NCBI GenBank assembly: GCA_963674945.2
Contig: CAXXWQ010000003.1
Location: 1,984,001 to 2,048,000, forward strand
Source: an uncultured Desulfosarcina sp.
GTDB lineage: Bacteria; Desulfobacterota; Desulfobacteria; Desulfobacterales; Desulfosarcinaceae
DNA length: 64,000 nt
Direction: 5' to 3'
Shown: positions 1-64,000 of the stretch, one piece after another
How positions within the stretch are numbered: position 1 is the stretch's first letter
Layout: each line of letters opens with the position of its first letter
Made by a program: the position numbers and the translations under genes
Notes under the pieces: generated by a model
Told to the model about the DNA's origin: nothing
Seen by the model: the letters and a program-made list of their open reading frames with translations, nothing else
The model's database searches: none

Positions 1-369
1 AAGCTCCTTGCATTTATACCGCTCGTCAACGGTGGTGGTGATCTCGGCGCTCGCACTGGACGTTCCGCCGGTGATGGTCTCTTCGGCGGCGAAGGTGCCG
101 GTCACGGTCTTGACTTCGATGCTGCCGGAATTGACCTGGACGACAACGCCGGTTGCGCCGGACGTCCCGCCGGTCACGGTTTCGGCTGCCTGAAAGGGAC
201 CGTCGGAGACCGTTCCGTGATTGATTTTAAGCTCCGACTCACTGATCATGCCCAGCACGGCGCCGCGCGCCAATGCCGCCTGGCCCGCAGCGAGCGTAAC
301 CGGTTTCAACTCATGCACATCGCCGGCAACAAGTTGGCTGACAACCTCGGTGTCCAAGTTTTCCGTCAT
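1..369 (-). CDS. Head decoration protein (partial, runs off the window)
   Basis: Translated by eye: MTENLDTEVVSQLVAGDVHELKPVTLAAGQAALARGAVLG...; GAGGAGG RBS; follows the head protease gene. Confidence 0.7.
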   Translation of the reverse strand, partial: MTENLDTEVVSQLVAGDVHELKPVTLAAGQAALARGAVLGMISESELKINHGTVSDGPFQAAETVTGGTSGATGVVVQVNSGSIEVKTVTGTFAAEETITGGTSSASAEITTTVDERYKCKEL

Positions 370-422
370 GACTTCCTCCTTACGATTTCAAATTTCAAAT
401 TTGATATTTCAAATTCCTTCAG

Positions 423-1544
423 CTATCGGTTGGCCCGCTCGCCGATGTCTTTTCCCAGGGCGAATTCCGCATCGGCATCCTTTTGCTTGGCGGACGCACC
501 GGATTTCGTGGCGATCTCCGAGAAGAGGGGATTCTCTCCATCCTCTTTGAACAGTCCCTTGAACCAGTCCAGAGGGCTTTGTTTTTCCTCACCCTCGGCA
601 AATTCGATGGCATCGTCGGCAAGACCCTGCATGAAGGCCACCAGGCCGCTGTCGCGCAGCGCCGGCGAGATGGCGCCGTCGGTTACCTTCCCGTCCACCC
701 ACGAGACGATCTCGGCATCCCTCTGCTTCTTGCCGGCCTTTCGCTGCTTCTCGGCGAACTCGGCTTCGGCATCGGCCTTGGCCTTGGCGGCGGCCTCTTC
801 CTTGGCCTTCTTGATGTCCGTCTCGGAAAACTGTCCGCCGGGTGCGGATGGCATCACATCGATGGACGCATCCGGGTCCTTTTCAAACTTCTTCCAGATC
901 TTGAACGCTTCGAAAAACTCGGAAAACTTCATGGATTCATCCTCCTGTGGTTTGGGTTCGGCGGCCCTTCGCTCCTCGTCGCTGATCTCCCGGATATCCC
1001 ATTCCGGTATGATCGCGTCCGCGCGCTCGGCCCCCTCCGTTTCGATAAAATACTCCCGCATCCGGCGGAACACCTCGGCAATGGCGCCCCACGTCCAGGG
1101 GCGCGGTTCCGAGAATTCGAACTCGGCATCCGCTTCGCCGGAAGCAAAGGTCATGTTTTTCAAACCCTTTACCGCCGGCGGCATGGCGCCCAAAAAACCA
1201 ACGTGGCGCAGCCTTCCGTCGTTGTAGAAGGCGGCGCTTCGCTTTGGGAAACGGCCTTTTTTGACCATGTCCGCAAAGGTCGGCTCGACGTCCTTGAACC
1301 TGGCCAAAAGAACCTTTCGACCTCCGGATGTGTCGACCTTCAACGCATTGACAAGACCATACGCCGGATCATTCTCCTCCGGGTGTCCTACCACCGCCGG
1401 CGGCTCGTGGAATGCGGGATCAAATGTGGATACGGCTTTATCGATCAGGTCATCACCATCGAAAATCTTGCCGCTGCTGGATTTTTGCGTTCCTCCCGCA
1501 AAAATCTCCACCCAATCGTCGAATCCTTTGCGTTTATTTGCCAT
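423..1544 (-). CDS. Mu-like head maturation protease/scaffold (gpI-like)
   Basis: WVEIFAGG, HEPPAVVGHP, RSAAFY, LRHVGFLGAMPPAVKGL motifs; coiled-coil C-terminal part. Confidence 0.85.
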   Translation of the reverse strand: MANKRKGFDDWVEIFAGGTQKSSSGKIFDGDDLIDKAVSTFDPAFHEPPAVVGHPEENDPAYGLVNALKVDTSGGRKVLLARFKDVEPTFADMVKKGRFPKRSAAFYNDGRLRHVGFLGAMPPAVKGLKNMTFASGEADAEFEFSEPRPWTWGAIAEVFRRMREYFIETEGAERADAIIPEWDIREISDEERRAAEPKPQEDESMKFSEFFEAFKIWKKFEKDPDASIDVMPSAPGGQFSETDIKKAKEEAAAKAKADAEAEFAEKQRKAGKKQRDAEIVSWVDGKVTDGAISPALRDSGLVAFMQGLADDAIEFAEGEEKQSPLDWFKGLFKEDGENPLFSEIATKSGASAKQKDADAEFALGKDIGERANR

Positions 1545-1568
1545 TTACGAATCCTTTGCGTTTATTGG

Positions 1569-1670
1569 TTTGGGCCAAACAAAAAGGGGCACGTGTGAGA
1601 GTGTGGCCCCACACGGCCCCTTTTTGCTTCGCTATTGCGTCCGGGGGTGATCAGCCCCCATCGGCCCAAA
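1569..1670 (-). promoter_or_regulatory. Structured leader upstream of the head protease gene
   Basis: Outer stem TTTGGGCC/GGCCCAAA enclosing hairpins GGGGG-CTGATCA-CCCCC and GCAAAAAGGGGC...GCCCCTTTTTGT. Confidence 0.55.
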
Positions 1671-1689
1671 TTTTAAATACGATTAAAGG

Positions 1690-1878
1690 TTACGCACATC
1701 CTATCGTTAACGAAGGTGCCGAAACGTTGCCATCGCCATCGATACAGGTCCTGTTCGCAGGACAATTGGCAAGATCGGCAACCCGCAATACAGGCGACGG
1801 CGTTGGCTTTTTCTCGGCATGCGTTGCCGGCACGGCGAGGAAAAAGATGCAAAGAAATATCGTGATCGCTTTTCTCAT
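1690..1878 (-). CDS. Small exported hypothetical protein
   Basis: Signal-peptide-like N-terminus; GGGGG RBS; abuts the upstream gene. Confidence 0.55.
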   Translation of the reverse strand: MRKAITIFLCIFFLAVPATHAEKKPTPSPVLRVADLANCPANRTCIDGDGNVSAPSLTIGCA

Positions 1879-1887
1879 TATTGCCCC

Positions 1888-2394
1888 CTACTTGCTGAAG
1901 ACAAGGATGACCGTATAATTCGCCGATGCCGTTGCCTGTCCGACGACTCGTAAGGACAATGATCCGGATACCGGTTCATAAATGGGCATGGCCGGACCGA
2001 TTGCCCTTGCCTCGGTTGGGTGAATCAAGTTTGCTCCGGCGCCGAGCAAGACATCCCTCGGCGTCGATGGCGCGATATCGACCGTCTCCGATATTGCGAG
2101 ACTGGATTCCAGGACCTGTACGTCGGCCGTTTCCGGATCGGTTCCGCCCGCCGTCGTCAGCGTTTTGACATCGACGAGGTAATAATTGTTCTTCCTGAGT
2201 ACCTCCAACCAGGTGGAGGGGATTGCCGTGTCAGGCACGCTGCCGTCCGATGCGTCGCCGGTGCAGGCGAAAACGATATGGATATTGTCGCGGCCGACCT
2301 TGACGCCGTTGACATCGACGCTGCCCGCAGCGAACGCCTGGCCGGCAATGAGCAAACAGATCAACATGGTGGCGAAACAAACGAGTTTTTTCAT
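1888..2394 (-). CDS. Exported hypothetical protein
   Basis: Start MKKLVCF... with signal peptide ending AFA; AAGGT RBS. Confidence 0.7.
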   Translation of the reverse strand: MKKLVCFATMLICLLIAGQAFAAGSVDVNGVKVGRDNIHIVFACTGDASDGSVPDTAIPSTWLEVLRKNNYYLVDVKTLTTAGGTDPETADVQVLESSLAISETVDIAPSTPRDVLLGAGANLIHPTEARAIGPAMPIYEPVSGSLSLRVVGQATASANYTVILVFSK

Positions 2395-2434
2395 ACTTGC
2401 ACCTTTTTGCATCGTGTTATAGATTGGCTTTGCA

Positions 2435-2496
2435 GGCATCGGCCGGGCCGCGCACCATAGGCCGTTTGCCGGGCGCTACGGACCGCGCGGGGTCCG
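2435..2496 (-). ncRNA. Candidate kissing-loop/pseudoknot RNA
   Basis: Two hairpins with complementary loops CCGCGC and GCGCGG. Confidence 0.4.
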
Positions 2497-2655
2497 GGAG
2501 CTTCCAACCTCAGACGAATCACATCACATCCGCTTGTCGCAACCGCATTAAAACCGTCTTTAAATCCCTCGATATCGCCCGATCGGCCTCTCTCGCGGGT
2601 ACTGACACGCGATAAACCGAGATCGTCCAGTTTTGGGGCTCTCCGTGCGTCGTTG

Positions 2656-3888
2656 CTACCGGCCATAAATCAAGTGTCCTTTTCGCAAATTTGCCGCCCC
2701 GGTCAGAGAGCCCCGGAAAAAATCCTTGCTCACCAGTTGGCCGTTCATGGTTTCCGCCCACAATCCGAGAACCTTGTTCTTTCCGATCCGAACGGCCTTG
2801 ACGTATTTCCTTCGGATGCCGACGCGACCGGAGACGGCGCTCTTGGCAAACGATACCCAGATCTCGTATGGCTCCTCGATCAGCTCGCGGATCAGCGGAA
2901 AGTATGCGTCCCTTCCGTCCCACCTGGTGTCCGGCTTTTCGACGATGTGATCGACGATGGCCTGGGTGACCATCACGTTTCCGCCGGCCGGGTCGGTCAT
3001 CATGACCTCATCGCCGCCGATGGCCTTGCGCAATGCCGAACGAAGCCCTTCCTCATTTCCTTTTTTCACTGGCTTTCCGAGGCTCGCCTTTGCCACGTCG
3101 ACGGACTCTCCGATCGGTGCGCGCCCATAGTTCTCCGGATGCTTCGGATTCATGTCGATCCACGGTCCTTTATCTTCCGCCAGACGCTTGGCCTGGTCCC
3201 GGCCCCATGCCGCTTCACCCACGTTGTAATCAAAGCCCGGATCGATGCCGTTGGGGATCGTATGCGTCTTGCCCTGCTTGTCGGTCCACTGATAGGTTCC
3301 ATCGTCCGGGGCAGTGTCCGGAGTGCTTTTTCCCATCTTCTCCATATAGCGTCTGCCAACGGCGAACTTCTTGCACTTGCATCCCCAGCCGTTCATTGGT
3401 GTGTGGGTCTGCCACCACGGATCGTCCGACGGCAGCACGAGGCCATCCCAGGATAGATGCGTTTCGCGCGGGTGAATGCTGTCTCCATGCCGGTAAAGGC
3501 TGTACGGATTGAGTTTTTTCAGGGCCGGATCGTTGATCTGTTTTTCCCGCCCGGCGTTGTATGCCTGGCGAAGGTTGGTGTCGTAGATCACCCGTGTGCG
3601 CCACCCACGGCCGCCCTTGTATGACCATCCGTGTTTTTGCACCAGCGCATCGAAGTCTTTGCGGAAATCTGCGATTGTCGTTCCCTTGGAGATGGCCTTG
3701 TCTACGGATGTGCGAAGATCGCAGAGAAGTTCATCCTTCATGGCGCCGGCGATCATGAACCCGCGCGCGTGCATGCCCTGCCATAAGTCGTTCCAGTGTC
3801 GCGTCGGGATATTGACCTTGCCGCGAAAAAACGCGATCGCCTCGTCAAAGGGAAGGCTGGCATATTGCATTTGGGAAGTTACGGTCAC
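2656..3888 (-). CDS. MuF head morphogenesis protein with C-terminal PBECR2-like (BECR-fold) nuclease domain
   Basis: LPFDEAIAFFRGK, IYDTNLRQAYNAGR, PMNGWGCKC, GIDPGFDYNVG, then a C-terminal extension with DHI...GR..Y..LI...IEEPYEIW. Confidence 0.85.
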   Translation of the reverse strand: MTVTSQMQYASLPFDEAIAFFRGKVNIPTRHWNDLWQGMHARGFMIAGAMKDELLCDLRTSVDKAISKGTTIADFRKDFDALVQKHGWSYKGGRGWRTRVIYDTNLRQAYNAGREKQINDPALKKLNPYSLYRHGDSIHPRETHLSWDGLVLPSDDPWWQTHTPMNGWGCKCKKFAVGRRYMEKMGKSTPDTAPDDGTYQWTDKQGKTHTIPNGIDPGFDYNVGEAAWGRDQAKRLAEDKGPWIDMNPKHPENYGRAPIGESVDVAKASLGKPVKKGNEEGLRSALRKAIGGDEVMMTDPAGGNVMVTQAIVDHIVEKPDTRWDGRDAYFPLIRELIEEPYEIWVSFAKSAVSGRVGIRRKYVKAVRIGKNKVLGLWAETMNGQLVSKDFFRGSLTGAANLRKGHLIYGR

Positions 3889-5384
3889 AGATCAATCCCC
3901 TGGGTGATTTCGTGGCGGCCGGCCAGATCGGCGGCGGTCAGGGCCTTTTCCATGATGTTGCCGATGGCGTCCGGCTGCATGTCAGGATACAATTCGATTA
4001 GCCCGTCACGGAACGCCTCCATGGTATCTACGGAATCAAGCAAGTCCCGCACTGGAGAGAGAAGAGAATCCATCGCCGCAGCGCTTTCTTTATCGGCACG
4101 CGCGGCATACCGGTCGGCCGCATCGTCATCCGTCTCGGCGAACGCTCCGCCATTTTCCGGCGTTGCCGTATCGTCGACCGGATCCGGCGCCGCTGTTACG
4201 GTAAAATCGTCCGGCTCGAGGTTATAGGTCCGCTGGTAGTAAACCGGTGTGAAGCGAACGCCCTGGGCTTTCAACTGGGTGTCGCGCTCGGCGCGATCGC
4301 TCTGGACATCGTCTTCTTCGTACCAGGCGAACTCCGGCGGTATGGCGTTGGGAACGTTGAGTACGGAGATCCATCCGAACAACTGGGTGAATGCGCTTTT
4401 CACCATCCGCTTGTCCTTGTCCACGATATCCGCACGCACCTCCAGGTGTCCCTGGGTGGCGGCGTAGGATCCGCCCTTGTCCAGCTCCGTGGACAGGGTC
4501 TGGCCCAACACGGCCTTGGACACCTCCCGGTTGCATGCGGAGATAAGGTTCTCGTAAATATCTGCGGAAGCGGACTTCGAACTGAATTCCAATGCGGTGA
4601 TCGATTCATCATCGTTGATCACGGCCACGGCGTCCTGGACCATCTGGGAAAGAGAGGAGAGCAATCGCCCCCGGTCCCCGTCGTTGGTCGACCGTGGAAC
4701 CTTCCCGATCATCCATGGCATCCCGAATTTCTCGGTGAAGACAGCCCAGAACTGGAATCCACCCTTCTTGAAGGCAACCGGCCAGAAACAGCGTGACAGC
4801 ACCTTTTCCCCATACGGGTTTAGGTATGTGGCATGATGGCGGGGAAGAATAAACTTGCCCGCCGGCAGGATTTCGCCATCGGTTTGGTTCTCCATGGACA
4901 AAAACCGGAGGTCGTTCTCCTCTCCGAACACGAACCACTCGGGCGGTTTGCCCTCCACCTTTTTCGGCAGCCAGTACTTTCCATCGGCGCCCCACGTCAC
5001 CTCGATGGGGCTCATGCCGAAAAACGGCGCGTCGAGCATTTCAACGATGACCTGGTAGGCATCGATGCCGTCCATGAACGCTTCGCAAAGTTCGGCCGCT
5101 GCCTTGTCCGCCTTCGAATCGCCTCCGGGCCGCACTTCCCATTCGCATGACAGCACGCCGGACTTCCGGCTGTCATAGCAGCTCCACACATGGGCATCGG
5201 CCAGCAGCTCGCGATATACCGATACGTCCTGTCCCAGCTTTTCCAGCACCGGGTCCGGATCGGGAAGGTAGCCGAACATGCCCCACCAGTCCATCGACCG
5301 GCTGCGGATGGCGATCTCGGACGACATAACGTCGCGGCCCTTATCGATCTCGATGTATTCGGTTGGAGATGTCCAGAGTTTCAA
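3885..5384 (-). CDS. Portal protein (Mu gp29/DUF935)
   Basis: LPDPDPVL, LDAPFFG, EKFGMPW, SKAVLGQTLST, SYAATQGHLEVR. Confidence 0.92.
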   Translation of the reverse strand: MKLWTSPTEYIEIDKGRDVMSSEIAIRSRSMDWWGMFGYLPDPDPVLEKLGQDVSVYRELLADAHVWSCYDSRKSGVLSCEWEVRPGGDSKADKAAAELCEAFMDGIDAYQVIVEMLDAPFFGMSPIEVTWGADGKYWLPKKVEGKPPEWFVFGEENDLRFLSMENQTDGEILPAGKFILPRHHATYLNPYGEKVLSRCFWPVAFKKGGFQFWAVFTEKFGMPWMIGKVPRSTNDGDRGRLLSSLSQMVQDAVAVINDDESITALEFSSKSASADIYENLISACNREVSKAVLGQTLSTELDKGGSYAATQGHLEVRADIVDKDKRMVKSAFTQLFGWISVLNVPNAIPPEFAWYEEDDVQSDRAERDTQLKAQGVRFTPVYYQRTYNLEPDDFTVTAAPDPVDDTATPENGGAFAETDDDAADRYAARADKESAAAMDSLLSPVRDLLDSVDTMEAFRDGLIELYPDMQPDAIGNIMEKALTAADLAGRHEITQGIDL

Positions 5385-5393
5385 AGAATGCTC

Positions 5394-7040
5394 CTAATAT
5401 GCCGTCAACGGGGGACGGCTGTCGATATAGGGCCGGGCTCTTCCCGTCATCACGCGTCTGGCGCCGGTGATCACCTGCGGCATCGATGCGACCTGGTTGA
5501 GTGCTGCATACTCTCCAAGGGCAAGAGCGATGGCAAAATCTCCATGCCGGTATAGATCCGGATCCTTCAAGTCCTTGCGTTGCACTTTCGGCACCATGGG
5601 AATGCCGTCGATGGATTCGACGGCGCGCAAATCCGATTCGATGGAAACGTCCCTGGGAAGGTCATAAATGCCGTCCTCGAAACCTTTTGTCATCTTTGGC
5701 ATCCACTCCCCGTACCATTTCCGGGACAGGTCGACCTGGTGAACCATGCTCCATCCGAACTCGTCTGCGGTCAGCTCGGCAAGGCCCAGACCTGGGCCTG
5801 TAGCGTCGATGGCAACACCACGGAAATTTGGCAAGGCCCTTAATAGCGACCAAAGGATTTGAATCTGCTGTCCCAGTGGGACATTCTGCATTTCGATGAC
5901 GAACGGAACCCGGCGCATGAGCTGGGAAGTTATGGCGATCGGGGCGATTACTGAAAAATGCCGATGGCGGGCAAAGTCCATTCCGGCCACGTATCTGACC
6001 TGTTGATCAAGCGGTCCGAATAACGGATCCAGGTTGGCCCTGATCCACACTTTACCCCACTTCGTTCGTTCGGCTGCGGAAAGATGCTCGAAGTCATCGT
6101 CGCACACCAATCGTTGCACTGGCCTTACTTGCGGCATCGCCCGCTCAATCCAAACACCGGGAATGCACATCCCGCCAGAATCGCGCGGAATTGCGTCAAG
6201 CTCCTCGCGCATGGCGGCCTTTCTCGGGCCATATGCGTTGCGGATCCGGTTGTACCAGCGCTTTTTCCCTTCTTCCGTGGCAGCCTGGCCCTTCATTAAA
6301 CAAACCCGCTCATACAGACCATTTGCCACAGCGTCATCGAAAGTCACCTTGTAAACAACCGCCTCGGTCTTGTCGCCGTACATACCGTTGTTGATGTCCC
6401 GGATGAGCTGATTAAATGGATTGTCTATCCCATTGTGGGTGGATATGATGCGGATCTTGCCGCCCCAGATCAAAAGGGCTGTTGCCGCGTCAAGGACGCC
6501 TTGCACATCGGCATGGAAGGCCGCCTCGTCGATGACAACGATACCTTGCAGGCCGCGTATGTTTGACGGTCGTGAGGAAAGGGCCACGATCTGGAATCCG
6601 GATGCGAACCGGATCCGGTAGGCGGCGATGTGCTTGGTGTTTCCCTTTTCGTCCTGGTCCTCGAAGAGAAACGCCTCGATATCGGAAATCCCTTGTCCCT
6701 GGGCCTCCATGATGACGCGGGCGAACTTGGCGCAGTAACCGATGAACTCAAGCCCTTTTTCCTTTGTGTCGCCGATATAATACACATTGTCGCCGCCGGC
6801 TTCCTTTCGGGTACCGGCCGTGATGGTATCGTCCAGGGCCTCGCAAAAGGTGATCCCGGTGCGCCGGCCTTTTTCTCCAGCCTTGACGGGGCATTTTATT
6901 TTGATCCACTCCGCCTGGTGTTTCATCAACACGCCTTCGGAAAGCGGATCAAACCCTTCCGGAATATTGCGCACCTTGGCCGGAAGCTCCTCCCAGTCAA
7001 TCGTGCGCTGCGTGTCTTTCAGCGGTGCCAGGGCTGCCAT
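5394..7040 (-). CDS. Terminase large subunit (Mu gp28-like)
   Basis: EKGRRTGIT Walker A-like, VVIDEAAFH Walker B, IISTHNG, GMDFAR, HGDFAIA. Confidence 0.92.
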   Translation of the reverse strand: MAALAPLKDTQRTIDWEELPAKVRNIPEGFDPLSEGVLMKHQAEWIKIKCPVKAGEKGRRTGITFCEALDDTITAGTRKEAGGDNVYYIGDTKEKGLEFIGYCAKFARVIMEAQGQGISDIEAFLFEDQDEKGNTKHIAAYRIRFASGFQIVALSSRPSNIRGLQGIVVIDEAAFHADVQGVLDAATALLIWGGKIRIISTHNGIDNPFNQLIRDINNGMYGDKTEAVVYKVTFDDAVANGLYERVCLMKGQAATEEGKKRWYNRIRNAYGPRKAAMREELDAIPRDSGGMCIPGVWIERAMPQVRPVQRLVCDDDFEHLSAAERTKWGKVWIRANLDPLFGPLDQQVRYVAGMDFARHRHFSVIAPIAITSQLMRRVPFVIEMQNVPLGQQIQILWSLLRALPNFRGVAIDATGPGLGLAELTADEFGWSMVHQVDLSRKWYGEWMPKMTKGFEDGIYDLPRDVSIESDLRAVESIDGIPMVPKVQRKDLKDPDLYRHGDFAIALALGEYAALNQVASMPQVITGARRVMTGRARPYIDSRPPLTAY

Positions 7041-7562
7041 TTAAACCACTCCCAGAACTTTCTCCCGCCAGAACCGGGCCTGATCCTCATCCATGCCTTG
7101 CGCCCTTGCCGCTTCGCCCACGCGATCGGCAGCCTCTTCCAGAACCATCTTGCGAACGTCATTTTTCCATTTTGCCATTTGTATATGTGCGCTCTGAAGC
7201 TTGGCCACATCGGAAATGAGACGGGAATTCTCGGTGATGTCAGCCGTTCCGTCCACGAGTGCCGCCATTACTTTCTGGAGAAGCAACTTGCCGACGGCCT
7301 CTTCCATCGGCATCCCCTCCTCAACTCCGCTTGTTATTGCTTTGGCCTGGTCCTCGAATTGCTTGATGTTCTTGTATGCTTCGAGAAATCGTTTCCCATA
7401 CCGGCCAATGGATGATCTACTGATGTCGTACCCTTTTGATTTAACAAAGGCCGCAACGTCATCATACGTTGTGCCTGGCTCCAGGAGCAGGCGATTGACT
7501 GCTTGACGAATCTCTATGGGAAGATCGGTTTCAACCCGGCTGTTTGTTTTGACCGTAGCCAT
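7041..7562 (-). CDS. DUF3486 / Mu gp27-like terminase small subunit
   Basis: S.VE.LP...R, GYDISRSSIGRYG motif; immediately upstream of terL. Confidence 0.85.
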   Translation of the reverse strand: MATVKTNSRVETDLPIEIRQAVNRLLLEPGTTYDDVAAFVKSKGYDISRSSIGRYGKRFLEAYKNIKQFEDQAKAITSGVEEGMPMEEAVGKLLLQKVMAALVDGTADITENSRLISDVAKLQSAHIQMAKWKNDVRKMVLEEAADRVGEAARAQGMDEDQARFWREKVLGVV

Positions 7563-7811
7563 TTATGCCAGCTCCAGCTCTGTGGTTCGAATTTTCTCTA
7601 AGATGCCGGACAGCTCTTTTTTTTGCCGCGCTGCTTCCCGCAAGTTGACAAGGGCGGAGTCAACATCAATTTCGGAAAGAGGACGGATGTTGGCGCCGGC
7701 CAAAAAATTCTGCGTTGCGCGGATATTGGCTGAAATAGAAGTCTCCAGCTCCATTTTTTTCATTTTAAACTCTGAAAGATGACCCATCAAAATGGCTCTC
7801 TCAATGTTCAT
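7563..7811 (-). CDS. Hypothetical phage protein
   Basis: ORF translationally coupled within the late operon. Confidence 0.7.
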   Translation of the reverse strand: MNIERAILMGHLSEFKMKKMELETSISANIRATQNFLAGANIRPLSEIDVDSALVNLREAARQKKELSGILEKIRTTELELA

Positions 7812-8170
7812 TCGACCGCCCCCTTCTCCCTAACGGCAGGGCAAAACATGTTTTTTTCGATTTTCTCAACCAATTTGGTCTGGGCCTGTGTGTTCAGGGA
7901 AATGACCGACAAGGTTTCGCTGTAAAGGTTCTCAAGGCGGACGTATGTTTTTTCATATGTTTTGACCAACTCGACATTGTTCTCGTACAGATTTTTAATG
8001 GCGGAAACATCTTCCTTGTATTGAGTCAATGTGGCATTGACAGCACGATCTCTGGATTCGTCTTTTCTTTGATCCCTCTTATAATCGAAGAACCAAATGA
8101 TGAAAATCACGCCCGGCAACCCAAGAAGATTTACTACCCATTGCACCAGAGGGGAGCTAATCGTTTCCAA
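7808..8170 (-). CDS. Membrane-anchored phage protein (holin-like/lysis region)
   Basis: One N-terminal TM followed by coiled coil; lysis-cluster position. Confidence 0.6.
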   Translation of the reverse strand: METISSPLVQWVVNLLGLPGVIFIIWFFDYKRDQRKDESRDRAVNATLTQYKEDVSAIKNLYENNVELVKTYEKTYVRLENLYSETLSVISLNTQAQTKLVEKIEKNMFCPAVREKGAVE

Positions 8171-8374
8171 TTATGCCATCCTTTCAAATTCGGTTTGACA
8201 GATGGTGCACCGCGTGCATCCCGGATATGCATCCCGCCGTGCTTTCGGTATTTCTTCTCCGCAATCCTCGCAGTACATGAGTTGCCCTATCCCGACAGGT
8301 CGTAGTTTGTGGTTTTCCATCGCGGCCTGAAAGAGCATGTCGGTCACCTTCAGGCCGCGATCGCCATCGTCCAT
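8171..8374 (-). CDS. TraR/DksA C4-type zinc finger protein
   Basis: CEDCGEEIPKARRDAYPGCTRCTICQ. Confidence 0.9.
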   Translation of the reverse strand: MDDGDRGLKVTDMLFQAAMENHKLRPVGIGQLMYCEDCGEEIPKARRDAYPGCTRCTICQTEFERMA

Positions 8375-8394
8375 GATTATTCCGCTTCTTCGGC

Positions 8395-8574
8395 CTACAC
8401 GCCCAACTTGGCGTTCAGTTGTTCTCTCCGGCTCTTCCGTTCGACAATATACCTCCCGATGGTTTCCGGCGTCAGCTCTATGCCCTGGTACTTTTTCACG
8501 CGATCGATGATGTCATAGATGAGATTCAGGGCGATGGCGGTTTCTACAATCGGCAAATCTTTTGTTTCAGGCAT
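8395..8574 (-). CDS. Hypothetical protein (59 aa, not in ORF track)
   Basis: MPETKDLPIVETAIALNLIY...; AAAGGA RBS; fills the operon gap. Confidence 0.7.
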   Translation of the reverse strand: MPETKDLPIVETAIALNLIYDIIDRVKKYQGIELTPETIGRYIVERKSRREQLNAKLGV

Positions 8575-8595
8575 GGCCTGTCCTTTCGTTTATCG

Positions 8596-9186
8596 TTATT
8601 GCTCAGCGGCTTTTGCAATACTGATCGTAATCTGCCGCAGGTAATCACGAAACAACACCTTGTCCTCCGCCGGTATCTCTCCAAAGGCAGCCCAGTCATC
8701 CAGGATCTTATTTGCCTTGCGAAAATAACCGACGATTTGATGGTTGAGATCCGGATTGGTTTCGATCAGGGTCTGTTGGTAAGGGAGATATAACTCCTGG
8801 GCCTCGATATATGCGTCCTGGGCGTCGGCATAAACCGCAACCGCGATGGTGCCCGGATCGTTGGTTTGCGATTTTATCTGCTCTGTGGCGCTTTGGCCGG
8901 CACATCCCTGCATAAACACCATCAATGGACAGATGGACAGAGCGCAGATTATGATTAGAACGCCAACAGACGCCCGCCCGCTCTGTCCGTTGGTCTGGCT
9001 GCCCAGTGAGACTGCGCCTTTTGTAACGAACCGAAGAATAATGTTGAGTATGGGGACGGCGGCCAGCATCGCCTGATAGAACCCGTCCGGCAAATCCACA
9101 CCTAACGCAGCCATAATCGAAATGGCGGCGAGCACGATGGCATTGAAATTGATTGTTTTAGATTTGATCGCGGACTTTGTTTCCAT
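8596..9186 (-). CDS. Membrane protein, holin-like N-terminus plus lipoprotein-like part
   Basis: KS.IKSKTINFN motif with 2-3 TMs then QGC; follows the endolysin candidate. Confidence 0.6.
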   Translation of the reverse strand: METKSAIKSKTINFNAIVLAAISIMAALGVDLPDGFYQAMLAAVPILNIILRFVTKGAVSLGSQTNGQSGRASVGVLIIICALSICPLMVFMQGCAGQSATEQIKSQTNDPGTIAVAVYADAQDAYIEAQELYLPYQQTLIETNPDLNHQIVGYFRKANKILDDWAAFGEIPAEDKVLFRDYLRQITISIAKAAEQ

Positions 9187-9199
9187 AAGAGAATCCTCC

Positions 9200-9607
9200 C
9201 TAAAATTGCTCGTAAATTGTCAGATGGGCCGAGTCGTTTTCTCCCATCACATCCATGAATGCCTGAAACGCGCGCCCGGAATTGAGCACGGCGCGGACAG
9301 CTTTGAGCGTGCCGAAGTGCTGTGCCAGCAGGATACATCCCTCGGTGTCGTCGATTTCGTTGCCGGGGTGGAACCTGATAAAATCGCGACCGGGGACATC
9401 GCACACTTCGAACGTCTCGCCGAATCGTTCTGAAAAAACCCGTTTCAATCTGTATTGCTGCGCCGGAATGGAGGATCGGCCCCTTGCGTTCTCAAGGTCA
9501 GCCGGTTCCAGCGTCACGCAGAACACCTGCTTGTTGATCCGGAGCACGCCGAACGTACCGAAATCTGCGTTTTCCTCCAGGCGAATTAGCTCAATGATAG
9601 GCGTCAT
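9200..9607 (-). CDS. DUF5675 family protein (putative endolysin)
   Basis: GTFGVL, CVTLEP, SIPA..Y, VPGR..I.FHPGN...DTEGCILL. Confidence 0.85.
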   Translation of the reverse strand: MTPIIELIRLEENADFGTFGVLRINKQVFCVTLEPADLENARGRSSIPAQQYRLKRVFSERFGETFEVCDVPGRDFIRFHPGNEIDDTEGCILLAQHFGTLKAVRAVLNSGRAFQAFMDVMGENDSAHLTIYEQF

Positions 9608-9749
9608 GGACTCGGCTTCCAAAATTTCCAGCCGGCTTTGCTGTTCGCCGGCGTCGATGATGGAAAGATCTCATGCAGTCGTGTGAACACACAAGTGAAC
9701 TACTTCACTATTTCACTTCCCTTTTTGGGTTTTTTAGTTGGGAGGGTGG

Positions 9750-10067
9750 TCAAAACAAAGAGAGTTGGATTTGTCCGGAGGATTGCTTTTTGCCAATACA
9801 TCCTCCTTTGGCGAGTATTATCCTGACCCATCGAACTGTCAATCCATATTTCACGGCGAGTTCGCGGTAATTCTTGCCGTTAAATTCGGAACAGATGGCT
9901 CTGTTGCGCGCGTTTTTTGCGATGCTGCCGATGGTGGGCAGGTTCAGCGGGCTGCCGCCGAACCCTCCTATCAATCGCAACAGAGCCTCCATCCCGATAA
10001 GATCGGCCACATATCGAAGTTCGTCCGGCAGGTCATCGTGTTTTATTTTGTGGCGGTATTCTGTCAT
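9750..10067 (-). CDS. mor: Mor/C family transcription activator
   Basis: FGGSPLNLP, RNRAICSEFNGKNYRELAVKYGLTVRWVRII. Confidence 0.9.
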   Translation of the reverse strand: MTEYRHKIKHDDLPDELRYVADLIGMEALLRLIGGFGGSPLNLPTIGSIAKNARNRAICSEFNGKNYRELAVKYGLTVRWVRIILAKGGCIGKKQSSGQIQLSLF

Positions 10068-10074
10068 CGGTCGA

Positions 10075-10341
10075 CTAAATGAGCTTTTTTAACGTCCTGT
10101 TTTTCAATATTTTCGGTGGATTCAACCCTCTGAATTGTCCATCAACGACACGCACTTCCTCCATTTCCCATCCAGATTGACTCGATTTTCCGGCGGCAAT
10201 GAAGAAACGCAACGCATTCGGCGACAACAGAACATCTCCTGTTGCATAAATAACATTATCTGCATTCCCACGAATCCTGAAATGATGGACTTTTAAGTAT
10301 CGCTTTGCCAGAAATAAAGACAACCTTTGCATCAATGTCAT
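10075..10341 (-). CDS. Hypothetical protein
   Basis: ORF co-oriented in the early/middle operon. Confidence 0.5.
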   Translation of the reverse strand: MTLMQRLSLFLAKRYLKVHHFRIRGNADNVIYATGDVLLSPNALRFFIAAGKSSQSGWEMEEVRVVDGQFRGLNPPKILKNRTLKKLI

Positions 10342-10359
10342 CGTCCGAACTCCATGTAA

Positions 10360-10587
10360 TTACAGATCAGACCGATACCCATGAGGAGCTGGCTCACCAT
10401 AAACCTTGGTCATTAATTCGTCGCTCCAATAAGTTTCGTGTTCCAAATGCGATTCCCTCAATTCTTTTACGGTTTTTAGCTCTACGTTTGCCGATTTGGC
10501 CCCTGTACACATAAATTCACCATACCAGCAGGCCGCCGTTCCGCACTCGCTACAAACCTCAATAATTTTGTTTTCAAAATTTGGCAT
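10360..10587 (-). CDS. Hypothetical Cys-rich protein
   Basis: CSECGTAACW motif; AAAGGAG RBS. Confidence 0.65.
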   Translation of the reverse strand: MPNFENKIIEVCSECGTAACWYGEFMCTGAKSANVELKTVKELRESHLEHETYWSDELMTKVYGEPAPHGYRSDL

Positions 10588-10618
10588 TCAAGCTCCTTTT
10601 GTTCGTGAGTATCCTGGG

Positions 10619-10867
10619 TTAAGTGGCAACATCATCAAGATGAAACGTGCCAACAACTACCGTCGATTCATTCACTTGTGAAACAGCCTCGAAAAGGAAA
10701 AAGTCACCATGCGGGTATTTTTTCTTCAAGCGAATGATCTCCTCTTCGGCCGGCTCCCGTTCGTCATAGAAACAAGTTGGCCCGAAGTGCGATGGCTGGC
10801 GAAATGATACGCCGATAATCTCGTCATCGTTAAGGTGTTCCAGGTTGATGACACACCAAAGTTTCAT
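10619..10867 (-). CDS. Hypothetical protein
   Basis: GGAG RBS; ATGA overlap with the upstream ORF. Confidence 0.65.
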   Translation of the reverse strand: MKLWCVINLEHLNDDEIIGVSFRQPSHFGPTCFYDEREPAEEEIIRLKKKYPHGDFFLFEAVSQVNESTVVVGTFHLDDVAT

Positions 10868-11031
10868 GCATTCTCTCCAAAATTAAATTCATTCATACAA
10901 TTCGCGCACCTGATTTTCGCAATAAAGAGGAAACCTTGATCATCAACATCAAAAAATACCTTCCAGTTGTCATATCCGCAAAGCAGGCAAATGAACGGCT
11001 TTACTGTTCGAATATTGATGATCTTTCCCAT
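10864..11031 (-). CDS. Small zinc-ribbon protein (55 aa, not in ORF track)
   Basis: MGKIINIRTVKPFICLLCGY...IRCANC; coupled to both neighbours. Confidence 0.7.
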   Translation of the reverse strand: MGKIINIRTVKPFICLLCGYDNWKVFFDVDDQGFLFIAKIRCANCMNEFNFGENA

Positions 11032-11522
11032 CAGGTGTAACTCGGAACGTACACGTTGTACTGTGACACCAACTGCCTATCGTTGCTTGTTATATAGTCC
11101 ATTGTGGTTGAAAGGTTCGCGTGACCAAGCATTCTTTGAACAGTGATCGGGCTGGCACCCCTGAGAATCATGTTTGTCGCAAGGGAATGCCGGAATTTGT
11201 GTGGGTGAACTCGTTTCGTAATGGTTGTTCTTTTTTTTACGGTATTGACCAACAGCCGCAGCGCCCATGGCGAGTATTGCCTGTTTCCATGGAGTGTCGT
11301 GAAGAGATAGCTGTCAGCTTCGCGTGGATACTCTGCAAGATATTGCTCTACGTGTTCATGGATCGGCCGCTGTGTTCCGATTGCGCATGTCATTTTTCGT
11401 ATGATCTTCTCGCGATTGTAGATCGTATTGTGTTTTAATCCATCGCGGATAAGCATCTCCCGGCAAAATGATTTCACCAGATCGACATCTTCAACATCAT
11501 TTTCAACTGCAAGCGTCAGCAT
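11031..11522 (-). CDS. Short, internally deleted tyrosine recombinase-like protein
   Basis: HPHKFRHSLAT and LGHANLSTTMDY box II motifs; no box I Arg motif visible. Confidence 0.8.
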   Translation of the reverse strand: MLTLAVENDVEDVDLVKSFCREMLIRDGLKHNTIYNREKIIRKMTCAIGTQRPIHEHVEQYLAEYPREADSYLFTTLHGNRQYSPWALRLLVNTVKKRTTITKRVHPHKFRHSLATNMILRGASPITVQRMLGHANLSTTMDYITSNDRQLVSQYNVYVPSYT

Positions 11523-12076
11523 CTTTCTCTCCTGTTTCCTTTCTTTTTCTCCCATTGCCCATGCATTTCTTCAGGTGTAAGTATGCGGCTAAAGCCGTCC
11601 TCAGGAGACCTGTTTTCTGCAAATTCCGTTCGCATCGTTCCATCACGCTCCGCCTGATTCTGGCGAACCTCCCGTGCGCGATCCGCGTCGTCGGCCAGGT
11701 CGTAAGCGATCGATTTCAGGTAGCCGTGAGATTCGACCGGTAGACGCCGAGGCGGGACATTCACCATCCGCTCCATTGCCATCCCCCATAATCCAGCATC
11801 GATGGGCCGGGACGGTTTCCCTTTCCACTCAATTTGCGGTTCTGTAATAAGGGTAGCAACCTCGCCGGCAAGGCGTAACGCCCGGCCCCAGACAAGGCCG
11901 CGATATCCCTTTGATCCGTTATATGGCGGACGGAAAAGAGAAAGATACGGCAAGATGTTCCGCGAAACGCTCGTCGGCATAACGGCAACTGTTTTAAGGC
12001 ACTGCCGCGCATCCGCGTTTCCGGTCCACGCCTCAGCGCTCGCAACAGCTCCACAGGAAGGGCATATCAACTTCAT
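11516..12076 (-). CDS. Hypothetical Mu-like phage protein with N-terminal CxxC
   Basis: MKLICPSCG; YLSLFRP; HGYLKSI motifs. Confidence 0.8.
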   Translation of the reverse strand: MKLICPSCGAVASAEAWTGNADARQCLKTVAVMPTSVSRNILPYLSLFRPPYNGSKGYRGLVWGRALRLAGEVATLITEPQIEWKGKPSRPIDAGLWGMAMERMVNVPPRRLPVESHGYLKSIAYDLADDADRAREVRQNQAERDGTMRTEFAENRSPEDGFSRILTPEEMHGQWEKKKGNRRERC

Positions 12077-12232
12077 CTTTCTCCTTTCACGAAAAACCGG
12101 TCACACGTCCGTTCGCCTGGTGTAGGTTTGTCAGGATCATCCTCGGCCCATTTTTCCCACTGTGTGCAATAAGTCCATAGCCCGGTTTCCCTCCGCCGAA
12201 ACGAGTATGCACCACAGAATCTGCATACACTT

Positions 12233-12469
12233 TCAACTTTTCGATGGATATCCATGCCGCTCCATCCGGTATTCATACCGCCCCCGGCCTACGCACCGGG
12301 TGGAGATATCGAAGCCGTTGGCCCTGAGTTCGGCGATTACTGTATTGACGGCACACACGTCCGCCTGCATCATGATTTCGCGCGTTCCGCGCCACATGCC
12401 GTCCACCAGCAGGTTATGTACCCGCCGCAGCCTGTCACTTTCCTCAATCATCGCATAATGGATTGCCAT
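12233..12469 (-). CDS. Small winged-helix-like protein
   Basis: MAIHYAM..., T.EI...ADVCAVNTVIAELRANG. Confidence 0.7.
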   Translation of the reverse strand: MAIHYAMIEESDRLRRVHNLLVDGMWRGTREIMMQADVCAVNTVIAELRANGFDISTRCVGRGRYEYRMERHGYPSKS

Positions 12470-12782
12470 TTTTAGATCTCCCCCGATAGATCCCACCCCT
12501 CACGTTTCGCCTGATAGCGAAGGGCGGTGATTATTTTGTACAGCAGGTGATCCGGAACCCATTCGATTCTGTCCGTCTTGCAGATCCTCTTGGCCAGCGC
12601 ATGTGCATAATTCCAGGGTTTTCCGCCAACGGTGAGAAGTGCCTCGATCTTCTTTAGCTGTGCGGCCCTGTTTCCACGGCTCATGTTCTTCGGCCGCCCA
12701 GGATAACCACGCCGACTGCGTCCGTACTTGAAACCGGACTGGCCAAGGTGCGCCAGTACTTTACGCCGTCCTTTTACAGTAA

Positions 12783-14691
12783 GGGCTCGCGCAAAAATAA
12801 TTTAACATATTATGAGGCTAATAGTCTCATTAACTATCCTATGGTTGTTTGCAACAAATCCGTATAATTGGCTAAATAGCAATATATTGTCCTGTTGCTC
12901 ATAATGAGATCATTGGCCTTGACAGAATCGACCTGTAGGGCTAATTGTATCATTATGAATAAGACAAAATACCATCTCCAAGACATAAAGGATTTCTTTG
13001 GTGTTCACAAAATCGCCACTTTTAATCAACTTCAAGAGGCGCTTGGAAATCCGGCTCGAGCAACGCTGTTTCGAAAATTGGCGCAGCTGAAGTATCTGAG
13101 CAGTTATTCGCATCGAGGTAAATTTTATACTCTTTTATGCATTGCGCGATTTTCTAAACTTGGCCTTTGGTCTTGCAAATATGTTTGGTTTTCACGTTTC
13201 GGTAATTTGCTTCAAACAGCCGAGACCCTTGTTGCCCGATCAGAGGCGGGGTACAGCGCCGCCGAACTAAAAGATATTTTGCACGTCAAGACCAAACATG
13301 CGTTGACCCAACTGGTACGCGACAACCGGCTTCAGCGTAAAAAATTCGAGGCTGTCTACATTTATCTGTCTCCTGAAAACGTTGTTGCTCGCAGACAGGA
13401 GAAAGTTCGCAAATCCCGTTTAAAAAAGTCCTTGGCTTCTGTTATCGTAACCAATCCCGACTTGGCCGCAGAAGAGGCCAAGGCCATAATTGTTCTTTTT
13501 TGCAGTATGCTCGATGAACGCCAACGCCGGCTATACGCCGGGCTTGAATCGTTAAAGTTGGGCCACGGCGGTGACGCCTACATCGCATCGCTGCTTGGCA
13601 TGGATCCTCATACCGTAGCACGTGGTCGACAAGAACTGATCAGCGGCGATTTGAGTACCCAAAAAGTTCGGGCAGCAGGAGGCGGGCGCCTTCTGCAAGA
13701 AAAAAAACGCCCGAAATCATAGACGCCATCGCCGTCATCATGGAGCACGAGACCGCTGGTGATCCGGTAAGTGGGTGTAAGTGGACACGCAAGACCACAG
13801 GAAAAATCGCCCAACAATTGAAACGTGCCGGCATCCGGGTATCGGCCAAAACAGTGGGTAGATTGTTAAAGCAAATGAACTATTCCCTACGCTTGAATCT
13901 TAAATGTCTTGAATCCGGGCAGAGTAAACCACCCGATCCCCACCAGCGTGATTTACAGTTTCGCTATCTTCGCAGCCAGATACGCTGCTATAAAGCCGAC
14001 GGAATGCCCGTGATCAGTGTTGATACCAAAAGCCGAGAACTAATAGGACCGTTCCATCAGGCCGGGCGTCGATGGAGCCAAGCACCGATAAAAGTCTTGG
14101 ATCATGATTTCCCCTCTGACGCCAATGGTGTTGCGATCCCATACGGTATCTATGACATTATTCAAAACAAGGGCTTTGTATGTGTTGGCACCAGTCGCGA
14201 TACTTCCGAGTTTGCCGTAGATTCTATCCGTACATGGTGGCAAAAAGTTGGTTCTCGCCACTATCCTGATGCCGATCGTCTGCTCATTCTGGCCGATTGT
14301 GGTGGAAGCAATGGCTACAGAATCCGGCTTTGGAAACAGCAGCTGCAGATCCGTCTTTGCAGCCGCTTCGGCCTGAAGGTCAAAGTATGTCATTATCCAC
14401 CCGGTTCCTCCAAGTGGAATCCCATCGAACACCGTATGTTTTCTTTCATTAGCAACAACTGGGCAGCACAACCCTTGCTTGATTACGAAACTGTGTTGAA
14501 ATTCATTCGTTCGACCAAAACCGCGACAGGGTTGAAAATCCGCGTTTTTCTTAACAACAAGAATTACCGTAAAGGTAAAAAGGTCTCCGACCAACAAATG
14601 CATCAAATAAACTTGAGACGATATACTCAACGGCCAAATTGGAACTATTCGATCTCACCATGAAAATGTGAATTTATTTTTGCGCGAGCCC
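12783..14691 (+). mobile_element. ISAzo13-family insertion sequence
   Basis: Terminal IR GGGCTCGCGCAAAAATAA; 3-bp TSD TAA (12780-12782 / 14692-14694). Confidence 0.92.
12955..14663 (+). CDS. ISAzo13 transposase in two frames joined by a probable -1 frameshift
   Basis: LDERQRRLYAG...GGGR then AGDP, ISVDTK, DHDF, DCGGSNG, SKWNPIEHR; A8 run at 13700-13707 joins the frames. Confidence 0.88.
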
Positions 14692-14843
14692 TAAGGTCCG
14701 CCGCGCTCGACACCCCGGCCACATTCATCAACATATCCCGATAGACGACGTCATCCATGCCCAACTGCTTCTTGGCGATATGGATCTTCGCAAGATCAAT
14801 ATTTCGTTGGTTTTTAATGGTCTGTTTTCTCACCGATCATCTC

Positions 14844-14867
14844 CTATGAGCTATGAGCTATGAGCTA
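14844..14867. repeat. Heptamer tandem repeat (CTATGAG)x3.4
   Basis: Direct reading. Confidence 0.9.
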
Positions 14868-14872
14868 AATTC

Positions 14873-14934
14873 GGCTGCTCATCAGGCCGCCCGCGCCACC
14901 GGACGACGATCCCGCCAAAAGCGGGATTTCGCAC
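14873..14934 (-). ncRNA. Type II hammerhead ribozyme
   Basis: TGC-GAAA-[TCCCGC/GCGGGA]-TC-[GTCGTCCG/CGGGCGGC]-CTGATGA-GCA: complete catalytic core with three stems. Confidence 0.88.
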
Positions 14935-15548
14935 TACAACGCCGCAAGATCCATTGACACCTGCCGCCACTTATCCTCTGGGAATTTTCGTTCGTAGAAT
15001 CTGATGTAGCTCTTCGATCCGACCACCTGGATGCTGTCGCCGATGGCCTCCATGGCCCTTAACCATTTTTCGTCGTCGATTTCGTACCGCCGCAGGCCGA
15101 TGATTTGCCGGACGTTTAGACGCCCCTCTTTGTCCACCTGGAACGCATCCATAACGATCACCTTGATCTCGTCGCGCCCTTCCTCTGTCCAGTCGGTGAG
15201 ACACTCGTCGATCAGCGCCTTTGCCGCTTTCAAACGCTCATCAAGCGAAATATGTTCGCTGATCGCCACTTGGATTTTCTTTGTCCCGTCATAGGAAATA
15301 AGGCTCACGTTCCCCTTGTTCCCGCCGAGATGAACTCCGTACTTCTCGGCCGACAAATCGATGAACGCGGAAACGTCCCCCATGCTCCTGACTTTAAATT
15401 CCTTCATGTTTTTTTGAAGTGTTTCTGCCGCCGTAAAAAGTTCTCTGACCAGTGAATCGCGCTCCTGGTCGATTTCATCCACCATGCTCTTCGGGACAAG
15501 GCGCCCCTTGGCATCCTCCATAAAGTCGTCTTTGTTCAGCTCCGCCAT
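14934..15548 (-). CDS. DUF3164 family Mu-like phage protein
   Basis: MEDAKGRLVP, GGNKGNVSLISYDG, AKALIDECL, GSKSYIRFYER. Confidence 0.9.
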   Translation of the reverse strand: MAELNKDDFMEDAKGRLVPKSMVDEIDQERDSLVRELFTAAETLQKNMKEFKVRSMGDVSAFIDLSAEKYGVHLGGNKGNVSLISYDGTKKIQVAISEHISLDERLKAAKALIDECLTDWTEEGRDEIKVIVMDAFQVDKEGRLNVRQIIGLRRYEIDDEKWLRAMEAIGDSIQVVGSKSYIRFYERKFPEDKWRQVSMDLAAL

Positions 15549-15810
15549 TGGTTCCTCCTTGATGTAAAGTCGATCCGTAACGCCCCGGCTCATGCTGCAC
15601 TCCGATCCAATTGCCGATGAGCCATGCCGTTGGCGTCCATTATCTTTCGCATCCGGATCAGCGTAACGAGCGCCTTTTGCTTGGCTTCACGACTCTTCTC
15701 GTCGATTACCGAGATGTCATGTAGGTCCATATAAATATCGTTCAACCCTTCGTGTATCTGATCGATCTGCGCCTGTTTTTCCATCATCTCTTTCCTCCTT
15801 TTCCTACAGC

Positions 15811-16113
15811 CTATCTCACATTGCACCTCTGGCAAGCCAGGTAAAGCCGCGCCCGTTGGGGACTGGTCGCCCCAAACGGCTTCCTCCGCTCTTCCGCGCA
15901 GCGCGACAGCGGGATCTCTCCCATCACCGGGCATATCACCGTCTCGTTTCCGTACTCCTCGGCCACCCGCTGCATCATATTCTCCAGGCTTCCGGCATAG
16001 GTCCCTTTCAGCGCCTGGTTGACGGCGGAAGGGGAATACCCCAACCGACGGGCGACGGCTGCCTGTCCGCCTTCTGCAACCGCCTTGCGCAGCAACGCCA
16101 TATTATCTGTCAT
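15811..16113 (-). CDS. HTH protein with C-terminal Cys cluster
   Basis: GQAAVARRLGYSPSAVNQ; CPVMG...C...CQRC. Confidence 0.8.
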   Translation of the reverse strand: MTDNMALLRKAVAEGGQAAVARRLGYSPSAVNQALKGTYAGSLENMMQRVAEEYGNETVICPVMGEIPLSRCAEERRKPFGATSPQRARLYLACQRCNVR

Positions 16114-16439
16114 CGCTCGTCTCCTTCCTCCCTACACTTTTTCCCTAACGGGTTTCCGCACCGTTCGCACCTCATTGGGTACTCCGGCCCAACATCACGC
16201 ACCAACCGATACGCATGGTACGATCCGGCGTGGCCGGAAAGGTTGTCGCTGATTTTAGCCACATATCCATGTTTCAAGAGGCCAAGGACGAATTTTCTCA
16301 CATTATTGGTCTTTGCTCCGGATGTTCTGCAAAGATCTGGTACGGAAAACCGGCGCAGGATGCGCATGCTCTGCCACACCTTCCGCCGCGATGTGTTTTT
16401 TCTAGGCGATGATGCAACCATTCCCTTGATTCCAGCCAT
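16110..16439 (-). CDS. Winged-helix Mu-like protein
   Basis: VWQSMRILRRFSVPDL, YRLVRDVGP. Confidence 0.8.
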   Translation of the reverse strand: MAGIKGMVASSPRKNTSRRKVWQSMRILRRFSVPDLCRTSGAKTNNVRKFVLGLLKHGYVAKISDNLSGHAGSYHAYRLVRDVGPEYPMRCERCGNPLGKKCREEGDER

Positions 16440-17158
16440 TAACGCCGCCTCCCGAACGTGGGTTGATCAAAGAAAAGCGGACGGTCTCCCCATTCGGCAA
16501 GGGAAACCGACTCCAGCCCATTGATCTTGGCCAGTTGCTCAATCCGCGACAGGCCGGTGGTCATGCGCCCGATGTTGGCTCTGGCCGCCTCGTGCAGCCT
16601 CTCCAGCAGGTCATGTTCCACACCCACCTCGCACACGGTTTCGGCAAGCGTCCGCGCGTCGGCAATGGTGATGCCGCGAAACTCCACCCACTGGGTGACG
16701 CGCCTGGCAAATCGACCGTTGTTTTGCAGCTTCCTGGCCATCTCCTCCATTCCGATGAGCACGACCGGCGACCCGGTGTTGTCGTAGATGTCCCGTAACA
16801 CGTCGATCATGTCGGTCTGGCGAAGTAGATAATCCGCCTCGTCGACGAAGATCGGCCTCGGTCTTTCCATCAAGCAGCGCACCGAAGCGTCCACCATTGG
16901 CGCCCGGAATCGACCTGTCGGCTGGCCCAGTTCAACCATCAGGGCACTGAGCATGCTGGTCACCGTCCAGCAGGCATTGGCCCGAAGGAAGATGCCGTCC
17001 AGCGTGTTGGTGGCGAAGGCGACCGTTGTGCTTTTTCCTTCTCCTGGATGGCCCCATAAAAGCCCCATCCCCTCAACACCCATGGGACGGTCGGTCAGTT
17101 CGCGAACCGCCGCCAGAAACCGGCGGACATTCGCCGTCATTGCCATTTCGTGCTTCAT
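16439..17158 (-). CDS. MuB-like AAA+ transposition ATPase
   Basis: GHPGEGKS Walker A, IFVDEAD Walker B, LRDIYD, VVLIGM. Confidence 0.92.
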   Translation of the reverse strand: MKHEMAMTANVRRFLAAVRELTDRPMGVEGMGLLWGHPGEGKSTTVAFATNTLDGIFLRANACWTVTSMLSALMVELGQPTGRFRAPMVDASVRCLMERPRPIFVDEADYLLRQTDMIDVLRDIYDNTGSPVVLIGMEEMARKLQNNGRFARRVTQWVEFRGITIADARTLAETVCEVGVEHDLLERLHEAARANIGRMTTGLSRIEQLAKINGLESVSLAEWGDRPLFFDQPTFGRRR

Positions 17159-17223
17159 GTGGTAACCTCCTTTTTGTCTTACGCTTTACCAAAAGGCCGG
17201 TGTTGCCCGCACCGGCCGACCTT

Positions 17224-17610
17224 TTACCCTGCCAAACGTGGAAATTTTTCACCGAGCCCATAATCTGCGACCATCTTTTTGGCCGATTGGTACAATGTGC
17301 CAAGGTTCACAGCGTGGCGATTGGCCTCGATTTCTAAGTCCCTCCGCTTCCGTTTGATGTTTGTTTTACTGGCCTCTTCCATTATTTCTTGATGTTTTCT
17401 CGCGTGGCCGGATGCCCGGCGCAGACGATGCCGGATAATGGTTTCTACGATAGCCTCCTCCGAAAACTCAATATTGAGGTGTTTTATAAGGTCAACCAGC
17501 ACCTCCTTCGGCAAGTCTTTCATTCCGAGTTTTCGATTGCTCTTTTGGTATTGTTTCTTCATCTTTGCCCTTTTTTTGGCCATCTCTCCCTCTCTTCCCT
17601 CAGTCATCAC
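17224..17610 (-). CDS. Hypothetical basic protein between A and B
   Basis: ORF overlapping the MuA stop codon. Confidence 0.65.
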   Translation of the reverse strand: MMTEGREGEMAKKRAKMKKQYQKSNRKLGMKDLPKEVLVDLIKHLNIEFSEEAIVETIIRHRLRRASGHARKHQEIMEEASKTNIKRKRRDLEIEANRHAVNLGTLYQSAKKMVADYGLGEKFPRLAG

Positions 17611-19745
17611 TCGTTACAACTTGCCATTTTCCCTGTTTGCAGAAAGTGCTCATACCGTTTCATCCAAGCCAAATCTGCATCTGGAAGGTATTTTCCATCG
17701 GCCAGGTCCTGGGTGAGATACTCGTATTTTTCCCATTGAGTAGACGGCATCCTGTTTGCCTGCTTGTCCGCCAGCCGGATCACGTCCTTTGCGCGCTCCT
17801 CCTCATCTTCGCTGATGGCGATGGGAGAAGGGCCAAGTTCCTTTCGCCGCATGTCCTCTACCGCCATCGCCGCCTCATCCAACGCGCCGGTGCTGTATTC
17901 TTCGCTTTGTTTTGGATGGTCCACGATGTTTGCAATCTTTGATTCCCTATAGCCGAGGATCTCATCGTGGATAAACCGAGTTTTTGCCTCTCGCGCGACC
18001 TTCTTCAGCTCCCGGCTGCCCTCGCGCATCACCTTCTTTTGGATGTCCTTCGCTTTATCTGCGATCTCTTTTCGGTTATGGCCAGTACGGTCAGGATTGA
18101 CAGCGGTGCATATATACGTCCCATCCTCTCCGAACACGTAAATTGTGCCGTAATCAGTACGGTCCAACAGAACCCTTACGCGTCCTTCGTGCCCGGCCAG
18201 CTCTGGTGTGATAAACCATGCGTTTTCAACCCTGATACCCTTTCTTCGGATATCCCGGAAACCGCCGTCCGACGGCGCAGGTGAAAGAAGAATATCCAAC
18301 GCCCGCTCGTTGCTGATGCGCCGCACTGGTCCGGTCCAATCCCTTGCCACCTGTGCCGGCGTCATGCCGTCGAGTCCGTCATGGGAGTTGTGATGGTAGA
18401 TGGCATCCACCCACCGGTCACAGATTTCCTGGAATTCGTCGGATGAAATTTTGATATCCACCGGATCCGATCCCTGCTTCATCATTCGCTGTGCAAATGT
18501 GCGTCTTGACTCTATGGCTTTTCTGTCCGCAACGCTGTGGCCGATGTAGCCTGGTAACAGTTCGACGATGGAGTGGGAAAAGGTTTTGAATGCACGTTCG
18601 ATATGCGGCTTCTTCTCTGGAGAGAAAGGCGGGCAAAGCACCTGTTCGACTTCAAGGTCTGAAAATATTCGCACCATATGCCGCGACACATAGTCGGCGC
18701 CATTATCGGTCTTTGCTGATTCTGGCACACCCCAGTCAAGCAAGGCACGCCTGGTGAGTGCCGCCACCGATTCCGCCTTTGATGTCGGAGACACCAGCAG
18801 CTTGATCCGCCTTGAATAGACATCGATCACGCCTATTATCGTGTGCCGGCCATCGGTGAGCATCACGTCTCCCGGCGTAGAGTCGTATTCCCATAACTGA
18901 TTCAGTCTGAAGACCTGCTCGGATGCGTCGCCGAAGGCGAACATTTTCCTATTTTTCCACTCATCAGGATTCTTCAGGTATAGGAGGAGACTCTCGTTTT
19001 CATCCTTCCATTTGGAAACGTATCGCCTTATCGCATGCGCGCTCGGTATTTCCTGGCCGTCGAATCTTGCTTTTATGGACATGCGTATCCCTGGGATCGA
19101 TACATGAGGGTGATCGACGATCATTGCCTGGATGAACTTCTGCATGTGCTCAGGCACCGACGTCTTTGACATGCTGACGTAGTTCCTTGCCAGCCCAGCC
19201 GGTCCATTCTCCTTGTACTCAGTCTCCCATCGGTAAAAAGTGGACCAAGAAAGGACGATTTTTCCTTTTCGTTTTTTCATTGCGCTGGTTACGTTGGGTG
19301 GAAATTTTATCGTCCCCGCCTTCACCTCTTTTATAAATAGGAGCGTTCCCTTCTTTTTGGGCAGCTTCGTTGCGGCCAGAAACCCATCACGCGCCTTCAG
19401 GATCTCCTCGTTCGCGTACGCCTCGTCTTTTTGCTCGTCTGTGAGTGCGTTATATGCCGCAAGTTTCGCCTCCACTTCATCCTGTTTTGCGATTTTCGCG
19501 GCCATCGCCTCTGCGTTCACGCCAAGGCCCCGTATGAATCCTGAGGATTCACCTCCGTATAACGTTGAGAATACTGCCGCCCGAACATCGTCCGGCAGTA
19601 GTGACGTCGGAAATAATTTCCTTGGCCCACCTCGAACGCGCTGGCCTACGGTTGGCCATCTCTCGTTTTGGGCTCGTATTCGCACCATCCGAGGCGAAAG
19701 ACCGATACATTCAGAAATTGAATTGACAGTCAGACAATGCTCCAT
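17607..19745 (-). CDS. MuA-like DDE transposase
   Basis: N-terminal HTH_Mu-like region, WEYDSTPGD, IDVYSR, KTDNGADY, KPHIER. Confidence 0.95.
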   Translation of the reverse strand: MEHCLTVNSISECIGLSPRMVRIRAQNERWPTVGQRVRGGPRKLFPTSLLPDDVRAAVFSTLYGGESSGFIRGLGVNAEAMAAKIAKQDEVEAKLAAYNALTDEQKDEAYANEEILKARDGFLAATKLPKKKGTLLFIKEVKAGTIKFPPNVTSAMKKRKGKIVLSWSTFYRWETEYKENGPAGLARNYVSMSKTSVPEHMQKFIQAMIVDHPHVSIPGIRMSIKARFDGQEIPSAHAIRRYVSKWKDENESLLLYLKNPDEWKNRKMFAFGDASEQVFRLNQLWEYDSTPGDVMLTDGRHTIIGVIDVYSRRIKLLVSPTSKAESVAALTRRALLDWGVPESAKTDNGADYVSRHMVRIFSDLEVEQVLCPPFSPEKKPHIERAFKTFSHSIVELLPGYIGHSVADRKAIESRRTFAQRMMKQGSDPVDIKISSDEFQEICDRWVDAIYHHNSHDGLDGMTPAQVARDWTGPVRRISNERALDILLSPAPSDGGFRDIRRKGIRVENAWFITPELAGHEGRVRVLLDRTDYGTIYVFGEDGTYICTAVNPDRTGHNRKEIADKAKDIQKKVMREGSRELKKVAREAKTRFIHDEILGYRESKIANIVDHPKQSEEYSTGALDEAAMAVEDMRRKELGPSPIAISEDEEERAKDVIRLADKQANRMPSTQWEKYEYLTQDLADGKYLPDADLAWMKRYEHFLQTGKMASCNE

Positions 19746-19753
19746 GCCGCCCT

Positions 19754-20503
19754 CTACAATGGTTGGGATATCGCCTGTAAAATACCTTCTATGTGCCGCT
19801 GCGCCTCGGTCGGATCGGTATCTTTCCAGTCCTTGAGACGCTCCTCGTTGATGGCGTCCAAGAATTCGTTGAACGCCTTGCGAAACCGGTCGCTCATCTT
19901 TACCGCCGGCACATTGGTTTTTCTCTTGGCCCTGTCAACGGTCGTTTTCACTTTTTCGCCGTGGATCTTCCTGGCCGTCTGTTTTATGTGCGCCGCCGTT
20001 ATCCGGCCGTCCGCCGTTTCCACGGCCTTCCTCCAGATCTCGATCTGTTTTTCCTCTGGGTATTTGACGAGGGCTCTTGCCTGTGCTTCGTTTTGTGGAA
20101 TTGGTTTTTCGTCTTGTCTCCAATTGGAGACATTCTTAATTTGTTCCGCGTATGGCAGAAGACGATCTACAATGTCAGCAGCATCGATCATACGATACGC
20201 ATGCGCCCGCTGTATATCCCATAAATCTTTTGCATAACCTGCAAAAGTGGAATGCGTGGACCGGTAGAGCATGGATGTATTAATCTCCCTCAATGCGCAT
20301 CCTACCTCGTAAAACGCCTTGAAATTCCTGGTGACCACATCCTCCAGCTCCGCCAGGCGTTTCTTCTCCCGGACCGACATGGGCGGCATGCCTGGGAAGG
20401 ACTCGTTCAGCGGAACGATGCTGTCGTCGTCAATGTCCAAGACGTCCGGTTCGACGGGTGCGTTGGATGTCTTTCGAAACAATGGATTCTCGCTTTTTGA
20501 CAT
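19754..20503 (-). CDS. Hypothetical phage protein
   Basis: LAELE.VV...F.EVG.AL.EI...LYR...TF..Y motif seen in phage proteins. Confidence 0.8.
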   Translation of the reverse strand: MSKSENPLFRKTSNAPVEPDVLDIDDDSIVPLNESFPGMPPMSVREKKRLAELEDVVTRNFKAFYEVGCALREINTSMLYRSTHSTFAGYAKDLWDIQRAHAYRMIDAADIVDRLLPYAEQIKNVSNWRQDEKPIPQNEAQARALVKYPEEKQIEIWRKAVETADGRITAAHIKQTARKIHGEKVKTTVDRAKRKTNVPAVKMSDRFRKAFNEFLDAINEERLKDWKDTDPTEAQRHIEGILQAISQPL

Positions 20504-20516
20504 GGTTACCCCTTTC

Positions 20517-20987
20517 TTATTTCGTCATCTCTTCGAGAAACATTTCACGCTTCCTGACTTCCGACCTGGCCTCGCTCAGCTTCTCCTTCCATCTCTGGAT
20601 CTCGGACCGAAGTGCGTCCGGTCCAGGCATGGAAAACATGCCGACTGTGTCGTTTAAAATTTCGATCGGGTCGTTGGATCCGGTTGCCCGGCAGAAGGCT
20701 GGAAGGTACTCGGCTGGGATGCGATAGTTGTCCTTGCTTTCGGCCGTCCACGCATCGATGACGGCCTTGGTGATCTCGACACCCAATAGATGGCTCATCT
20801 CCCCGGCGATCTGGTGCCGGGAAAGGCTACATTCCTTGATCGCCCGATTTAGCGCCCGCCGCAAACGGTCACGGACGTTCATCGTGCCCTCGCTGCCCGC
20901 AGCGGCCCGCTTCTCTTCGGTTAACCGGGTTAGATGGTCGAACAAACTGAGCTGCGCCGTATCTATTTGATTGCGTTTCTTAGGCAT
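20517..20987 (-). CDS. Putative regulatory HTH protein (CII-like)
   Basis: SRHQIAGEMS...IDAWTAESK...IPAEYLPAFC. Confidence 0.75.
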   Translation of the reverse strand: MPKKRNQIDTAQLSLFDHLTRLTEEKRAAAGSEGTMNVRDRLRRALNRAIKECSLSRHQIAGEMSHLLGVEITKAVIDAWTAESKDNYRIPAEYLPAFCRATGSNDPIEILNDTVGMFSMPGPDALRSEIQRWKEKLSEARSEVRKREMFLEEMTK

Positions 20988-21017
20988 TGACGTGAAATGG
21001 GTATATTGATAGATCTA

Positions 21018-21272
21018 TTAATTAGCAGAAGAAGACTTGCGAGGACGACGGCCGTCCCAGTTGTAATAATCAGCGAATGCGACTTTCGGGTCCAATCCGA
21101 TTTCTTTCGAAATGGCACGGAATAAACGGTCGGAGATCAGCTTTTGGTGGATGACACGGGATATGGTCATTTCGGAAACACCGTGCTTTTCCGCAAGAGC
21201 CTTCTGCGTTACCCCTTTCCGCTTGAGCATGTATTGAATATCCATGGCGGTGATTGGCTCAGAAAATGTCAT
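21018..21272 (-). CDS. Ner/Cro-like HTH regulator
   Basis: LKRKGVTQKALAEKHGVSEMTISRVI; divergent from the repressor. Confidence 0.85.
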   Translation of the reverse strand: MTFSEPITAMDIQYMLKRKGVTQKALAEKHGVSEMTISRVIHQKLISDRLFRAISKEIGLDPKVAFADYYNWDGRRPRKSSSAN

Positions 21273-21299
21273 GAGAAGCTCCTTGGATAAATAAAAGGA

Positions 21300-21785
21300 T
21301 TGAATATGTCGGCCAAGCTTGCATTAAAGTTCTTTAATAAAATACTCGGCTCTATCGATAATGTGCAGCCTGAGATTGTTGGGGGTGGAAAACTGGCTGA
21401 AATATTATGGCCATTAAACGATATATTCAGGTCACGCATGGACCGTATTTTATCGATAAGGTACGATCCAAAGTTCGAGGATGAGGCGGATAAGGCCATA
21501 GAAAGGTTTGCATCAAATCCGATTCCGTCTTCATGGGAAGATATATCGCCAGGCGCATGGCGGGTCCTGTTTGAACGCCACCGGCAATTGATCATTGTGG
21601 CCATGATCAACGAAAAGACTGGGAATGCATTCACGACAATTCCCTCAGGTCTTCCGGAAAGCGCAATTTTACCTGGTATAATGCTGCTTCTGCTTCATGA
21701 AATGAAGCTTCCGTTTTCAGTAGGTGATCAAAAAGATCTCGGAGTTTGGCAAGGTCTTCCTCCTGAATCGATGAAGCGACACTAA
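21300..21785 (+). CDS. Hypothetical protein in the immunity region
   Basis: 161-aa ORF with AAAGGA RBS. Confidence 0.6.
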   Translation: MNMSAKLALKFFNKILGSIDNVQPEIVGGGKLAEILWPLNDIFRSRMDRILSIRYDPKFEDEADKAIERFASNPIPSSWEDISPGAWRVLFERHRQLIIVAMINEKTGNAFTTIPSGLPESAILPGIMLLLLHEMKLPFSVGDQKDLGVWQGLPPESMKRH

Positions 21786-21978
21786 AGGCTTTTCTTTGAT
21801 TGAATAAGCACATTGTAAGTCTCTTCTTGTACGGAATTGAACCAATCGGAGGAAATTTGCGCTACTAAGATTCTTTTCTTTCCGATTAGATTTTTGAGTT
21901 TTTTTATGATCCTTTTGAAAAACACGTTTTCTCCATGTCTATTTTTAATTCGGATATAGATATGGTTTTATATGCCAA

Positions 21979-22464
21979 GTGGATGATAAGTCAAGGTTTA
22001 AAATAGGCCGAATGGATAATTTGCCAGAAATAATACGCCGATTAAAAGAAATGGAGGATTTAAAAAGCGATAAAGAGATCGCTGAACTATTCGATTTAAC
22101 GCCACAAGAGTTTAGCAGAAGAAAAAAACGTGGAACATTACTTGCAAAAATTATAGATTGGGGAATATGCCAATCGGCAGATTTAAATTGGCTTTTAACT
22201 GGTGAAGGCTCGCCTTATGTCGGCCAACAGAGGCACTCCTCGAACGTCCTCGATATTAAACACAATTGTGTCATTCAGGAATTCGATGACAAGGAATTCG
22301 CTATCGAGGTCAATGAGGCGCTGGTGGCCCTGGAAAAGGCATCGACAAAAAATTTTTATGAGATCGGCGGATACATAAAAAGGGCTGCCCAGGAGGCGAA
22401 GCAAAAACATTCCGTCGACGATGAAACTCGTTTGACAGGGACGGAAGATACAGCAAAAAAATAA
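21979..22464 (+). CDS. CI-like prophage repressor (HTH, no S24 peptidase visible)
   Basis: RLK....LKSDKEIAELF...FS.RKKRG; DLNWLLTGEG. Confidence 0.85.
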   Translation: MDDKSRFKIGRMDNLPEIIRRLKEMEDLKSDKEIAELFDLTPQEFSRRKKRGTLLAKIIDWGICQSADLNWLLTGEGSPYVGQQRHSSNVLDIKHNCVIQEFDDKEFAIEVNEALVALEKASTKNFYEIGGYIKRAAQEAKQKHSVDDETRLTGTEDTAKK

Positions 22465-22484
22465 AGGCTGACGGGCACCAGAGA

Positions 22485-22859
22485 ATGAAACAGAGTTCTA
22501 TTGAGCCGCCCCGTCGTGATCAGCGCGTCAGCGATAGAAAATTTCACGATGGGTATTTGGAGATGGTTGTCCATCTATCAGGCTATATTGGGCATGTCAC
22601 AACCTATGGCAACTTCCCGAAAACCGTGGGAATCAAATATCTGGCTGGTTGTTATTTACATGATTTTACTGATATTGACAGGCCGAAAAAAATACTCGAT
22701 GCGGTATGCAAGACAATAGATACAAGACTCATATCCACTTTGCATTTTAAATTTGAAGGTTTGCTCCGCGTCGGGATTATATATCCGTTCGATCACCGAT
22801 GCGCCCTCGTCAGGATTTTCGCTCCAAGGAATGAACCCGAAACCTGTTTTGGTATTTGA
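22485..22859 (+). CDS. Hypothetical protein
   Basis: ORF following the repressor. Confidence 0.55.
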   Translation: MKQSSIEPPRRDQRVSDRKFHDGYLEMVVHLSGYIGHVTTYGNFPKTVGIKYLAGCYLHDFTDIDRPKKILDAVCKTIDTRLISTLHFKFEGLLRVGIIYPFDHRCALVRIFAPRNEPETCFGI

Positions 22860-22889
22860 GCAGTGTATTTAAAATGAAGGAATTTTCTG

Positions 22890-23396
22890 ATGAATAAAAT
22901 TATTTTCTCAATATTGTCTTTATTAATGTTGGCAGGATGCTCTAATGATTATTCGAACGAACAGAAAGCAAAACCCCTTGAAAGAACAGTTCACATAAAA
23001 ATGAATACAGCTATAAACAAGGGAGAACAAGAAATTCTGCGCATAGCCGTTTTTGAATTTTTTATGACGTGCCAACCATTAAAACAAAAATATCTCGATG
23101 ATATTGAATATATTGAATATGTTTCAAAAATGTCATGCGACAAGGATTCATATTATGATTATCGCTGTGAAAAATATGGTTGGTCAAATGTGCTTTATTT
23201 AAAAATGAAAATAAAAGATGACGCCAAGTTGATTCCTTCTGATTTGCGTGCTTGGGGTCATATCGAACACATCTACATCGGCGGTCCATCAACCCCTGGA
23301 TTTACTATGTCCAAATTTCCACTGCTTTGCGGCGCACAACAGTATGACGGAGAAGATGTATTTATTCCATCCCAAGGAATGGCCAAACTTTTTTGA
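22890..23396 (+). CDS. Putative lipoprotein (moron)
   Basis: Lipobox LAGC; AT-rich. Confidence 0.75.
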   Translation: MNKIIFSILSLLMLAGCSNDYSNEQKAKPLERTVHIKMNTAINKGEQEILRIAVFEFFMTCQPLKQKYLDDIEYIEYVSKMSCDKDSYYDYRCEKYGWSNVLYLKMKIKDDAKLIPSDLRAWGHIEHIYIGGPSTPGFTMSKFPLLCGAQQYDGEDVFIPSQGMAKLF

Positions 23397-23425
23397 GGAT
23401 GTATAAAAAAGAGGGGAAGGCTTAA

Positions 23426-23818
23426 ATGAAAAAAACAATATTTATGCTTCTTTTAATATTATTTCCGACGTGCGTTTTTTGTGGCGAGTGGTACGAGGGC
23501 GGAACATTATTTGAAGCGAATGCACTTGAATGGCAAAAGGCCACCTATGCAAATAAAATGGCGACATGTGCTAATTTTCTTGCCGCATATGCTAAAGCAG
23601 GATTATTAAATGACGACTTGACATCAAGGTTTAATGAGCCTGATGATTACAAGCCGTATGCCATAGAATTAGCAAATTCGCTCGATAAGGTTTTTAAGAG
23701 GGACCCTGATGACGGTAAAAATATCATGCTGTTTTCAAACCAAGAAGTTAAAACGTTTGCCGCCATGATCGTTATTGGTAGCGGATGGGCAAAGCCGGAA
23801 TACTCCAACGGCAATTAG
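23426..23818 (+). CDS. Exported hypothetical protein (moron)
   Basis: Signal peptide; WYEGGTL...EWQKA..ANK.ATCA motif. Confidence 0.75.
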   Translation: MKKTIFMLLLILFPTCVFCGEWYEGGTLFEANALEWQKATYANKMATCANFLAAYAKAGLLNDDLTSRFNEPDDYKPYAIELANSLDKVFKRDPDDGKNIMLFSNQEVKTFAAMIVIGSGWAKPEYSNGN

Positions 23819-24043
23819 GTTACCAAAAATACGTCAAACTCATTTCCGACTTTCAAAAATCTGCTGTTTTTATTACCAACCGAAATAATTAATAAAATCT
23901 ATTTTTATATAATTTTTTACCCATTTCCGTTCATTTCCGACTTTTTTCATTTTACTGTTTCTGAAAACAACTTTTAAATCTGGCTTAAATCATTAATCAA
24001 CGCGCCTTCATATCTATTTCAAACACCTGTCGTAGATATCACA

Positions 24044-24217
24044 TGGTTTTAAACCAGCCGTCAAATCCACCCGAAATTTCCATTTTGGTTTCAAACCGAC
24101 TGTAACGCCGTTATCCGATCCAGTCCAATCACAACCAACCAAAATCACGACACATCCCACCACATCACATCAAATCCCGGCCAATCCCATTGGTTTCATA
24201 CCAGGTGATAGGGCACA
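24044..24217 (-). repeat. Mu left end with putative transposase-binding repeats
   Basis: TGGTTTTAAACC (24044), TGGTTTCAAACC (24086), TGGTTTCATACC (24191); terminal ...GCACA. Confidence 0.7.
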
Positions 24218-24364
24218 GGACTCGTAGTCGGAAACAGTAGGAATATTGATTACGGACAAGGTAGGAAGGGGAGGGCATTTTGATCACCGCTGTCTGTCAT
24301 TTTGTGTAAGACTTTTGTGTAACAGCCGGAATTGATCAAAATTGTAGGTATCTCTAGAAAAATC

Positions 24365-24394
24365 AATGGCCTACCGCGTAAACAGTAGGCCATT
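24365..24394 (-). terminator. Hairpin downstream of the tRNA 3' end
   Basis: AATGGCCTAC/GTAGGCCATT inverted repeat. Confidence 0.6.
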
Positions 24395-24400
24395 TGATGG

Positions 24401-24445
24401 TGGTGCCGAGGGACAGAATCGAACTGCCGACACGGGGATTTTCAG
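24401..24445 (-). other. 3' half of tRNA-Phe(GAA): attachment site of the island
   Basis: CTGAAAATCCCCGTGTCGGCAGTTCGATTCTGTCCCTCGGCACCA; 5' half absent; tandem arm-like CTTTAGCCA repeats at ~24564-24583. Confidence 0.9.
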
Positions 24446-25031
24446 ACTTCGTGCCTGGTTTTTCAAACCCCCTTGCCTGACAGTAACTTGCAGAAATAAC
24501 ATTAAAAACGCCATAAACCATTTTACCCTAATTTCCTCTGTTTTCCGCATTCTAAATAATTTTCTTTAGCCATTCTTTAGCCAAAAAACCGGTTTAAGCT
24601 CCTCTAAAAAAGCCTTTAAATAAGGCCGTACAAATTGGATTTCTATAGGGCCTTTGTATAGGCAAGGCCGACTTTTTACGCTAATTAGCGTGAAAATTGT
24701 TTGCCACCCCTGTCGTCCGCTCTGCTCCCGACTATCTTCCTTTTCCGAACGGCTCCGCTAACGCTCCGGGCCGGCTTAACATCTCGAGCCAAAAGGAAGA
24801 TAGTCGGGAGCACCACGATTTTGTATCCATCCAGCCAAACCGTCTTGAATGAGCTTTGCCTGGACGGACAAAATCGGGGCTCCGACAGGGGCGGCACTAA
24901 TGGCTTCCAAAGCCAACTGTTTTTTTATAACTAATTGTTTCCATAACTAATTTCAGCTTAGGAGAAAAATATCAATCCATTTTTAATAAAGCCTTGCTAA
25001 GATGTAAACACTAAAAATTAACGAAAAACCT

Positions 25032-26024
25032 ATGGCTAAAAAAGAAATCCAGACGCGGAAATCCCGCTTTGACCGCGTTCCGGATCAGCGCATTCTGCAA
25101 ATCCAACCGCGCGATATTGAAATACTGGTTGCTTTGGCTCGCTATCGCTTTCTGACTTCACGCCAATTAATCGCCTTAACCGGCGGAGGGGAACAAGGGG
25201 TTTTGCGGCGCTTGCACCGGCTCTTTCACAATGGCTTTATTAATCGCCCCCGAGTGCAGATAAAAACCAGGACAATCGGCACCGAGCCCATGGCCTACGC
25301 CTTAAGTCGAAAAGGAGCCGACTGGCTCTGTGAGCAAGGCAAAATCACCGGCCGGAAACAAAACCAAATTAGAAGGGACCAGTGGGTCAGGGATGTCTTC
25401 CTGGATCACGCCTTATTGGTATCAAACTTCATGGTAACCATGGAGCTGGCTTGCCAGGCCGTAAGCAATTTAGAACTTTTAAGACAGGAGGATATGGTCA
25501 GGCATATCGAAAGATTAAACCTTAAAACAAAAATGAGAGACAGGATAAATCCTCTCTGCGGCCGGTTTCTATCCGACTATGTGCTTGATAGAGATGGGCA
25601 AAAAATAAAATTGTCTATTGTGCCGGACCAGCTATTCGGTCTGTATTTCCCGGACGAGCCGGACGGCAAAAACGAAATTTTCTTTGCTCTGGAAGCAGAC
25701 CGCTCCACCATGCCCATTATCCGGTCTGATTTTAAAAGCTCCTCCTATTTAAAAAAGATGCTGGGCTACTGGGAAGGCTATCACCAGAATGTCTATGAAA
25801 AATTATACGGCATAAAGGGCTTGCAGGTTTTGACCATTACCACCACTAAGGAGCGGATAAACAATATGATTGAGGCCGGCAAATTAATTGATCAAAGAAA
25901 AAAAGGCTCCCGCATGTTCCTGTTTGCTTGCTCAAGCGACATAGACATCGAACGCCCCACCTATATTCTGGAACAAATCTGGCGAAACGGGCGGGACAAG
26001 GAGCTTGTGAGCATGATTGAGTAA
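25032..26024 (+). CDS. Replication-relaxation family protein
   Basis: RD.EIL..L.RYRFLT..QL, RRL..L, L.H.L, IVPD, FALEADRSTM. Confidence 0.88.
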   Translation: MAKKEIQTRKSRFDRVPDQRILQIQPRDIEILVALARYRFLTSRQLIALTGGGEQGVLRRLHRLFHNGFINRPRVQIKTRTIGTEPMAYALSRKGADWLCEQGKITGRKQNQIRRDQWVRDVFLDHALLVSNFMVTMELACQAVSNLELLRQEDMVRHIERLNLKTKMRDRINPLCGRFLSDYVLDRDGQKIKLSIVPDQLFGLYFPDEPDGKNEIFFALEADRSTMPIIRSDFKSSSYLKKMLGYWEGYHQNVYEKLYGIKGLQVLTITTTKERINNMIEAGKLIDQRKKGSRMFLFACSSDIDIERPTYILEQIWRNGRDKELVSMIE

Positions 26025-26093
26025 ATAGCTTGGCGCGGCCAGTATGTCGAAATTTTTCCATAATCCTTTAATTTTATGGTGATAAAATAATAT

Positions 26094-26276
26094 ATCAACC
26101 TGGTTCCATCCAGGGGCTCAAGTGAAGATCTGCTCGCTTGTTAGAAAAACATTCAGAGCAGACTCAGGTGCCTTTTCTTGGAGAGTAACCTTGTTTCTCG
26201 GATGTTATCGGGCAAGGTTAGGTCGCTCTTTTGTTTCCGAGGCAAAGACAGGCGGTTGAACCAGGTTGATTTTTTT
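26094..26276 (+). ncRNA. Candidate multi-branch small RNA
   Basis: Extended -10 TGaTAAAAT (26080-26088); 13-bp closing stem; internal hairpins; U-tract. Confidence 0.5.
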
Positions 26277-26450
26277 CTATATTTAAATTTCTCACCGTTC
26301 AATTAACTTTCTAATTTAATGTTTATATAACTATCTTAAATAATATGCAAAAAGAACATTTTTCCTATTGACAAGATCTTGTTTGGAAATTATTTTTTAT
26401 GTGAGAAATATATACTTTTGGCCATACGAAAATAGAAAAGGAAAATCGTT

Positions 26451-27218
26451 ATGGCACAAAAAAAAGATTGGCTTCTAATATGTTTGACCAGTTTTATCAT
26501 TTATCCAGTCTTTTCTGCCGAAAGCGCTAATCGAATCGAACCAACCTCTTTGATTCAAGTAAAATGTGATTATCGGGTAGGCAGTAATGAAACTCTTTTA
26601 AACGCGCGCCAGGCCTGTTTTCGAGAAGCCAGGCGGCGGGCCACGGAAAAAGCCGGTGTTTATCTGCGTAGCTATACCAAACTTCACTATCAAGCCGGTA
26701 AAACCTTCCCCATATTGGAAGAAAAAATCGAAACTTTTACTGCCGGTTTTATAAAGGCAGATATTTTAAAAGAAGAAATCCGTTTAGAACATGACCAGCT
26801 TATTATCAGTCTGACCGTAGGCGCGAGAGTCCGCTTGGATGACCTGAAAAAAAGGTTTTATGAGTATACCCTATCAAATGAGCCTGTCCGAAAAGCGTTG
26901 ATAGCCAAGCCTCAAGTAATATATGAAAAAACATTTAGAAAGAAAGATCAGGATAAAGACGGCAATATTCGCGCGTTTACCTGGAATAAAGAGATAAAAA
27001 TCGGTGATATTATCGAAGTAATCAGCCTGGCACCGAAGCAATCCAATATTTATATTTATCGCGGGAAACAGTTCGAGCCCAGTTGGAAATTAGCTCAAAA
27101 CGGCTACCACCAGGGACGGATCGAACACGTACCTGTAGGCAAGAGCTATTACCTTTGGACTGAATCTAAGGACGATTTCGAAATCAAAGTAAAGATCACC
27201 CGCCGGAGTGGAATATAA
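26451..27218 (+). CDS. Exported hypothetical protein
   Basis: Signal peptide; AR.....A.R.A.EKAGVY..S motif. Confidence 0.75.
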   Translation: MAQKKDWLLICLTSFIIYPVFSAESANRIEPTSLIQVKCDYRVGSNETLLNARQACFREARRRATEKAGVYLRSYTKLHYQAGKTFPILEEKIETFTAGFIKADILKEEIRLEHDQLIISLTVGARVRLDDLKKRFYEYTLSNEPVRKALIAKPQVIYEKTFRKKDQDKDGNIRAFTWNKEIKIGDIIEVISLAPKQSNIYIYRGKQFEPSWKLAQNGYHQGRIEHVPVGKSYYLWTESKDDFEIKVKITRRSGI

Positions 27219-27633
27219 ATCTCCATATTTTCTTAATATGACTTATAATTCCAAGCCAGTCAAAAGCATGGGGTTTTTACAGTAAGCTCCTTATTGCGAA
27301 GGCCGGAACATAGTTTTTGAAAAATAAAAAGTCTTATTAGGAGCAGCATTTCATTACTATACCTAAATACCATACGTAGTACAAATATTTAACTGCCTAT
27401 ATAAATCTTCAAATCCGCCGACAAAATGACGCAATTTGGAGAGACATGACATTTTTTGACAGTTGGTGGCGCAATATAATATAATAATAACAGTGGTATA
27501 CTGTTGTGCATGATTTTTGCAATTTAAATCGTTCATTAAAAAAATAAAGGAGAATGATTATAATCTGAAATTAAAAGGCTTAATTAACGAAAATTTTTCT
27601 TGACAAATTGAAACATTAAAAAATAGACATATT

Positions 27634-27924
27634 ATGGAGGCTCCCCTCATGAAGAATAAATCCATTTCTATTTCAGATTTACAAAAACAACTGCCATCTT
27701 TAGTCGTTGGATTAAATAAGTCCGGTATTATAATCACAGACGGAAAAGCCGAGGTTGCTGTGCTATTAAGTATTCGGGAATATCGATCAATGAAAGCAAT
27801 GATAAAATTAGCAGGCGATCCAGAAAAACTACTTTCTTATTATAAAAATGTAAAAAAGGTTCAAGACGGGGATCTTGCTGATTACAAAAATGTGACAAAG
27901 TTAATTTCTGGTAGCAATAAATAA
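27634..27924 (+). CDS. Phd/YefM-like antitoxin
   Basis: ISISDLQKQL, IIIT.GK..AVLLS..EY. Confidence 0.75.
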   Translation: MEAPLMKNKSISISDLQKQLPSLVVGLNKSGIIITDGKAEVAVLLSIREYRSMKAMIKLAGDPEKLLSYYKNVKKVQDGDLADYKNVTKLISGSNK

Positions 27925-27939
27925 ATCGAGGTTATTACA

Positions 27940-28206
27940 ATGTCGGAAGTATTTGACGAACTTTTTTATGATGAAAAAGTTTATGATTATCTCGACCCAC
28001 TTTCTAAAAACACCCCTACATATAAAGAACGTGATTGTATAGAGGAACTTTTCAAGAAAGTATGTAAGGGCATAGATCCGCTATATCCCATTCCAAATCA
28101 GCCTGGTGCCTACCAACCGATTGAGGATTGTAATCACGAAATTTTGTTTGCAAAAAGGAAAAAAAAGCTAGTTGCCATTAATATTCGACGAGTAAAAAAT
28201 CCTTAA
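27940..28206 (+). CDS. Small protein, possible divergent RelE-fold toxin
   Basis: 88 aa, directly after the Phd-like gene; C-terminal beta-strand pattern EILF...LVAINIR. Confidence 0.5.
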   Translation: MSEVFDELFYDEKVYDYLDPLSKNTPTYKERDCIEELFKKVCKGIDPLYPIPNQPGAYQPIEDCNHEILFAKRKKKLVAINIRRVKNP

Positions 28207-28216
28207 AGTATATTTC

Positions 28217-28492
28217 ATGAAAACGTTATATACAATTCTTCAGCTAATTGGCTTGATTTTAGAAATCATTGGTGTTGTATGTATGGCTAATATGTACGTA
28301 AAAATCCACCCAAAATGGAAAATAATCAAACAATTAGGCAGTGCGTTAGTTGGAGGAAAATTGTTTCGAGGGGCAACGAGTGGGGGAACTTACCTTACAG
28401 AAAATATTGGCGTGTCTTTTCGTGGACTATCTCTTGTTGGTTTAGGATTTTGCGTTCAAGCAATTGGTGTGATTTTATCCTTTTTTATGTAA
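28217..28492 (+). CDS. Two-TM membrane protein
   Basis: IGL.L.I.G and GL.LV.LGF..Q..G helices. Confidence 0.7.
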   Translation: MKTLYTILQLIGLILEIIGVVCMANMYVKIHPKWKIIKQLGSALVGGKLFRGATSGGTYLTENIGVSFRGLSLVGLGFCVQAIGVILSFFM

Positions 28493-28524
28493 CATTTATA
28501 TCTGTCTTTTTTTAACACAAACTC

Positions 28525-28550
28525 AAACCGCCTTTAAAAGGCGGTTTTTT
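28525..28550. terminator. Intrinsic terminator between convergent operons
   Basis: AAACCGCCTTT-A-AAAGGCGGTTTTTT. Confidence 0.8.
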
Positions 28551-28581
28551 CAATTCAAAATTATCTGCCTCAATTTATAAA

Positions 28582-29655
28582 TTAATTCACATTACACATA
28601 AATGTTTCTCTATTCTGAACGCAAACATGCCAAGTATATTTTCCTTCTACCGAATCGAAATGATAAATTTGTATAGTTGGATACGCGTTAGGCTGATATT
28701 CCGTTCCCAATTTAAAAACAGTAGAGGCCTGAGCCGCTATAAATAAATGAACTTTTTCGATTTGGGCATAACCATCCTTTCCGCGCAAATTCCGTATCAA
28801 ATCATGAATCTTTTTTAATATTCTATTAAGCTTTTCACTGCTACTCATGGCGTCAGTACGAGGACCGTCACCGCTTAAATGAATCCATATAGTTTTATCC
28901 GATAAATCATTAGGAATCTGCGATTTTGGAATATCAATGGTGAAGGGCAATGCAATTGCGATTTCAGTACCAGAAAAATTTATCGGAAAAGTGATATCTA
29001 TATCTTCTAAATCATCCATATCATCCAGTGTGTGCCACTTTAGCTTAAATCTATTGTAATCCATAGTAATAAGATTTGCTCGGTTAGCGATTTCCACCCC
29101 TGCGGCATATAAAAGCGGGACAGGAGCAAGACCGGCAAATACTAAAAATGGAGTATCAGTACCAGTATCAATATATCTTTCGTTTAAAATTCTGCTGAAT
29201 ATCTGAATTTCAGCAAGCGCCTTTTCAGGAGAAATAGATGCCGTGTTTATGGTCAATGAATTCACATTCCCGTAACGGTATTTCGGGGGCATATCTTTGA
29301 TTGGAGGCGAATCATGCATGCCCGGCAATCCTCGGAAATATATCAGGCAGGATTTACGGTGCTTATTAACCTGTCTTAGCCCCCATATTCCAATTATTAC
29401 CCCTAAGAGCGCCAGGATTAATCCCGTATACGTAACGGTATCTGGTCCGATACTAACAGAAAAAGATGCTGGTAGACCCTCCGGTTTAATTTCAAAAACA
29501 ACCAGCAGCCACCATATCCCGCCGGGTGCCATTAGGCCGACACCTAAAGTCAAAAGAAACCGTGCAAAGCTGGTTATTGGATCAACAGACCTGAATTTCA
29601 GCCATTGGTTCCAGAACTGCCAACATAGATTCACTACCTTATCAAACATTTTCAT
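28582..29655 (-). CDS. CBASS 2TM-SAVED effector
   Basis: Two N-terminal TMs; FAGLAPVPL..AAG, VHLFIAAQAS.VF.LG SAVED motifs. Confidence 0.9.
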   Translation of the reverse strand: MKMFDKVVNLCWQFWNQWLKFRSVDPITSFARFLLTLGVGLMAPGGIWWLLVVFEIKPEGLPASFSVSIGPDTVTYTGLILALLGVIIGIWGLRQVNKHRKSCLIYFRGLPGMHDSPPIKDMPPKYRYGNVNSLTINTASISPEKALAEIQIFSRILNERYIDTGTDTPFLVFAGLAPVPLLYAAGVEIANRANLITMDYNRFKLKWHTLDDMDDLEDIDITFPINFSGTEIAIALPFTIDIPKSQIPNDLSDKTIWIHLSGDGPRTDAMSSSEKLNRILKKIHDLIRNLRGKDGYAQIEKVHLFIAAQASTVFKLGTEYQPNAYPTIQIYHFDSVEGKYTWHVCVQNRETFMCNVN

Positions 29656-30139
29656 TCACCTCCGGAATTACCACTGTAGCTAACTCTACAAATTGAGCCG
29701 ACCGGTTTCCCCGCCATACACGGATATTTCTGGTCCCGATGATCAAAAAAAATAAAAATTCACCAAAGAATTCTCCCCGTCTCAGAGTATTTTTCCAATC
29801 TTTAAAATCAACCCTTGAAGGATGCGGTGTGGGTTCAGGGTGGGTATGCCAGAGCCCGACAAGAGTTTGGGTTTTGTCTGATAATTTCCATTTCTGATAA
29901 ACTAATTTGTTATGATGGGCTGATCGGAAGAAAAAGGTATAACGTCGTTTATCCCGGCGTGTCGGCTCAGTAATACTATCTACAACAATGTGATCGCCTA
30001 CCAGTAAATGCCGCCCGATTAATAATCCGCCCGCTTCCTTTCTTCGTTTGTCAATTTGTCGATAAGATATTAATCTGTCGACAACACTTTCAAGCACAAT
30101 AAGTTTGCGTTTATTTTCTATTGGACAAGAAAGCCGCAT
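29642..30139 (-). CDS. cap3: CBASS Cap3 JAB deubiquitinase-like protein
   Basis: EAGGLLIG, GLWHTHPE...PS..D. Confidence 0.92.
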   Translation of the reverse strand: MRLSCPIENKRKLIVLESVVDRLISYRQIDKRRKEAGGLLIGRHLLVGDHIVVDSITEPTRRDKRRYTFFFRSAHHNKLVYQKWKLSDKTQTLVGLWHTHPEPTPHPSRVDFKDWKNTLRRGEFFGEFLFFLIIGTRNIRVWRGNRSAQFVELATVVIPEVNENV

Positions 30140-31899
30140 TAAGTAGTTTTCCCGCAAACCGGACAAGACGGTTTGGCATAATCATTGGAATTAATTTCCG
30201 GCGGCATGGATGCCGCTTTATTGTACCAGTCGCTAAGCTCCAACTTTTCCCTTAAAGCTTCGGAACTGTCTCCGACCCAAAATTTATAGCAGGCCGACTT
30301 ATTGTTAACGATATAATTTAAAGCCAGTTCGCTTGTCATAGTGGCCGTTTTAATAGCGTCCAATGCTGAAAAAGGCGTAAAACCACCCCCACAGCCGGTA
30401 AGGTCTTTGCCGACCATCTGGTACGGCTTTAAGAATGATGATCTAAAATACGGTCCTTGTGGGCCTTTCTCTATTAAGCATTCTAAACAGCCGTTTGAAT
30501 TGTGATCGATAAGTATCGCGTGACCGCCAATTCCGCAAGCTTCCAACCAACAGCAAATTAACGGTGGCGGAGATTTAATTTTATAAAACTCTTTGTTCAT
30601 CTCGCGCAAACCAGTCAAGTCAGCAGTCGCGTCAATTATGATATCAACCTCTTGCAAGCCATTTTTCTCTAACCATTTTTCCCTTTTAATCGGTTCAGGG
30701 ATCACCTTGATATACGGGAGCCTCTGGCTAAGATTTTGATAAATAGCCTCGGCTTTTCGATTTCCAATGTCTTCACCCCCCAATAAATGGCGGTGAATGT
30801 TATCCGCGGACAAAATATCGTCGTCAATTACAACCAATTTACCGATACCGCTAAGCGCCAGTTGTTCCGCAATTCTTGAACCGACCGCGCCGCCTCCGAT
30901 TATAGCCACCGAAATATCATATATCGATTTATTTGCTCCCCCCCGTTCTACAAGGTACTCTCGATTCTGTCTTAAAATGTTAATTGGTGAGACATTCCAG
31001 TTTTGTATATCCTTGCTGAGAAAAAAAGGATATTTTGAGCGGCCCGAAATAGTGACGCCGAACATGGCCTTATGCCGGGATGGCCGGATTTGTGAAAAAA
31101 TAAAGAACTCAGTCCGATCCTTTTCTTTCCGGTTTTTAGTTTTTTCAGCTTTTCTTAGTAGTTGGGTGAACTTATCACGGTCTGACGGTTTAATACTGTT
31201 ATATAATTTTTTAACATAATTGGGGGTCAGGCCGGCGTCCATATCAGGTGGGAAGCCAGGAATATGGAGCGGAATATAATATCCTTTTTTAATTTGATTT
31301 TTTTTAAATCTTTCCGTGTATCCGTAGTTTTCTGGTAAAGTCGAATTATAGCATAAGTTCGGAGTTGTTTTTCTCCTAAAAGTCTTTTTCTTAGAGGAAG
31401 AGGAACTGATTTTAAAATTAATTTTACTTACTTTATCACCAGGCTCAAAAAAACAATGGATAGTCGTAATTTCCGGAAGCGATTGCCAATATCCTTCAAA
31501 CTCTTCAAATAGTTCGGTAAGATCCCTGTGGTAACTGCCTTTAAGGACTTTGATGACCTGATCGATAGATTGATATAGTACGGCTTTCGGATTATCCGCA
31601 TTAATAAAAATACTCGCAGACTTATCAATAAAGCAGATATCACCGTTAAAATTGACATGATTATGAAAATCGTGTGTTTCTGGCGAAGATAAAAAGAAAT
31701 AAGGAAGAGCGTTAGGAAAATTTATGGGTTCACAAATTAAAAGTTCATATTCAATTTTGCCAGCTTGAACCAGGCATGAAAAGGCTTTTGAAAGTTTCTT
31801 TTTGTAACCATCAATTCTTTTCGGAAGGCTCTCGATCTCTACGGCTTCGACGAAAATTATTTTAGCATGATCCCGCAATAAAATTTCAAAATCATACAA
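30139..31899 (-). CDS. cap2: CBASS Cap2 E2-E1 (ThiF) protein
   Basis: E2-like FP..LP, HVN..GDIC; E1 IIGGGAVGS, D.D.L...NI.RH, CLEC, C-terminal CPVC. Confidence 0.92.
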   Translation of the reverse strand: MYDFEILLRDHAKIIFVEAVEIESLPKRIDGYKKKLSKAFSCLVQAGKIEYELLICEPINFPNALPYFFLSSPETHDFHNHVNFNGDICFIDKSASIFINADNPKAVLYQSIDQVIKVLKGSYHRDLTELFEEFEGYWQSLPEITTIHCFFEPGDKVSKINFKISSSSSKKKTFRRKTTPNLCYNSTLPENYGYTERFKKNQIKKGYYIPLHIPGFPPDMDAGLTPNYVKKLYNSIKPSDRDKFTQLLRKAEKTKNRKEKDRTEFFIFSQIRPSRHKAMFGVTISGRSKYPFFLSKDIQNWNVSPINILRQNREYLVERGGANKSIYDISVAIIGGGAVGSRIAEQLALSGIGKLVVIDDDILSADNIHRHLLGGEDIGNRKAEAIYQNLSQRLPYIKVIPEPIKREKWLEKNGLQEVDIIIDATADLTGLREMNKEFYKIKSPPPLICCWLEACGIGGHAILIDHNSNGCLECLIEKGPQGPYFRSSFLKPYQMVGKDLTGCGGGFTPFSALDAIKTATMTSELALNYIVNNKSACYKFWVGDSSEALREKLELSDWYNKAASMPPEINSNDYAKPSCPVCGKTT

Positions 31900-31901
31900 A
31901 A

Positions 31902-32897
31902 CTATGCGCTTTCTCCAGCCGGGACAAAACCGGCCACAGTTGCTTTCTTAGCGGTATCTTTAGATTCCGGAACCGGAAAGTCATCACCGAATTGTTTCCT
32001 CAATATTTTACAGGCCTCCTCTTCTAAATCCTCATCCCGTGCTTCCTTCAAAGCGTCTCGCAGGGTTTCAAGCTTTTCGTTAAATGCGTCCATCTGGCTT
32101 TGCGTCATCTTGGCATTAAGATCACCGTATGGCTGAACCGGCAGGGAGATTGTTAGCCAATCATTATTATCAAAATTATTTAACATCATATCACATAAGG
32201 AAATCAGGGCGTTAATATCCTCATATTCACCAGAAAACAAATCCTTATATGGGGAGAACCATTTTACGGCCGCAATTGTAAGGGCAATACTGAACGGTTT
32301 GCCTGAATATAGCTTTTGGTCCCGCCACTTTTTAAGATAGCGGATACAGCGGCGCATTTGCGCTTTGTCATTGGCGTCGGTGAATCGGTTGTTAACTTCA
32401 TTGATCAAACCCTTGGGGTCGGATATTTCCCAAAATTTTTTTTCGGAGTCTGAAAATTCTTTACCCATGGCAATATCAAGGAGCGATTCATACTGGCGTT
32501 TAACATAAATTGCCAAGTCAACATGATAATCTACTTCACCATTTTTTAGATATTCCACGGTAACGCATGGCCGCCTTATCGCGACACTGCGGTTGCCTTT
32601 GTTTAACGCGGTCTTTACAATTTTCTTTAATTCGACCGGATCTTCATAATCATCTTTATGGCAATCAAATATGATCCCCTCATCAATGTCATAATTGCCA
32701 TCCTTGGGATTAATTCCGGTAAACATAGCATAGCTGCCCTGGTCAAAATTTTCAAAAGCGGGAGCGTCATCAGGTAAGCCGGCTTTCAGGTCATCAATCA
32801 ACAATTTCCTTTTTTCGCGCAGGGTTTGATTCTCATTGAAGTTGTCGAGTTTTATTTTATTATGGAACTCAATAAATCGGTTCTGCACCTTAGGCAT
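31902..32897 (-). CDS. cGAS/DncV-like nucleotidyltransferase (CD-NTase)
   Basis: QGSYAM.T, DIDEG, RRPCVTV, HVDLAIY, IRYLKKWR, FG.DFP; C-terminus GESA. Confidence 0.95.
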   Translation of the reverse strand: MPKVQNRFIEFHNKIKLDNFNENQTLREKRKLLIDDLKAGLPDDAPAFENFDQGSYAMFTGINPKDGNYDIDEGIIFDCHKDDYEDPVELKKIVKTALNKGNRSVAIRRPCVTVEYLKNGEVDYHVDLAIYVKRQYESLLDIAMGKEFSDSEKKFWEISDPKGLINEVNNRFTDANDKAQMRRCIRYLKKWRDQKLYSGKPFSIALTIAAVKWFSPYKDLFSGEYEDINALISLCDMMLNNFDNNDWLTISLPVQPYGDLNAKMTQSQMDAFNEKLETLRDALKEARDEDLEEEACKILRKQFGDDFPVPESKDTAKKATVAGFVPAGESA

Positions 32898-32997
32898 GTT
32901 AAATCTCCTTTTACATCGATAGTATTTCTTTAATAAATAATAGATCTAAAACATTATAATCCTTTATGATACCTCTGTTCTTAAATACGAATAATTT

Positions 32998-33072
32998 ACC
33001 ATAACGCAGCTTATTTGTTTGTCAATACCATATATTGTGCGATATCATCGCAATGGATACAATATAGAGTGC
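32998..33072 (-). promoter_or_regulatory. Putative CBASS promoter with tandem NrdR-like boxes
   Basis: TTGACA (33025-33020), 16 nt, TATGGT; boxes ATACCATATATTGTGC (33025-33040) and ATACAATATAGAGTGC (33057-33072). Confidence 0.6.
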
Positions 33073-33183
33073 CACAAAGTGGTATGCTACTTTCTTGTTT
33101 AAAAATGTCAGTCAAATTATCCGATTCATTCAATACCATTTTTAATAATAATAAGAGGCACATCCACTAAAGAATAATAATTC

Positions 33184-33312
33184 CTATTTTTTGATTTTTA
33201 TAGTTTCAACGACAGCGGTTCTTTTACGTCTTTCCGCTTCTTTCACCGGGATAAATTTACCGGTCCCGGCGTCTCTTCCAATCTTTCTGGTATTTGTTCT
33301 TTTCTTTCCCAT
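33184..33312 (-). CDS. Small basic protein (42 aa, GRDAxTGxFI motif)
   Basis: MGKKRTNTRKIGRDAGTGKFIPVKEAERRKRTAVVETIKIKK; AAAGGA RBS. Confidence 0.8.
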   Translation of the reverse strand: MGKKRTNTRKIGRDAGTGKFIPVKEAERRKRTAVVETIKIKK

Positions 33313-33326
33313 TTCGAAATCCTTTC

Positions 33327-33585
33327 TTAATTGACCGTATAGTATTTCCACGGAATTGCATTCATCGGAACTTGAGATAAAAAGCGCACAATATCCCGAC
33401 GCCCATAATAAGTGGGAGTGCCTCTATGGTTTTGTGCCATTAGAACAACCGGCATATGGAAATAGACTGGCAAAGCTACGAATCGCTTCATTCGCTTGGC
33501 AAGAGCTTTGGGTGACTTGGTGTTTTACCACTACAATGGCAAAAGTTACGTTTTGTTCTTTTATGACCGCTCCTTGAATTCTCAT
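33327..33585 (-). pseudogene. Small hypothetical gene with a frameshift
   Basis: MRIQGAVIKEQNVTFAIVVVK...SLFP / MPVVLMAQNHRGTPTYYGRRDI...PWKYYTVN; 259 nt, frames offset near 33455. Confidence 0.65.
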
Positions 33586-33603
33586 TCTATCCTTTCCCTT
33601 TCA

Positions 33604-33688
33604 TATATAATACGATGACGGGTTACAGGTTTTATGATATGGAAGATACATTTCCATCTTCTAATATAATATACGACATGGGGTTACA
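33604..33688 (-). promoter_or_regulatory. Two copies of TGTAACC-N5-TCGTAT-N2-TATA
   Basis: 33604-33627 and 33665-33688; third copy at 36621-36644. Confidence 0.75.
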
Positions 33689-33699
33689 GAGGAGGGGAT

Positions 33700-34224
33700 A
33701 TGGATAAACCAAGATACGGCTATGCCAGGCAACTAGCCAGAAAAGTAATAAAAGATTGTTGTGGTGCTTGCCCGCCGGTTGATTTAAAATCAATCTTAGC
33801 TCAAAAAGGTTTTGAGTATATTGAGGTAGATAACTTTCTTGATGATATCGATGCTTTATTTTTACGTAATGAAAACGACGGAAAAACCTATGCCGCCGTG
33901 AATAAGAACCATCATGTCCATCGACAGCGATTCTCTCTGGCTCATGAATTTGGGCATATTTTGATGAACCATGATCTTAATTACTATCGGCCCTACATTA
34001 CTATTGACGATCCCCCTACAGAGAAAACCCATACCGATGCTGAAGCGGCCTCTGAAAAAGAGGCTAATGCCTTTGCTGGTGAACTCTTAGTGCCGTTAGA
34101 AATGCTAAAGAAGGAATTCGAAAAGACTCCTCCTGATATAAAGCAATTATCAAAGATATTCTGGGTGAGCCCGCAGGTAGCAAGTATCGCTGTGAGCAAC
34201 CATATGAGCGCATTATATAAGTAA
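33700..34224 (+). CDS. ImmA/IrrE (CapP-like) metallopeptidase
   Basis: RQRFSLAHEFGH (HExxH); EKEANAFAGELL. Confidence 0.93.
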   Translation: MDKPRYGYARQLARKVIKDCCGACPPVDLKSILAQKGFEYIEVDNFLDDIDALFLRNENDGKTYAAVNKNHHVHRQRFSLAHEFGHILMNHDLNYYRPYITIDDPPTEKTHTDAEAASEKEANAFAGELLVPLEMLKKEFEKTPPDIKQLSKIFWVSPQVASIAVSNHMSALYK

Positions 34225-34905
34225 GTCTTTAGCGTCTCTTTTAAGTAATTCCTGTTTTAGGGAATCTATGTAAGCGGATTCGATTTTTTCCGTTTCCACT
34301 CGGCCATGACCCTTCTTTTTTTCAATCGCCGCTTGAAGGGCATCCATGGCGTGTGCTATTCGAGCGCTTTTGTCTCCGGCGTCTGACTTGATCGATGACC
34401 TTGCCATTCCGCTTATTCTTTGCCGTTTAGCCGCATTAGTAGCCAAAAATGCATTCAAAGTAGTAACAATATCAGTGATGGTCAGTCTGAACAATTGCAT
34501 AATATCCGCCATATCTTTAGCCATCAGTTTCAACGGATTGATCTGGCCATTTTCTAATCTCTCAACAAACGAGGATTCTTTATTTAAGGAATGAGCAACC
34601 TGGGAATGTGATAATCCGCTCCTATCTCTGATCAGTTGGAGAAAGCGTCCCAAGGGTAGGCTTGAAATATGTGTTTTAGCGCGAGCTTCCACAATTGCGT
34701 TTTCTGAAGAAGCTTTGGCTACTATATTATAAAAAGTGTCTTTTTCAGTGATTTTCAATTCTGTCGGCTCTATCTGATTAAATAGCCTCTCAAGATTATC
34801 TTCCATGGCGCTGTCAAAAGCACCATTCTCGGCCATGGCCCGCAATTCTGCATCAAACCTCGTCAAATCCAATTTTTTGATTTTATCAATTTGATGTTTT
34901 TTCAT
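34213..34905 (-). CDS. XRE-type HTH-containing protein (candidate anti-sigma/repressor)
   Basis: LGRFLQLIRDRSGLSHSQVA.......ERLENG; overlaps the 3' end of the sigma gene. Confidence 0.75.
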   Translation of the reverse strand: MKKHQIDKIKKLDLTRFDAELRAMAENGAFDSAMEDNLERLFNQIEPTELKITEKDTFYNIVAKASSENAIVEARAKTHISSLPLGRFLQLIRDRSGLSHSQVAHSLNKESSFVERLENGQINPLKLMAKDMADIMQLFRLTITDIVTTLNAFLATNAAKRQRISGMARSSIKSDAGDKSARIAHAMDALQAAIEKKKGHGRVETEKIESAYIDSLKQELLKRDAKDLLI

Positions 34906-35341
34906 TACTGGCCTCAATCCCGAATCTTTTTTTTATTTTTATAGAAACGCATTGATCTTCGTAAGAATCTAAAATGATTAAAATTTTATCTCTCAATTTA
35001 TTTTTTGCTCGATGATAGGCTGTTTTTACAGCTCCGACGGTTTTGTTTAAAGATTTTGCAATTTCTTTTTGCGGGATGTCACAAGCGCAACATCTTAGAA
35101 TTTCTTGATCAGTTTCACTTAGGCATTCAATAGCTTGGCACAAAATCGTTTGGGGTAGGTTTTGCTCTGAGTTTGCAGGTTCCTTCCAAAATGTTTCAGA
35201 ATCCTGAATCCCTTTCGCGGTCCGTTCATCTAAACTTTGTGATATCGAAGGATCTTTAATTTGCTTTATTTTATCTTTGGCGGTGTTGATGGCTATACGT
35301 ACCACCCAAGCGTTAAAGCTACTGCCTCTATTTAAATCAAT

Positions 35342-36389
35342 CTGGGGTATGCACTTGACTCCAGTGGCCACAACATATAGTGTACCAGTCTATGGAGGAA
35401 GATTACCCCAGAACGTTGATAGAATTTGAAAAACGATTTAGCTCTGAAGCTGGATGCACTGACTATTTGATGGCTCTTAGATGGCCCGAAGGCTTCCGTT
35501 GCCCTCATTGCGGTTCTGCATCCTCGTGGAGAACTAAACGATCCCAGTTTCATTGTACTGATTGTGGAAATCAATCTACGATAACTTCCGGTACAATTTT
35601 TCACGGCACCAGAAAGCCCTTGTCTCTTTGGTTTCGGGCTATGTGGCACATTACAGGTCAGAAGTACGGAGCTAATGCACTTGGGCTTCAGAGAGTACTT
35701 AACCTTGGGAGTTATAATACCGCCTGGCAATGGCTCCATAAACTTCGAAGAGCAATGGTTCGTCCAGGACGTGACCGATTGTCCGGGATTGTTGAAGTTG
35801 ATGAAACCTATGTCGGTGGGAAAAAGTCTGGAAAACGCGGTCGGGGTGCTGAAGGTAAAGCTTTGGTCGGTATTGCCGTGGAGGATAAAGGCCGAAAAGG
35901 AATTGGGCGAATTAGACTCTGGCACCTCGAAGACGCATCGGGAGATAGTCTGACTCAATTTGTACAAGAAATCGCCCAGCCAGGCAGCACCATCAGGACG
36001 GATGATTGGCCCGGCTATAGCAGCCTTGGCGATAAAGGATTTAAGCATATTGCGATTCCATCGCATGACTTGAAGATTGTACATTTGGTAGCGTCGCTCA
36101 TGAAACGATGGTTACTTGGTACTTATCAAGGGGCGGTCAGACCGTCTCATTTGATGTACTATTTGGATGAATTCACATTCAGGTTCAACCGTAGAACATC
36201 AGTGTCTCGCGGAAAACTATTTTACAGGCTGGTCCAACAGGCCGTGATGGTGGACCCTGCCCCAGCTAGTACTCTTAAAGGTGCATCGTTACCGTTTTTG
36301 GAAGGGGCAGCAAATTTAAATCTCGATCCAATTGACGATGACCTGGGCCACAACATATAGTATGTGCTGGATTTAAGTGCATACCCCAG
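35342..36389 (+). mobile_element. IS1595-family element, copy 1
   Basis: IR CTGGGGTATGCACTT; TTAAATCAA duplicated on the flanks. Confidence 0.95.
35380..36360 (+). CDS. IS1595 transposase
   Basis: LRWP.GF.CP.C zinc ribbon, VEVDETYVGG, TDDW, YLDEF.FRFNRR. Confidence 0.95.
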   Translation: MYQSMEEDYPRTLIEFEKRFSSEAGCTDYLMALRWPEGFRCPHCGSASSWRTKRSQFHCTDCGNQSTITSGTIFHGTRKPLSLWFRAMWHITGQKYGANALGLQRVLNLGSYNTAWQWLHKLRRAMVRPGRDRLSGIVEVDETYVGGKKSGKRGRGAEGKALVGIAVEDKGRKGIGRIRLWHLEDASGDSLTQFVQEIAQPGSTIRTDDWPGYSSLGDKGFKHIAIPSHDLKIVHLVASLMKRWLLGTYQGAVRPSHLMYYLDEFTFRFNRRTSVSRGKLFYRLVQQAVMVDPAPASTLKGASLPFLEGAANLNLDPIDDDLGHNI

Positions 36390-36620
36390 TTAAATCAAAT
36401 TTACCAATATTTTTAACAACTTTGTAAAGGCTGTCATTTACCACTTCCAGGCTATCTTGGTGTGATAATCCGTATGATTTGGTCAAAGATAATAACTTGC
36501 CGGAATATCTATCAACCAATAACTTCAGGCAGATAGGATCATTTGCCCTAATACCAAGAACAAGGTCAGAGTCTTTTGTTTGCGCATCCATCTTTATCCG
36601 CATTTGCTTTCATTCTTTTT

Positions 36621-36644
36621 TATACAATACGAAAGTTGGTTACA
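36621..36644 (-). promoter_or_regulatory. Third TGTAACC-N5-TCGTAT-N2-TATA motif, upstream of the sigma gene
   Basis: Ends 17 nt before the sigma ATG. Confidence 0.75.
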
Positions 36645-36745
36645 CAACGAGCAACCATAGCCACGCCGCCACAAATCCCGGCAAGAGGTATTGAAGCAGA
36701 GAAACAAAATCTTTGGCAAATGTCTCCATCAGTGCCTCTAAAAAA

Positions 36746-37066
36746 TTATAAAGCCAAAAGCTTCAGAAGAGAGGGCACTTTTGATGCGACCTTTACCGCT
36801 ACCTCACCAAGCTGTTCAATTTGGCGCTTTAGCTCCGCTTGACTCGTATTATTGGCAGAGGCGGCTTTAACAACCACCATCAATTCATCATATTTTTGCA
36901 GATCAGTAATTCCCGGGGTGATTTTATCAATTTGGTCGCGGGATAACCCGGCCAGTTCGTTGAGATGATCTTTGTATTTTCCCATGAAAGCTTTTTTGCT
37001 TTCCTTCAATGTCTCTTGTAGATCCGAACTGAAACCCTCTAAATCAAATTCAAAATCATCTGACAT
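36746..37066 (-). CDS. Hypothetical protein
   Basis: AAGGA RBS; operon with the upstream lipoprotein. Confidence 0.75.
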   Translation of the reverse strand: MSDDFEFDLEGFSSDLQETLKESKKAFMGKYKDHLNELAGLSRDQIDKITPGITDLQKYDELMVVVKAASANNTSQAELKRQIEQLGEVAVKVASKVPSLLKLLAL

Positions 37067-37083
37067 TGCATTATATCCTTTCT

Positions 37084-37818
37084 TTAAATATTAAGTTTGG
37101 CTTTAAGCTCTTCAATCGTATCCTTAATGTCTTTAACCTTTTCGGTTATATCATCAATTTTATCGCCATAACCTTCAGCCGAATCAACAATTTCACCCAC
37201 CTTGGCTGATGCCTCTGCCAAACTCTGGCTTACTTCTGTCCTCAAATCCCTTTCCACTCCAACTTCTGCCAATATTTCCGATTGAGCGTCATGTACCTTT
37301 TTAATCGAAGCCAAATGGCCAGTAACGACCGCATTTGCATACTGTAGTTGGGTGTAGGCCCTGTCAATCGATCCAATAACTTCTTTTTTCTGAGTACGGA
37401 TTGGTTCGAGCAATTCTGATCTAGTATTTTCGATATCAGTTTGAATGGCTCTCACCATTATTTCCATTCCGGCGAGGACTTTCCTTTGCAATTCAGGCGA
37501 GCCTTGGTCGCTAAAGGCTTTGTTAATGGCTATCAGCAAAGATTTGTTGCGTTGAGTTTGGTCCGGGCTGTCTGCCAGTTCCTTTTGCCGAGCCATGGCC
37601 GCGTTAATTTGGTGAGGAGCATATACATCGTCAATAAAGCGGTTAATATCCTTTTCCATGCGTTCAAACATAATTCCCGCCAACTGCCGATGAGCCTCAT
37701 GAGCAACAACCAAATCCCTGCCGACCGTAGCTGATAATTCAACTGACTCTTTTGGAACCGACGCACAGGAAAATAAAAAAACCGCAATAATAAGGCCTAT
37801 TAAAAATCTAATCTTCAT
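37084..37818 (-). CDS. Helical lipoprotein
   Basis: Lipobox LFSC-ASVP; GGAGG RBS; coiled coil. Confidence 0.8.
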   Translation of the reverse strand: MKIRFLIGLIIAVFLFSCASVPKESVELSATVGRDLVVAHEAHRQLAGIMFERMEKDINRFIDDVYAPHQINAAMARQKELADSPDQTQRNKSLLIAINKAFSDQGSPELQRKVLAGMEIMVRAIQTDIENTRSELLEPIRTQKKEVIGSIDRAYTQLQYANAVVTGHLASIKKVHDAQSEILAEVGVERDLRTEVSQSLAEASAKVGEIVDSAEGYGDKIDDITEKVKDIKDTIEELKAKLNI

Positions 37819-38367
37819 TCCTCCTCCTTTAGGCAAAACTTTCCAAATCCAAAATCAGAAAGATCTCACCCGAACAAAGGTCTCCTTTATAATGTTGATT
37901 AAGGATTCGGTCAGCATGAGAATCTCTTTTAGTGGACCAAAACCTCAATAATAGTTTGTTCCACTATCATCTGTTTAGTGAAAGCTATCCGCATTGCGTC
38001 TGTCATTTTCATGGTATATAGTAATTGGGCATTCAAAGTTCGCAAAAAATTCATTACAAGTCAACATTTTACTCATTTTTCCACCTATCATTTATTCCTT
38101 TTATTCGCCGTCCTCTACCAGCCTCGCACCCAAAAGGAAGGCATCAAACCGTCCGTCAAGTTCATTGCGCTTTCCACCGGCCAATTAGAGTGAGCCACTC
38201 GCCCAAATACCTCTTGACACTAAATTACAGCCATAATACCTACAAGATATAGGTTATTTCCAATTAACCTAAAGTTCCTCTCGTAGAAAAATATTTCTAA
38301 TCGATAAGAAGTTTTACCATTTTTAAAGACAAGCAAAATTGTTTTTCAAAATTTACAGAGGTCCAGA

Positions 38368-39291
38368 ATGGAATCCAATATACAATTCAAATACGAGGTA
38401 GCGCTGACATTCGCCGGCGAAGACCGCGCCTTTGCCGAAGCCGTGGCCACAGGCCTAAAATCTGCCGGCGTAAACGTTTTTTACGACGATTTCTATATCG
38501 AGGACTTATGGGGACAGGATTTAAGCGTCAAACTGAGGGACGTTTACCGCCGGTCAAGCCAATTCTGTATCATGATCATCTCAGAAAACTATGTCCGCAA
38601 AATGTGGCCCAGCCATGAGCGCCAGCAGGCCATTGAACGAATGATACAGGATCATGGCAAAACATACATCCTGCCCGTCCGGCTTAATGGCTTTAAAGGG
38701 GAAGTTCCGGGCTTTTCTGACTCAATCAGCTACCTGGCCGTGAATAGTAACGACCCGCAAATTGTCGTGGACGCCTTTCTTAGAAAAATCGGCCGAAAAC
38801 CCGATTCTCCTAAAAAAACCAAAACAAGACAGGAAATGCCTAAAATCCGTCTTCCCAAAATGAAAAAGTCCTATACGGATAGAGAAAAAAACCAATTCCT
38901 AAAAGCCTCATTTACCGAAATAGTCAATATTATTGACAGCTTTGCCAGCGGCACCAAAGACGAATATCCTCATTTTGATTACGAGATGGAAAAGATAACC
39001 TCCCGGAAAGTACTGTTCACTCTTTATAATAATGACCAGCAAGTAACCCAGTTCAAAATCTGGATTGGCGGCATCTCAGGGGGGAATTCCATTGCTTTTT
39101 CCCACGGGCGAAATGTCAACGTAGATAATGACAATACCATGAATGAGTCAATATCCATAGAAGAGCACGAAGGCGAACTCAAATTAAAACCAATGGGATT
39201 TGGCCTGTTCGGCAATAATGCTGACAAACCAATGTCGCCCCGACAGTCAGCGGATTACCTTTGGGAAGTTGTTACCAAACATCTGCAATAA
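38368..39291 (+). CDS. TIR-domain protein
   Basis: YEVALTFAGEDR, VFYD, S..Y....WPSHE (catalytic-type Glu), ILPV. Confidence 0.9.
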   Translation: MESNIQFKYEVALTFAGEDRAFAEAVATGLKSAGVNVFYDDFYIEDLWGQDLSVKLRDVYRRSSQFCIMIISENYVRKMWPSHERQQAIERMIQDHGKTYILPVRLNGFKGEVPGFSDSISYLAVNSNDPQIVVDAFLRKIGRKPDSPKKTKTRQEMPKIRLPKMKKSYTDREKNQFLKASFTEIVNIIDSFASGTKDEYPHFDYEMEKITSRKVLFTLYNNDQQVTQFKIWIGGISGGNSIAFSHGRNVNVDNDNTMNESISIEEHEGELKLKPMGFGLFGNNADKPMSPRQSADYLWEVVTKHLQ

Positions 39292-39301
39292 GGATAAAAC
39301 C

Positions 39302-39751
39302 ATGGAAGAGGAGATTAGTACTTTTGAGGAGTATTTATATGTTTATCAGAATCTGCACACCACCGCTCAAGAATTGTTTGATAAAGTAAAAAGAGTGGTA
39401 ACTGCGGATAAAGAAGCTTTTACTATTATTAAAGAAAAATCAGAAGACACCTTGTCGATAACGATTAAGATGTGTGGCTTTAAAATCAAAAGTGTCCTTG
39501 TTATCAATTCCTCAAGGGAGATCGGCCATATCAATTGGTATCATCTGTATTTTGACGAAAATGAACAGAAAGACCGGGGAGAGCTTGTATGTGAACAGTT
39601 TTTTGATACTAAGGGTTTGATATATAAAGACGAATTAAAGCAACATCCCTTATTATTCCAAATGCGGGGACGCTTCGACTCCTATTTAAAAAAAACCTTT
39701 TTCCAAATTTTCCAGGCTATAGACAACAAAGGCAACACTGGACGCAATTGA
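39302..39751 (+). CDS. Hypothetical protein
   Basis: AAGGA RBS before MEEEIS... Confidence 0.7.
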   Translation: MEEEISTFEEYLYVYQNLHTTAQELFDKVKRVVTADKEAFTIIKEKSEDTLSITIKMCGFKIKSVLVINSSREIGHINWYHLYFDENEQKDRGELVCEQFFDTKGLIYKDELKQHPLLFQMRGRFDSYLKKTFFQIFQAIDNKGNTGRN

Positions 39752-39810
39752 TTTCCTCTGATCATTAAAGGAGCATATATACCTCTAAAAAAGGCATAGG
39801 AGGCCAAATC

Positions 39811-40851
39811 ATGTCAATCGCTTTCAAAAGCCCTTCTCCCAAGCACGCCTTCGCGGCCGCAGATGAGATCAAAGCCATCAATAAGCACTTTACCAAGCGC
39901 CAGGTACCAAAATCAAAAAATAACAATCTACTCTTGGCTTCCTGGAATATAGCCAACTTTGGAGCTCAAGACCGGACCGATGAGGCCTTAAAGGTCATAG
40001 CGCATATCCTCAAACGCTTTGACCTCATTGCCGTTCAGGAGGTTAACGACCAGTTCAGAACTTTCGAAAAAGTAATCTCTTTAATGGGAAAATCTTTCAA
40101 CTACGTTATGACTGACACGGCCGGTAATGCCGAGCGCCTGGCTTTTGCATACCGCCATAGCCTGGTTTCACCCTCCCATCTTTTCGGTGAGTTGTCGCTA
40201 AGGCCGCGCCAATATCCCAAAAGGACGGTCCGCGTGCGCTGGACAGACAAAAACGGTAAGGCTCAAGTTGATGTTTTCAAAAACCACCGCTTTGAACCCT
40301 TTGACCGCAACCCTTACATCGGCTCTTTCATTTCTGGAAATATCGAATTCACTCTGGCCAATGTGCATCTCTATTTTGGAGAATTCCAGGACTCAAAAAC
40401 CAGAGAACAGCGCGAAAAATACGCCCGGCGCGTTTTAGAAATTTATACCTTAAGCAAATGGGCCGGGGGGCGCATCAAAAAACATACTACCTATGACCCG
40501 GATATCGTCTTGCTGGGAGATATGAATGTGCCCTCGATGGAACCAAATGAAAGCACCTATAAGGCCCTTATAAAATTCGGCTGGCAGCCCGTAAATTTCG
40601 TGACCAAAACCGGCGGTTCCAACCTGGGCAACGATAAAACCTACGACCAAATGGCTTTTGCGCCTGGTAGCATTGGCAACCGCATCAAAGATTTTGGTGT
40701 TTTCGATTTTGACAAGGCCGTTTTCCAGCCCCTATGGAAAGATTTAATTTCCGAAATGTATAAAAGCAGGGCAATTGGCTTATTCAACCGCCACGTTAGA
40801 CACCATTTTTCCGATCATCGTCCTTTATGGGTTCAGTTAGATACCGTTTAA
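39811..40851 (+). CDS. Endonuclease/exonuclease/phosphatase (DNase I-like) protein
   Basis: ASWNI, DLIAVQEV, NVHL, LLGDMN, YDQ, SDHRP. Confidence 0.92.
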   Translation: MSIAFKSPSPKHAFAAADEIKAINKHFTKRQVPKSKNNNLLLASWNIANFGAQDRTDEALKVIAHILKRFDLIAVQEVNDQFRTFEKVISLMGKSFNYVMTDTAGNAERLAFAYRHSLVSPSHLFGELSLRPRQYPKRTVRVRWTDKNGKAQVDVFKNHRFEPFDRNPYIGSFISGNIEFTLANVHLYFGEFQDSKTREQREKYARRVLEIYTLSKWAGGRIKKHTTYDPDIVLLGDMNVPSMEPNESTYKALIKFGWQPVNFVTKTGGSNLGNDKTYDQMAFAPGSIGNRIKDFGVFDFDKAVFQPLWKDLISEMYKSRAIGLFNRHVRHHFSDHRPLWVQLDTV

Positions 40852-40963
40852 CTGGAAAAAAAACCTTGAAAACGTAATTTACCTATCATGATTTAAACCG
40901 GTATAGAGCTATATACGCGATTCCGTCAAATTTCTATAAGAATTCATACCAATTCACTTCATC

Positions 40964-40993
40964 AAAAAGGCCACCTATCAAGGCGGCCTTTTT
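40964..40993. terminator. Bidirectional intrinsic terminator
   Basis: AAAAAGGCCACCT...AGGCGGCCTTTTT. Confidence 0.8.
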
Positions 40994-41017
40994 GTTATTC
41001 TTATAATATTTATAAAT

Positions 41018-41515
41018 CTATTTCACGATAGTTATTTTCATATTTGGCGGACTTTCAAGAGTAGAACCATCACAATAAATATAACCAATAATTTTAAACT
41101 TTGAAACATCAATGTCATGTTCTCCGACAGTATAAAGTTTTATCCAGTTCGAATCTCGGATAGTGATAGTATTATCGTTAATTGCTTTAACAATGCCGAC
41201 ATGACCGACACCTAAACCTATTTTTGAAGGGTCCTTGTCAAAAACGATGATCGCGCCTACGCGAGGCTCTTGTCCTACCGCATAGCCTGCCTGTTGAGCC
41301 TTATCATAACATGTCCAGGCTTCGCCGTTACATCCACGGTAGGAAATCTCTGTCTCATGGCGAACATATTTAACACATTGACCATTATCCTTTTCTTTAT
41401 TTAAGTCAATTACATCTTTAAAGGCTGTCGAACGACAAATAAAATTTTGATAAGCATATGTATCGCTAACGCCTAAAAAGAAAAATGCCAGTAAAATTAA
41501 ACTTGATTTTTTCAT
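41018..41515 (-). CDS. Secreted CHAP-domain amidase
   Basis: Signal peptide; GQCVKYV, G.A..., P.VGAIIVF, GHVGIV, DSNW. Confidence 0.9.
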   Translation of the reverse strand: MKKSSLILLAFFFLGVSDTYAYQNFICRSTAFKDVIDLNKEKDNGQCVKYVRHETEISYRGCNGEAWTCYDKAQQAGYAVGQEPRVGAIIVFDKDPSKIGLGVGHVGIVKAINDNTITIRDSNWIKLYTVGEHDIDVSKFKIIGYIYCDGSTLESPPNMKITIVK

Positions 41516-41585
41516 TATCGCACCTCTTCTAAGAGCAATAATATATTGATATTATCCTGGTTGCTTATAAAAAATTTGCAAACTA

Positions 41586-42230
41586 CTATAAAAATATCAA
41601 TGATCCTATCATTTTTTCTATAATTTCAATTTCCTCTTGTTGGTTTTCTTTGCCATTTCCAACACTATGGGCAAAGTCATAGTAGTATTTTTCGTTAGAA
41701 ATTAAGGCACCAGCCACTGGCAAAGTCATGTCCCAGGTACCATCCCTTTCCTTGTTTTTTTCAGAAATACTATATAAATAAACTATTTGTCCATTTCTTA
41801 AAGTTATAATTTTAAATTCTTTGCTAAGATTTTTAAAGGAATTAAAATATTCTACAACCGTATTATTTTCTATATTATAAATACAAATCGAAATTTCTTT
41901 TGGTTGCACAGCCACGGGCTCACCTGTTTCAGGAAACTTGCCATTATCGGAAAAATCTATATACACCCGGCCAAATTTATTTTTAAACGATTCATCAACC
42001 CTGACAAACCAATTATTCGGATAATTAATCTCAAAACCATATTCCTCATTCCTGTAAATTTGCCAATCAAAAGTATCAATTTCCTTCTTAGTAGAACTTG
42101 ATACCATTTCCGATTCATTGCTTAAAATAACCTTTGTACTTACATTATCTTTATTGGCGGGTTTCCAAAAAAAGATAAAGCATATTAATGATAGAAAGAT
42201 AATACAAATATAAATATATATTTTCTTCAT
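41586..42230 (-). CDS. Exported PsbP-like protein
   Basis: N-terminal TM; DWQIYRNEEYGFEINYP; C-terminal II..MI.SL.F. Confidence 0.75.
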   Translation of the reverse strand: MKKIYIYICIIFLSLICFIFFWKPANKDNVSTKVILSNESEMVSSSTKKEIDTFDWQIYRNEEYGFEINYPNNWFVRVDESFKNKFGRVYIDFSDNGKFPETGEPVAVQPKEISICIYNIENNTVVEYFNSFKNLSKEFKIITLRNGQIVYLYSISEKNKERDGTWDMTLPVAGALISNEKYYYDFAHSVGNGKENQQEEIEIIEKMIGSLIFL

Positions 42231-42827
42231 ACGTTTAACGATTAATAATATATAATCGGCTAATTCTTATTAAAATTGAGCGATAAGGATATATAGTCGA
42301 TTATTAATCTAAATTTTATAATAGCAGTGATTTTTTTGATTATGTTTAGACAAAATAGTATTGTTTTTAAAAATTTTAAAAATAAAGTTGATATATAAAT
42401 AATATCATAGAAAGAAAATATGTCCAATAGCCTGGATAGCTTGGATTTCTAACTATAGGCCTTCCAACAAAAAGATAGGAGTGTTCCAATAATTTGGGTA
42501 TAAATGGGTGCATAGCACCCGGTTCAAAAACAAACAATCAATATGTTCCGGCAGTGTTAATAGTTCATGGGCGGCCTTGTTTAGATAAAATAGTGAAATT
42601 TTTGTTACTAACTGAAATTGTATTTTTCAAAATTTTTCACAATTACAATCAAAATCTACATTTCTCCTTTTTTCTCATAAAAATAACCACCTAAAAGAAT
42701 TAGCCATTCCTAACATCATGGTATTGGCATATAAATTGCTATTTTATTCCTGTTGGCTCTTTGACAACTAAAGACGTAACTTGCTAAAATAATAGAATAA
42801 AATAAGAATTAACTATATTATTACATT

Positions 42828-43496
42828 ATGAAAAAATTTAAACTAATTGGAATAAGCATTATTCCAATCATTTTATTATCTGCCTGCGTCCAGAAAGCGC
42901 AAGATAGCCAAAAAACAGGTGATGCAGAGCAAATAGATAATTCTCAACAAGAAGTGGCCGAAGATACCAATACCAAAATCGGGCCAGAGATTTTGGAAAC
43001 CGATATTGATACCAGCGACTGGCAAACTTATCGAAATGATGAATATGGGTTTGAAATCAAACATCCAGACGATCTTTATACAGTTAAAGATGATGGTCTA
43101 ATATGGGGAGATAGTAGCTCCATTAAAGGCGCAATAAAATTAATTGAGAGTAAGCCATATCAAAAGAGTTTTGCTACTAATACCCTTTTTTGGATAATCT
43201 TTGTAACAAAGGAAGATATTGATAGATTCGAAGAAAAATTAAATAGTCTTGTTAAAATAGACACTGAATTTGATTACTCAAAGGTAATTCTGAATAACTC
43301 AAACGGAATTCAATATTTAAAATACGAATTTTGTAGCTATCAGGAACAAATTAATTGTCAGGAAAAAAATTCAAAATTCTATTTTTGGGTTAATAATGAA
43401 TTTTATATTAGTTTTCAAGGTGATGGATGGTATTCTACAAATAACTCTGAAGAGATACTTCATGAAATAATTGATAGTTTTATCTTTACAAAATAA
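42828..43496 (+). CDS. PsbP-like lipoprotein
   Basis: Lipobox LSAC; DTSDWQTYRNDEYGFEIKHP; C-terminal ILHEIIDSFIF. Confidence 0.78.
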   Translation: MKKFKLIGISIIPIILLSACVQKAQDSQKTGDAEQIDNSQQEVAEDTNTKIGPEILETDIDTSDWQTYRNDEYGFEIKHPDDLYTVKDDGLIWGDSSSIKGAIKLIESKPYQKSFATNTLFWIIFVTKEDIDRFEEKLNSLVKIDTEFDYSKVILNNSNGIQYLKYEFCSYQEQINCQEKNSKFYFWVNNEFYISFQGDGWYSTNNSEEILHEIIDSFIFTK

Positions 43497-43554
43497 TAGT
43501 TTGAGGTGAGGAATTATTATTGATAGTGGCCGAAAAAGAATTATAGGAGGGTTA

Positions 43555-45306
43555 ATGAAAAACCGAAAAATATTATTTATGGTGACTGTTTGGTTTTTAC
43601 TATTAATTTACCGGCCTTGTTTTGCAGATATAGATGATGTTCTAAAACAAATTGTTCCAAAAATGACTGGCTTAGGATACACCCATTTACAATATAACCC
43701 CTCCAAAGTTCCAGGTCATACTCATTTGGGGGTAGATATTATGGCTCCATGTGGATCTTTGATTTATCCATTTGCTGACGGAATTGTTACGAAGATATTC
43801 AATAATACAAACGGTCTCGGTTACGCTATTATGATTCGTCATCCTGGATTAGGTAGCCTCGGAAAGGATCTTTATACAATATATCTACATATGCAAAGCG
43901 AACCAAATATTAATGGCAAAATATTATCTACTGGCGATAATGTTTTTATTGATAAGCCGATAGGCGAAATAGGCGAATCAGGATTTGCATCTGGTTGTCA
44001 TACTCACTATGAAATTCGTAATTTTTATCATGAGAATGCACCTGGTGGTGGTTGGTATCATAAAGATTCAAAAAATTGCGATGGAACACAAAACATTTAT
44101 GCTTGTGGTGATTTGAGCGATGTTGATTGGGCTATAAATGATTGGGAAAATCCACAAACATTTAAAGTTTCTGGGGTATGCACTTGACTCCAGTGGCCAC
44201 AACATATAGTGTACCAGTCTATGGAGGAAGATTACCCCAGAACGTTGATAGAATTTGAAAAACGATTTAGCTCTGAAGCTGGATGCACTGACTATTTGAT
44301 GGCTCTTAGATGGCCCGAAGGCTTCCGTTGCCCTCATTGCGGTTCTGCATCCTCGTGGAGAACTAAACGATCCCAGTTTCATTGTACTGATTGTGGAAAT
44401 CAATCTACGATAACTTCCGGTACAATTTTTCACGGCACCAGAAAGCCCTTGTCTCTTTGGTTTCGGGCTATGTGGCACATTACAGGTCAGAAGTACGGAG
44501 CTAATGCACTTGGGCTTCAGAGAGTACTTAACCTTGGGAGTTATAATACCGCCTGGCAATGGCTCCATAAACTTCGAAGAGCAATGGTTCGTCCAGGACG
44601 TGACCGATTGTCCGGGATTGTTGAAGTTGATGAAACCTATGTCGGTGGGAAAAAGTCTGGAAAACGCGGTCGGGGTGCTGAAGGTAAAGCTTTGGTCGGT
44701 ATTGCCGTGGAGGATAAAGGCCGAAAAGGAATTGGGCGAATTAGACTCTGGCACCTCGAAGACGCATCGGGAGATAGTCTGACTCAATTTGTACAAGAAA
44801 TCGCCCAGCCAGGCAGCACCATCAGGACGGATGATTGGCCCGGCTATAGCAGCCTTGGCGATAAAGGATTTAAGCATATTGCGATTCCATCGCATGACTT
44901 GAAGATTGTACATTTGGTAGCGTCGCTCATGAAACGATGGTTACTTGGTACTTATCAAGGGGCGGTCAGACCGTCTCATTTGATGTACTATTTGGATGAA
45001 TTCACATTCAGGTTCAACCGTAGAACATCAGTGTCTCGCGGAAAACTATTTTACAGGCTGGTCCAACAGGCCGTGATGGTGGACCCTGCCCCAGCTAGTA
45101 CTCTTAAAGGTGCATCGTTACCGTTTTTGGAAGGGGCAGCAAATTTAAATCTCGATCCAATTGACGATGACCTGGGCCACAACATATAGTATGTGCTGGA
45201 TTTAAGTGCATACCCCAGTAAAGTTTTTTGTCCAAATTTGGTTCCTTTGAGTAAGGACACAAAAATACCAGGTCCTTCTGGAATAATAATTGACATAAGA
45301 AAATAA
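43555..45306 (+). pseudogene. Secreted M23 peptidase interrupted near its C-terminus by IS1595
   Basis: HLGVD, YLHM, HTHYE; rejoined tail TFKVFCPNLV...IPGPSGIIIDIRK. Confidence 0.88.
44171..45218 (+). mobile_element. IS1595-family element, copy 2 (transposase 44209-45189)
   Basis: Same IRs and protein as copy 1; 8-bp TSD TAAAGTTT. Confidence 0.95.
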
Positions 45307-45377
45307 AAAAAAGAAAAGCTGATTACTTTAAAGTGGTCAGCTTTTCTATTTCAAAGTGGATAGGATAAATCCAGGCT

Positions 45378-45554
45378 CCACCAAACCACCCCAATTAGTT
45401 TGGTGCCTTTATCATCCACCGCCAATAATAGCCAAATCTCTAAAGCTATACCACTCCGCCAACTCCCTCAAAAACCGCAAAACCAGTTTGGTCAAAAACC
45501 TCCCCAAATAGTTTGCTTGCACGTCCTCTGGCGTGAAGGTCTCATTCAAAAATC
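45378..45554 (+). repeat. Dispersed repeat R1 with CCAAACWGTTTGG-like palindromes
   Basis: Near-identical to 49244-49420. Confidence 0.9.
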
Positions 45555-45624
45555 CTTGATTTACCTTTTCTAATCAGTTATTTATATGCAAAAATAATCT
45601 TCCCATATAAAATCAGAGATAATA

Positions 45625-48600
45625 ATGCCAAATATAACTATAGGCCGTGAAAACTTTCGCTCAATTTTTCTCGTTATATCTTTCTTTCTTCTTTCTATAC
45701 TCCTTTTTGAAGCAGTCGCTACCCCCCAGACACAGGAGGACGTATCAAAATTAATTAAACAACTCAAAAACGAATCGAATGTAAACATTCGCCGGAAGGC
45801 TGCATCCGCCTTGGGAAGGATAGGACCGGCTGCCAAAGACGCTGCGCCCGCACTAATTCACGCCATGGAAAACGATCCAGAAAAATCTGTTCGCTATAAT
45901 TCAGTAGTGGCCCTGGGCAGAATCGGAGCGGCTTCCAAAGAAACTGTACCCGCACTCATAAATATTTTCGAAAACAATAAAGAAAAAAATGTCCGTCAGA
46001 ACGCTATATCCGCCTTGGGAAGGATAGGACCGGCTGCCAAAGACGCTGTGCCAGCACTAGTTCACGCCATGGAAAACGATCCAGAAAAATCTGTTCGCTA
46101 TAGTTCAGCAGAGGCCCTGGGCAAAATCGGACCAAATGCCAAAGAAGCCGTCCCCGCCCTGATCAAAATACTGGAAAACGATTTGGATGCAAACAATCGT
46201 CAGAACGCGGCATCCGCCATAGGAGGAATCGGAGCGGCTGCCAAAGAAGCCGTCCCCACACTCATAAATATTTTCGAAAACGATACAGAAGAGAGAGTCC
46301 GCCAGAGCGCGGCATCCGCCTTGGGAAGGATCGGACCGGCTGCCAAAGAAGCCGTCCCCACCTTGATCAAAATACTGGAAAACGATTTGGATGCAAACAA
46401 TCGCCGGTACGCAGCATCCGCCCTGGGAGGGATCGGGCCGGAAACCAAAAACGTCATCCCTGCGCTCATAACCGCCCTGAAAAACGATGCGGACAAATAT
46501 GTCCGCCAGAGCGCGGCATCCGCCCTGGGAAGGATCGGGCCGGAAGCCAGAGACGCCGTACATGCACTCATACACGCTATGGAAAACGATACGAATGAAG
46601 ACGTTCGCTGGAGCGCGGCAGAGGCCCTGGGAGGGATCGGCCCGGCTGCCAAAGAGGCTGTCCCATCGCTCATCCATGCCTTGAAAAAGGATCCGTCTGG
46701 ATTATGGATCCGTGAGAACGCGGCATCCGCCTTGGGAAAGATCAGCCCGGAAGACAAAGAGGTCATCACTGCGCTCGTCCATGCTTTGGAAAACGAGAAG
46801 GATGAAGATATTCTCAGAAGCGTGGCAGGGGCCCTGGGAGGGATCGGCCCGGCCGCCAAGGATGCCGTAACTGCGTTCATATACACCATAGAAAAAAACA
46901 ATACGAATAAAGGGGTGAGCCAGAGAGCAGCGGGGATTCTAAAGAGACTGGCTATAGATCTATCAGAAGCTAAAGCCGTAGATATGATTGAGCCGCTCAA
47001 ACGCGCTTATAAAATCCTTTTAGCATCACGATACAAAGAGGAGGCTAGTATCGTCGAACTTGCTATAATAAATCTTGAACATGAAAGAGATAGATTCCCC
47101 TGGTGGCAAGCTTTCGCTGAATGGATAATAAATCACCTTTGGGTAAGCACTCTTATATCTCTCTACCTTTTGTGGGCAATTCTTTGGCTCAGCATTTTCT
47201 TTATAAATCCCCTCAAAATCATCCCCATAAATGAGAAACTGAAAAACCTGGAGTTCAAACCCAAATGGGCCGGTGGCATAGCCATCTCCCTACGCCATCT
47301 TTTGTTTGTCGGCTTTTTCTACTATAGTCCCCGCGTGTTAGATTCCTGGGTTAAAGCACATATCGAAACCGTGCGCTCTGAGTTCGAAGAGAAAGACACA
47401 GTAAAAGACCGTGCTATCCACATTCCAATTCCGGTTGAAATAGACAAAAAGCCTATCTCTGATCTAAACCCAGCAGACCTCAAACCCGGTTTTAAACACC
47501 CCTTAGTCTGTCTCCTAATTTATGGTGAAGGTGGTGCTGGCAAAACCAGCTTGTCCTGCCAAATCGCCAAATGGACCATGTCTGAGAATGTTGACAACCG
47601 TCCGGCTGCCCACCTCATGCTTCCGGTTTTAATTGAAGACGAAATAGACAATGGTGTAGACCAAGCGTTTATGGACGTCATTAAAAGACAACTCCAAATC
47701 CTAACCAAAGAACCTGACCCTATCTCAGACGATTTTTTAAACCACCTGCTCAGACGGCAGCGAGTTTTGGTAATTGTCGATCATCTATCCGAAATGAGTG
47801 AGGCCACGCGCTCCCAGATTAAACCCGGTCGCGCCGATTTTCCGGCTAACGCCTTAATTGTAACCTCACGACTAAGAGAAAAGGAAATATTAGGCAATTT
47901 AACACAAAGCACGATCAAGCCAATGCGAGTCCAAGGCAACCAGCTTTCTAATTTCATGGAGGCCTATCTCCGGCAAAAAGGAAAGCGCAAACTATTTGGG
48001 CATAGCGAATACTTTGCCGCCTGCCAAAGACTTTCGGAAATGGTTGCTGATCGCGATATCACTGTCCTCCTGGCCAAGCTTTATGCCGACCAAATGATTG
48101 CCCAAAAAGAGTCTGAGGCTGGAGAGAGGCTACCGGACAACATCCCCGACCTAATGATAAAATATCTAAATACAGTCAACCAGGTGATAAAAGAAGACCG
48201 TCTAAAAGACAGAGACGTGCACTGCGCGGTGAAACCTTTGGCCTGGGAATGCCTTAAAGAAGCTTTAAAGCCCGGATACGTTAAAATAAGAACCGCAATA
48301 GAGGTATTAACCTTATCCGGACTTACTGAGGAAGATGTAGAGGCGCGGCTTCACTATCTGGAAAATCGCCTACGTTTAATCCAATTGCTCGAGCCTATAA
48401 AAGACCGTTACCGTTTCGTTCTTGACCCCTTATCCGAATATCTGGCTGCTCTTCATTTGCTTGATGAATCTTCCCAAAAAGAAGATACCGAGGTTTTTTG
48501 GCAGGAATTTCTAATTGATGCTGACGCAATGGAGGGTCAGCCAGAAGAAAAAAAAGGCTTTTTCCTAGCTTTAAGGGATTGTGCAATAGCTAAAAAGTCT

Positions 48601-48699
48601 GAATTCAAAATCCCAGACTTTTTAGAAGATGAGCTCGATAAGAGAGCCGGCCTTGATCCTGAAGCCATTGAGCAATATCGTATAGAACAACGCATTTAA
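45625..48699 (+). CDS. HEAT/PBS-lyase repeat - TM - NACHT-like P-loop NTPase
   Basis: Signal sequence; about 11 repeats VR..AA.ALG.IGP.AK.AVP.LI; TM; GEGGAGKT; VLVIVDHLSE. Confidence 0.88.
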   Translation: MPNITIGRENFRSIFLVISFFLLSILLFEAVATPQTQEDVSKLIKQLKNESNVNIRRKAASALGRIGPAAKDAAPALIHAMENDPEKSVRYNSVVALGRIGAASKETVPALINIFENNKEKNVRQNAISALGRIGPAAKDAVPALVHAMENDPEKSVRYSSAEALGKIGPNAKEAVPALIKILENDLDANNRQNAASAIGGIGAAAKEAVPTLINIFENDTEERVRQSAASALGRIGPAAKEAVPTLIKILENDLDANNRRYAASALGGIGPETKNVIPALITALKNDADKYVRQSAASALGRIGPEARDAVHALIHAMENDTNEDVRWSAAEALGGIGPAAKEAVPSLIHALKKDPSGLWIRENAASALGKISPEDKEVITALVHALENEKDEDILRSVAGALGGIGPAAKDAVTAFIYTIEKNNTNKGVSQRAAGILKRLAIDLSEAKAVDMIEPLKRAYKILLASRYKEEASIVELAIINLEHERDRFPWWQAFAEWIINHLWVSTLISLYLLWAILWLSIFFINPLKIIPINEKLKNLEFKPKWAGGIAISLRHLLFVGFFYYSPRVLDSWVKAHIETVRSEFEEKDTVKDRAIHIPIPVEIDKKPISDLNPADLKPGFKHPLVCLLIYGEGGAGKTSLSCQIAKWTMSENVDNRPAAHLMLPVLIEDEIDNGVDQAFMDVIKRQLQILTKEPDPISDDFLNHLLRRQRVLVIVDHLSEMSEATRSQIKPGRADFPANALIVTSRLREKEILGNLTQSTIKPMRVQGNQLSNFMEAYLRQKGKRKLFGHSEYFAACQRLSEMVADRDITVLLAKLYADQMIAQKESEAGERLPDNIPDLMIKYLNTVNQVIKEDRLKDRDVHCAVKPLAWECLKEALKPGYVKIRTAIEVLTLSGLTEEDVEARLHYLENRLRLIQLLEPIKDRYRFVLDPLSEYLAALHLLDESSQKEDTEVFWQEFLIDADAMEGQPEEKKGFFLALRDCAIAKKSEFKIPDFLEDELDKRAGLDPEAIEQYRIEQRI

Positions 48700-49208
48700 A
48701 ATTCATCAACCGTTTAAACGATTCTAAAACCAATGACCGAGGAAACGCCGCTAGTGAGCTTGGGCAACTTGGTGTGAGAGCTAAAGAAGCCGTACCTGCC
48801 CTGATTAGGGTGCTTGAATCAGACGTGCGTAGATTGGTTCGCTGGCACACGATAAATGCCTTGGGTCAAATCGGTCCGGCTGCCCAAGCGGCTGTACCCG
48901 TACTGGTTACAGTGCTGGAAACAGATGAGGATATAAAGGCTAAGAAATTTGCAATAAATGCCTTGGGTCAAATCGGCCCAGCGACCGAAGCGGTTGTAAA
49001 ATCACTGGTTAAGTCGCTTGAGACAGATGAGAGTGTATCAATTCGTATGCAAGCGGCAGTTTTCCTCGCTAAAATTGGCCCCATGACTAAAGCTGTTATA
49101 CCCGCGCTGTTCAAAGTGATGAAGCATGAAAGAGACGAAAGAGTACGAAAAGATATTCAAAGAACCCTTGATAAAATCCAATCCCAAAACCCAAGCTTAA
49201 AAAAATAA
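48700..49208 (+). pseudogene. Frameshifted C-terminal HEAT repeats of the preceding gene
   Basis: Open frame KFINRLNDSKTNDRGNAASELGQLG... begins at the upstream stop; adding one base joins the two. Confidence 0.7.
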
Positions 49209-49243
49209 CCCCGCTCCTCGCGGGGTCTACCCATTCATTAACC

Positions 49244-49420
49244 CCACCAAACCACCCCATTTAGTTTGGTGTTTCCTGAACTATCCGCCAATAATAGCCA
49301 AATCTCTAAAGCTATACCACTCCGCCAACTCTCTCAAAAACCGCAAAACCAGTTTGGTCAAAAACATACCCAAATAGTTTGCCTGCCGTTCTCTGGCGTG
49401 GCTGGCCTTATTCCAAAATC
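49244..49420 (+). repeat. Dispersed repeat R2
   Basis: Near-identical to 45378-45554. Confidence 0.9.
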
Positions 49421-49801
49421 TCAATAGATTAAGAACTCATAAACACAAATGAGCATTATAAAAACGGCCATCCGGCAGCTCTCGCTTCCTCGCCAGCTCG
49501 TTGTAAAGGAATTTCAATGTTTTCATTAATGTCAGGCAAATTAAAATACATTGAAATTCAACCTTGCTCATTCGCATGTCCCGCATTCGTTGTGCGGGTG
49601 CGCGAAGCGCATAACTTGGTCGCGGGGTCTGTATTGCCCTTTGGGTTCCCTCGCCCGGCTTCAAACAGCCTCGCTTTCGCTCGCTCGCCGTTCTCGGCAA
49701 TATTCCCTCTCTGGCCTTTTCACTCTCGGAGCCTCTTGCCGTGCCAGCCCGACTTCCTCCCAGGGTGAAATTTTATAATGTTTCCCTCTTTTAAAAATAT
49801 A

Positions 49802-49931
49802 CGCCTCATGTCCATCTTTCCCAATCTTAACAGCACCTCTTGCTCTGTCAAAGTGCTTGCCTTTAGGCACTCCACTTTTGACAGAACCGAGGTCACCGCT
49901 GTTGTCTCAGGGCCAGACGGTCATTAAGGCG
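49802..49931. promoter_or_regulatory. Long imperfect hairpin, Frpo/ssDNA-promoter-like
   Basis: Nested stems CGCCT/AGGCG, AACAGC/GCTGTT, TCTGTCAAA/TTTGACAGA. Confidence 0.55.
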
Positions 49932-49977
49932 GTAGGGCTGATCTTTAACATTAACAAACACCGCCAGGAAAAAATTT

Positions 49978-50124
49978 ATGAATAACCAGTTCATAGCCGG
50001 CGTTTCCGCTAACTTAAGGAAACAGGGCCTTGACTCCAAAGTCATCCGCTACGTTGTCGGGAAACTCAAGTATTCCTTCAAAACCGGCGTTTGGGTCGGC
50101 GAGCAAAAAAGTCAGGTCAAATAA
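49978..50124 (+). CDS. Small protein (48 aa, KxSFxxGxxVG motif)
   Basis: MNNQFIAGVSANLRKQG...KYSFKTGVWVGEQK; similar to 51575-51775. Confidence 0.6.
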   Translation: MNNQFIAGVSANLRKQGLDSKVIRYVVGKLKYSFKTGVWVGEQKSQVK

Positions 50125-50137
50125 ACGGGCACAAGCC

Positions 50138-50174
50138 AAAAGGCGAAGTAGTTTAAAACTACTTCGCCTTTTTT
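50138..50174. terminator. Intrinsic terminator
   Basis: AAAAGGCGAAGTAGTTT/AAACTACTTCGCCTTTT. Confidence 0.8.
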
Positions 50175-50227
50175 GCGGTTCAATGGACTTTTAAAATTAT
50201 TTCTTCCAGTCCAAAAGAGGTAAATAA

Positions 50228-50479
50228 CTAAGCCCTGGTAGGAATTTTCAACTCCAATCCCTTATTCTCCAATTTCTCAACCCTCTCCTCAAACCGATCA
50301 TGCGCCGCCTGATTAGATAAATGCTCAGTTTTATGATCCTCATATTCCTTGGCAATTGTATCAACTACTGTCAGAACTTTGCCAATTTCCATTTTAATTT
50401 CCTCCTTCGCGTCTTCCAACCCGCGTTTGAATTCATCCTTCGTAACCAATAGATTAAATTGTTCTGGTGTTAATGTCAT
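50228..50479 (-). CDS. Coiled-coil hypothetical protein
   Basis: MTLTPEQFN.LVTK...HDR.E.RV.KLE. Confidence 0.7.
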   Translation of the reverse strand: MTLTPEQFNLLVTKDEFKRGLEDAKEEIKMEIGKVLTVVDTIAKEYEDHKTEHLSNQAAHDRFEERVEKLENKGLELKIPTRA

Positions 50480-50604
50480 AAAGCAAAAAGATAATATAAT
50501 TATAGCTATTTATAGTATAAATTACACCGCCATATCTGTCAAACTGGACGGACAAATCAAATCCATTATCAAATGAGCGGTGCGGTACCCAACCCGGAAA
50601 ATAA

Positions 50605-50937
50605 TTATTGATCGTTACATGGTGTGTCGCTCGCGCGGATCAGGTCTGTTTCTATTGAGAGCCTCGAAGAATCGTTTTCTTCGACGTGGACGCAAATACA
50701 ATTAGCGCCATTTTTATCGGCACATGGCCATTTTTCATGGCTTGGGATTCGGTCTGCGAGACTTTCGGTTTCTCCGATATAAATAAAGTCGTGAGAGCCT
50801 TTTCCGTCACTGACGGTTCGTTTGGAGAATATGTATACAGCACCAATATCTTTCCAAGAAGTATCGGTGGAGTACACACCGAACTTGTATTTTGCGCCAG
50901 AGCTTCCTTCAAATTCGGCGTCAGATATTTTTCCCAT
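50605..50937 (-). CDS. GIY-YIG-like protein
   Basis: GAVYIF, IYIGET..L..R...H, E.DLI....P..N. Confidence 0.75.
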   Translation of the reverse strand: MGKISDAEFEGSSGAKYKFGVYSTDTSWKDIGAVYIFSKRTVSDGKGSHDFIYIGETESLADRIPSHEKWPCADKNGANCICVHVEENDSSRLSIETDLIRASDTPCNDQ

Positions 50938-51166
50938 ATATCCCCCTTTTGGGGGGTCAGGCACCGCACCATCATAGTGCTATTACACAACAAGGTTCGA
51001 TCAATCAAGGACGGACTATGTTCTTCAATAGATTATTTAGGAAATTACCAATTTAGGTGGTTTCGTTTTTAGAAAATTACATAATTTCAAAAAAAAGGAG
51101 GAACTCTTTCAATTGCCCCGGCCCCGCCAGTCTTTTACTAAGACAGTTTCCGGGAAAACCACGTTC

Positions 51167-51294
51167 GTTCCCTCCTTGTCTTTGATTTTATTAAATCGAG
51201 GCCTTTAACTGTCAAGGTAGTGCTTCGCTTCGCTCAGCCTCCACCTTGACAGTCAGGCCTATCGATTTGAGTCGAAATAAACAAAGGAGGGAAC
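51167..51294. promoter_or_regulatory. Long imperfect hairpin, Frpo/ssDNA-promoter-like
   Basis: GTTCCCTCCTT/AAGGAGGGAAC, AAATCGA/TCGATTT, AGGCCT, ACTGTCAAGGT/CCTTGACAGT. Confidence 0.6.
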
Positions 51295-51374
51295 TTGAAG
51301 CCTTTTCAAGGTCGAAAAAGTGTTAAGTCGAGAACACTTTTCAAGGCTTTTTAATAAATTAAAGAATAAAATCT

Positions 51375-51548
51375 ATGGAAATCAAAAACCATTTAATCAC
51401 TATCGTTGAAAAGCGATATGGCACTCTTTTTGTCCAGGCCGAAAATGAAGAGAGGGCAATAGAGGAAGCAAAAAATCGGCTTTCCCGCGAAAACCGATTT
51501 GAGGTTGAAGATATCGATTTGCGCTTCGAATATCTCACACCTTGCTAA
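51375..51548 (+). CDS. Small DpnD/PcfM-like protein (57 aa)
   Basis: V.AENEERAIEEA motif; downstream of the hairpin. Confidence 0.6.
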   Translation: MEIKNHLITIVEKRYGTLFVQAENEERAIEEAKNRLSRENRFEVEDIDLRFEYLTPC

Positions 51549-51574
51549 CTAATAAATATTATAGCACAAAAAAT

Positions 51575-51775
51575 ATGCCTGTCCAATATAGGAAAAACCA
51601 CAATTTTCTTCATGACGTTTTCACTGAGATTAACAATATCGTTACTGCCTACACTGATGGCCACATCCCAAATCCCTATGAGTTAAAAAAGAATCTCTAT
51701 GAATCAGTAGCCATTCATATCAAACAATCCTTCCTAAACGGTATGAGGGTAGGAAAACGCCAAAAATCAAAATAA
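51575..51775 (+). CDS. Small protein (KxSFxxGxxVG motif)
   Basis: ...HIKQSFLNGMRVGKRQK. Confidence 0.6.
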   Translation: MPVQYRKNHNFLHDVFTEINNIVTAYTDGHIPNPYELKKNLYESVAIHIKQSFLNGMRVGKRQKSK

Positions 51776-52037
51776 AAACAAAAAGCCTTCAAAAGTACCC
51801 CCCTTGTTCATAAGGGGGGTACTGGCGGGGCGCACCCACCCACCCCTCAAATGCAGAAATTTTCTCACCCGAAAATTTCCAAAAAAGTAAGGTAAAAGCA
51901 ATAAGAAAGAGGGCCTCTTTCTTATTGCCAATCCAGGTTCACTAACTTCCGGGACTCCCCCTTCCGGGTTTTCCCACCATGCCACACACCCAAATCGCCC
52001 CAATCAGTTTGGTAGCCTCCAGCTTTTTCCCAAAAAC

Positions 52038-53388
52038 CCTGTCAAACGATGTAAAAAGGTAACCGAAAGCTACTTCGTTGAATGATTTAAAAATGTAACT
52101 TTGGTATCAACCTTTAAATCTAATGATTTGTTAATAATAGTTTGATTAATTTTATTTAATTTTTTTAGTTTGGTTTCAATATTTCGTTTTAATTCAGCGG
52201 GATTAAGTTTATCATATTGACGTTTAAGCTGAGTTTTTATTTTCTCATCTACATGGTCACATTCAAGCACTCTCATATAGGGAGTTTTTGCTTTGTCATA
52301 AATTTTTTTAATTTTTTCACCATGCTTGCCGGTTCGTTTTTTATCAATTAATTTTACATTGGGCATAAAGAAATTTTTGTATAATCTGAGTTCGTTTTCA
52401 TATAGATCATTCATAGCATTTAACTCAGCTTCAGTTTCCCGTCTTTTGTAGCCAAATACTTTTCTAACATGAGTCCAGTTTTTCTGTTCAATATGGGCAT
52501 TATCATTTTTCTGATATGGTCTACCTCTGGTAAATTCAACATCATTGTCATAACAGTATTTAAACAATTGCCAGTTAATGAATTCAGAGCCATTATCAGG
52601 ATCAATAGCTGTTAAATCAAATGGTAATCTATTTTTCATGCTGTCTAATGCACTAATAACTCTATTTTGAGCCCTGCCCATAATAGCCTGAGTTTCTGTC
52701 CAACCCGTTAAAATATCAGTTAAATCAATACTACAAATGAATTCACCTGACGCATTATCACCGCAATGAACAACAGTATCTAGTTCACAACAACCAATGC
52801 GTTGTTCATCCCAACTAATAGTTCTAATTGGTATTTGTTTTTTTAACAGACTTCCCGGTTTAGTTGTAGAATTAATTTTTCTTTTAGCCTCTATTTTGAA
52901 TGGACGCAATCTATCATCAATCGTAGATGATCCAATATACATGAGTTTTTCCTGAGCTATCTCAGGAATGTTTAACTCCTTGAAATGAACTAATTTAGAA
53001 ATCATTTCTGGCATCATTGGAGCCATTCTTTGCCCGCACGGATAATCCATAATTTCCCAAATTTTTTTTAACCAATATATATCCTCATTAGTGTAAGTAT
53101 AATGTCGTTTACGGTTAATACTTTTTTCTATATAGCTATGAACAGGAGCTAATATTCTAATAGCGTATTTCTCGTTATATCCTGTATTTTTCACAAACTC
53201 CGATAACATTGATGATTTTTCTTTTTTACTTGCCTTTAAATAGCGTCTTTTTACCTGTTTAAGGTAATCTTTCCTTGATTTTATACTCATTTTCTTTGTA
53301 ACCATAGTTTAAAAGTTAATTTTTATGGTTACATTTTACTATCGTTTATCGTATATGCCCATGGTTACATTTTGCATCATTTAATTCG
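52038..53388 (-). mobile_element. ISNCY-like IS inserted into repeat R3
   Basis: Imperfect IRs with AAAYGATGYAAAA..GTAACC; 6-bp TSD AAAAAC (52032-52037 / 53389-53394); excision restores R1-like spacing. Confidence 0.8.
52070..53305 (-). CDS. DDE/integrase-core transposase
   Basis: ELDTVVHCG, TD..TGW, DNGSEFIN, RPY.KND.AHIEQKN. Confidence 0.92.
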   Translation of the reverse strand: MVTKKMSIKSRKDYLKQVKRRYLKASKKEKSSMLSEFVKNTGYNEKYAIRILAPVHSYIEKSINRKRHYTYTNEDIYWLKKIWEIMDYPCGQRMAPMMPEMISKLVHFKELNIPEIAQEKLMYIGSSTIDDRLRPFKIEAKRKINSTTKPGSLLKKQIPIRTISWDEQRIGCCELDTVVHCGDNASGEFICSIDLTDILTGWTETQAIMGRAQNRVISALDSMKNRLPFDLTAIDPDNGSEFINWQLFKYCYDNDVEFTRGRPYQKNDNAHIEQKNWTHVRKVFGYKRRETEAELNAMNDLYENELRLYKNFFMPNVKLIDKKRTGKHGEKIKKIYDKAKTPYMRVLECDHVDEKIKTQLKRQYDKLNPAELKRNIETKLKKLNKINQTIINKSLDLKVDTKVTFLNHSTK

Positions 53389-53394
53389 AAAAAC

Positions 53395-53482
53395 TAGACA
53401 AAATCCCGGCACCATGCTATACTGCCAAAACCACCAAAAACCGCAAAACCAGTTTGGTCAAAAACCTCCCCAAACAGTTTGG
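53395..53482 (+). promoter_or_regulatory. Promoter and palindromic operators (right part of R3)
   Basis: TAGACA-17-TATACT; perfect palindrome CCAAACAGTTTGG at 53470-53482. Confidence 0.65.
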
Positions 53483-53501
53483 CGGCATCGTTATAACTTC
53501 T

Positions 53502-55715
53502 ATGTCAACATCCCACCAACTCCAAACAATCCGTCCCCATTTCAACCTGTTCTGGGGACGCCATAAACCCCAAAAGCCTGTCATCGACAAGACACTGGAC
53601 CGCTGTCCCTATTGCCAGAGCAAAAACATCATCAAGCACGGCCGTAAACAAAACAAGTTCCAGATTCTCCAGTATTACCGCTGTCATTCCTGCCGAAAAA
53701 TGTTTACTCCGCAGGTTGTAAAACACAAACAATACCCACTCCGGATAATTCTGGACGGAATCAGTTTTTACAACCTGGGATACTCCAAAACCAATTCCTG
53801 CCGCCTGCTCAAAGAAAAATACGGCCTCAATATCAAACCAAATACTCTCAGTACTTGGTTAAATGAAATAAGCCCTCTTTGCAGATATGAGCGCCTGCGG
53901 GAGCAGGGGAGACGATTATACCCGCCAACTCAGATAATCCAATCTGCTGTTTTAAATCATAAGCAGGTTTACAATTTCCGCTTCCACCAGTCCAAGCTGG
54001 AGTTTCTCTGCCAGCACCGGCCTTTTACTGCCGCGCACCACCAGAAGATAAAAACTTACTGGGGTATGCACTTAAATCCAGCACATACTATATGTTGTGG
54101 CCCAGGTCATCGTCAATTGGATCGAGATTTAAATTTGCTGCCCCTTCCAAAAACGGTAACGATGCACCTTTAAGAGTACTAGCTGGGGCAGGGTCCACCA
54201 TCACGGCCTGTTGGACCAGCCTGTAAAATAGTTTTCCGCGAGACACTGATGTTCTACGGTTGAACCTGAATGTGAATTCATCCAAATAGTACATCAAATG
54301 AGACGGTCTGACCGCCCCTTGATAAGTACCAAGTAACCATCGTTTCATGAGCGACGCTACCAAATGTACAATCTTCAAGTCATGCGATGGAATCGCAATA
54401 TGCTTAAATCCTTTATCGCCAAGGCTGCTATAGCCGGGCCAATCATCCGTCCTGATGGTGCTGCCTGGCTGGGCGATTTCTTGTACAAATTGAGTCAGAC
54501 TATCTCCCGATGCGTCTTCGAGGTGCCAGAGTCTAATTCGCCCAATTCCTTTTCGGCCTTTATCCTCCACGGCAATACCGACCAAAGCTTTACCTTCAGC
54601 ACCCCGACCGCGTTTTCCAGACTTTTTCCCACCGACATAGGTTTCATCAACTTCAACAATCCCGGACAATCGGTCACGTCCTGGACGAACCATTGCTCTT
54701 CGAAGTTTATGGAGCCATTGCCAGGCGGTATTATAACTCCCAAGGTTAAGTACTCTCTGAAGCCCAAGTGCATTAGCTCCGTACTTCTGACCTGTAATGT
54801 GCCACATAGCCCGAAACCAAAGAGACAAGGGCTTTCTGGTGCCGTGAAAAATTGTACCGGAAGTTATCGTAGATTGATTTCCACAATCAGTACAATGAAA
54901 CTGGGATCGTTTAGTTCTCCACGAGGATGCAGAACCGCAATGAGGGCAACGGAAGCCTTCGGGCCATCTAAGAGCCATCAAATAGTCAGTGCATCCAGCT
55001 TCAGAGCTAAATCGTTTTTCAAATTCTATCAACGTTCTGGGGTAATCTTCCTCCATAGACTGGTACACTATATGTTGTGGCCACTGGAGTCAAGTGCATA
55101 CCCCAGAAAACTTATTTCGATGCCGTCATCCAAGAATACCCGCACCATTATTTTCAGACAGACCAGCGATCTTCTCAGGCAAAAATCACTTTCGATTTTA
55201 ACCAAGCCCACATCTTAACCAAACAAAATCACGCCACCCGTCTGGCTCAGCTCCTTTTACAGGCCGTAACCGACAACCGTATGCGCCATGAGACTCTCCA
55301 ACAATTCATGCTGGTTAATGATTCCGTTACCGTGGCCATGGAAGTACCAATTTTCCTCACTCCGGAGGATATCCATAAATACAAACATAAGTTCGGCTTC
55401 CAGATACCAATAGAATTAAAAGACGTACTCACTGGCCATATTGACCTTCTTCAGATCAGGAATGGCTATATTCATATCCTTGATTACAAGCCCAATGCCA
55501 AACGGGAAAAACCATATGCTCAATTGACACTCTATGCCTTGGCGCTTTCCCGACTGACAGATCTTCGCCTTATGGATTTCAAATGCGCTTGGTTTGATGA
55601 AAACCATTATTACGAATTTTTTCCTTTGCAACTGGTACACAAAAAACACACCCGCCGGAAAAATATTCCCTCCAAAAAGACCACCCCAAAGGGTGGCCGA
55701 AATGGAGGTCCTTAA
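53502..55715 (+). pseudogene. Zn-ribbon/HTH/PD-(D/E)XK nuclease split by IS1595
   Basis: CPYC...YRCHSC; rejoined QKIKTYFDAV; GHIDLL...ILDYKP...QLTLYALAL. Confidence 0.85.
54059..55106 (-). mobile_element. IS1595-family element, copy 3 (transposase 54088-55068)
   Basis: Inverted copy; 8-bp TSD AAAACTTA. Confidence 0.95.
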
Positions 55716-55747
55716 TATTGCTCGATGAATTATTAAAGCACGCTGAT

Positions 55748-56025
55748 TGTTGACCGCCTGTTGCCCAAAAATTATATATTGATGGGATTATTGGGAATAT
55801 TGAATAAATTTGGGACTTCAAATTATTTGCTAAAATTAAAGAAAATACCTTTGATTAGCAATTTTTCGAAAATACTAAAAGAGGTTTCGATTCCCTGCCT
55901 CCGAGCATCAAGAGAATGACAGGTTTATGCCTGTTTTTTCTTTTACATTAGGCAAATTTATTTTCGCATTGTCTGTGGAAAACTTATATTTCTGGGAGGC
56001 TGTTGACCGCCTGTTGCCCAAAATT
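55748..56025. other. Candidate intact attP (arm - tRNA-like core - arm)
   Basis: 25-bp direct repeat TGTTGACCGCCTGTTGCCCAAAATT at 55748 and 56001; TTCGATTCCCTGCCTCCGAGCA at 55886-55907. Confidence 0.6.
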
Positions 56026-57063
56026 TTGACTATTTGGCTCTAAGACACTGATCGCTGATTGTAAATTTGATGGTCCCAAGTGGGCATATCTAAGGGTAGT
56101 CTGAATGTCTACGTGTCCCATTAACTCTTGAACTGCTTTTGTTGGTGCATTTTTTTGAAAAAGATGAGAAGCAAATGTGTGTCGAAGCGTATGCCAACCT
56201 ATATTTCTCAAACCTGCTTTTTCGCATATTTTTTTCATATTCAGATTGCAAAAACTATCGCTTAAATGATGATCTGGCCGCGTTTGAAAGACATAACCTT
56301 TTTGTTTTTTGTTTTTCCATAGCATTAAAAACACTTCATTAATCAAAGGGATGTTTCTTGTTTTATTTCCTTTTGGAGAACCTTCTACATTTCTTACAAT
56401 AGCGCGCTGTACTGTAAGCGTGGCATTGTTAAAATTGATATCTTCCCATCTTAATCCAATTAGCTCTCCTCTTCTCAGTCCTGTTCTCGCAGCCAAAAGT
56501 ATCATGTCACGCCAGACATCCTTGGCATGGTTTAATAGAATTTGCAGTTCATCTTCAGTTAAAAAATCCGATTTGCCCGAAAAAACCTTATATCTTTTAA
56601 TTTTAATATTCTTTGTTGTTTTACCCCACTCATGAGCCATGTTTAATGATGTTCCCAAGATAGCCAAATGATTATTTATGGTTTTTTTACTTAACCCTGA
56701 CATCCTTTTTCGCTTTTTATATTTTTCAATTTCAAATCCATTAATTTCATTAATATTCATGTTTCCAAAAAATGGAATTAGGTGTTTTTTAAGTATCCTT
56801 TTTTTTGTTTCGACTTCTGATGGTTTATTGTTATCCTCTACATACATACAAAACCATTCCCAGGCAAAGTCACCAAACTTGGGATTTGCTTCTTTTGTTT
56901 CCTCTTTTTTATCTATAGATTTGTCCTCTGATAATCTTTTCCTTAAAGTTAATTCATACGCCATAGCTCCAGCCCTGCTGTTATCCGGGCTTCTTTTTCG
57001 GTATCGTTTGCGGTTATAACGAAAGTCAACCCACCACGAACCATGAATTTTTCTTACTGCCAT
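55984..57063 (-). CDS. Tyrosine integrase
   Basis: Arm-binding N-terminus; RTGLRRGEL, HTLRHTFAS, MGH, TLRYAH. Confidence 0.95.
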   Translation of the reverse strand: MAVRKIHGSWWVDFRYNRKRYRKRSPDNSRAGAMAYELTLRKRLSEDKSIDKKEETKEANPKFGDFAWEWFCMYVEDNNKPSEVETKKRILKKHLIPFFGNMNINEINGFEIEKYKKRKRMSGLSKKTINNHLAILGTSLNMAHEWGKTTKNIKIKRYKVFSGKSDFLTEDELQILLNHAKDVWRDMILLAARTGLRRGELIGLRWEDINFNNATLTVQRAIVRNVEGSPKGNKTRNIPLINEVFLMLWKNKKQKGYVFQTRPDHHLSDSFCNLNMKKICEKAGLRNIGWHTLRHTFASHLFQKNAPTKAVQELMGHVDIQTTLRYAHLGPSNLQSAISVLEPNSQNFGQQAVNSLPEI

Positions 57064-57064
57064 A

Positions 57065-57271
57065 TTAATTGAATCCGAGCGGCTCCACTCGATTGTTTTG
57101 GAGATAATCCAATACATCCTGCCGGTCAAAGCGCAAAGCACCGCCTACCTTGTAAAAGGGCAGGGCGCGCTTTTCCACCAGGCGGTATACCCCGGTTTTA
57201 GAAATTTGGAGAATTGTCCTTAATTCACCCGGTGTAATTAGGTTTGGCAAGGAGTGTGAACCGTTCGGCAT
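57065..57271 (-). CDS. HTH_17 excisionase-like protein
   Basis: LIT..EL...LQIS...VYRLV...LP.YKVGG.LRF. Confidence 0.88.
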   Translation of the reverse strand: MPNGSHSLPNLITPGELRTILQISKTGVYRLVEKRALPFYKVGGALRFDRQDVLDYLQNNRVEPLGFN

Positions 57272-58092
57272 ATTGTTAATGAGCAATAATAGGACCCTGT
57301 CAAAACAATACAGCGTACTATATCACTCTACCATATTTATGAAATACTAGCAAAAATTACAGGGTGTTAGAAAATATATTCGTTCACTCGTTACAACTAA
57401 CTATTCAATTATATAGTTTAGCAAGAAAAATTAAAAAATAGATTGAAAAAATCGGACCAGGGTATATATAGCAAGAAAAGACAAACAATCCGAATCTAAG
57501 CAGCGCCAGATTTTATCCTCTCCGCAGTCAGATTTCCATATTTTGATCCGACCACACTTATTCCGCCAGAATCGATTATATTCAGTGTCAGGAAGTCTAT
57601 GGTAAGCTCATTTCTGTTGGAATATTATTTTAAAGGTCAATGTATGGTTGTTATACAAATGGATTAAATCATCAATATTTTAAAGACACTCTATTATCTT
57701 GATGTTCTGCCTTAAGGCTAAAACATCTGCACTAACAGTATTGCGTTATCCTGTCTTTGGTTGGGTAATAGACATTCGTTGGTTTGTTCATATTAAACTC
57801 CGCTTGAATGTCGCTTTATGCGACGTACCAGTATACTGATAATGGTATAAAAACGGCAGTACTATATTCATATTAAGAGAAAAAAAACGGACTACGTACC
57901 TCGCATAATGCAGACATTAAGCAAAGTTTTTGGGTGGGTAATTCACGTAAATTATCTAACCGCTTTGGGTGGTAGGTTAAGCACCCGCGAACACAGTTTG
58001 CGTGCTTACCATATCGATCCCGCGGGTGCATTATGTAATTAAAAACGAATTATTAAAAAATAGTATATAACAATCTGAAATAACAGGAAAAC

Positions 58093-58121
58093 TTGACAAA
58101 TAATAATATATATGCTATAAT
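58093..58121 (+). promoter_or_regulatory. Consensus sigma-70 promoter
   Basis: TTGACA-17-TATAAT with extended TG. Confidence 0.85.
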
Positions 58122-58262
58122 AACAATAAGTTAAAACTACTACAAGTTTCTTTTAAAATAATCACCAATATTAGCTTAAAGCCTACTTGGATTAGTGTCT
58201 TGGTTGTTTTCTACTAAAAACTAAAAAGAACAACTAAATATCACTAATTCAGGGAGGCAAAA

Positions 58263-58526
58263 ATGATCTTTACATCAAGCTTTACCGTACCAAATAGCCG
58301 GTGTGTTTATGGCGGAATGTTCTTCGGTATCTATCGAAATGAAAGTGAAACCATCATCCAAATTCGTGGTCGTAAGTGGCGACAAGAGCGTGAAGAAGAC
58401 TTTCAGTCAATTCATGGATGCACGTACGAAAAGTGTCAGCAATATCAAAAAGAATTCGGTCACAAAGGTTGCCCCATGGAAAACTGCCAGATCAAACAGC
58501 GTTACCGGAAAGAAGGCTATATATAG
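58263..58526 (+). CDS. Small Cys-containing hypothetical protein
   Basis: GGGAGG RBS; behind the consensus promoter. Confidence 0.65.
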   Translation: MIFTSSFTVPNSRCVYGGMFFGIYRNESETIIQIRGRKWRQEREEDFQSIHGCTYEKCQQYQKEFGHKGCPMENCQIKQRYRKEGYI

Positions 58527-58774
58527 TATTGGTACGATGACCAACTTAGGCCAGGGAAAAAACTCCCTGGCCTTTATAATTTGAAAAAATAAAACAAAAA
58601 CAACTTAAGCACAAGGCAGGGTAAAAAAGAGATGGTGGGGTATAAATGAGATCGTAACAATTATGTAAACAACTGATAAAATTATAATAATAAATATTTT
58701 CCTGGTAAGATATCAAAAATGAAAATTACGGGTAATTCGTAAAAACTTACGGCTTTTTTACGGGCGTAAAATTT

Positions 58775-59467
58775 ATGAAAGAGGAGCTAAAAGATATAAA
58801 AAAAGGAGCCACCTGGCAAAATATTTATGAAACCTTGTGGCACATTGCTACTGTCCGGTATTGCACTCAGGAACAATTAAAAACTGCCTTTCCCAAGAAT
58901 GTCTGGCGCCGCAAATGCGCTACTCCTAAAAAGATAAAAATCATGGTTGAAGCCGGCTATCTTAAACAAAGCGAAACAGACGTAATAACTGCAACTCACA
59001 AGACCATTAATCTCTTAAAAACATATTCTGACTATAATACTGACATCATCAAATTGGGAAAAGGTGAGGGTGGAAAAGATACTTTATTTAACACCGAAAT
59101 TTTCTTTCAATTAATGGAGCTTCCTAATTTCTTTGCCATATTCTATCCAGAATTCTACGAACACCCAGGTGACCAGCATGTCTGGTTAGTTCCGGATGCT
59201 TGTTTATTACTTAAAGATAGTGATCAAATTAAAATGCAATTCATTGAAATTGAGCGGCCAAAACCAGACTGGGAAAAGCATCTTTGGGGTAAAAAACTAA
59301 AATATGAAAAAATAGCCCAGGATATTAATACCTGGAATGAATGGTGGCGCTACTGGAGTAAGGTATTAAAGATAAATTTATGTCCAATAGAAGATTTTGG
59401 TTTTTCGATTTGGTGTGTCGGCAGTGATAGCTTTGGCTGGCCAGGTTGGAAGTTTTCAAATTTATAG
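58775..59467 (+). CDS. Replication-relaxation-like protein (wHTH + PD-(D/E)XK)
   Basis: RY.T..QL, LVPDA, FIEIER, K..KY. Confidence 0.65.
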   Translation: MKEELKDIKKGATWQNIYETLWHIATVRYCTQEQLKTAFPKNVWRRKCATPKKIKIMVEAGYLKQSETDVITATHKTINLLKTYSDYNTDIIKLGKGEGGKDTLFNTEIFFQLMELPNFFAIFYPEFYEHPGDQHVWLVPDACLLLKDSDQIKMQFIEIERPKPDWEKHLWGKKLKYEKIAQDINTWNEWWRYWSKVLKINLCPIEDFGFSIWCVGSDSFGWPGWKFSNL

Positions 59468-59506
59468 ACTACATTTTATTCCCATTATTATTTCAATTAA
59501 ATTGCC

Positions 59507-59980
59507 ATGAAATATATACCCAAGAATATTCTTCGAGATACTTTTTGGTCTCCTCATAACAGATGGATGATCGGAATGGCAGTTGCTTGTACATATGGCG
59601 GAGCTTTATTATTTATAATAACTTTGATTCTAAAATTATTAGGCATAGGTTTTATCGTAGAGATATTCCACATTCCTGTATATATATTATCGAAATACGG
59701 AGACCATAGAATATTTTTTATTATGTATTATTTCACGATTGGTGGCCTAATATTTTACCCATCTTATAGGAAAAGAATTAAAGTCATATTTATCGGAAAA
59801 TACGATATATGCCCAAATTGTAATCAAAGTATTCGTATTTATGAAAAATGGCGGTGTAACTTTTGTAACCGATTACAGGATGAGGAAAGATATATTTTCG
59901 AGAAATGCAAACATTGTCATAGACGCGTTGACGTTTTTCTATGCGAACATTGTCATGAAGAGATAATAATGCCTAAATAA
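59507..59980 (+). CDS. Membrane protein with multi-CxxC zinc-ribbon tail (paralog 1)
   Basis: TMs plus CPNC, WRCNFC, CKHC, CEHCH. Confidence 0.8.
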   Translation: MKYIPKNILRDTFWSPHNRWMIGMAVACTYGGALLFIITLILKLLGIGFIVEIFHIPVYILSKYGDHRIFFIMYYFTIGGLIFYPSYRKRIKVIFIGKYDICPNCNQSIRIYEKWRCNFCNRLQDEERYIFEKCKHCHRRVDVFLCEHCHEEIIMPK

Positions 59981-60029
59981 AAACATTAAAATATTGGTCA
60001 TATAATAATAGCTACAAGGTTAAATTTCT

Positions 60030-60401
60030 ATGAAACAAACAAGAAGCTTAAATCTGCGCAAGAAATATTTAATATCGAAAATTTTAATGATCTTGAGTAT
60101 ATTTATTTTTTCCTGTTACTTTTATATTATCTTTTTTACTGACGCTCCGTATAGTCCGTCTTTGAATCTTGCTACATTCTTAATTTTGCTTTTTATAATT
60201 TTGTATGTAAGTCCAACTTATAAAAAATACTTTCCATGTCCCTATTGCGATAAAAGTATTTTAATAAAAGAAAATTGGCAATGCGAGTACTGCAATAAAT
60301 TTCAAAATAAAAATCGTTTCATATATCAAGAATGTATTCATTGCCACCGTCAACTTAAATCTGTATTTTGCGAGCATTGCCATCAGGAAATCTCGTTATG
60401 A
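60030..60401 (+). CDS. Membrane zinc-ribbon protein (paralog 2)
   Basis: CPYC, WQCEYC, CIHC, CEHCH. Confidence 0.8.
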   Translation: MKQTRSLNLRKKYLISKILMILSIFIFSCYFYIIFFTDAPYSPSLNLATFLILLFIILYVSPTYKKYFPCPYCDKSILIKENWQCEYCNKFQNKNRFIYQECIHCHRQLKSVFCEHCHQEISL

Positions 60402-60877
60402 ATAGTGATAAAGATATCTTAAAGCTTGACATTAAACAAAAAAGCAATCGAGATTTGTTTCGGTTTTATTTTGTAATTTGCCTACCTGCCGCCATTGCCG
60501 TATTGCTCTATATTATTGGCATTTATAGCCAAAATATATTACTTGTCGGAATCGTTTGCATTTTAGCATTTCCAACATCAATTCTATTTTATAATCAAAT
60601 TTTACAGGATGAGATGTGGATTGTTTTACATATTTTTTTATTGTTCGTTTTTATTAATTACAGGATTTATAAGAAAAGAGAGAATCTTTGGTTAAGTAAG
60701 TTTAGCGTTTGTCCATATTGCAATAAAAGCATTTTAGTTTATGAAAAATGGCAATGTGATCATTGTTATAATTTTCAAAAAAAGGAAAGGTATATATTTG
60801 ATAAATGCCAAATTTGCGGAAGGTTCGTAGATATTTTTTGCTGTGAACATTGCCACAAGGAAATAAGGATCAGATAA
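60398..60877 (+). CDS. Membrane zinc-ribbon protein (paralog 3)
   Basis: CPYC, WQCDHC, CQIC, CEHCH. Confidence 0.8.
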   Translation: MNSDKDILKLDIKQKSNRDLFRFYFVICLPAAIAVLLYIIGIYSQNILLVGIVCILAFPTSILFYNQILQDEMWIVLHIFLLFVFINYRIYKKRENLWLSKFSVCPYCNKSILVYEKWQCDHCYNFQKKERYIFDKCQICGRFVDIFCCEHCHKEIRIR

Positions 60878-61672
60878 ATGGTTTACACGAAAGCCACCAA
60901 AGAAGGCAGACTCCCTGTTTCAAGAAAACCGACCCGGCAGGAAATAGAAATATTAAAACAAAGCCAAAGCGGACAGTATCAGGTTGACCTAAACAGCCTT
61001 GGTGTTCACTCGCTGGTCAATGAATTGATTCTTAAATACAATCAAAATAACGATGTTGGCGTAATCAGGAGTTGGCTTAAAAGGCGGAAAGTGGAAGCGC
61101 AAAACCAGCAACTAAGCTCTTTGTTTGGCCTGGTTACTAACATAAGAGAAAATGCCAGTGATCTGGTAGAGTTTAAAGCTCAGCTTATGAGTCAACAGAT
61201 GGTGATGGGAAGCCGGATTACGGCAATTATTGAAGAAGCCAAATTCGCGGTAGACAGGCAAAGACAAGAACAAAAAACCTTCATAATTCGCCAGGCAGCT
61301 GAACGTGAACAAGCCAATTTAATGTTGGAAAGACTTAAACATGAAAATGAAGCGGCCCGGTGGCAGGCCGAAGCGGCTCGGTTCGAAGCCGAAGACTTAA
61401 AGCAAAAAGCCCGCATAACCGAATTAAGGGGGGATTTGATTGCCAAGATCATCCGGGAACTCTCATTTGCTGAAATTAATATGAAACAGGTCTTTGTCCT
61501 GATTGAAATGGTCAAAGACGCGTCCAGCCGGGACGATTTATTTACCGCTGATGCCCGCTGGGAACAGCTAAAAGCCGAAGCCGATAAGACCCAGGCCTTG
61601 GCTGACCAGGAAAAAACTAAAGCCGACCATGAGCGTTGGAAATTTGAGCAGGATAAGAAAGAGCCCGGCTAA
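60878..61672 (+). CDS. Coiled-coil hypothetical protein
   Basis: Long helical ORF coupled to the ATPase gene. Confidence 0.8.
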   Translation: MVYTKATKEGRLPVSRKPTRQEIEILKQSQSGQYQVDLNSLGVHSLVNELILKYNQNNDVGVIRSWLKRRKVEAQNQQLSSLFGLVTNIRENASDLVEFKAQLMSQQMVMGSRITAIIEEAKFAVDRQRQEQKTFIIRQAAEREQANLMLERLKHENEAARWQAEAARFEAEDLKQKARITELRGDLIAKIIRELSFAEINMKQVFVLIEMVKDASSRDDLFTADARWEQLKAEADKTQALADQEKTKADHERWKFEQDKKEPG

Positions 61673-62913
61673 TGTATGATTTTAAATTCGGCCGTTTAGA
61701 AAATTTAGAGCACGAAATAGCGCGCGTTAGGGATATAAGCGTCCGTTATCAGCATACCTATATTCTGGGTACGACCGGAACCGGCAAAACCAGCCTCATG
61801 CTCCGCATGGCTCTTTATGACATCAATTACGGCTGCGCCTGCATTTTTATCGATCCTAAAGGGGATCACGCCCGCGCCCTTTATAACCTTATCCCGGATA
61901 AAGACCGGGTCGTCTATTTTTCCTATAATCATCCCAGCTTAACCATTAATCCACTGCGCAAGAGCGGATATCATCCCCTTGATATTTCCGATGAGTTCAC
62001 TGAGGTTTTAGATATTGTTATCAAACAGGCATCGGCCACTAATCCTCCGGCCAGTGAGAATATGAAAGAGATTATTACCCAGACAATATTGGCTCTGGCT
62101 GAAGAAGATAGAAACATAGATTTCCTGTATGATTTTCTAACCTATAAAAATGTGAGAAATAATTATTTTCAAAAAAGTCGGCCGGATTATTGGCGGCATT
62201 TCGACCAGGTGCGAAAGGGCAGGGTAGCCGACGAGGTTTTAACGGCCAGAAGAATCGCCGTCCGCTTAAGTAAGTTTATTATGGATGAGAGGTTTAAAAA
62301 AATTATTTCGGGAAAAAATGAACTGGATATCGCTGACATCGCCCGAAATAAAAAAGTAATAATCGTGGATACCTCCGGCATGTCGCTTGATAAACGGATA
62401 TACATTACCGCCCTTTTCTCATTTGCCGTTAAATCATATTGCGAATTTCAAAAGCAGGAAAAATATTACCCGCTAATGTTTTACCTGGATGAATGCTGGA
62501 TGGGCGTTAATGACAGTTTTGAATATTTACTGTCTTTTGCCCGTTCCTTCAAAGTCGGCTTGACTCTGGCGCATCAAAACCTTCATCAATTTTCAGATTA
62601 CAAGACTGTTAAGAGAATCATTAGTATTTGTAACACCAAAGTGGCCTACTTCCCGGCCGGCAATGAAGAAGCGCGCCTGCTCGCGGAAATTTTCGGTTTG
62701 ACCCTTGACGATTTTCGTAAATTAGGGACCTTTCAAGCCTGGGTAAGGATCGGCAATAAAAATACTTTGGTCAAAACCTATCCGCCGCCTGAGCCAGAGA
62801 CTTTGGATGTCCCGGAGCTTGAACCGGAAAAACAAGCCATCTCCGATCGAACTAAATTGCCGGAAGAAACGAAAAATGTAAATTTCCTTCGTGATTGTTG
62901 GTTTCCTTGCTAA
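61672..62913 (+). CDS. VirD4/TraD-like coupling ATPase
   Basis: HTYILGTTGTGKT, FIDPKGD, YLDE, AR.F..GL.LAHQ. Confidence 0.88.
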   Translation: MYDFKFGRLENLEHEIARVRDISVRYQHTYILGTTGTGKTSLMLRMALYDINYGCACIFIDPKGDHARALYNLIPDKDRVVYFSYNHPSLTINPLRKSGYHPLDISDEFTEVLDIVIKQASATNPPASENMKEIITQTILALAEEDRNIDFLYDFLTYKNVRNNYFQKSRPDYWRHFDQVRKGRVADEVLTARRIAVRLSKFIMDERFKKIISGKNELDIADIARNKKVIIVDTSGMSLDKRIYITALFSFAVKSYCEFQKQEKYYPLMFYLDECWMGVNDSFEYLLSFARSFKVGLTLAHQNLHQFSDYKTVKRIISICNTKVAYFPAGNEEARLLAEIFGLTLDDFRKLGTFQAWVRIGNKNTLVKTYPPPEPETLDVPELEPEKQAISDRTKLPEETKNVNFLRDCWFPC

Positions 62914-63001
62914 AAAAGTTATTTCTTTAGGTTGGATTTGAGGAATGGGCTTATTCACACAAACCTCCGCCCCTGGGCGAACCGCAAGGGCGGAGAAAAG
63001 G

Positions 63002-63220
63002 TTAGGTCAGCCCATGCTTGTCCGGGCAAGTACGAGCCGGCCTTTTAGCAGGTTTGGAAGCAAGCTCCTTAAGGTTTGATTGCAGGATGTCACGGTCAAA
63101 AAAGATCGCTCCGGCCAGTTTAAATCGCCCGGGAATTTGGGCTTGCCTGGCATACACCCATTTAGGGGATTTTTTTAAAAAGGAAGCTACTTCTTTGACC
63201 GTGAGGTAGGGACTGTCCAT
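63002..63220 (-). CDS. Excisionase-like HTH protein
   Basis: YLTVKEVA.FL..S..WVY; GGAGG RBS; divergent from the integrase. Confidence 0.8.
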   Translation of the reverse strand: MDSPYLTVKEVASFLKKSPKWVYARQAQIPGRFKLAGAIFFDRDILQSNLKELASKPAKRPARTCPDKHGLT

Positions 63221-63403
63221 AACAAACCTCCGTTATGTATCCCTATTTCCTCACAATTCAATATCACCTTTTAACTTTTTAAAGTAAGAGCAAAACCGCC
63301 TCCATCTTTGAACCTACTATTGCCTTTAAGGAAAGGATAAAATGCTTATTTTGAAAAAGCAATTGATTATCTTCGGAGGGCAAGAAATCAGGACGAAAAA
63401 TCC

Positions 63404-64000
63404 ATGGGACAGTACAAACGAAAAATAAAAAAGGGTGTGCGCTGGTATTATTCCGGCCAATACCTAACGACTAAATACCATTCTAAGGCTATTTATTTGA
63501 CCAAGGGCGAATGCGCCAAGGCCGAGCGGGAAGAATTAAAAGAACTGGACAAAGAGGCCAGAAATCCAAGCAATGATATTAAACTTAAGGCCTTGATGGA
63601 GAACCGGCTGGATGAGATCGAAGCCAGGAAGTCAAAAGACTATTACCGGGAGAACCGCCGCTATTTCAAAAGTGCCCTGGCCGAATTCGGGGATGTCATG
63701 GCCAGCGAGGTCACCAAATCAATGGCCAATGACCTGCTTATCAAGGAAGCGCAGCGGCTAAGAAAAGAAAAAAAATCCAATTTCAAAGTTAATTCAATGC
63801 TCCGGTCTCTGAAGGCTCTATTCAATTACGGCAATAAAATCTATGACCTTGACCTGAAAAATCCCTTTAACCTGGATTTCTATCCTATAGACATTAACCT
63901 TAAATACATTCCGCCAGAAGGCCATATTGTAGCGGTTAAAGCCGAATGCAACGAAATCCAGAGCTTGTTGATAGATTTTGTGGACCAAACCGCCTGCCGG
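63404..64000 (+). CDS. Tyrosine integrase (partial, N-terminal)
   Basis: MGQYKRKIKKGVRWYY arm-binding region; N..LR.LKALFN core-binding region; ends at ...QTACR (box I). Confidence 0.85.
   Translation, partial: MGQYKRKIKKGVRWYYSGQYLTTKYHSKAIYLTKGECAKAEREELKELDKEARNPSNDIKLKALMENRLDEIEARKSKDYYRENRRYFKSALAEFGDVMASEVTKSMANDLLIKEAQRLRKEKKSNFKVNSMLRSLKALFNYGNKIYDLDLKNPFNLDFYPIDINLKYIPPEGHIVAVKAECNEIQSLLIDFVDQTACR

Follow-up and report, generated by a model that had tools for sequence, protein, structure and literature searches.

The promoter of a type II CBASS operon in an uncultured Desulfosarcina sp. appears, from sequence comparison, to carry a real and selected pair of NrdR-type boxes, which is non-canonical in one box and in its geometry, and which we regard as a new regulatory variant, of putative function, on an otherwise ordinary operon. 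The host NrdR probably binds this pair and, in the reading that we prefer and to which we assign a probability of roughly 0.55, represses CBASS and releases it as dATP falls.

The CBASS operon and the paired boxes of its promoter

The window referred to below is the whole stretch of DNA that was analysed, 64,000 nucleotides in length. The operon and its promoter comprise the following features.

28582..29655, minus strand: 2TM-SAVED effector, 357 aa (PADLOC 2TM effector 4.1e-35; SAVED 2.7e-35)
29642..30166, minus strand: Cap3 (JAB peptidase; PADLOC JAB 2.2e-50)
30139..31899, minus strand: Cap2 (E2-E1), 586 aa (PADLOC E1-E2 4.7e-125; ThiF and Prok-E2_B)
31902..32897, minus strand: 331-aa CD-NTase (DncV-like cyclase), encoded by the leading gene of the operon (PADLOC Cyclase 5.9e-126; PF21654, PF21713)
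32998..33003, minus strand: predicted -10 hexamer TATGGT, with a 16-bp spacer to the -35 (promoter prediction)
33020..33025, minus strand: predicted sigma-70 -35 hexamer TTGACA, directed towards the CD-NTase (promoter prediction)
33025..33040, no strand assigned: proximal NrdR-type box, 15.3 bits; C4, A6, A8, T9, T11, and G13 kept; its edge shares one base with the -35
33041..33056, no strand assigned: linker, 16 bp
33057..33072, no strand assigned: distal NrdR-type box, 9.6 bits; C4 and G13 kept; G11 (C6 on the coding strand)

The CD-NTase, Cap2, Cap3, and the effector, united in one operon, make up the complete set of type II CBASS, and the operon is a predicted anti-phage system that is ordinary in its coding part. 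In gene set and order it matches type II CBASS operons that have Cap2/Cap3 and a 2TM-SAVED effector, and its novelty is confined to the promoter. The GC content of the region is 36-43%, versus ~51% for the genome. At 21979-28206 of the window are a CI-like repressor, a Replic_Relax protein, and a Phd/YefM antitoxin next to a small partner gene, which give the island the look of a piece of an integrative element. A lone NrdR-like box without a partner (window 38240-38255, 11.6 bits) is found just downstream of a TTGACA promoter, ahead of a TIR-domain gene (38368-39291). The host is likely a sulfate reducer, as indicated by DsrA- and AprB-like protein N-termini and by the Deltaproteobacteria/Desulfobulbaceae labels that near homologs carry.

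The intergenic region of the CBASS operon is 287 bp long, with 28% GC, and the ATG of the CD-NTase, at 32897, lies 128 bp from the proximal box. The sequence-only reading had described two 16-mers, at 33025-33040 and 33057-33072, starting 32 bp apart, each matching the NrdR consensus at 13/16 positions, and the first of them touching a TTGACA -35 that faces the CD-NTase. Positions and spacing agree with the sequence, a recount gives the same number of matches for each box, and the contact consists of one shared base, the hexamer extending over 33025..33020 of the minus strand. What that description overlooked is the G at the conserved position 11 of the distal box.

The NrdR operators of RNR genes (E. 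coli nrdAB, nrdHIEF, and nrdDG, as well as S. coelicolor nrdRJ and nrdAB, as presented in PMC13584703 and PMC9110341) consist, as here, of two 16-bp quasi-palindromes. Also alike are C4 and G13 in both boxes, found in the window as well as in the homologous locus L093 described below, a non-conserved linker, here of 16 bp and within the 15-16 bp expected of an NrdR operator, an AT-rich core, contact with a sigma-70 promoter, here a predicted one, and the presence of nrdR in the host. Between C4 and G13, 7/8 positions of each box are A or T, as read from the sequence, the rule in PMC13584703 being at least 63%. The CBASS site differs from the RNR operators in its target, which is an immunity operon, and in the distal box, which, with G11, breaks the rule of A/T at positions 6 and 11 that the proximal box obeys; the same is true of L093. 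This rule is broken by 2/24 natural nrdD pairs too. In E. coli nrdAB, box 0 with the equivalent (mirror) defect showed a KD of 6.9 uM, compared to 0.6 uM once corrected, a position-6/11 defect in both boxes caused a >20-fold loss, and single boxes were not bound by NrdR in vitro (PMC13584703). G11 lowers the predicted affinity, and the site should be viewed as non-canonical and as no textbook NrdR operator.

The geometry of the site is also different. Both boxes are positioned upstream of the -35, whereas the boxes flank the -35 in 21/24 nrdD operators of the order, with TTGACA located within the linker; the CBASS-like geometry is present in 2/24. With the putative polymerase site, the pair shares one base of the predicted, conserved -35. 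In the window and in L093, L107, L133, and L134, a -35-like hexamer is positioned between -3 and +7 relative to where the pair ends.

Other elements predicted in this region were set aside. A plus-strand promoter, TTGTCA-18-TATCAT, was given little weight, its spacing, as judged by eye, not being kept in L093. The stem of a predicted terminator at 33069-33085 is weak, and a protein site is more likely there. Candidate sigma-54 and CRP/FNR sites, compared by eye with the consensus, have the wrong spacing or orientation.

Scores, conservation, and recurrence of the pair

The host encodes nrdR (5.5e-57, over the cut-off), the absence of which would have spoken against the sequence-only reading, and its product retains D15, R17, R26-29, and R37, the residues that contact DNA according to PMC9110341. 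A symmetric position weight matrix (PWM) was built from the operator pairs in 24/29 non-host nrdD loci of the same order, in a search seeded with the consensus of the sequence-only reading. With this matrix, the CBASS pair stands far above the AT-rich background that might have accounted for it, as judged by rank and by spacing, permutation, and shuffle controls. It scores 24.9 bits (15.3 + 9.6), which is rank 3 in the genome of 7,075,866 bases, the host nrdJ and nrdD pairs being lower (23.6 and 23.2 bits), and falls low among the training pairs, whose scores have a median of 29.85 and a range of 18.1-38.0 bits. Pairs of at least 24 bits number three at spacings 30-32, compared to 0-1 in each of 11 other three-spacing windows, one in total, and to a mean of 0.08 under 12 column-permuted matrices. 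At a threshold of at least 20 bits, there are seven at spacing 30-32 versus 0-3 in each of the 11 other windows, and the mean for the 12 permuted matrices is 0.58. Among dinucleotide shuffles of the 287-bp intergenic region, 1/20,000 attains the CBASS score. Of pairs with a summed mismatch of at most 7 at spacings 20-44, only two are present genome-wide, those of CBASS and Zorya III. The published NrdR pattern is passed by 45/48 training boxes and 22/24 training pairs and is failed by the CBASS distal box; the published regular expression matches 417 pairs in the host genome and is not selective enough to scan a genome with.

Some 20 homologous proteins with an identity of 59-85% are known, L093 being the sole close homolog whose leader DNA was compared. 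The same residue is found at 263/332 codon positions (79% identity), and four-fold sites are identical at 27/87, that is, saturated. The boxes are identical at 26/32 positions and the linker at 6-7/16 (binomial p 7e-9). The proximal box, with 12/16 bases identical, scores 15.5 bits, essentially unchanged, and the distal box, with 14/16 identical and the same G11 defect, scores only 5.2 bits; their starts are 31 bp apart, with a 15-bp linker. The -35 is kept at 6/6 positions and the -10 at 5/6 (TATGCT, with the same spacing), and little is kept in the promoter spacer (6/16), the upstream flank (14/40), or the first 30 bases past the -10 (5/30, ungapped). The persistence of both boxes in so diverged a homolog supports their proposed identity as an NrdR operator, and on this comparative evidence the box-pair site is under selection. 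Since L093 retains G11 and an equally conserved inverted repeat runs into the distal box, part of the footprint may belong to another protein.

Pairs are also present in the CBASS leaders of L107 and L169. L107, at 45% identity, is cargo of a Tn7-like element, and its pair (29.4 bits) abuts TTGAAA-17-TATGAT; L169, which belongs to the same order as the host, has a pair of 25.4 bits. The link between CBASS and NrdR is, as a scan of CBASS promoters reveals, not general: pairs occur at 2/63 CD-NTase homolog loci of all taxa, a set that includes many near-duplicate Streptococcus loci and from which 12/75 loci with a partial match or very short upstream sequence had been dropped before counting. 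Five further CD-NTase loci have no pair. A CD-NTase search of the host's order yielded matches in 9/401 genomes, host included, with a best identity of 45%, that of the phylum one weak non-host match in 226, and that of viral contigs one weak match. All plasmid matches are <60%, and no pair is present in the 4/63 plasmid records examined.

Pairs of at least 17 bits at spacing 30-32 were listed for the whole host genome. The best of them (31.3 bits, G000:C3:473856-473901; L071:9857) is located ahead of a complete Zorya III operon and is a stronger case than the CBASS site. Besides those of CBASS, nrdJ, and nrdD, others are found ahead of a sigma-54 activator (28.2 bits, G000:C4:435282; L072:1283), of an unassigned gene and a metallo-beta-lactamase-fold gene (20.4 bits), and of an SspBCD-PbeAC phosphorothioate operon (20.2 bits, G000:C4:2405584; L076:13585), the last one being kept in the two closest SspB relatives, L133 and L134 (21.9 and 28.5 bits). 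Pairs of at least 17 bits also precede two minC/minD loci, as well as dsrA- and aprB-like genes, and a 33-bp-spaced pair precedes ftsZ. The minC/minD and ftsZ pairs, together with a single box upstream of an smc-like gene, are at G000:C4:1640747, C4:1556146, C2:597941, and C3:208836. Cell division might possibly be coupled to the dNTP state through such pairs.

With the focal site excluded, 2/8 of the non-nrd top loci are defence loci (p 0.001-0.03, on an assumed 20-100 defence leaders among 2,940), and no pair is found at 16 other candidate host defence loci, a partial list obtained by five family searches. In the order outside the host, a box of at least 15 bits is present in 4/5 ZorG leaders (L163, L164, L165, and L168) versus 0/30 groES leaders; 1/5 has a full pair, and one further leader has a pair whose second box is weak. 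Pairs are found in 2/19 SspB leaders, both from the host's clade, and in 1/14 of CD-NTases. There is none for JetA (0/13), SduA (0/8), BrxA (0/16), or HsdM (0/30), and HsdM, as well as some CD-NTases, is often not the first gene, which makes those zeros weak. The groES control leaders likewise have no pair (0/30). Loci omitted from these counts are 11/30 for DUF4007 (host, one truncated, nine weak matches), 14/30 for BrxA (13 weak matches, one without upstream sequence), and 2/15, both fragments, for JetA. Over all defence loci of the order, pairs occur at 4/105, versus 0.18 expected from permuted matrices, with kin that are not independent, and this count does not differ from the 0/30 of groES (Fisher p 0.58). 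The comparison with groES and the 0/16 host loci rule out NrdR-type operators as a feature general to all defence genes; instead, certain clades of CBASS, Zorya III, and Ssp carry them repeatedly, which defence at large does not.

Candidate regulators other than NrdR

The DNA upstream of the paired boxes contains the following features.

33070..33085, no strand assigned: second conserved inverted repeat TRCCAC-N3-GTGGYA, non-NrdR-like (14/16 identical in L093; PWM -12 bits)
33184..33312, minus strand: small ORF, 42 aa, upstream of the CBASS promoter (ORF list; no Pfam match)
33327..33585, minus strand: small hypothetical gene, two overlapping ORFs, apparently frameshifted (first piece without Pfam match)
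33700..34224, plus strand: IrrE/ImmA-type (M78) peptidase, CapP-like, divergent from CBASS (PADLOC capP 2e-23; PF06114)
34213..34917, minus strand: 234-aa XRE-like HTH protein, its gene convergent with that of the peptidase (HTH_31 1.4e-06)
34886..35341, minus strand: 3' portion of a sigma-70-family gene into which IS1595 has inserted (Sigma70_r4_2 4e-09; 5' part beyond the IS)
35342..36389, plus strand: IS1595-family element (PF12762; NrdR-like box inside each end, at 35368 and 36348)

The earlier interpretation holds as far as the identity of the operator was tested, and it had overlooked the CapP-like peptidase/HTH module and the second inverted repeat, either of which could point to the true regulator or to a further one. 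Together with the distal box, into which it extends by 3 bp, the inverted repeat forms one 29-bp conserved block, and its pattern has four exact matches in the genome. Similar repeats are located at G000:C3:1074563 and C4:1992386. The peptidase, 174 aa long, covers positions 5-138 of the 242-position profile and is placed 800 bp from CBASS, behind two small genes; as in CapH/CapP systems, an M78 peptidase is thus present upstream on the opposite strand. The 42-aa ORF resembles the small proteins accompanying CapH/CapP-like modules. Two copies of a ~35-bp imperfect direct repeat at 33586-33699 of the window, between the peptidase and the small genes, may serve the sigma-HTH-peptidase module as its operator or promoter. 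This module appears to be decaying while CBASS is intact, because the small gene 33327-33585 is in two frames and the sigma-70-family gene (34886-36650) is split by IS1595. No ORF of at least 25 aa encodes a small capH-like HTH protein in the orientation of capP and with a promoter region common to it and CBASS, the single HTH gene being the convergent one of 234 aa, and there is no adjacent WYL gene among the ORFs beside CBASS.

An unlikely reading, although the one among the alternatives that survives best, is that the conserved block is the operator of another protein, either the adjacent XRE-HTH protein, cleaved by the CapP-like peptidase in a control by DNA damage like that of CapH/CapP, or a factor that recognises the inverted repeat. 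The NrdR likeness would then be partial, with one good box that NrdR could not use alone, single boxes not being bound by it in vitro (PMC13584703). The peptidase is divergent from CBASS as in CapH/CapP systems, in which CapH binds a conserved 22-bp region, also upstream of the -35 (bioRxiv 2022.04.27.489752), and the inverted repeat is conserved like the boxes (14/16), in one block with a defective distal box. This reading is at odds with the absence of a capH-like gene directly upstream of the peptidase, the HTH gene being convergent and the sigma gene broken by the IS, with the direct repeat that the peptidase module has of its own at 33586-33699, and with L093, where the promoter is kept, yet the 240 bp further upstream are without a trace of the small genes. 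It also leaves unexplained why a spacing of 31-32 bp is kept, why the changes in the proximal box preserve the consensus, and why L107, L169, Zorya III, and Ssp have pairs. Both readings could hold at once.

Perfect TTGACA -35 hexamers are typical of activator-independent promoters, and the perfect, conserved one found here counts against a quite improbable reading in which NrdR binds but activates, or merely reshapes, the promoter, with CBASS highest at high dATP, as under a phage degrading host DNA or in non-replicating cells. In the nrdD operators with the same geometry (2/24), repression is presumably the outcome, and the NrdR complex bends DNA sharply and restricts the polymerase (PMC9110341). 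What speaks for activation is the placement of the boxes upstream of the -35, the usual position of an activator, in a geometry common to several other defence pairs, as well as the topA gene of P. aeruginosa, which is activated by NrdR through a single box (PMC4409342). Like the CBASS candidate, topA is a non-RNR target of NrdR, but it is a core gene with one box, whereas here a pair is found on a horizontally acquired defence operon.

The IS1595 element is present in 12 genome copies, with a single NrdR-like box at 24/24 ends, located 24 bp inwards of the terminal repeat; at the left end, the predicted transposase promoter and the box overlap. Further copies in the window are at about 44170-45220 and 54060-55105. 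At the CBASS promoter, the terminal-repeat pattern, which would be expected 24 bp away from the box, is not matched. It is hardly credible that the pair arose by chance in AT-rich promoter DNA, or is what remains of an IS1595 end, and has no regulatory role: the 28% GC of the region, the 417 pairs matched by the loose published pattern, and the similar single boxes of the IS ends, one copy being 2.3 kb away, favour it, and it is contradicted by the shuffles, by the spacing and permutation controls, by the unmatched terminal-repeat pattern, and by conservation at saturated synonymous divergence, the L093 footprint largely refuting it.

Proposed control of CBASS by NrdR

The tetramer of NrdR loaded with dATP/ATP binds two boxes, turns the DNA by ~180 degrees, and restricts RNA polymerase, and NrdR loaded with ATP is unable to bind DNA (PMC9110341). 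According to PMC13584703, nrdR is present in 77% of bacterial genomes, and heterologous operators are bound by NrdR proteins. In the preferred reading of repression by NrdR, the protein would occupy the box pair when dATP is plentiful, holding the CBASS promoter down, and would leave it when dATP is drained, releasing CBASS. Placed immediately upstream of the -35, the complex would obstruct sigma region 4 as well as the alpha-CTDs. With its imperfect distal box, the site would be bound less strongly than the nrd operators, so that release would come early, at a low threshold, and would be tuned rather than switched.

Either the replication of phage DNA or that of the chromosome in ordinary growth could lower dATP, and the pairs at cell-division genes are in keeping with simple growth coupling. 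Phages degrading host DNA may raise dNTP pools, which counts against the drained-dATP reading. We consider infection as the main cue for release to be about half as probable as repression and release by NrdR as such. By analogy, a precedent for an infection trigger is provided by induction of the NrdR regulon in S. pneumoniae, where three NrdR-preceded operons are the most induced host genes in lytic infection, from 10 min on (PMC6755750).

It is possible, and we put it forward only tentatively, that NrdR governs a nucleotide-sensing immunity regulon in this lineage, with CBASS, Zorya III, and SspBCD having each gained operators. A phage that drains dATP, or that titrates NrdR with boxes of its own, would then turn several immune operons on together, and the operators of unrelated, horizontally acquired defence systems would have been placed just upstream of the -35.

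The CBASS regulators CapH/CapP, CapW, CapK/CapS, and RptR reportedly travel with their system and sense DNA damage or ssDNA, whereas NrdR is a chromosomal housekeeping repressor sensing dATP/ATP. In PMC5343134, the NrdR regulon of Proteobacteria includes nrd genes, yfaE, trxA, topA, and a few locus tags. A literature search, with subscription journals mostly outside its scope, returned no paper linking NrdR to CBASS or to any defence promoter, none on NrdR and Zorya, and none on NrdR, phage infection, and dNTP; the terms 'phage' and 'transpos' are absent from the text of PMC12051234.

If CBASS is indeed under the control of NrdR, the operon would gain a second input, namely the dNTP pool that is drawn on by a replicating phage. 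Such control would take up just ~48 bp of DNA, without any gene dedicated to it, and would escape both gene-based defence annotation and heterologous tests on foreign promoters. The NrdR regulon would in that case extend past nucleotide synthesis.
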